From: an uncultured Gammaproteobacteria bacterium
GTDB taxonomy: Bacteria > Pseudomonadota > Gammaproteobacteria > JAURND01
DNA: 24,000 nt
NCBI GenBank assembly: GCA_963714975.1
Contig: CAVQQD010000002.1
Location: forward strand, 238,209-262,208
Direction: 5' to 3'
Part shown: positions 1 through 24,000 of the stretch, piece after piece
How the letters are laid out: the number at the start of each line of letters is the position of its first letter
How positions within the stretch are numbered: the stretch's first letter is position 1
Notes under the pieces: model-generated
What the model saw: the letters and a program-made list of their open reading frames with translations, nothing else
Databases searched by the model: none
Told to the model about the DNA's origin: nothing
Translations under genes and position numbers: made by a program

Positions 1-720
1 ATACAAAACATTTATTTTTGCGGTGAAAAAGCAAGTACTGATTTAATCTCTACCTTTATCGATCAAACTACGGTTAATCTTACCCATGTATACGGTCCAA
101 CAGAAAATGTCGTATTTTCTACTTACTGCGTTTTAAATAAAGATAATATAACTATTTCTCCTATCGGCAAACATTTAAATGATAAAACTCTTTATATCCT
201 TGATACCCAGCTACATCCTGCACCTATTGGCGCAATTGGCGAGTTATATATCGGTGGCGCTGGAGTCGCACGCGGTTATTTAAATCTTCCTGATTTAACG
301 GCCGAACGCTTTATCACCAATCCCTTTCAAACAGAGGATGAAAAGAAACTCGAGAAAAATGCTCGTCTATACAAGACCGGTGATTTGGTGCGTTATCTCC
401 CTGATGGCAATCTTGAATATATCGGCAGAAATGATTTTCAAGTTAAAATCCGTGGCTTTCGAATTGAGCTGGGTGAAATTGAAAATAAATTACTAGCCTA
501 TCCAGGAATCACACAAGCAGTGGTATTAGCGAGAGAACATGAAGAAACCCAGGGAAAATATTTAGTAGGTTATTATGTTGCGGAAAAATCCTTGGCGCAG
601 GACTGCATCCTTGACTATCTAAGCGGTCAATTACCCGATTATATGCTCCCCAGCAGTTTAGTGTGGTTAGACACATTGCCCTTAACCATTAATGGTAAAT
701 TAGATCGAAATGCATTACCT
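1..720 (+). other. NRPS domain: adenylation domain, C-terminal part (module n, substrate unknown)
   Basis: YGPTE at 91-105, GELYIGGAG ~241-267, GRNDFQVKIRGFRIELGEIE 424-483, NGKLDR 691-708. Only the last specificity positions are visible (Y299, C301, V322, V330, F331 by GrsA numbering), so no substrate call is made. Confidence 0.85.
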
Positions 721-3700
721 GATCCTGAGTTTACGACTCTATCCAATTATGTCGCCCCGCGCAATGATCTCGAAGCTAAAGTCTGTGCCATATATGCTGA
801 AGTTTTGCATGTACCTGTTGCCAATATTGGTATTCGAGATGATTTCTTTCGATTAGGTGGTGACAGTATTGTCAGTATTCAACTCGTCAGCCGTTTACGC
901 CAACGCTTGGGATTAACGCTTAGCGTTAAAGATATTTTTACCTACAAGACCGTCGAAAAACTTTACGATAGGTTGTTGGCAGCACAGGAATTAATCAGCG
1001 GTGAAAGAGCTGATTTAGTGCTGCGTGAAAGCGGTTTACTCTCTGGTGATCTGGGGCTTTTACCGATCCAAGCCTGGTTTTTCAACCACGTGACGAATGG
1101 TTTCTATCCACAACCCGGGCATTGGAATCAAGCCTTTTTAATCAAAACAGAGAAACTTGGCCCCGCATTATTAAAACATAGCTTGGTAAAATTAATCGAG
1201 TATCACGATGCCTTCAGATTAAATTATCGCTTAACCGATGCAGGTGATTACCAACAATACTACAATCCAAGCATTAATGATAAAAACCTAGATTTTGCTT
1301 ATTTGGACATAACACCTTTCACCAATCCTGACAAATACCAACGTATTTTAACCGATTGGCAAAGTCATTTTGCATTATTCAGTGATTCGCCCTTGTATCA
1401 AATAGGATATCTGGAAAATTATCCTGATGGCAGTAGCCGTATTTTTGTCGCGCTCCATCATTTATTAATCGATGCCGTTAGTTGGCGCATCATTACTCAT
1501 GATTTACATGAACTGTATGAAAAATTAAGTGCTGCAGAAATAAATAATCAACTCGATCAAGTCATGCAACAAAGCAGTGAAACTTTACTCGGTAAAAAAG
1601 GCACTAGCTATCGTCAATGGGTAGAACAAGTGCACGCGTATGCGCATCACTCCGATGAGCAAGAATATTGGCTAACGCAATTATCCGATCTTGCCGCCAT
1701 GGAACAGCAATTAACCAATTTAGTCGTAAGTGAGACTACGAGAAACTACGTGCAATGGAGTTTGGATCGAGAAAATACTCGACGATTACTCACCGAAAGC
1801 AATCGTGCTTATCACACTGAAATCAACGATTTATTATTAACGAGTTTTGCTCGGGCATTGGTCGAATTAACCCAACAAGAAATTCATCATATTATTACCT
1901 TAGAAGGCCATGGTCGCGAAGAAATTGCACCACACCTTGATATTACGCGGACGGTAGGTTGGTTTACTACTTTGTACCCCGTTAAATTGGCAATACACCC
2001 AGAAAGTATGGCAAAATCTATTGTGCAGGTGAAAGAACATTTGCGCAAAATTCCACACAAGGGCATTGGTTATGGCGCCTTATTAGGCTATATCAATCAT
2101 CCCTTACCTCGCATCAGTTTTAATTATCTTGGCCAACTTAATGCCGGCATAGAGCAAGCTCATTGGCATATCACCGGTGAACCTTGCGGCATCACCATCG
2201 TTCCGGAAAATCCAGACCCTAATATCATTAATGCCAATGGTATAGTCACTCAAGGTGAACTACGATTTATCATAGCAGCTAAAATCAGTCAGCAAAATTT
2301 AGCACGATTTGCTGAGGCTTTTAAACAACAATTACTCTCACTGATTCAGTATACCGTCGACTTGCCACGAACGTATTTAACTGCGAGTGATATTGACGAT
2401 ATTATCAGTCAAGATTATTTAGATAAAATCCAGGATACGCGTGAAATCAGCCACGTCTATCTCGCCAATAGTTTACAGCAGGGATTTGTTTATCATGCCT
2501 TAAGTCAAGAATTAGATACTGCTTATCGCGTGCAGATCGTATTTCATTACCACAATCCTTTAGAGCCCGAATTGTTACGCATGGCTTGGCAAGGAGCATT
2601 GCACAAATATCCTGCTTTAAGACTACGATTTTCCTGGGATGAAGCCTTAGTGCAAATCATCGATCAGCATCAAGAGTTACATTGGCAATATAGCGATATC
2701 AGTGCACAAACATCAGAGTTACAAGAACAATTTATTCATGACTTAGTCAGCCAAGATCGTCAACATCCGTATCATTTAGATCAAGGGCATTTGTTGCGGA
2801 TTTTCCTAATCAAGCAAGGAGAGACACACTATACCTGTCTTTTCAGCTGCCATCATGCCATTCTTGATGGTTGGAGTAATCCTATCTTGCTGGGTTTTGT
2901 GCATGATTTGTATGAGCAACTGTATGCTAACCGCACTAACAGCACAGCACAAGCACGCATTTTATCCACAATTCAAGAAGAAACCGCCTACCCTTTAAGC
3001 CAGGCTTATTGGCAAAAAACTGATGTAGCTAGTCAAGCGTTTTGGCAACAGGAAATAGCGCGCATTACTGACCATGCGAATTTAAATGGCCTACTTCGCC
3101 CTGAGAAACGAAGCGTGCGTTTAGCAGAATATCGGTTTATTGAACATAAATCAGAGGTAGCTAGCAAAATTCAAGGACCGTTGTATCAAGCCATCAAAGC
3201 ATATTGCTCTGAGCTTGGGGTAACGGTGAATACCGTACTGCAATATGGGTGGCATAAATTGCTGAGTGTGTATGGCAATAGCCCTATTACGGTGGTGGGC
3301 ACCACAGTTTCAGGACGAAATTTACCCATTGATCATATTGAAAAATCAGTGGGTTTATATATTAATACCTTACCGTTAATCCTTGAACATGAGGATGATA
3401 AAACGATTGCCGCTCAAATAACCCTACTTCAAAACAAAATTAATGAGATCAATAGTCATAGTGCGATCAGCTTAGCGAAATTACAACACTCGGATAGCAG
3501 ATTATTTGACAGTTTATTTGTTTTTGAAAACTATCCCGTTCCACAAAAAATTGCAGACCGTGTACTTAAAGTCAGTGGCTTTCGCGGTACCGAGGAGCTG
3601 GATTATCCTTTGGCAATCATCGCCTACGAACAAGCGGAAACTCTCCAGATTAATCTAAAATATGCAAGAGAGTTATTTAGTCAAGCAACCATTACCACTT

Positions 3701-6700
3701 TATTACATAATTTAGAATTCGTGTTATACCAAATCACGGTCAGCAAAATAGCACAACCCAAAAGTCTTAACTATCTTGACTCAGACAATTACCAAAAAAT
3801 TATTTATGAGTGGAACCAAACGGAAAAAGATTACCCTGCTGATAAAACTATTCAGCAATTATTCGAAGCACAAGTCGAGAGAACGCCCGAACATATTGCT
3901 GTAGTCTTTGAAAATACTCAGCTTACCTACCACGAACTCAATGCTAAATCCAACCAACTCGCGCATTATTTACAGCAGACCTATCAGCCACAAGCCGATG
4001 ATTTAATTGCGCTATGCTTGGATCGCAGCGCACAGATGATTATCACTATTTTAGCGGTGTTAAAAGCGGGTGCCGCCTATGTGCCAATTGATCCTGGCTA
4101 TCCAGAGGAACGTATCCAGTATATTTTGCAAGATACCGACACAAAATTAGTGCTGGCTAATGTTAACCATTACGATAAATTAATTCATATAATTGAATGC
4201 GTGAGTAATAACCAATTGCCGATCCATACCGAAGCTATTGATAGTCCGGAGTTTTCCAACAAATTAAACGCGTATCAAGAAACCAATCTCAAGCAACATG
4301 TTCATAGTACTAATTTAGCTTATGTGATTTATACGAGTGGCACTACCGGAAAACCAAAGGGAGTATTACAGCAACATAATAACGTTCATCGACTATTTTC
4401 AGCAACAGAGGAACTATACCATTTTCACAGCAATGATGTATGGACGCTATTTCATTCCTACATTTTCGATTTTAGTGTATGGGAAATTTGGGGCGCTTTA
4501 TTTTATGGTGGCAAACTGTTCATCCCAAGCTACGAACAAACTAGGGATATAAGCTTATTTTATCAACTCTGTGATCAGTATGGCGTAACAGTGTTGAATC
4601 AAACTCCCACCGCCTTTTATCAATTGATCAATGCAGCTAGCGCTAACCCTCATCATCGCTTAGCTAGCCTACGATATGTTATTTTTGGTGGCGAAGCCCT
4701 GAATTTATCACAATTACTGCCTTGGTTTAATGTTTATGACTATGATAAACCCAGGTTAGTAAACATGTACGGCATAACCGAGACTACTGTCCATGTAACT
4801 TATAAACTAATACAAGCAGAAGATCTAGGAAATAGTTCCTATATAGGAGAACGGCTACCTGATCAAAAAATATATATCGTCGATGCTGACCTTAAGCCAA
4901 TACCTATTGGCGCAATTGGCGAGTTATATATCGGTGGCGCTGGAGTCGCACGCGGTTATTTAAATCTTCCTGATTTAACGGCCGAACGCTTTATCACCAA
5001 TCCCTTTCAAACAGAGGATGAAAAGAAACTCGAGAAAAATGCTCGTCTATACAAGACCGGTGATTTGGTGCGTTATCTCCCTGATGGCAATCTTGAATAT
5101 ATCGGCAGAAATGATTTTCAAGTTAAAATCCGTGGCTTTCGAATTGAGCTGGGTGAAATTGAAAATAAATTACTAGCCTATCCAGGAATCACACAAGCAG
5201 TGGTATTAGCGAGAGAACATGCAGAAACCCAGGGAAAATATTTAGTAGGTTATTATGTTGCGGAAAAATCCTTGGCGCAGGACTGCATCCTTGACTATCT
5301 AAGCGGTCAATTACCCGATTATATGCTCCCCAGCAGTTTAGTGTGGTTAGACACATTGCCCTTAACCATTAATGGTAAATTAGATCGAAATGCATTACCT
5401 GATCCTGAGTTTACGACTCTATCCAATTATGTCGCCCCGCGCAATGATCTCGAAGCTAAAGTCTGTGCCATATATGCTGAAGTTTTGCATGTACCTGTTG
5501 CCAATATTGGTATTCGAGATGATTTCTTTCGATTAGGTGGTGACAGTATTGTCAGTATTCAACTCGTCAGCCGTTTACGCCAACGCTTGGGATTAACGCT
5601 TAGCGTTAAAGATATTTTTACCTACAAGACCGTCGAAAAACTTTACGATAGGTTGTTGGCAGCACAGGAATTAATCAGCGGTGAAAGAGCTGATTTAGTG
5701 CTGCGTGAAAGCGGTTTACTCTCTGGTGATCTGGGGCTTTTACCGATCCAAGCCTGGTTTTTCAACCACGTGACGAATGGTTTCTATCCACAACCCGGGC
5801 ATTGGAATCAAGCCTTTTTAATCAAAACAGAGAAACTTGACCCCGCATTATTAAAACATAGCTTGGTAAAATTAATCGAGTATCACGATGCCTTCAGATT
5901 AAATTATCGCTTAACCGATGCAGGTGATTACCAACAATACTACAATCCAAGCATTAATGATAAAAACCTAGATTTTTCTTATTTGGACATGACACCTTTC
6001 ACCAATCCTGACCAATACCAACGTATTTTAACCGATTGGCAAAGTCATTTTGCATTATTCAGTGATTCGCCCTTATATCAAATAGGATATCTGGAAAATT
6101 ATCCTGATGGCAGTAGCCGTATTTTTGTCGCGCTCCACCATTTATTAATCGATGCCGTTAGTTGGCGCATCATTACTCATGATTTACATGAACTGTATGA
6201 AAAATTAAGTGCTGCAGAAAAAAATAATCAACTCGATCAAGTCATGCAACAAAGCAGTGAAACTTTACTCGGTAAAAAAGGCACTAGCTATCGTCAATGG
6301 GTAGAACAAGTGCACGCGTATGCGCATCACTCCGATGAGCAAGAATATTGGCTAACGCAATTATCCGATCTTGCCGCCATGGAACAGCAATTAACCAATT
6401 TAGTCGTAAGTGAGACTACGAGAAACTACGTGCAATGGAGTTTGGATCGAGAAAATACTCGACGATTACTCACCGAAAGCAATCGTGCTTATCACACTGA
6501 AATCAACGATTTATTATTAACGAGTTTTGCTCGGGCATTGGTCGAATTAACCCAACAAGAAATTCATCATATTATTACCTTAGAAGGCCATGGTCGCGAA
6601 GAAATTGCACCACACCTTGATATTACGCGGACGGTAGGTTGGTTTACTACTTTGTACCCCGTTAAATTGGCAATACACCCAGAAAGTATGGCAAAATCTA

Positions 6701-9700
6701 TTGTGCAGGTGAAAGAACATTTGCGCAAAATTCCACACAAGGGCATTGGTTATGGCGCCTTATTAGGCTATATCAATCATCCCTTACCTCGCATCAGTTT
6801 TAATTATCTTGGCCAACTTAATGCCGGCATAGAGCAAGCTCATTGGCATATCACCGGTGAACCTTGCGGCATCACCATCGTTCCGGAAAATCCAGACCCT
6901 AATATCATTAATGCCAATGGTATAGTCACTCAAGGTGAACTACGATTTACCATAGCAGCTAAAATCAGTCAGCAAAATTTAGCACGATTTGCTGAGGCTT
7001 TTAAACAACAATTACTCTCACTGATTCAGTATACCGTCGACTTGCCACGAACGTATTTAACTGCGAGTGATATTGACGATATTATCAGTCAAGATTATTT
7101 AGATAAAATCCAGGATACGCGTGAAATCAGCCACGTCTATCTCGCCAATAGTTTACAGCAGGGATTTATTTATCATGCCTTAAGTCAAGAATTAGATACT
7201 GCTTATCGCGTGCAGATCGTATTTCATTACCACAATCCTTTAGAGCCCGAATTGTTACGCATGGCTTGGCAAGGAGCATTGCACAAATATCCTGCTTTAA
7301 GACTACGATTTTCCTGGGATGAAGCCTTAGTGCAAATCATCGATCAGCATCAAGAGTTACATTGGCAATATAGCGATATCAGTGCACAAACATCAGAGTT
7401 ACAAGAACAATTTATTCATGACTTAGTCAGCCAAGATCGTCAACATCCGTATCATTTAGATCAAGGGCATTTGTTGCGGATTTTCCTAATCAAGCAAGGA
7501 GAGACACACTATACCTGTCTTTTCAGCTGCCATCATGCCATTCTTGATGGTTGGAGTAATCCTATCTTACTGGGTTTTGTGCATGATTTGTATGAGCAAC
7601 TGTATGCTAACCGCACTAACAGCACAGCACAAGCACGCATTTTATCCACAATTCAAGAAGAAACCGCCTACCCTTTAAGCCAGGCTTATTGGCAAAAAAC
7701 TGATGTAGCTAGTCAAGCGTTTTGGCAACAGGAAATAGCGCGCATTACTGACCATGCGAATTTAAATGGCCTACTTCGCCCTGAGAAACGAAGCGTGCGT
7801 TTAGCAGAATATCGGTTTATTGAACATAAATCAGAGGTAGCTAGCAAAATTCAAGGACCGTTGTATCAAGCCATCAAAGCATATTGCTCTGAGCTTGGGG
7901 TGACGGTGAATACCGTACTGCAATATGGGTGGCATAAATTGCTGAGTGTGTATGGCAATAGCCCTATTACGGTGGTGGGCACCACAGTTTCAGGACGAAA
8001 TTTACCCATTGATCATATTGAAAAATCAGTGGGTTTATATATTAATACCTTACCGTTAATCCTTGAACATGAGGATGATAAAACGATTGCCGCTCAAATA
8101 ACCCTACTTCAAAACAAAATTAATGAGATCAATAGTCATAGTGCGATCAGCTTAGCGAAATTACAACACTCGGATAGCAGATTATTTGACAGTTTATTTG
8201 TTTTTGAAAACTATCCCGTTCCACAAAAAATTGCAGACCGTGTACTTAAAGTCAGTGGCTTTCGCGGTACCGAGGAGCTGGATTATCCTTTGGCAATCAT
8301 CGCCTACGAACAAGCGGAAACTCTCCAGATTAATCTAAAATATGCAAGAGAGTTATTTAGTCAAGCAACCATTACCACTTTATTACATAATTTAGAATTC
8401 GTGTTATACCAAATCACGGTCAGCAAAATAGCACAACCCAAAAGTCTTAACTATCTTGACTCAGACAATTACCAAAAAATTATTTATGAGTGGAACCAAA
8501 CGGAAAAAGATTACCCTGCTGATAAAACTATTCAGCAACTATTTGAAGAGCAAGTCGAGAGAACGCCCGAACATATTGCTGTAGTCTTTGAAAATACCCA
8601 ACTCAGCTATCGTGATCTTAATGCCAAAGCCAATCAATTAGCTCACTACCTAAGGCACAAATATCCAATTCAAGGCGATGACTTAATTGCTTTGTGTTTA
8701 GAACGCAATGAACAGATACTCACTAGCATCTTAGCTGTGCTAAAAACTGGGGCTGCCTATGTGCCAATTGATCCAGATTATCCTGACGAAAGAATCAACT
8801 ATATTTTGGCAGATACAGCTACGCATTTGATCTTAACCAATGAAAATTCGCAAATGAAGCTAAGTGCCATTATAAACCATCATTCCTTACAAACACGAGT
8901 AGAGGCTATTGATAGTCCTGAGTTATACAACAAATTAAATGCTTATCAAGCAACAAATCCCACGCCGCCTATTCATAGTACTAATTTAGCTTATGTGATT
9001 TATACCTCAGGTTCTACCGGTCAACCTAAAGGGGTATTGATCAAACATGGAAGTTTGATCAATGCATTGCAGGCGGTAGATGCGATGATTCAAGTTTCCA
9101 GCCATGACCGCTTCTTGGCTTTAACGACATATACATTTGATATTTCTGGTTTGGAATTTTATTTACCTCTGCTTAAAGGAGCTACTTGCGTGATTGCTCC
9201 AGACAAAGCCAGAATAGATATGACTGTTCTTAAACAAATTCTTCACACCAAAGCTATAACTATCATGCAAGCCACCCCAGCTACCTGGTTAATGCTTCGT
9301 CATTCAAACTGGCAAAGCAAGAAACCATTAAAAATACTTTGTGGCGGCGAAACATTAACTATGCAACTCGCTGCCTCCTTGATTGAGAATCATCATCAAA
9401 TATGGAATATGTATGGTCCAACAGAAACTACCATTTGGTCATCCTGTTGCTTATTACAGGCTGGCAAAGTTAATCCTCCACCAATTGGAAAACCACTAGC
9501 AAATACTCAATTTTACGTGCTAGATCCCCTTACAAATCCTGTACCTATTGGAGTTACCGGTGAGTTATACATCGGAGGAGATGGTCTAGCACGAGGTTAT
9601 TTAAATCTTCCTGATTTAACTGCCGAACGTTTTGTCATCAATCCATTTCAAACAGAAAATCAGAAAAAGCACGGGAAAAATGCTCGCCTATACATGACCG

Positions 9701-12700
9701 GTGATTTAGTGCGTTATTTACCTGATGGCAATATTGAATACATTGGGAGAAATGATTTCCAAGTTAAAATCCGCGGCTTTAGAATTGAGTTGGGTGAAAT
9801 TGAAAATAAATTAATAGCCTATCCAGAAATAAAACAAGCGGTAGTGTTAGTTAAGGAACATCAAACAAACAACGAAAAATACCTCGTGGGTTATTATGTG
9901 GCAGACCAGCCACTCGATGAAAATGCTGTATTAGATTATCTGCATCATCAACTTCCTGAATACATGGTGCCTAGTGTCTTGGTTTATTTAACCCAACTAC
10001 CTTTAACCATCAGTGGGAAATTAGACCGTAGCGCATTACCTGATCCAGAATTGAGTAAAATCACTGAATATGTACCTCCTCGCAATGATTTAGAACGAAA
10101 AGTCTGTGAGATCTACGCAGCAGTTTTAGGTTTACCACCTACTTCTGTGGGCATTCGGGATAATTTCTTTCGCTTAGGGGGTAATAGTATTTTAGCTATT
10201 AAGCTTGTCAGCCAATTAAATAAGCAAATTTTTTCTGACCCCTCTTTTCAAGTAGAAAAATTAATTCAAGTCGCTGAAATTTTTCGGCATAAAACTATCT
10301 TAAGTTTATTAGACAGTCTTTTAAGCGAAGACGAAAGCGAGACCATCATTATTCCTAGCCAAGGACCTATCCAAAAAGCAGGTTTATCTTTTGCCCAAGA
10401 ACGTTTATGGTTTATTGAACAGTATGAAGTTGGAAGCAATGCCTATAATATTCCATTGTTGAAAAAAATACCTGCACAAGTCGATGCTCGATTGTTGGCA
10501 CAAGCGTTACTCTCGGTTGTATCCCGCCATGAAGTATTACATAGTTTGATCAAGACTGATAGTCAGGGTAATGGTTATCAAGAAGTCATCGACTTAAATA
10601 GTTCACCATGTAACATTGCTTATCACTCGTTCTCTGATTCTGCCGCACTTAAAAAATATATTGATACCGAAATCAATCATATTTTTAATTTAAATAGCGA
10701 ATATCCCATTAGAATTCAGCTCCTAACCCAACAAGATACTGCAACAAACTATTTGTTGATCGTGGTACATCACATCGCGTTTGATGGTTGGTCAATTGAA
10801 GTATTTATGCGTGATCTGCAAGCGCTTTATCAGCACGAGCCCTTGCCAGAATTAACCATTCAATATAAAGATTTTTCCATTTGGCAAAGGAATTATTTAA
10901 CTGGAGAACGCCTAGCCCATCAATTAAATTATTGGAAAAATAAACTTAGTGATTATGCTGGATTACATCTACCCACCGATAAACCAAGACCTCCTGAAAT
11001 TAGTTACCTAGGCAACGATGTTTATTTTAGTATTGATCCAAAGACTAGCACTCAATTAAGAGAAATTGCTAAAAAGCTAGGCATCAGTTTATACAGTGTA
11101 TTACTGGCCGGATTTAATTTGCTACTAAGAAGCTACAGCAATCAAGATGATATAGTCATAGGCACTCCCATTGCCAACCGCCACCATCAACAACTCGAAG
11201 ATCTTATCGGATTTTTTGTCAATAGTCTGGCTCTGCGCAGCCAAATAAATCCCGAGCACGCATTGAATCATTACCTAGAAGAAGTGGGTCGTGATGTGAT
11301 CGGGGCACAACTGCATCAAGATCTACCCTTTGAAAAATTGGTAGAAGAACTGGAAATTCCCAAGGATCGCAGCCGTCATCCCCTGTTCCAAGTCATGTTT
11401 GGAGTACAAAGTTTTGCAACTACAACAGCTGAATTATTGGAGCCTGCTTCTTTCACACTGAATTATCCTGTAGCGAAGTTCGATTTAAGTGTTTTTCTCG
11501 ATGATAGCTACGCCGAATTAAGGGGAAATTTTAATTATGCGGAGAGTTTATTTACGAAAGAAACCATCAATATTCTCATTGCCATCTATCAACGTATTTT
11601 GTCACAATTAGCATATGAGCCATTGCTACTAATAAAAAACTTAAGTTATCTCGATGCCACGAGTTATCAAAAAATTATTTATGAGTGGAACCAAACGGAA
11701 AAAGATTACCCTGCTGATAAAACTATTCAGCAACTATTTGAAGAGCAAGTGGCACGAACCCCTGAAAATATTGCCGTAGTTTATGAAAATACTCAGCTTA
11801 CCTACCACGAACTCAATAGCAAAGCCAATCAACTCGCGCATTATCTACAACAAACCTATCAGCCACAAGCCGATGATTTAATTGCGCTATGCTTGGATCG
11901 CAGTGAACAGATGATTATCACCATTTTAGCGGTATTAAAAACTGGCGCTGCCTATGTTCCCATCGATCTTGGTTATCCCGAGGAACGTATCCAGTATATT
12001 TTGCAAGATACTGCCACCAAGCTAGTGCTGACTAATGCCAGACATCAAGATAAATTAACTCATATAATCGACGGTGTGGGTAGTTATCAATTACTGATCA
12101 ACATCGAAGCCATTGATAGTCTTGAGTTATACAACAAATTAAATGCTTATCAAGCAACAAATCCCACGCCGCCTATTCATAGTACTAATTTAGCTTATGT
12201 GATTTATACCTCAGGTTCTACCGGTCAACCTAAAGGGGTATTGATCAAACATGGAAGTTTGATCAATGCATTGCAGGCGGTAGATGCGATGATTCAAGTT
12301 TCCAGCCATGACCGCTTCTTGGCTTTAACGACATATACATTTGATATTTCTGGTTTGGAATTTTATTTACCTCTGCTTAAAGGAGCTACTTGCGTGATTG
12401 CTCCAGACAAAGCCAGAATAGATATGACTGTTCTTAAACAAATTCTTCACACCAAAGCTATAACTATCATGCAAGCCACCCCAGCTACCTGGTTAATGCT
12501 TCGTCATTCAAACTGGCGAAGCAAGAAACCATTAAAAATACTTTGTGGCGGCGAAACATTAACTATGCAACTCGCTGCCTCCTTGATTGAGAATCATCAT
12601 CAAATATGGAATATGTATGGTCCAACAGAAACTACCATTTGGTCATCCTGTTGCTTATTACAGGCTGGTAAAGTTAATCCTCCACCAATTGGAAAACCAC

Positions 12701-15700
12701 TAGCAAATACTCAATTTTACGTGCTAGATCCCCTTACAAATCCTGTACCTATTGGAGTTACCGGTGAGTTATACATCGGAGGAGATGGTCTAGCACGAGG
12801 TTATTTAAATCTTCCTGATTTAACTGCCGAACGTTTTGTCATCAATCCATTTCAAACAGAAAATCAGAAAAAGCACGGGAAAAATGCTCGCCTATACATG
12901 ACCGGTGATTTAGTGCGTTATTTACCTGATGGCAATATTGAATACATTGGGAGAAATGATTTCCAAGTTAAAATCCGCGGCTTTAGAATTGAGTTGGGTG
13001 AAATTGAAAATAAATTAATAGCCTATCCAAAAATAAAACAAGCGGTAGTGTTAGTTAAGGAACATCAAACAAACAACGGAAAATACCTCGTGGGTTATTA
13101 TGTGGCAGACCAGCCACTCGATGAAAACGCTGTATTAGATTATCTGCATCATCAACTTCCTGAATACATGGTGCCTAGTGTCTTGGTTTATTTAACCCAA
13201 CTACCTTTAACCATCAGTGGGAAATTAGACCGTAGCGCATTACCTGATCCAGAATTGAGTAAAATCACTGAATATGTACCTCCTCGCAATGATTTAGAAC
13301 GAAAAGTCTGTGAGATCTACGCAGCAGTTTTAGGTTTACCACCTACTTCTGTGGGCATTCGGGATAATTTCTTTCGCTTAGGGGGTAATAGTATTTTAGC
13401 TATTAAGCTCGTCAGCCAATTAAATAAGCAAATTTTTTCTGACCCCTCTTTTCAAGTAGGAAAATTAATTCAAGTCGCTGAAATTTTTCGGCATAAAACT
13501 ATCTTAAGTTTATTAGACAGTCTTTTAAGCGAAGACGAAAGCGAGACCATCATTATTCCTAGCCAAGGACCTATCCAAAAAGCAGGTTTATCTTTTGCCC
13601 AAGAACGTTTATGGTTTATTGAACAGTATGAAGTTGGAAGCAATGCCTATAATATTCCATTGTTGAAAAAAATACCTGCACAAGTCGATGCTCGATTGTT
13701 GGCACAAGCGTTACTCTCGGTTGTATCCCGCCATGAAGTATTACATAGTTTGATCAAGACTGATAGTCAGGGTAATGGTTATCAAGAAGTTATCGACTTA
13801 AATAGTTCACCATTTAACATCGCTTATCACTCGTTCTCTGATTCTGCCGCACTTAAAAAATATATTGATACCGAAATCAATCATATTTTTAATTTAAATA
13901 GCGAATATCCCATTAGAATTCAGCTCCTAACCCAACAAGATACTGCAACAAACTATTTGTTGATCGTGGTACATCACATCGCGTTTGATGGTTGGTCAAT
14001 TGAAGTATTTATGCGTGATCTGCAAGCGCTTTATCAGCACGAGCCCTTGCCAGAATTAACCATTCAATATAAAGATTTTTCCATTTGGCAAAGGAATTAT
14101 TTAACTGGAGAACGCCTAGCCCATCAATTAAATTATTGGAAAAATAAACTTAGTGATTATGCTGGATTACATCTACCCACCGATAAACCAAGACCTCCTG
14201 AAATTAGTTACCTAGGCAACGATGTTTATTTTAGTATTGATCCAAAGACTAGCACTCAATTAAGAGAAATTGCTAAAAAGCTAGGCATCAGTTTATACAG
14301 TGTATTACTGGCCGGATTTAATTTGCTACTAAGAAGCTACAGCAATCAAGATGATATAGTCATAGGCACTCCCATTGCCAACCGCCACCATCAACAACTC
14401 GAAGATCTTATCGGATTTTTTGTCAATAGTCTGGCTCTGCGCAGCCAAATAAATCCCGAGCACGCATTGAATCATTACCTAGAAGAAATGGGTCGTGATG
14501 TGATCGAGGCACAACTGCATCAAGATTTACCCTTTGAAAAATTGGTAGAAGAACTGGAAATTCCCAAGGATCGCAGCCGTCATCCCCTGTTCCAAGTCAT
14601 GTTTGGAGTACAAAGTTTTGCAACTACAACAGCTGAATTATTGGAGCCTGCTTCTTTCACACTGAATTATCCTGTAGCGAAGTTCGATTTAAGTGTTTTT
14701 CTCGATGATAGCTACGCCGAATTAAGGGGAAAATTTAATTATGCGGAGAGTTTATTTACGAAAGAAACCATCAATATTCTCATTGCCACCTATCAACGTA
14801 TTTTGTCACAATTGGCATATGAGCCATTGCTACTAATAAAAAACTTAAGTTATCTCGATGCCACGAGTTATCAAAAAATTATTTATGAGTGGAACCAAAC
14901 GGAAAAAGATTACCCTGCTGATAAAACTATTCAGCAACTATTTGAAGAGCAAGTGGCACGAACCCCTGAAAATATTGCCGTAGTTTATGAAAATACTCAG
15001 CTTACCTACCACGAACTCAATAGCAAAGCCAACCAACTCGCGCATTATCTACAACAAACCTATCAGCCACAAGCCGATGATTTAATTGCGCTATGCTTGG
15101 ATCGCAGTGAACAGATGATCATTACCATTTTAGCTGTGTTAAAAGCTGGTGCTGCCTACGTACCCATCGATCCTGGTTATCCTGAAGAACGCATCCATTA
15201 TATTTTGCAAGATACTGCCACCAAGCTAGTGCTGACTAATGCCAGACATCAAGATAAATTAACTCATATAATCGACGGTGGGGGTGGTTATCAATTGCCG
15301 ATCCATATCGAAGCCATCGACAGCCCTAATTTACAAAACCAATTAAATGCTTATCAAGAGACTAATCCCATACTACATATCCATAGTAATAACTTAGCTT
15401 ATGTCATTTACACCAGTGGCACTACTGGGAATCCAAAAGGAGTGATGATTGAACATAAGAACGTTGTGAACTTAGCTGTAATGCAAGCCAAGGAATTTAG
15501 TTTATCGACACAATCGATAGATAACGCAAAAATTCTAAATTGCTTAGAATATGCAAATTATGTGTTTGATGCGCATGTTTGGGAATTATTCACAGTGATA
15601 AGTAATGGACATATCCTACATATAGCAAGTGATAGAATACGTCCAGACATAGAGCTATTATCAGAATATATTAATCTTCATAAAATTTACCTAGCAACCA

Positions 15701-15786
15701 TACCACCCGCATTATTATCGGTAGATACTTTATTGCCACTGAGCATTTTAGTAGTTGCCGGAGAAAAAACAACAAAGATATATTGA
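1..15786 (+). CDS. Non-ribosomal peptide synthetase, 5'-partial and multimodular (A-T-E, C-A-T-E, C-A-T, C-A-T, C-A'). The frame ends at TGA 15784-15786 inside the last adenylation domain.
   Basis: Frame 1 has no stop from nt 1 to 15783. I translated 1-384 by hand (IQNIYFCGEK...HVYGPTEN...GELYIGGAGVARGYLN), so the gene continues upstream of the window. Repeated canonical NRPS motifs are present: A3 YTSG(T/S)TGxPKG, A5 YGxTE, A8 GRNDFQVKIRGFRIELGEIE, A10 NGKLDR, PCP GG(D/N)S, C HHxxxDG, E HHxxxDxxSW and EGHGRE. Confidence 0.96.
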   Translation: MQNIYFCGEKASTDLISTFIDQTTVNLTHVYGPTENVVFSTYCVLNKDNITISPIGKHLNDKTLYILDTQLHPAPIGAIGELYIGGAGVARGYLNLPDLTAERFITNPFQTEDEKKLEKNARLYKTGDLVRYLPDGNLEYIGRNDFQVKIRGFRIELGEIENKLLAYPGITQAVVLAREHEETQGKYLVGYYVAEKSLAQDCILDYLSGQLPDYMLPSSLVWLDTLPLTINGKLDRNALPDPEFTTLSNYVAPRNDLEAKVCAIYAEVLHVPVANIGIRDDFFRLGGDSIVSIQLVSRLRQRLGLTLSVKDIFTYKTVEKLYDRLLAAQELISGERADLVLRESGLLSGDLGLLPIQAWFFNHVTNGFYPQPGHWNQAFLIKTEKLGPALLKHSLVKLIEYHDAFRLNYRLTDAGDYQQYYNPSINDKNLDFAYLDITPFTNPDKYQRILTDWQSHFALFSDSPLYQIGYLENYPDGSSRIFVALHHLLIDAVSWRIITHDLHELYEKLSAAEINNQLDQVMQQSSETLLGKKGTSYRQWVEQVHAYAHHSDEQEYWLTQLSDLAAMEQQLTNLVVSETTRNYVQWSLDRENTRRLLTESNRAYHTEINDLLLTSFARALVELTQQEIHHIITLEGHGREEIAPHLDITRTVGWFTTLYPVKLAIHPESMAKSIVQVKEHLRKIPHKGIGYGALLGYINHPLPRISFNYLGQLNAGIEQAHWHITGEPCGITIVPENPDPNIINANGIVTQGELRFIIAAKISQQNLARFAEAFKQQLLSLIQYTVDLPRTYLTASDIDDIISQDYLDKIQDTREISHVYLANSLQQGFVYHALSQELDTAYRVQIVFHYHNPLEPELLRMAWQGALHKYPALRLRFSWDEALVQIIDQHQELHWQYSDISAQTSELQEQFIHDLVSQDRQHPYHLDQGHLLRIFLIKQGETHYTCLFSCHHAILDGWSNPILLGFVHDLYEQLYANRTNSTAQARILSTIQEETAYPLSQAYWQKTDVASQAFWQQEIARITDHANLNGLLRPEKRSVRLAEYRFIEHKSEVASKIQGPLYQAIKAYCSELGVTVNTVLQYGWHKLLSVYGNSPITVVGTTVSGRNLPIDHIEKSVGLYINTLPLILEHEDDKTIAAQITLLQNKINEINSHSAISLAKLQHSDSRLFDSLFVFENYPVPQKIADRVLKVSGFRGTEELDYPLAIIAYEQAETLQINLKYARELFSQATITTLLHNLEFVLYQITVSKIAQPKSLNYLDSDNYQKIIYEWNQTEKDYPADKTIQQLFEAQVERTPEHIAVVFENTQLTYHELNAKSNQLAHYLQQTYQPQADDLIALCLDRSAQMIITILAVLKAGAAYVPIDPGYPEERIQYILQDTDTKLVLANVNHYDKLIHIIECVSNNQLPIHTEAIDSPEFSNKLNAYQETNLKQHVHSTNLAYVIYTSGTTGKPKGVLQQHNNVHRLFSATEELYHFHSNDVWTLFHSYIFDFSVWEIWGALFYGGKLFIPSYEQTRDISLFYQLCDQYGVTVLNQTPTAFYQLINAASANPHHRLASLRYVIFGGEALNLSQLLPWFNVYDYDKPRLVNMYGITETTVHVTYKLIQAEDLGNSSYIGERLPDQKIYIVDADLKPIPIGAIGELYIGGAGVARGYLNLPDLTAERFITNPFQTEDEKKLEKNARLYKTGDLVRYLPDGNLEYIGRNDFQVKIRGFRIELGEIENKLLAYPGITQAVVLAREHAETQGKYLVGYYVAEKSLAQDCILDYLSGQLPDYMLPSSLVWLDTLPLTINGKLDRNALPDPEFTTLSNYVAPRNDLEAKVCAIYAEVLHVPVANIGIRDDFFRLGGDSIVSIQLVSRLRQRLGLTLSVKDIFTYKTVEKLYDRLLAAQELISGERADLVLRESGLLSGDLGLLPIQAWFFNHVTNGFYPQPGHWNQAFLIKTEKLDPALLKHSLVKLIEYHDAFRLNYRLTDAGDYQQYYNPSINDKNLDFSYLDMTPFTNPDQYQRILTDWQSHFALFSDSPLYQIGYLENYPDGSSRIFVALHHLLIDAVSWRIITHDLHELYEKLSAAEKNNQLDQVMQQSSETLLGKKGTSYRQWVEQVHAYAHHSDEQEYWLTQLSDLAAMEQQLTNLVVSETTRNYVQWSLDRENTRRLLTESNRAYHTEINDLLLTSFARALVELTQQEIHHIITLEGHGREEIAPHLDITRTVGWFTTLYPVKLAIHPESMAKSIVQVKEHLRKIPHKGIGYGALLGYINHPLPRISFNYLGQLNAGIEQAHWHITGEPCGITIVPENPDPNIINANGIVTQGELRFTIAAKISQQNLARFAEAFKQQLLSLIQYTVDLPRTYLTASDIDDIISQDYLDKIQDTREISHVYLANSLQQGFIYHALSQELDTAYRVQIVFHYHNPLEPELLRMAWQGALHKYPALRLRFSWDEALVQIIDQHQELHWQYSDISAQTSELQEQFIHDLVSQDRQHPYHLDQGHLLRIFLIKQGETHYTCLFSCHHAILDGWSNPILLGFVHDLYEQLYANRTNSTAQARILSTIQEETAYPLSQAYWQKTDVASQAFWQQEIARITDHANLNGLLRPEKRSVRLAEYRFIEHKSEVASKIQGPLYQAIKAYCSELGVTVNTVLQYGWHKLLSVYGNSPITVVGTTVSGRNLPIDHIEKSVGLYINTLPLILEHEDDKTIAAQITLLQNKINEINSHSAISLAKLQHSDSRLFDSLFVFENYPVPQKIADRVLKVSGFRGTEELDYPLAIIAYEQAETLQINLKYARELFSQATITTLLHNLEFVLYQITVSKIAQPKSLNYLDSDNYQKIIYEWNQTEKDYPADKTIQQLFEEQVERTPEHIAVVFENTQLSYRDLNAKANQLAHYLRHKYPIQGDDLIALCLERNEQILTSILAVLKTGAAYVPIDPDYPDERINYILADTATHLILTNENSQMKLSAIINHHSLQTRVEAIDSPELYNKLNAYQATNPTPPIHSTNLAYVIYTSGSTGQPKGVLIKHGSLINALQAVDAMIQVSSHDRFLALTTYTFDISGLEFYLPLLKGATCVIAPDKARIDMTVLKQILHTKAITIMQATPATWLMLRHSNWQSKKPLKILCGGETLTMQLAASLIENHHQIWNMYGPTETTIWSSCCLLQAGKVNPPPIGKPLANTQFYVLDPLTNPVPIGVTGELYIGGDGLARGYLNLPDLTAERFVINPFQTENQKKHGKNARLYMTGDLVRYLPDGNIEYIGRNDFQVKIRGFRIELGEIENKLIAYPEIKQAVVLVKEHQTNNEKYLVGYYVADQPLDENAVLDYLHHQLPEYMVPSVLVYLTQLPLTISGKLDRSALPDPELSKITEYVPPRNDLERKVCEIYAAVLGLPPTSVGIRDNFFRLGGNSILAIKLVSQLNKQIFSDPSFQVEKLIQVAEIFRHKTILSLLDSLLSEDESETIIIPSQGPIQKAGLSFAQERLWFIEQYEVGSNAYNIPLLKKIPAQVDARLLAQALLSVVSRHEVLHSLIKTDSQGNGYQEVIDLNSSPCNIAYHSFSDSAALKKYIDTEINHIFNLNSEYPIRIQLLTQQDTATNYLLIVVHHIAFDGWSIEVFMRDLQALYQHEPLPELTIQYKDFSIWQRNYLTGERLAHQLNYWKNKLSDYAGLHLPTDKPRPPEISYLGNDVYFSIDPKTSTQLREIAKKLGISLYSVLLAGFNLLLRSYSNQDDIVIGTPIANRHHQQLEDLIGFFVNSLALRSQINPEHALNHYLEEVGRDVIGAQLHQDLPFEKLVEELEIPKDRSRHPLFQVMFGVQSFATTTAELLEPASFTLNYPVAKFDLSVFLDDSYAELRGNFNYAESLFTKETINILIAIYQRILSQLAYEPLLLIKNLSYLDATSYQKIIYEWNQTEKDYPADKTIQQLFEEQVARTPENIAVVYENTQLTYHELNSKANQLAHYLQQTYQPQADDLIALCLDRSEQMIITILAVLKTGAAYVPIDLGYPEERIQYILQDTATKLVLTNARHQDKLTHIIDGVGSYQLLINIEAIDSLELYNKLNAYQATNPTPPIHSTNLAYVIYTSGSTGQPKGVLIKHGSLINALQAVDAMIQVSSHDRFLALTTYTFDISGLEFYLPLLKGATCVIAPDKARIDMTVLKQILHTKAITIMQATPATWLMLRHSNWRSKKPLKILCGGETLTMQLAASLIENHHQIWNMYGPTETTIWSSCCLLQAGKVNPPPIGKPLANTQFYVLDPLTNPVPIGVTGELYIGGDGLARGYLNLPDLTAERFVINPFQTENQKKHGKNARLYMTGDLVRYLPDGNIEYIGRNDFQVKIRGFRIELGEIENKLIAYPKIKQAVVLVKEHQTNNGKYLVGYYVADQPLDENAVLDYLHHQLPEYMVPSVLVYLTQLPLTISGKLDRSALPDPELSKITEYVPPRNDLERKVCEIYAAVLGLPPTSVGIRDNFFRLGGNSILAIKLVSQLNKQIFSDPSFQVGKLIQVAEIFRHKTILSLLDSLLSEDESETIIIPSQGPIQKAGLSFAQERLWFIEQYEVGSNAYNIPLLKKIPAQVDARLLAQALLSVVSRHEVLHSLIKTDSQGNGYQEVIDLNSSPFNIAYHSFSDSAALKKYIDTEINHIFNLNSEYPIRIQLLTQQDTATNYLLIVVHHIAFDGWSIEVFMRDLQALYQHEPLPELTIQYKDFSIWQRNYLTGERLAHQLNYWKNKLSDYAGLHLPTDKPRPPEISYLGNDVYFSIDPKTSTQLREIAKKLGISLYSVLLAGFNLLLRSYSNQDDIVIGTPIANRHHQQLEDLIGFFVNSLALRSQINPEHALNHYLEEMGRDVIEAQLHQDLPFEKLVEELEIPKDRSRHPLFQVMFGVQSFATTTAELLEPASFTLNYPVAKFDLSVFLDDSYAELRGKFNYAESLFTKETINILIATYQRILSQLAYEPLLLIKNLSYLDATSYQKIIYEWNQTEKDYPADKTIQQLFEEQVARTPENIAVVYENTQLTYHELNSKANQLAHYLQQTYQPQADDLIALCLDRSEQMIITILAVLKAGAAYVPIDPGYPEERIHYILQDTATKLVLTNARHQDKLTHIIDGGGGYQLPIHIEAIDSPNLQNQLNAYQETNPILHIHSNNLAYVIYTSGTTGNPKGVMIEHKNVVNLAVMQAKEFSLSTQSIDNAKILNCLEYANYVFDAHVWELFTVISNGHILHIASDRIRPDIELLSEYINLHKIYLATIPPALLSVDTLLPLSILVVAGEKTTKIY
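748..975 (+). other. NRPS domain: PCP/T (GGDS type, as usually found before E domains)
   Basis: DDFFRLGGDSIVSIQL; phosphopantetheine Ser codon at 865-867. Confidence 0.85.
1020..2360 (+). other. NRPS domain: epimerization (E)
   Basis: LLPIQAWFF (E1), HHLLIDAVSW (HH at 1456-1461), EGHGRE 1903-1920, TVGWFTTLYPV, FNYLGQ. Confidence 0.88.
2446..3735 (+). other. NRPS domain: condensation, DCL-type (accepts a D-configured donor)
   Basis: N-terminal LANSLQQGFVYHAL (DCL-like C1) and CHHAILDGWS (HH at 2851-2856). It follows an E domain. Confidence 0.82.
3844..5400 (+). other. NRPS domain: adenylation, predicted Thr-specific
   Basis: A3 YTSGTTGKPKG 4330-4362; FDFSVWE 4465-4485. The hand-extracted 10-residue code is D F W N I G M V H K, identical to the canonical Thr code. 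Confidence 0.85.
5428..5655 (+). other. NRPS domain: PCP/T (GGDS type)
   Basis: Copy of 748-975 at +4680 nt; Ser codon at 5545-5547. Confidence 0.85.
5700..7040 (+). other. NRPS domain: epimerization (E), second copy
   Basis: Near-identical copy of 1020-2360; HH at 6136-6141. Confidence 0.88.
7126..8415 (+). other. NRPS domain: condensation, DCL-type, second copy
   Basis: Near-identical copy of 2446-3735; HHAILDG begins at 7531. Confidence 0.82.
8524..10045 (+). other. NRPS domain: adenylation, predicted Gly-specific
   Basis: FDISGLE 9136-9156, ILCGGE, WNMYGPTETTIWSS. The hand-extracted code is D I L Q L G M I W K, a 9/10 match to the canonical Gly code DILQLGLIWK. No E domain follows, which fits an achiral residue. 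Confidence 0.82.
10066..10330 (+). other. NRPS domain: PCP/T (GGNS type)
   Basis: DNFFRLGGNSILAIKL; Ser codon at 10186-10188. Confidence 0.85.
10378..11625 (+). other. NRPS domain: condensation, LCL-type
   Basis: LSFAQERLWFIEQ (LCL C1) and VVHHIAFDGWS (HH at 10768-10773). Confidence 0.85.
11728..13249 (+). other. NRPS domain: adenylation, predicted Gly-specific (second)
   Basis: The core from ~12112 onward is a near-identical copy of 8908 onward. FDISGLE at 12340-12360; same code DILQLGMIWK. Confidence 0.82.
13270..13534 (+). other. NRPS domain: PCP/T (GGNS type)
   Basis: Ser codon at 13390-13392. Confidence 0.85.
13582..14829 (+). other. NRPS domain: condensation, LCL-type (second)
   Basis: Copy of 10378-11625; HH at 13972-13977. 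Confidence 0.85.
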
Positions 15787-16455
15787 AGTTTTACCGAAAT
15801 AATCAAATAGCTGTAGTCAATGGTTATGGACCTACAGAATCGACAGTCTGCGCCACATTAAATCACTATCATGAAAATGATTTAAGTACCGACATTGGGA
15901 AACCAATCGCTAACATTACAATCTATATTTTAGATATCTATTTAAACCCAATACCGATTGGCGCGATAGGTGAACTGTACATCGGAGGAGCCGGGCTAGC
16001 CCGCGGCTATTTAAATCTTCCTGATTTAACTGCCGAACGTTTTATCCCCAATCTATTTCAAACAGAAGACGAAAAGAAATTTGGAAAAAATACACGCCTC
16101 TATAAGACCGGTGATTTAGTGCGTTATCTTCCTGATGGCAATCTCGAATATATCGGCAGAAATGATTTTCAAGTTAAAATCCGTGGTTTTAGAATTGAGC
16201 TGGGTGAAATTGAAAATAAATTAATAGCCTACCCAGAAATAAAACAAGCGGTAGTGTTAGTTAAGGAACATCAAACAAACAACGAAAAATACCTTGCGGG
16301 CTACTATGTTGCAGACCAACCACTCGATGAAAACGCTATGTTAGATTATCTACATCATCAACTTCCTGAATACATGGTGCCTAGTGTCTTGGTTTATTTA
16401 ACCCAACTACCTTTAACCATCAATGGGAAATTAGATCGTAGCGCATTACCTGATC
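14932..16455 (+). other. NRPS domain: adenylation, Phe-like (aromatic) code, interrupted by the frameshift at ~15770
   Basis: A3 YTSGTTGNPKG ~15409-15441; FDAHVWE 15565-15585. The code assembled across the frameshift is D A W T V A G V C K. It is closest to Phe codes: 7/10 identical to GrsA DAWTIAAICK, and the three differences are conservative. Confidence 0.7.
15763..15786 (+). other. Frameshift site that splits the last A domain, beside the run a6 at 15764-15769. Frame 1 stops at 15784-15786 and frame 3 carries on.
   Basis: Frame 1 reads VVAGEKTTKIY*. Frame 3 reads ..KNNKDILKFYRNNQIAVVNGYGPTE and is open from 15684. Either a 1-nt gain between 15772 and 15780 (giving ..GEKTTKDILKFY..) or a -1 slip on the A-run (giving ..GEKNNKDILKFY..) restores a normal-length A4-A5 spacer. 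Compare FCGEKASTDLISTFIDQTTVNLTHVYGPTE at nt 19-105. Confidence 0.85.
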
Positions 16456-17474
16456 CAGAATTGAGTAAAATCACTGAATATGTACCTCCTCGCAATGATT
16501 TAGAACGAAAAGTCTGTGATATTTACGCAGCAGTTTTAGGTTTACCACCTACTTCTGTGGGCATTCGGGATAATTTCTTTCGCTTAGGGGGTAATAGTAT
16601 TCTTGCAGTCAAATTAATCGCACTATTAAATAAAAAGTGTAATACTTATTTAAAAGTTGCAGAATTGTTTAGTTCTAAATCTATTCTAGATTTAATAAAA
16701 CTAATAACAACAATGCGTATAAAATATAAGACCATTGTAAAGCTTAATAATGCTAAAAATAAACCATTAATGTTAATGATCCATCCAGGTAATGGTGGGT
16801 GTGAAGTTTACGCAGATTTAGCAAAACGCTCGTCCAATTTTTATGCTTGTTATGGCATAGATAATTATAACTTATATCATAGAGATAAATTTCAAACGCT
16901 GCACAGTCTATCTAATTACTACTTAAGTCTTATAGAAAAACAATTTGACTTAAACAACAAACAAACTGAAATCATATTATTTGGGTGGTCATTAGGGGGT
17001 TTAATTAGTCTTGAAATAGCCAATATCCTAGAGCAACGTAGTCATACTCGCATAAGAGTTTATTTATTAGATACTATTATCGACGACGAACAATTGACAC
17101 AACTAAAACAATTAAATGAAAAAATAATTAAAAAACAAATTTATGAATATTTTAAGAAAAATTATAATAAAAATTATGCACGAAAAATCATTGATAACTT
17201 TAGTATCGAAGAAAAAATAGGTCATGAAAAGATTTCTGATTTTTTGCGTTATACAAAAATAACTTTATTCAAAGCCATGCAGAAAGATACCACAATTGAA
17301 GCAACTGCTTCAATTGGTGAATATATCGAAAATTTACCCTACAACAATGTAGACAAAATTGTACGCGATCTTTCTCAACTGACGGTTGTTAATGTCGAGC
17401 AGGCTAATCACTCAAACATTCTGAAATTTCAGGAAATATTGTTACAGCACTTAGTTAGTCCAAAAATTCTCTAA
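15783..17474 (+). CDS. NRPS terminal fragment in frame 3: the remainder of the last A domain (A5-A10), a PCP and a thioesterase. It is a continuation of the upstream ORF across a frameshift, not an independent gene.
   Basis: The translation begins mid-domain (..[13 protein letters not shown] = A5) and continues with [45 protein letters not shown] and NGKLDR. It then shows PCP [8 protein letters not shown] (Ser codon 16596-16598) and the TE motif GWSLGG (16983-17000). The TTG 'start' at 15783 has no RBS logic. Confidence 0.9.
   Translation: [563 protein letters not shown]
16480..16700 (+). other. NRPS domain: terminal PCP/T
   Basis: [16 protein letters not shown]; Ser codon at 16596-16598. 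Confidence 0.8.
16740..17471 (+). other. NRPS domain: type I thioesterase (chain release)
   Basis: [16 protein letters not shown] (GxSxG) at 16983-17000, and a C-terminal position in the synthetase. The middle of the domain is very Lys/Asn/Ile-rich. Confidence 0.8.
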
Positions 17475-17526
17475 TTCCTTGAGGAAGTTTGATTTGGGTC
17501 TTAGCCTTATAACGCATCTCATATAC

Positions 17527-17850
17527 CTATCCGATGCACATAAATCGGTCAGCAATTCTCGCTGAAACCCTATTCCCCGACGGGTCCTGCCGCGGCACCC
17601 CACCGTGCTCGTAGCATCATATCCCTTCTCCCACAATGCTTTTTTGTGGGAGAAAAGGTGGCCGCCAGGCCGAATGAGGGTGTTTGAAATGGCTATAAGA
17701 AGGGATATGATGCTACTGCGCGCGATGGGGTCCCCGCCTCCACGTCACCCGCCGGTGTAATGACGGAGCAGGAGAATTGTTGCTTTTTTTTGATCTCATT
17801 GATCCGTGATAAGGCTTCAGTGGGAATTGCTGACCGAGTGCATCGGATAG
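17527..17850. repeat. GC-rich foldback element with nested inverted repeats (MITE- or REPIN-like), non-coding
   Basis: Outer inverted repeat: 17527-17539 with 17838-17850 (13/13) and 17545-17558 with 17824-17837 (14/14), with a 5-nt bulge at 17540-17544. Inner inverted repeat: gtagcatcatatcccttct 17611-17629 with 17698-17716 (19/19), extending imperfectly to ~17594 and ~17733. Central hairpin: ttctcccaca 17626-17635 with tgtgggagaa 17645-17654 (10 bp, 9-nt loop). Confidence 0.75.
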
Positions 17851-17977
17851 CTCCCACAAGGGGAGAAGGAAAATCTACCCACTCGATTCTACATAGAACC
17901 AAAATTATTTTATTGAAAATTGATTTTTGCATGATACAGTGGCCAGTAATATTTAAGGTTTTTAAAAGGAGATAGGA

Positions 17978-18715
17978 TTGCAAACTTTAACAATCAGTGG
18001 TGGTTCTTCTGGCATTGGTTTAGCCACTGCCAAACGCTTTGCCCAAGCGGGTTATCGTATTTTTAACTTAGACGTCCAAGAGCCCTGGGAAGAGATTCCA
18101 TCGGCAATTTATATTCCTTGTGATGTTTCACGCGTTAGTGAGATCAAAGAGGCAGTTGACAAAATTACGCAACAAACCTCTCGCGTCGATGCCTTAGTGT
18201 GCAATGCTGGCATTCACTTATCGGCCAATGTACAGCAAACCTCCGAAGAGGATTTTCAACGCGTGATGGATGTAAATTTCAAAGGTTGTTTTTTTCTCAC
18301 TCAAGCCATCCTGCCCTTGATGATTCCTCATCGCCGAGGCGCTATTGCCTATTTGGGTTCCGATCAAAGCCTTATCGCCAAGACCAATTCGGCTGCATAC
18401 GGAGCCAGTAAAGCGGCGCTGGCCAGTCTTGCCAAAACTACGGCCATTGATTATGCCTCAGTAGGCATCCGCGCTAATTTAATCGCCGCTGGCACGATTG
18501 ATACTCCGCTCTATCGATCGGTCATACAACGCTATTGCCAACGCACTGGGGCCGATTTTAATGTGGTCAATCAAGCAGAAGCCGACCTCCAACCTCTTGG
18601 CCGGCTTGGCACTACAGCAGAAGTCGCTGAGCTAATTTATTTCCTCTGCAGCGAACAGGCTGGCTTTATTACCGGCGCTGTTTATCCGATAGATGGGGGT
18701 TACACCGCGAGATAA
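17978..18715 (+). CDS. Short-chain dehydrogenase/reductase (SDR) family oxidoreductase
   Basis: GGSSGIG nucleotide-binding motif near the N-terminus, NAG motif (VCNAGI), catalytic Ser...YGASK (YxxxK). TTG start at 17978 with an aggag RBS at 17967-17971. Confidence 0.88.
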   Translation: MQTLTISGGSSGIGLATAKRFAQAGYRIFNLDVQEPWEEIPSAIYIPCDVSRVSEIKEAVDKITQQTSRVDALVCNAGIHLSANVQQTSEEDFQRVMDVNFKGCFFLTQAILPLMIPHRRGAIAYLGSDQSLIAKTNSAAYGASKAALASLAKTTAIDYASVGIRANLIAAGTIDTPLYRSVIQRYCQRTGADFNVVNQAEADLQPLGRLGTTAEVAELIYFLCSEQAGFITGAVYPIDGGYTAR

Positions 18716-18740
18716 TATGAAGTGGTTCTGGCCTGTGGGG

Positions 18741-18784
18741 GCACCTTCTCCCGCAGAAAGACACTGCGGGATTTCTGCAGAAGG
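18741..18784. terminator. Hairpin or REP-like palindrome between convergent SDR and dps; candidate bidirectional terminator
   Basis: cccgcag 18750-18756 pairs with ctgcggg 18764-18770. An outer ccttct / agaagg pairing is possible. It lies between the stop codons at 18713-18715 (+) and 18789-18791 (-). Confidence 0.45.
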
Positions 18785-18788
18785 ATGG

Positions 18789-19358
18789 TTAAATCACCTG
18801 TGTCTCATACAAGAACCAAGTACGACGCTCAGTTTCGTCAATGAACACTTCTAAGAGACTAGCAGTACCCACATCATTATGATCAGCACACACTTGATGG
18901 GCAGCACGCAGTCGCGCTGTTAGCGCTTTATTTTCTTCCATCAACCGATGAATCATTTCTGGGGCTTCGACCAGGGCATCATTATCGTCAACCACACTTT
19001 GTAATTGTCCAATATGTTGAATGGAATGGATGGTTAAGCGTCCTAATTTACGTATTCGTTCAGCTAAGGCATCAATCATGGCAAAAATTTGTCCAGCTTG
19101 TTCATCGAGCAATAAGTGATAATCACGATAATGACTACCCGACATATGCCAATGGTAATTTTTAGTTTTCACAAACAAAGCAAAGGCATCTGCCACCAAA
19201 GGATTCACAGCTGCCGCAATATCATTGCGCGCTTTTTCGCCAAGATCGCTAGGAGTGGCCAACTTACTTGGGACCCCGACAAATATAGATTGTGGTTGTT
19301 TCATAATAGCACTCCCATAGATATCAGTTTCGAGTTGAGAAAATAATAAGTCAGACAT
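18789..19358 (-). CDS. dps: Dps-family DNA-binding ferritin-like protein
   Basis: KNYHWHMSGSHYRDYHLLLDEQ ferroxidase-centre pattern and overall Dps-like sequence. There is an aggagg RBS just upstream of the ATG at 19358. Confidence 0.9.
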   Translation of the reverse strand: MSDLLFSQLETDIYGSAIMKQPQSIFVGVPSKLATPSDLGEKARNDIAAAVNPLVADAFALFVKTKNYHWHMSGSHYRDYHLLLDEQAGQIFAMIDALAERIRKLGRLTIHSIQHIGQLQSVVDDNDALVEAPEMIHRLMEENKALTARLRAAHQVCADHNDVGTASLLEVFIDETERRTWFLYETQVI

Positions 19359-19522
19359 TTTACCTCCTTGTAATAAGAAAATTATAGCCCTTTATTTACT
19401 TGATTGCTAAAATTTTATCTCATTTATTTGGTATTGCAAGGCAACCCTTAATAAATCCCTAATTTTTATCTGTTAAAGTAAGCAGAAAAATTAACCTTAA
19501 TCCATTAATGGGACAAATTTTT

Positions 19523-19675
19523 ATGGTTGAGACAGCACATCAACAGGCTGACGGTGGGACTTTTATGGTGGGGGTTATAGTCCCAGGAATATTGTTAGGT
19601 GTTGGAATTCACTATGCGATAAGTAGCGTTAAAAATAGTATTGACCCCCATAGGAAAAATTTATGCGTCACTTAA
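19523..19675 (+). CDS. Possible small (50 aa) single-pass membrane protein; hypothetical
   Basis: Hand translation: MVETAHQQADGGTFMVGVIVPGILLGVGIHYAISSVKNSIDPHRKNLCVT*. It has one hydrophobic helix and overlaps the phosphatase start by 13 nt. No clear RBS, and below the ORF-track length cutoff. Confidence 0.25.
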   Translation: MVETAHQQADGGTFMVGVIVPGILLGVGIHYAISSVKNSIDPHRKNLCVT

Positions 19676-20733
19676 TAATAAGGTCAGTTTTATTCCTTTG
19701 TATAACAACTAGTGCACTTGCTGAAGAAAGATTGATTTTTGCGGTTGATGTTCTTCGTCATGGTGATAGAACACCTACAATAAATATTCCTAAAGCACCT
19801 TATCATTGGAAGGAGGGGTTAGGACAATTGACCGCCAAGGGTATGCAGCAAGAATATTTCCTTGGTGCTAATTTAAGGAAAATTTATGTGGACAAGTATC
19901 ACTTGCTTCCGTCCCATTATGCTGTTGAAACTTTGTATGTGCGATCTAGCGATGTGGATCGTACTCTTATGAGTGCGCAATCTTTCTTGATGGGATTGTA
20001 CCCGCTAGGAACTGGACCTAGCTTGTCTAAATCAAGAATCCCAGCCTTACCTCAATTATTTCAACCCATACCAATTCATACGATTGCAAAAGACCAAGAT
20101 AATTTGCTGATAACATGGACTAAGTCGCCGGTATTTAAAGAATATTTAAAAAAATATGTTTATTCGACTGCTGAATGGAAAGAGAAAACGACTAAATTGA
20201 CTCCAAAATTTACAAAATGGAGTCAAGCAACGGGTATTAAGATTACCGAACTTTTTCAGCTTATCTCTTTGGGAGACACCTTATATATTAACCAACTTTA
20301 TCAGGTACCGTTACCTGCAGGACTTACGTCTAAAGATGCTCAAGAAATAATTGATGCGGGTCGATGGGCGTTTACGACTGCGTTTAAATCCCAGGAGATA
20401 GGTAAAAATACAGGGAATACACTACTTAGGACAATTGCTAATTATCTACAAGAGGTGGCCGTGGGAAAGACTCAAATAAAATATTTATTATTTTCTTCAC
20501 ACGATAGTACACAATTAAGCTTAATGAGTGCCATGGCGGCTCCTTTGAAGGAGGTTCCACCCTATGCTGCAGATTTAAATTTTTCTTTATTCGAGCATGG
20601 AAAGAATACTTATTATGTAAAAATTTATTTTAATGGGAAAAAAGTCATCATCCCTGGTTGCAATAAAAGTAATATTTGCTCTTTAGCAGAGTTTAATGCA
20701 TTAATTAACCTAAAAAAAGCAGTTGAACTATGA
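19663..20733 (+). CDS. Secreted histidine acid phosphatase (branch-2 histidine phosphatase superfamily)
   Basis: RHGDRTP catalytic motif (19756-19776) and an HD motif in FSSHDST (20499-20504). The N-terminus MRHLIIRSVLFLCITTSALA-EE looks like a Sec signal peptide. Confidence 0.88.
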   Translation: MRHLIIRSVLFLCITTSALAEERLIFAVDVLRHGDRTPTINIPKAPYHWKEGLGQLTAKGMQQEYFLGANLRKIYVDKYHLLPSHYAVETLYVRSSDVDRTLMSAQSFLMGLYPLGTGPSLSKSRIPALPQLFQPIPIHTIAKDQDNLLITWTKSPVFKEYLKKYVYSTAEWKEKTTKLTPKFTKWSQATGIKITELFQLISLGDTLYINQLYQVPLPAGLTSKDAQEIIDAGRWAFTTAFKSQEIGKNTGNTLLRTIANYLQEVAVGKTQIKYLLFSSHDSTQLSLMSAMAAPLKEVPPYAADLNFSLFEHGKNTYYVKIYFNGKKVIIPGCNKSNICSLAEFNALINLKKAVEL

Positions 20734-20739
20734 GAATAA

Positions 20740-22420
20740 TGCGACCCTTATAACAAAATTACAGGGGAAATCGCATGAAACTACCTCCGGCTCCTCTTCA
20801 CCCAACGGGTGAACTGCCACAAGACTTAAAAGAAGAAAATTTATTAGCCAAAAATGTCTCATTAGCCCTAGATACTTTTGGTGGTCGCATCTATGTGGAA
20901 TGGGATCCTCAAGCTGCTGTAACTCCGCTAGGACAATTGGCATTTTTTATTGAATTTTTAAAGATTGGAAATTTATTTAACCCTTGGGTTGAAGATTGTC
21001 CATTGTAATTAGTAAGTCCCAACGCTCCTTCAAATCGTGACATTTTAGGTACGCTGTTATTAGCTGTTTTAGCAGGTCATAGTCGCTATGCTCATATCAC
21101 TACATTGCGTTGTGATGGAGTAAATCCAGATTTATTGGGTATGAAAAAAATAGTGAGTGAAGATTCACTCCGGCGTGCTTTTGTAAAAATGGAAGAAGAA
21201 GCTGGAATAGTATGGCTACAAAAACATTTAAATAAATGTTATGTGCCATTGCTGAGTGTGCCATGGATATTAGATGTTGATACAACAGTTAAAGTACTTT
21301 ATGGAAAACAGGAAGGAGCTGTATTGGGTTATAATCCAACAAAACCTGGCCGCCCTTCTCATACCTATCATTCCTATTTTATCGCCAATTTACGTTTAGT
21401 ACTGGATGTTGAAGTACAGCCTGGTAATCAAATGGCATCCAGTTATTCGGCGCCTGATTTATGGGAATTATTAGATCGTATTCCGCGTGCACAGTGGCCT
21501 CAATTTTTGCGAGGTGATTGTGCTTTTGGTACAGATGGTGTGATGAAAATTGCTGAAGAAAAGCAAATACCCTATTTATTTAAATTGAAATCAACGAAGA
21601 ATGTAAAGCGTTTAATAGAAGAAGTAAAAATGGTTCGTCAAGATTGGTATTTTGCTGATCAGGGCTGGGAAGGGACTGATGCCTTATTGAAATTAGATGG
21701 TTGGGAAAGATCGCGTCGAGTCATCGTGTTGAGAAAAAAAATACAAAAAAATTTAATGCTTATTTCACAACATGCAGGAACAAAACAATTAGAGATATGT
21801 TTTGGTGAGGTTGATGATAAAACCTATGTTTATGAATACGCTGTATTAGTTACTTCATTACCGGATGAAATACTGACTATTGCGCAACATTATCGCGATC
21901 GTGCGGACAGTGAAAATATATTTGATGAATTGAAAAATCAATGGGGTTGGAGCGGGTTTACAACCCAAGACATGAAGCGTTGCCGCTTTATGTCGCGCGT
22001 GGTTGTCTTCTTATTTATAATTGGTGGAATATATTTGCTCGCCTGGCAGAACCTGACAAACATTTAGAAGCTATTACGAGTCGTCCCTTATTATTGCATG
22101 CTATGGCAAAACAAACTGTCCATGCAAGACAAACACACATTGTTATCAGCAGCACGCATGGAAATATTAATAAAGTTCAAATGTTATTAAGCCGCGTGGT
22201 GAAATTTTTTAAAGGATTAAAAAAAGATGCGGAGCAGTTAACACATGATCAATGTTGGTATCGAATTTTGAGCCAAGCAGTAGGAAAATATTTAAATGGA
22301 AAGTCGCTGCAGCCACCACTTGGTTTATCAGCACCCACATAAAATTGAAAAAAAGGTACTTTGTTGGAAGATATTTGATCAGAGTTTTATCGGTTAAGGA
22401 AGTCCTTCAACTGCCGTTTT
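20740..22420 (+). mobile_element. Degenerate IS element (IS4 family); ends not resolved
   Basis: It contains the transposase pseudogene listed next. I could not identify convincing terminal inverted repeats or a target duplication, so the boundaries are approximate. Confidence 0.55.
20775..22342 (+). pseudogene. IS4-family DDE transposase, inactivated by an in-frame TAA (21006-21008) and a frameshift (~21995-22006)
   Basis: Frame 3 reads through ..EDCPL*LVSPNAPSNRDILGTLLLAVLAGHSRYAHITTLRCDGVNPD.. on either side of the stop. The Y-(2)-R-(3)-E-(6)-K signature YRDRADSENIFDELK is at 21891-21935. Candidate DDE residues lie in LDVDTT, RGDCAFG and SENIFDE. The C-terminal part (..LLIYNWWNIFARLAEPDKHLEAITSRPLLL..) continues in frame 2. 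Confidence 0.85.
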
Positions 22421-22455
22421 TAGATTAAGTAGCTTTTTTAAAAAGAGGAGTTTTT

Positions 22456-22752
22456 ATGACTGAGATACAGCAAGAGGGTGACTGTAACAAAAATACTGCC
22501 CATTGGGTTGTTGGAATATTTGGAACACCATTATGTTGGGCTGGTGGATTTTCCTTTGAAGTCAAAGGAATCTGGGGCGCTTCAGTACCTTGTTATGTAG
22601 GGGTTGTGCTTTGTATGGCAGTACTTGCCTACACTGAATATAACAGGCGTAAAAATTTACCGGCTGCAGATAATAGCCCACAAGAGCCTAATGTTGATAA
22701 GGTCAGTGATCAGGACCCCCTCCCTACAACACCCTTATCGATAAATAACTAG
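22456..22752 (+). CDS. Hypothetical small membrane protein (98 aa)
   Basis: Strong gaggag RBS 5 nt upstream of the ATG. Two hydrophobic stretches rich in Gly, Trp and Cys, followed by a polar Pro-rich tail. I recognise no family. Confidence 0.55.
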   Translation: MTEIQQEGDCNKNTAHWVVGIFGTPLCWAGGFSFEVKGIWGASVPCYVGVVLCMAVLAYTEYNRRKNLPAADNSPQEPNVDKVSDQDPLPTTPLSINN

Positions 22753-22757
22753 GGCGG

Positions 22758-22797
22758 GGGGGCGCCCCCTATAATTCCTTCTCCTGGTGGGAGAAGG
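22758..22797. terminator. Palindrome plus hairpin between a convergent hypothetical ORF and icd; candidate bidirectional terminator or REP-like unit
   Basis: gggggcgccccc is a perfect palindrome at 22758-22769. The stem ccttctcc 22777-22784 pairs with ggagaagg 22790-22797 (loop tggtg). Flanking stop codons are at 22750-22752 (+) and 22813-22815 (-). Confidence 0.5.
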
Positions 22798-22812
22798 TGC
22801 CCGGGGATTCTT

Positions 22813-24000
22813 TTACTTCTCCATATGCCTAATAATCGCCTCGCCAAATTCACTGCTACCCAATAAAGTCGCGCCTGGGATGAGTCGTTCAAAATCATAA
22901 GTGACAGTTTTCGCTGCAATGGCGCCGCTAATGCCTTTGATAATTAAATCAGCAGCTTCTTTCCAACCCAGATATCGCAGCATCATTTCCGCTGATAAAA
23001 TCAAGGAACCAGGATTAACCTTATCTTGGCCGGCATATTTAGGCGCTGTGCCGTGAGTGGCTTCAAAACAAGCCGCTCGATCACCCATATTAGCCCCGGG
23101 GCAATACCAATACCGCCCACCTGGGCTGCTAAGGCATCTGAAATATAATCGCCATTTAAGTTTAAAGTCGCAATCACGCTATATTCTGCCGGACGCAATA
23201 AAATTTGCTGTAGAAAAGCATCGGCAATCATATCTTTAATCATAATTTCTTGCCCATTGTGAGGGTTTTTGATCACATGCCAAGGGCCCGCCATCTAAAG
23301 GAGTTGCGCCAAATCGTTCGCGGGCAATAGCATATCCCCATTCCTTAAATGCACCTTCAGTGAATTTCATGATATTGCCTTTATGCACCAGCGTAACGGA
23401 ATCGCGTTGATTATCGATGGCATATTGAATGGCGCGGGTGACTAGACGTTGCGTGCCTTCTTTTGAAACTGGTTTTACGCCAATACCGCAGTGCTGGGAA
23501 AACGAATTTTCGTCACCTTCATTTCATTGTTGTAAAAAATGAATGACTTTTTTTGCTTCAGGGGAGTCGGCTGGCCATTCAATCCCAGCATAAATATCTT
23601 CAGAATTTTCTCGGAAAATCACCATATTGGTCTTTTCTGGTTCTTTTAACGGGCTGGGAGTGCCGGGAAAATAACGAACTGGGCGTAAGCAAACATACAA
23701 ATCTAAATCTTGACGCAATGGCCACATTTAACGAACGAATGCCCCCGCCCACCGGTGTAGTAAGAGGGCCTTTAATGCTGATGACAAATTCACGTAAGGC
23801 TTCTAAGGTTTCTTCCGGCAACCATATGTCCTGGGCCATAGACATGGGTGGATTTTTCTCCAGCATAAATTTCCATCCAAGCAATTTGCCTTTCACCGCC
23901 ATATGCTTTAGCAATAGCCGCATCCACTACCTTGCGCATAGGGGGGGTAATATCCACGCCAATACCATCGCCCTCAATAAAAGGAATGATTGGTCGATTG
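22813..24000 (-). pseudogene. icd: NADP-dependent isocitrate dehydrogenase (E. coli Icd type), 5' end beyond the window, disrupted by at least 6 single-base frameshifts
   Basis: Pieces in three frames tile the Icd sequence in order: [53 protein letters not shown] / [38 protein letters not shown] / [45 protein letters not shown] / [11 protein letters not shown] / [39 protein letters not shown] / [31 protein letters not shown] / [39 protein letters not shown]. The shifts are at ~23834, ~23719, ~23527, ~23497, ~23286 and ~23097. Confidence 0.9.

Follow-up and report, generated by a model that had tools for sequence, protein, structure and literature searches.

In the adenylation (A) domains of NRPSs, the core (A-core) or a subdomain can be swapped in nature, as seen, e.g., in the hormaomycin, microcystin and anabaenopeptin synthetases. 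GRINS, which have been described in PKS genes and which display an intense nucleotide skew, likewise involve gene conversion among the modules of a single assembly line. Concerted evolution after module duplication has been described as a main mode of NRPS and PKS evolution, and the syringopeptin NRPS and the mycolactone PKS were named as extreme cases (Medema et al. 2014, PMC4256081). A further example is the intracellular symbiont Candidatus Endobryopsis kahalalidifaciens, where NRPS units and linkers recombine, mostly between the many separate pathways that are found in one genome (PMC11428043). Here, the NRPSs contain a variable A3-A6 specificity unit and a chirality unit, i.e., T with or without E, followed by C up to a conserved C-A interdomain motif, which exists in D and L subtypes. 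The conserved CA-A3 and A6-T1 linkers are hotspots of recombination in this organism (PMC11428043).

The window discussed here, i.e., the whole stretch of 24,000 nucleotides (nt) that was analysed, harbors an NRPS gene with two pairs of kb-scale repeats, referred to as R1 and R2. We consider it probable that these repeats are real parts of one multimodular gene and that they were made by homologous recombination between the gene's own modules, through duplication and repeated gene conversion. The NRPS reading frames, repeats and tracts described below are located on the forward (+) strand, and all coordinates are those of the window.

The reading frame of the NRPS extends from position 1 to 15786, where it ends with a TGA codon (15784-15786) within the last A domain, of which it encodes the N-terminal half. 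There is no stop in this frame (frame 0) from base 1 to 15784, and the gene therefore starts to the left of the window, i.e., its 5' end is found beyond the window. The remainder of this A domain (A5-A10) is encoded in a second reading frame (15783-17474), where T and TE come after it. Pfam matches and a motif map together define the domain order as (C-terminal part of A)-T-E-DCL in module 1, A(Thr)-T-E-DCL in module 2, A(Gly)-T-LCL in each of modules 3 and 4, and A(Phe-like)-T-TE in module 5. In the frame 1-15786, the Condensation, AMP-binding, PP-binding and AMP-binding_C profiles are each matched several times, and the motif series A3-A5-A6-A7-A8-A10, T, C3 recurs five times, which is the collinear arrangement of a type I modular NRPS. 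A release domain is present at the end of the line, as indicated by the Pfam Thioesterase match and the GWSLG motif within 15783-17474.

The domain types are supported by comparison with characterized proteins. The E domain in the first copy of R1 reaches 85.8 bits with the TIGR01720 model (cut-off 74.2), and the top solved-structure matches of the segment 1021-2430 are the E domains of PvdL, TycB, GrsA and TycA. The DCL C domain (2431-3810) is most similar to C domains that are positioned after E domains or accept D-donors, with McyB, PvdL, bacitracin synthase 3, SrfA-C and TycB as its top matches. Thus, in both module 1 and module 2 an E domain is followed by a D-donor-specific C domain. The LCL C domain (10351-11700) has Txo1, Txo2 and TycC (2jgp) as its top solved-structure matches, and C domains that accept D-donors score far lower. 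The E, DCL and LCL assignments made in the earlier note are borne out by the TIGR01720 score and these structural matches.

The specificity codes were extracted manually from the translated sequence, with its motifs as anchors, and assigned to amino acids using the established Stachelhaus code. The code of modules 3 and 4, DILQLGMIWK, corresponds to Gly, and that of module 2, DFWNIGMVHK, to Thr; the code of module 5, DAWTVAGVCK, is Phe-like, an assignment of low confidence. Read from these codes and the domain order, the tail of the peptide would be D-Xaa, D-Thr, Gly, Gly and a Phe-like residue, released by the TE domain. It had been proposed that the repeats explain the Gly-Gly and D-D parts of the product. 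The domain reading and the predicted tail are supported, but the product presumes a working enzyme and the terminal A domain is frameshifted (see below).

The first repeat pair, R1, consists of two T-E-DCL cassettes placed around a Thr A-core. Copy a (222-3858) begins 16 nt before A6 of module 1 and continues via A-sub, T, E and the DCL C domain to the end of a 66-nt tract at the C-A junction, while copy b (4902-8538) encompasses A-sub, T, E, the DCL C domain and the C-A junction of module 2. In a base-by-base comparison over 3637 nt the copies differ at 12 positions, with 0 indels (99.67% identity), and they are spaced by 4680 nt, i.e., 1560 codons. At synonymous sites the divergence is very small (dS 0.005; omega 0.54). 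Six of the 12 mismatches are found within 245 nt (1297-1541; p ~0.004 by simulation, a value that is uncorrected for the several cluster sizes tried and is based on just 12 sites), which suggests patchy conversion.

The unique stretch between the R1 copies (3859-4901) runs from A1 to just before A6 of module 2 and includes the specificity core with the Thr code. Its A1-A3 part is about 85-90% similar to modules 4 and 5, and the core between A3 and A6 displays only 27-57% identity to the other modules (alignment columns 660-1199). As in the natural A-core swaps mentioned above, two modules are identical to the left and to the right of a short segment in which the specificity code is found. In contrast to these swaps, the unique stretch is ~1 kb long (A1 to just before A6), i.e., longer than the minimal subdomain.

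The second pair, R2, involves the two Gly modules. Copy a (8908-11880) has its left end 96 nt ahead of A3 in module 3, encompasses the Gly A-core, A-sub, T, the LCL C domain, the linker and the module 4 A1 region, and stops 58 nt before A2; copy b (12112-15084) extends from the Gly A-core of module 4 via its LCL C domain to the A1 region of module 5. Here, 18 mismatches and 0 indels are found over 2973 nt (99.39%; base-by-base comparison), with dS 0.013 and omega 0.34. The period of R2 is exactly 3204 nt (1068 codons), such that the near-identical block is 231 nt shorter than the period. This remaining, older tail covers the A2 region of module 4 (11881-12111) and its partner in module 5 (15085-15315), which are 91.8% identical (dS 0.27, omega 0.15), i.e., ~20-fold more diverged at synonymous sites than the block itself. 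A donor for the diverged 231 nt was not found within the window; it may be found in upstream modules beyond the window.

Self-BLASTN, the check suggested in the earlier note, recovers both pairs independently, each in a form extended at lower identity, i.e., R1 as 222-4367 vs 4902-9038 (96.3%) and R2, without gaps, as 8902-12210 vs 12106-15414 (98.2%). The mismatch counts given in that note, 12 for R1 and 18 for R2, each without indels, are exact on direct comparison. The same applies to its description of R1 as A-sub, T, E and DCL C flanking a unique Thr A-core, with both copies in one open frame, and of R2 as a unit of the size of a module (A-core, A-sub, T, LCL C, linker, A N-terminus) that is repeated head to tail. 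However, the wording "3204 bp exact tandem" is accurate for the spacing but not for the tandem itself, which is composed of 2973 nt at 99.4% and 231 nt at 91.8% identity.

All 30 differences in R1 and R2 are substitutions, 24 of which are transitions, and where module 5 can be aligned as an outgroup, derived bases are found in both copies. Because of this transition bias and the occurrence of derived states in both copies, the mismatches look like real mutations. The same set of differences bears on the idea that the copies are kept alike by strong purifying selection on the same protein function, without recent exchange of DNA. The paired modules do share a job, i.e., Gly activation in R2 and epimerisation followed by D-specific condensation in R1, but synonymous sites are equally conserved (dS 0.005-0.013) and 18 of the 30 differences change an amino acid, leaving 12 that are synonymous (omega 0.34-0.54), which is the opposite of what such selection predicts. 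Identity of synonymous sites on the kb scale cannot arise by chance or from constraint at the protein level. The near-identity of these sites therefore reflects recent common descent of the DNA rather than constraint on the protein, and we assign practically no probability to selection as the explanation.

In addition to the two repeat pairs, the gene contains further traces of exchange. The 66-nt tract that ends R1, which encodes QKIIYEWNQTEKDYPADKTIQQ and contains WNxTE, is identical at all four C-A junctions (3793-3858, 8473-8538, 11668-11733 and 14872-14937), and the right end of R1 coincides exactly with the 3' end of this tract. Between the C-A junction and A3, the nearest relative of a given module switches several times. 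Module 3 is identical to module 2 up to position 8538, then displays over 17 nt the variant found in modules 4 and 5, with 4 mismatches to the corresponding segment of module 2 (3859-3875), then follows module 2 again for 42 nt without any mismatch (3876-3917 in module 2), and thereafter becomes unique. In module 4, the linker and the A1 region are the same as in module 5; the similarity between these two modules drops to ~92% across A2, and at position 12112 module 4 switches to module 3. Over longer distances, the A-sub and the start of T in module 5 (15969-16601) are 91% identical to the equivalent segments of both R2 copies (9559-10191 and 12763-13395; self-BLASTN), a similarity that, judged from these alignments, is an older layer of the same homogenisation. 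Modules 2, 4 and 5 resemble each other at a level of 80-85% in the N-terminal regions of their A domains (self-BLASTN), and the region from A6 to T displays 78-96% identity across all five modules over the first 240 aligned columns.

Breakpoints are thus found just before A6, at the C-A junction tract, before A2 and before A3, all in or beside motifs that are conserved in every module. Both the A-core, which is substrate-specific, and the T-(E)-C blocks display the behavior of cassettes. The arrangement closely resembles that of Ca. Endobryopsis, with a variable A3-A6 core, a chirality unit and conserved linkers for exchange, here in the form of a 66-nt tract at four sites. It differs in that the exchange takes place within one gene. 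In addition, the published Ca. Endobryopsis stripes extend from the CA-A3 linker to the A6-T1 linker, and the block ends of the present gene, which are found 16 nt before A6, 96 nt before A3 and 58 nt before A2, are close to the ends of these stripes without coinciding with them.

These observations can be compared with a scheme in which each repeat originates from one very recent duplication with no later conversion, i.e., R2 is a plain tandem of Gly modules and R1 is a module duplication followed by replacement of the A-core. The spacings, which are exact module lengths (4680 and 3204), the absence of indels and the very low divergence (dS 0.005 for R1 and 0.013 for R2) are what this scheme would yield. 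A single crossover, however, should generate a block that equals the period and that displays uniform divergence, whereas the R2 block is 2973 nt at a period of 3204 nt, and dS is 0.27 in the missing 231 nt as compared to 0.013 in the block. Nor does the scheme account for the change of nearest relative on a scale of 17-42 nt beside R1, for the presence of the 66-nt tract at four junctions, including those of modules outside the repeat pairs, or for the 91% identity of the module 5 A-sub/T region to the Gly modules, and at least one further exchange is needed under any model. One duplication per repeat is for these reasons quite improbable.

What is observed instead is a mosaic whose blocks vary both in age and in their nearest paralogue, and in which identity extends to synonymous sites, i.e., the pattern expected for concerted evolution by intragenic gene conversion. 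Because the layers are of different age and the mosaic switches between relatives, several exchanges must have occurred rather than one event. Duplication and gene conversion lead to the same end state; the two ages demonstrate more than one event and are silent on which came first. The earlier interpretation, "very recent duplication or ongoing gene conversion", thus named the right class of explanation, but one recent tandem duplication does not fit R2 with its much older period tail.

The repeats, their ends, the types of domain and the two age classes are observed directly, and the mechanism of recombination, the sequence of events and the product are inferred. In the scenario that we favor, unequal crossing-over would duplicate modules, and repeated gene conversion (concerted evolution) would homogenise them. 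Exchange would take place at the short stretches that are conserved in every module, i.e., the C-A junction tract with its WNxTE motif and the segments before A2, before A3 and before A6, and chirality blocks (T-E-DCL or T-LCL) as well as substrate blocks (the A-core) would be copied or swapped as cassettes. The outcome would be two T-E-DCL cassettes at 99.7% identity that enclose an A-core of a different type (Thr), as well as a pair of Gly modules at 99.4% identity.

Repeats of this kind are also a potential source of error in genome assembly, e.g., a false module duplication, variants from different strains joined in tandem, or a true copy number that differs from the assembled one due to collapse. 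Repeats on the kb scale with >99% identity are hard to assemble, the source is apparently an uncultured genome with relatives that are metagenome contigs, and frameshifted genes nearby cast doubt on the quality of the local consensus. A false duplicate or joined strain variants would, however, be near-identical over the full period, whereas the A2 region of module 4 (231 nt) differs by 8% from that of module 5 and is also unlike that of module 3. Furthermore, the A-cores flanked by the R1 copies are not the same, every difference is a substitution (24:6 in favor of transitions) and indels are absent, and none of the junctions disrupts the reading frame, which stays open for 15.7 kb. An artefact is, in our assessment, highly improbable as the origin of the repeats, which we continue to regard as real products of recombination between modules; additional copies may have collapsed in the assembly.

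A separate matter is the interruption of the last A domain, which changes frame at a run of six A (15764-15769), as seen in the sequence and its three-frame translation. The result is a -1 frameshift with the frame 0 stop at 15784, between A4 and A5. One extra A in the run restores ...VVAGEKNNKDILKFYRNNQIAVVNGYGPTE..., with a GGE/AGE-to-YG spacing of 20 residues as in the Gly modules. Homologues are collinear across both frames, aligning in frame +1 up to about 15723-15780 and in frame +3 from about 15723-15819. The second frame resumes with NGYGPTE and matches positions 307-384 of the Pfam AMP-binding profile, followed by AMP-binding_C, PP-binding and Thioesterase, and its 563-aa product is 100% identical to a database protein that is encoded on a contig of 1,240,461 bp. 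All other domains of the synthetase are intact. The frameshift, which is absent from the earlier note, may be a real, very recent inactivation or a miscalled A run, and the assembly line may thus be inactive. A functional split A domain, in which two polypeptides would be made from frames that overlap at TTGA, was considered and set aside because the break is positioned between A4 and A5, inside the core fold.

Further frame breaks are found downstream of the NRPS. This region contains an SDR gene, a Dps gene and a histidine acid phosphatase gene, as well as an IS1380-family element with a broken transposase and an icd gene that is broken by six ±1 frameshifts. A uniform sequencing error behind all frameshifts is unlikely, given at least 8 frame breaks in 20.7-24 kb as compared to a single break in the NRPS, where 33 homopolymer runs (A/T of at least 6, G/C of at least 5) occur over 17.4 kb. 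A locally poor consensus may be the source of frameshifts. After the icd frames had been joined, the product displayed 85-86% identity to isocitrate dehydrogenases from uncultured Gammaproteobacteria and 80% to the enzyme of a Legionellales MAG; judged from this one gene, the host is probably an uncultured gammaproteobacterium with a small genome. Two relatives, on contigs of 1.06 Mb and 1.48 Mb, carry icd without an adjoining NRPS, and the NRPS region therefore looks lineage-specific. When genomes were scanned with the Thr A-core and metagenomes with the LCL C domain, no relative of the NRPS exceeded 53% identity; among proteins, the best matches reached 52% for the TE frame and 48% for the E-C pair, apart from the identical 563-aa protein. 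In a search for RNA genes, the window displayed no Rfam match at the gathering score and no tRNA, and a permissive scan of 17400-18000 gave only chance-level matches.

As a control, the same self-comparison was applied to 154 unrelated NRPS loci (2.5 Mb) that had been fetched during the searches. Nineteen of these loci contain direct repeats within the locus that span 500 bp or more with an identity of at least 90%, and three reach at least 2.3 kb at 99.8-100%, i.e., L072 (3045 bp, 100%), L012 (2503 bp, 99.96%) and L091 (2372 bp, 99.8%), where the repeat ends are also found at A and T motifs. The statement that assembly-line genes rarely keep kb-scale repeats this similar was therefore too strong in view of these loci and of the published cases of concerted evolution (PMC4256081, PMC11428043). 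The pattern is uncommon but not exceptional, and it is a clear further example of a known process.

Within this process, the locus shares with the cases discussed by Medema et al. that modules of the same synthetase are near-identical through internal recombination after duplication and that domains with the same job are homogenised, the repeats matching repeated residues (Gly-Gly and D-D) of the predicted product. It differs from them in extent, with two repeat pairs and five visible modules, in that the product is a predicted one, and in that the nearest relatives display ~50% protein identity. Gene conversion between modules of one assembly line is common to this locus and GRINS, but the intense nucleotide skew of the latter was not seen here in simple 150-nt windows, the GC skew having a mean of -0.05 (SD 0.12) with extremes of -0.43 and +0.33 away from the repeat ends.

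The current understanding of how assembly-line genes evolve is not changed by R1 and R2. Repeats on the kb scale with >99% identity are to be expected in such genes (~2% of the unrelated control loci) and should not be regarded as anomalies, and short-read assemblies probably under-count them. What the repeats add is that they delineate natural boundaries of cutting and pasting, which are tolerated in terms of sequence at least, in an NRPS without close relatives: two scaffolds that are otherwise identical enclose a Thr A-core, and the copied unit of a whole Gly module reaches from just before A3 to just before A2. Such boundaries guide attempts at NRPS engineering. A more far-reaching and rather unlikely scenario is that the assembly line has been caught during remodelling in a small-genome, probably host-associated, uncultured gammaproteobacterium, where the perfectly conserved 66-nt tracts would enable specificity and chirality cassettes to be copied and swapped, the number of modules would be polymorphic within the population, and the frameshift in the A run would represent either the onset of decay or an on/off switch that is prone to slippage. 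If true, the locus would constitute a second natural system, after Ca. Endobryopsis, from which workable points of NRPS recombination can be read out.

Sequence sharing within the nonribosomal peptide synthetase (NRPS) gene extends to all of the modules that are visible in the window. The same 66-nt tract, which codes for the WNxTE region, is found with perfect identity at all four C-A junctions (3793-3858, 8473-8538, 11668-11733 and 14872-14937). In addition, each of the five modules harbors two 23-nt tracts, each identical throughout, where the first is found at positions 277, 4957, 9598, 12802 and 16008, and the second at positions 470, 5150, 9791, 12995 and 16201 (modules 1-5, in this order). 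The differences between the two copies of R1, i.e., the repeat spanning the T-E-DCL cassettes of modules 1 and 2 (222-3858 and 4902-8538), are distributed unevenly; half of the 12 are grouped within 1297-1541, around the HHxxxD motif in the initial part of the E domain, and four of these six alter an amino acid. This cluster may be a patch that was left unconverted, or it may be the product of exchange with an unseen E domain located upstream.

Internal repeats of 2.4-3.0 kb with 99.8-100% identity were also found in three unrelated NRPS loci of the control set, which originate from a Nitrosomonas MAG, a Moorena MAG and a metagenome contig (L072, 600-3644 and 5327-8371; L012, 1-2503 and 4444-6946; L091, 8108-10479 and 11357-13728). 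The ends of these repeats, as far as they lie inside the fetched loci, coincide with motifs of A or T domains.

In the terminal A domain of the synthetase, a -1 frameshift at a run of six A residues (15764-15769) interrupts the coding sequence between motifs A4 and A5, such that the first reading frame stops at 15784-15786 and a second frame spans 15783-17474. A normal domain is regained upon addition of one A to the run. Either the frameshift is genuine and marks a recent inactivation, or the homopolymer was miscalled. The isocitrate dehydrogenase gene, icd (22813-24000, minus strand), continues beyond the window on its right side, and six ±1 frameshifts interrupt it, most of them at short runs (C3, T6, C3, G4). 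Apart from these frameshifts the gene is well conserved, and the stitched product displays 85-86% identity to gammaproteobacterial enzymes over 99% of its length; icd is here either a fresh pseudogene or part of a locally poor consensus sequence. In a relative whose icd-carrying contig measures 1.06 Mb (L155), the Clp ATPase gene beside icd (6007-8475) is split into ~7 small reading frames. This fragmentation looks like that in the window and stems either from pseudogene decay or from indel errors in long reads.

The stretch that separates the NRPS from the SDR gene (17520-17870) folds into a single hairpin, both long and nested (-176 kcal/mol; z = -11.8 relative to shuffled sequences), which contains a perfect 19-nt inverted repeat (17611-17629/17698-17716) and a 29-nt inverted repeat (17545-17573/17809-17837). 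A search of Rfam gave no match for this hairpin. It is a candidate for a miniature inverted-repeat element or for a novel structured RNA. Further downstream, an IS1380-family insertion element (20702-22431) carries a 26-nt inverted repeat at either end (20702-20727 and 22406-22431), and the phosphatase gene extends with its 3' end into the left one. The transposase of the element is fragmented over three or more reading frames (20775-21008, 21105-22067 and 21941-22342).

The G+C content is 34-42% over the NRPS (1-17474), as compared to 48.7% in the SDR gene region (18001-19000); at the icd end of the window it is 45%. Together with the IS element alongside, this contrast hints that the NRPS region and its neighbors differ in origin.

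Follow-up and report, generated by a model that had tools for sequence, protein, structure and literature searches.

Of a giant NRPS gene, the 3′ 17.5 kb lie in the window, that is, the whole 24,000-nt stretch of DNA that was analysed. Comparison with Pfam and NCBIfam revealed repeated C-A-T modules followed by a terminal thioesterase; the Pfam domains Condensation, AMP-binding, PP-binding and AMP-binding_C were detected, the E domains were recognised via TIGR01720 and an HHLLIDA motif, and the motifs A1-A10, FFxxGGxS and HHxxxD could all be placed in the gene. The domain order in the NRPS frame is A0 (C-terminal part)-T-E-C, A1 (Thr)-T-E-C, A2 (Gly)-T-C, A3 (Gly)-T-C, A4 (Phe-like, N-terminal two thirds), where A0 to A4 designate the A domains; core motifs with the same numbers are always written as motif A1 and so forth. 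The collections searched contained no orthologue or outgroup, the best relatives having 51-52% protein identity (at the T-TE end and over the first 1264 aa), and protein searches did not return the full-length protein, the matches listed all being at most 2211 aa long.

The NRPS frame is interrupted in the last A domain. Frame 0 has its first stop codon at 15784-15786, with none earlier, and ends as ...VVAGEKTTKIY, while the alternative frame goes on as ...KDILKFYRNNQIAVVNGYGPTE, and insertion of one A renders the last A domain uninterrupted. The −1 frameshift, which is either real or a sequencing error and adjoins an A6 homopolymer run, was overlooked in the earlier note on this DNA. With this frameshift, the gene may or may not be functional.

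The ten-residue specificity codes, read from the translations at motif-anchored positions, fit the succession of Thr, Gly, Gly and Phe-like pockets proposed previously. For the last module, the code DAWTVAGVCK is similar but not identical to the Phe code DAWTIAAICK, and the substrate is accordingly predicted as Phe-like. The predicted substrates of the other modules are Thr for DFWNIGMVHK and Gly for DILQLGMIWK, which occurs twice, and the two codes are given as Thr-type and Gly codes in PMC12283262. The predicted peptide would end in D-Xaa-D-Thr-Gly-Gly-(Phe-like). The C-domain ends 5′ of the C-A linker block discussed below are indeed of two kinds, with ~47% nucleotide identity between the kinds and 99-100% within each; the naming of these as DCL and LCL is positional, two of the C domains being preceded by an E domain with a TIGR01720 match.

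Table 1 Features of the NRPS gene in the window
Feature	Position	Strand	Remarks
NRPS reading frame	1..15786	+	Open from the window edge; stop codon arises from the frameshift
Block U, copy I: 16 nt before motif A6, Asub, T, E, following C, to the end of the C-A linker block	222..3858	+	Sharp left edge 221/222
C-A linker block, copy 1 (66 nt, QKIIYEWNQTEKDYPADKTIQQ)	3793..3858	+	WNQTE at 3811-3825
Thr A-core island between the U copies	3918..4901	+	Breakpoints 3908-3918 and 4901-4911
Block U, copy II	4902..8538	+	12 substitutions relative to copy I
23-mer (YLNLPDL)	4957..4979	+	Further copies at 277, 9598, 12802 and 16008; within the conserved A6-A8 stretch
C-A linker block, copy 2	8473..8538	+	Identity to copies 3 and 4 reaches 8555 (83 nt)
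N-terminal part of A2, the first Gly domain	8556..8918	+	Distinct type; 62-65% identity with the remaining three
Block V, copy I: Gly core, Asub, T, C, C-A linker block, N-terminus of the next A domain	8919..12122	+	3204-nt tandem duplication, in frame
C-A linker block, copy 3	11668..11733	+	Exact 66-nt match
V joint inside A3, at EAIDS	12106..12124	+	GAAGCC = A4 state; ATTGATAGT = A2 state
Block V, copy II	12123..15326	+	Constant offset 3204
C-A linker block, copy 4	14872..14937	+	Exact 66-nt match
Core unique to the Phe-like A domain, with the pocket; spans motif A3 to shortly before motif A6	15327..15952	+	Includes the frameshift
−1 frameshift interval, GGE/AGEK stretch to motif A5	15764..15779	+	Holds the A6 run at 15764-15769
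Shifted-frame remainder of the NRPS, with motifs A5-A10 of A4, T domain and thioesterase	15783..17474	+	Identical 563-aa protein on record from a 1.24-Mb contig
Older tract of the last module, A8 end to T motif FFRLGGNS	16224..16598	+	96% to the A2/A3 type, 67% to the A0/A1 type

Large repeats and parent switches

The repeat designated block V has all the marks of a tandem duplication: its period is 3204 nt, its edges at 8919 and 12123 are in register, its outer edge lies at ~15326 and a hybrid domain is present at the joint. There are only 16 substitutions in 2910 nt (8919-11828 versus 12123-15032). The parent switch in A3 is best placed at 12111-12114, where the informative sites change from 253:6 to 1:433 (chi-square 663, permutation p = 5e-5), which marks the second Gly A domain as a hybrid of a Phe-like N-terminus and a Gly core. 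The N-terminus of the Phe-like module is shared with the second Gly module because of this tandem duplication. At the joint A2 and A4 have perfect identity over 2-3 nt only, and such short identity fits a microhomology-mediated or homeologous exchange better than a classical RecA crossover. The final ~290 nt of the unit have diverged by ~8-10%, compared with 0.55% elsewhere, with the differences mostly at third-codon positions and of mixed affinities, and this extra divergence is unexplained by one clean event. A mixture of A2 and A4 left near the joint by heteroduplex repair was considered and rejected, as at the A3/A4 differences the A3 state agrees in part with A1, in part with A2 and in part with neither, and is thus not simply derived from A2.

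Block U shows a different layout. According to the BLAST self-comparison and lists of mismatches, its copies lie at a constant offset of 4680 and differ at 12 of 3637 nt. Just 3637-3696 nt of the 4680-nt period are shared, which falls short of a tandem duplication; the intervening 984 nt, the Thr core, match neither neighbour. The haplotype common to A1 and A2 runs on to 3917, and A1 switches parent at 3908-3918 (informative sites 159:0, then 16:86) and again at 4901-4911. Within the island, 3918-4230 is 84.7% identical to the N-terminus of A3 and A4, and 4363-4901, which comprises the binding pocket, is unique (41-52%). An A core bounded by near-identical flanks (99.7%) and sharp breakpoints, the arrangement that an A-core exchange would produce, is found in the Thr module alone; it does not extend to all four modules, the Gly cores being 99.6% identical duplicates. 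The Thr core is flanked on either side by a copy of one and the same 3.64-kb Asub-T-E-C block, therefore one copy-paste of this block is sufficient and explains the island with at least as much parsimony as a core swap does, and it is the inter-core blocks that demonstrably moved. Within the window, which covers the 3′ 17.5 kb of the gene, no donor for the Thr core is present. In total, the copies of U and V differ by 28 substitutions and no indels; 17 of the substitutions are nonsynonymous and 11 synonymous, where random single-base changes would give 78% nonsynonymous. A3 has Pro-to-Leu changes of its own, among them one in VPIDLGYP of motif A2.

Further significant breakpoints are located just before motif A1, just before motif A6, at the A8 end and right after FFRLGGNS. 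The region from motif A1 to EAIDS is distributed among the modules as previously described: that of the Thr module is 84.7% identical to those of the second Gly and Phe-like modules, these two share 93.6% identity with each other, and all three are only 62-65% identical to that of the first Gly module. In the last module, A4 has a breakpoint at 16200-16237, and mismatches start again directly after FFRLGGNS. The Asub of this module had been considered chimeric, and its second half is strongly of the R2 type (7:118), whereas the R1-like character of the first half is weak (13:12, then 9:2, p = 0.065). Segment-wise identities group the modules differently from segment to segment, and the sharp transitions and segment incongruence anticipated in the earlier note are thus present in the form of statistically supported breakpoints and differing groupings.

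Sites proposed as junctions

Three sites had been proposed as nucleotide-identical junctions that delimit an exchangeable A core, namely a block in the C-A linker, an EAIDS site and a 23-mer. The 66-nt C-A linker block was confirmed as exact at its four sites, with the four-way identity ending precisely at its first and last base. No other run shared by all four copies in the alignment comes near it in length, and when positions were shuffled the longest run averaged 12 and never exceeded 28 (p < 2e-4). All codons other than those for Met and Trp are identical in every pair of copies (21/21), while in the next 20 codons past the block the Thr and the second Gly modules agree in 8/16. The identity of the block exceeds protein constraint, and the block is the sole real nucleotide-level anomaly among the three proposed junctions. 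As predicted RNA, the block shows no notable structure (z = −1.1), an exact scan of genome and metagenome contigs for its 32-nt core gave zero matches, and in the window there are no Rfam matches or tRNAs and a single E. coli-type Chi site, at 22540, which is not above chance. The downstream genes matched nothing among plasmids in a megablast search, and an ICDH fragment, whose best match was an uncultured MAG at 87%, points to a source within the Gammaproteobacteria in a broad sense only.

The EAIDS site is conserved as protein only, as four DNA versions of it exist (GAAGCTATTGATAGT, GAGGCTATTGATAGT, GAAGCCATTGATAGT and GAAGCCATCGACAGC). The 23-mer is exact at all five of its sites but does not stand out from its surroundings, since within the conserved 270-nt neighbourhood, 78% of which is five-way identical, shuffling yields p = 0.155, and another five-way 23-nt run is found at 5150-5172 at the A8 motif. 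A role of the 23-mer as a recombination junction was rejected, the true edge being 46-56 nt upstream at 4901-4911. The two large repeats explain most of the pattern, and the junction copies are therefore not independent: once the repeats are counted, the four copies of the C-A linker block collapse to two lineages and the five copies of the 23-mer to three. The view of the A core as an exchangeable unit between three identical junctions does not hold, with only the C-A linker block anomalous and the Gly cores representing one duplicated core. Nor is the sequence between EAIDS and the 23-mer always module-specific, being 99.6-100% identical in the two Gly modules.

Origin of the mosaic

The last five modules of the gene are most probably (with a probability of about 0.8) a mosaic that arose as paralogous modules of the gene recombined homologously with one another, by gene conversion as well as by unequal crossing-over. 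An unequal exchange between a Gly and the Phe-like A domain at EAIDS would have produced the in-frame 3204-nt tandem duplication and thereby added the second Gly module with its hybrid A domain. The most economical origin of block U would be one conversion of a 3.64-kb block over an older inter-core region. Both events appear to be very recent, judging from the 0.3-0.55% divergence between the copies. Older exchanges, with 4-15% divergence, may have left three traces, which are the tract of the Gly-module type from Asub to the T motif in the last module, the N-terminal A region common to three of the four A domains and the 66-83-nt identical stretch of the C-A linker behind two kinds of C domains. 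Every joint is located at or beside a conserved core motif, where the paralogues would be similar enough to pair and in-frame hybrids likely to fold, and the divergent pocket regions stand out as islands because the joints are confined to conserved motifs. With no orthologue or outgroup at hand, the direction and order of the events cannot be rooted, and any direction of transfer given here is a conjecture.

Several other explanations for the pattern have been weighed. The A cores might be mobile cassettes within a constant scaffold, exchanged through double crossovers for which the junctions are fixed: on the left side at the C-A linker or at EAIDS, on the right side after motif A6. The Thr core, with its sharp edges and flanks 99.7% identical to those of the neighbours, does look like such a cassette, and a duplication by one crossover is insufficient to explain it, as the intervening A1 resembles neither A2 nor what the window contains of A0; natural A-core swaps are moreover the commonest published event (PMC8097286). 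Yet the Gly/Gly pair is a duplication and involves no exchange, the shared N-terminus of the Phe-like module derives from the V duplication, the EAIDS DNA differs among the modules, the 23-mer is unexceptional and marks no breakpoint, and the window is without a donor core. A block conversion also requires one event, whereas duplication plus core swap requires two and an unseen donor, and cassette exchange is therefore judged unlikely. A further explanation, doubtful to a somewhat greater degree, is that the modules are old and evolve in concert, conversion homogenising everything except the selected pockets without any recent gain of a module. Homogenisation of modules by conversion, which blurs duplication histories, has been described (PMC9205934), the older tracts, such as 16224-16598 (96%) and small patches at 11916-11994, resemble conversion tracts, and block U is compatible with such a process. 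Block V, in contrast, is identical at one offset without a break from the core over Asub, T and C into the N-terminus of the next A domain, takes in the Gly pocket itself and ends in register, which is the signature of a tandem duplication and not of homogenisation that spares a protected core.

Mis-joining or mis-counting of near-identical modules during assembly would be a more trivial cause, given that repeats of 2.9-3.6 kb with >99% identity are hard to assemble and that the window holds, besides the frameshifted NRPS, a heavily frameshifted icd and a split transposase, which could indicate trouble with sequence quality. Such an artefact is nevertheless very improbable, since the copies differ by 28 substitutions with zero indels, the joints are all in frame, the 15.8-kb frame is intact despite 33 homopolymer runs in the gene (A/T at least 6, G/C at least 5) and the 1.24-Mb length of the contig suggests long-read support. 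Finally, constraint at the level of protein or codon usage, with recombination unneeded, is adequate for the 23-mer, in view of its p = 0.155 and the equally long run at the A8 motif, and also for EAIDS, conserved as protein only. It offers no account of the kilobase-long tracts with >99% identity or of the parent switches, and it fails for the C-A linker block, which has zero synonymous differences in 21 codons when neighbouring identical residues differ in codon half the time. The mismatch maps together with the breakpoint, run-length and codon tests led to the rejection of constraint alone for the linker block and for blocks U and V, and as an explanation of the mosaic it has practically no probability. 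Recombination among the modules of the gene remains the preferred reading.

A bolder and rather improbable extension of this reading is that the 66-83-nt C-A linker stretch could be held identical across modules as a standing recombination 'splice site' behind both kinds of C domains. If so, the synthetase could frequently gain, lose and reshuffle modules, and the gene would show an assembly line caught in the course of its diversification; the joints before motif A6 and at EAIDS would then represent naturally validated fusion points unused in engineering so far.

Relation to known recombination and engineering sites

With a divergence of 0.3-0.55%, the events are recent enough for six natural joints in one gene to be placed with a precision of a few bases: before WNQTE, before motif A1, at EAIDS, before motif A6, at the A8 end and after the T motif. 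For NRPS engineers this would provide a compact natural set of in-frame hybrid junctions, and the hybrid A domain, with its foreign N-terminal third and Gly core, is directly testable. The joints before motif A6 and at EAIDS are not known to be among the sites in standard use for engineering. A word of caution is also in order, as nucleotide-identical 'junctions' across modules may be edges of a few large duplications and not independent exchange points.

The closest parallel is found in the work of Baunach et al. 2021 (PMC8097286), who described breakpoints in A cores close to the core motifs as well as the exchange of T-E-DCL units that reach from motif A8 of one module to motif A1 of the following one. 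As there, the A domains have sharp nucleotide breakpoints close to their core motifs, the C-A linker stays together with the Asub-T interface, and pocket stretches differ between otherwise near-identical modules; the exchanged T-E-DCL blocks, from the A8 region to the next motif A1, closely resemble block U. In contrast to the orthologous clusters of that study, the present case concerns paralogous modules of one gene, for which donor and recipient are unassignable, and block U begins before motif A6 and not at A8. The clearest event here is furthermore a module duplication, a type of event outside the scope of that paper, from the text of which the word 'duplication' is absent.

Duplication of modules by unequal crossing-over in assembly-line genes is reviewed, in a passage citing Medema et al. 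2014, in PMC9205934. In agreement with such duplications, the in-frame tandem repeat of module length has resulted in an extra module of the same specificity, here Gly-Gly. The endpoints, however, are inside A domains, at EAIDS between motifs A2 and A3, so that the unit is core-Asub-T-C-(N-terminus) and the new A domain a hybrid, and at 0.55% divergence the joint is readable to within 3 nt. Intragenomic recombination of A domains has been documented by Booth et al. 2022 (PMC9205934), and, as in the wollamide/desotamide pathway treated there, the recombinant A domain keeps its C-A interface and has the P-loop and pocket from the other parent, and was found by sliding-window identity and RDP-type tests. 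The wollamide/desotamide donor is a separate NRPS locus and the hybrid was biochemically validated, whereas here the parents are neighbouring modules and the hybrid is predicted from sequence.

The transitions in the gene sit at or beside the WNxTE C-A linker, positions within the A core, the A8 hinge and the T-domain core motif, and are thereby similar to the engineering sites XU (C-A linker WNATE), A-subdomain swaps and XUT (FFxxGGxS) (PMC11546977; bioRxiv 10.1101/2022.12.02.518901), a breakpoint within the T motif FFxxGGxS also being reported in the latter. The natural switches occur no more than 18 nt upstream of WNQTE, within the A core, at the hinge of A8 and immediately behind FFRLGGNS. 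The earlier suggestion of a natural example of engineering recombination points therefore stands as regards the mosaic and its transitions at or beside such sites, although not as regards an A-core cassette with three junctions. In contrast to XU and XUT engineering, the natural joints connect closely related paralogues and are not designed fusions of unrelated synthetases. Natural breakpoints in the A core, from motif A8 to motif A1 and in the T motif have already been published. The current picture of NRPS evolution is unchanged by these findings, and the gene is a clean new example of a well-described process.

Domain organisation, reading frame and surroundings

The NRPS part of the window holds Condensation, AMP-binding, AMP-binding_C, PP-binding and Thioesterase domains (Pfam and NCBIfam), and with the core motifs mapped their order is A0 (C-terminal part)-T-E-C, A1-T-E-C, A2-T-C, A3-T-C and A4-T-TE, where A0 to A4 are the five successive A domains as distinct from the core motifs A1 to A10. 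The ten-residue specificity codes, taken at motif-anchored positions of the A-domain alignment, are DFWNIGMVHK for A1, DILQLGMIWK for both A2 and A3, and DAWTVAGVCK for A4, the last of which resembles the Phe code. DFWNIGMVHK is listed as a Thr-type code and DILQLGMIWK as a Gly code (PMC12283262). The two Gly modules have SGKLDR as motif A10, where the other three have NGKLDR. A reading-frame scan of the window found that frame 0 terminates in A4 and another frame carries on. This -1 frameshift, absent from the earlier note, lies beside a run of six A residues, flanked by an AGEK stretch on one side and motif A5 on the other, and A4 is intact once one A is added at the run. It is the sole frame break found in 17.5 kb of NRPS with 33 homopolymer runs (at least six A/T or at least five G/C), and represents either a newly broken synthetase or a homopolymer sequencing error.

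Past the NRPS the window carries genes for a short-chain dehydrogenase, a Dps/ferritin protein and a branch-2 histidine phosphatase, as well as a DDE transposase in two parts and a broken-up icd (isocitrate dehydrogenase). In the 500-nt spacer that follows the NRPS stop, the only ORFs are short, overlap one another and have odd translations rich in Arg, Pro and Gly; Rfam returned no match there. At 48.7% G+C, the short-chain dehydrogenase region stands above the NRPS portion of the window (34-42%) and may be of foreign origin. The transposase lies some 3.6 kb past the NRPS as two overlapping ORFs (320 and 133 aa) in different frames, an insertion sequence that is frameshifted or degraded. The icd gene is spread over all three frames, and the frame changes at least five times within about 1.2 kb, a density of frame breaks that contrasts with the NRPS; each fragment is strongly similar to the ICDH of an uncultured gammaproteobacterial MAG, and the locus points to a pseudogene or locally poor sequence. 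No close relative of the window was found in any collection searched: the best NRPS protein matches are 51-52% identical, several of the better-scoring named ones are from Chryseobacterium, Rickettsiaceae, Legionellaceae and Xenorhabdus, and the neighbouring proteins are all singletons in protein clusters.

Coordinates of features in the window
Feature	Position (nt)	Description
Frame 0	1-15786	open; TGA at 15784-15786
Second frame	15783-17474	
Block U	222-3858 and 4902-8538	offset 4680; 12 substitutions in 3637 nt
Block V	8919-11828 and 12123-15032	offset 3204; 16 substitutions in 2910 nt
J1 (66 nt), starts	3793, 8473, 11668, 14872	
Thr core	3918-4901	between the U copies
Second 23-nt run	5150-5172	and four homologous sites
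SGKLDR	10012-10029, 13216-13233	
Pro-to-Leu in A3	11968-11970	VPIDLGYP, motif A2
Pro-to-Leu in A3	12094-12096	QLLINIE
Pro-to-Leu in A3	12121-12123	EAIDSLELY
Divergent patch	11916-11994 vs 15120-15198	80 nt, 13 differences
Run of six A	15764-15769	-1 frameshift
Spacer	17475-17977	
High G+C	18001-19000	short-chain dehydrogenase region
DDE transposase	21105-22342	
icd	22813-24000	- strand

Segment groupings and junctions

Recombination in the NRPS gene is real, as the earlier note had proposed. Informative-site triplets (20000 permutations) gave sharp transitions, and in the segment identity table the module grouping changes from segment to segment, incongruently: (A1,A2)(A3,A4) at the C-domain end, all equal in J1, (A3,A4,A1) versus A2 from motif A1 to EAIDS, (A2,A3) with A1 and A4 unique from EAIDS to before A6, (A0,A1)(A2,A3) A4 from A6 to A8, (A0,A1)(A2,A3,A4) from A8 to the T motif, and (A0,A1)(A2,A3) A4 thereafter. 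A4 turns A2/A3-like between 16200 and 16237, its informative sites being 13:12 (A6-A7), 9:2 (A7-A8, p=0.065) and 7:118 (end of A8 to T motif), and its mismatches to A3 restart right after FFRLGGNS, at 16598. This 96% Asub-to-T-motif tract, the N-terminal region in which A1 is 85% similar to A3/A4, and J1 are older events.

The three nucleotide-identical junctions said to bound the A core fared unequally. J1, the C-A linker block, is exact at all four sites, with four-way identity ending precisely at both edges. No other four-way identical run in the alignment is as long (mean 12, maximum 28 in position shuffles of its neighbourhood), and 21 of 21 informative codons are identical in every pair, versus 8 of 16 identical residues sharing a codon between A1 and A3 in the next 20 codons; protein constraint therefore does not account for J1, which is a nucleotide-level anomaly. 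J3, the 23-mer after motif A6, is likewise exact in five copies, but lies in a 270-nt stretch 78% identical across the five modules (shuffle p=0.155). The same stretch holds a second five-way identical run of equal length, which covers the end of motif A8 (RIELGEIE). J2, at EAIDS before motif A3, exists as four different nucleotide versions in its four copies. Given the U and V repeats, the four copies of J1 reduce to two lineages and the five of J3 to three; before both recent duplications J1 was an 83-nt identity between two modules only.

Origin of the Gly pair and of the Thr module

Self-BLAST and mismatch lists mapped two recent repeats, U around the Thr core and V in the Gly modules. The origin of the Gly pair by duplication is clear. 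The left edge of V, 8919, plus 3204 gives 12123, the point where A3 ceases to resemble A4, so the copies are adjacent and in register, and V is a 3204-nt unit duplicated in tandem. Up to 12111, 253 of 259 informative sites in A3 agree with A4; from 12114 on, 433 of 434 agree with A2 (chi-square 663). One unequal exchange between A2 and an ancestral A4 at EAIDS would have duplicated core, Asub, T, C, linker and N-terminus and made A3 a hybrid, with GAAGCC from A4 and ATTGATAGT from A2; the A4 N-terminus would be common to A3 because of this same duplication. Beyond 11828 and 15032 the V copies remain similar, apart from divergent patches, up to about 12076 and 15280. Just 2-3 bases at the joint are identical between A2 and A4, and the final ~290 nt of the unit, several-fold more diverged than the remainder, differ mostly at third positions with mixed affinity; these two features are not what one clean RecA crossover would leave. 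Near the joint A3 carries three private Pro-to-Leu changes at sites where all other modules retain Pro. The divergent patch, within otherwise 99.5%-identical V, differs mostly at third-codon positions, has some states of A1 or A2, and looks like a small separate conversion from an unseen donor.

The Thr module cannot have arisen by a single crossover, since A1, which lies between the two U copies, resembles neither A2 nor the part of A0 that is visible. Block U has a sharp left edge (221/222, 16 nt upstream of motif A6); to its right, four A1-private changes occupy 3859-3870 and the haplotype common to A1 and A2 persists to 3917. A1 is A2-like at 159 of 159 informative sites up to 3908, A3-like at 86 of 102 from 3918, and turns A0-like between 4901 and 4911. 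Duplication followed by core replacement could yield this arrangement, but requires two events and an unseen donor; a single conversion, in which one U copy overwrote the older inter-core region, is more parsimonious and thus favoured. Baunach et al. (PMC8097286) describe exchanges of this kind, in which T-E-DCL units running from the A8 region as far as A1 of the following module are swapped. The genome, metagenome and protein collections searched contain no outgroup against which the two routes could be compared. That the repeats are an assembly artefact is unlikely, as the joints are in frame and the copies differ by substitutions alone. These comprise 17 nonsynonymous and 11 synonymous changes against a random single-base expectation of 78% nonsynonymous, which points to purifying selection that has been mild at most since the repeats arose.

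Joints and known precedents

A conserved motif stands at or beside every joint: 18 nt upstream of WNQTE, 4-14 nt upstream of LTYHEL (motif A1), at EAIDS 90 nt upstream of motif A3, 7-17 nt upstream of GELYIGG (motif A6), at the end of A8 and at the end of FFRLGGNS. This fits a process in which paralogous modules would pair at their most similar stretches and in-frame, foldable hybrids would survive, the explanation given in the literature (PMC8097286; bioRxiv 10.1101/2022.12.02.518901). The observations of the earlier note are confirmed in part and its interpretation is supported in part: the gene is a mosaic of recombined segments with joints at engineering-relevant sites, and the reading as A-core cassettes within three identical junctions is not supported.

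Each element has published precedents: natural A-core breakpoints with the C-A linker and Asub-T interface retained, and T-E-C block exchange (PMC8097286); intragenic duplication and homogenisation by gene conversion (PMC9205934); a breakpoint within the T motif (bioRxiv 10.1101/2022.12.02.518901); and the WNATE fusion point (PMC11546977; bioRxiv 10.1101/2022.12.02.518901). The gene is no new kind of system but a compact and particularly recent example, from a gammaproteobacterial lineage otherwise unrepresented.
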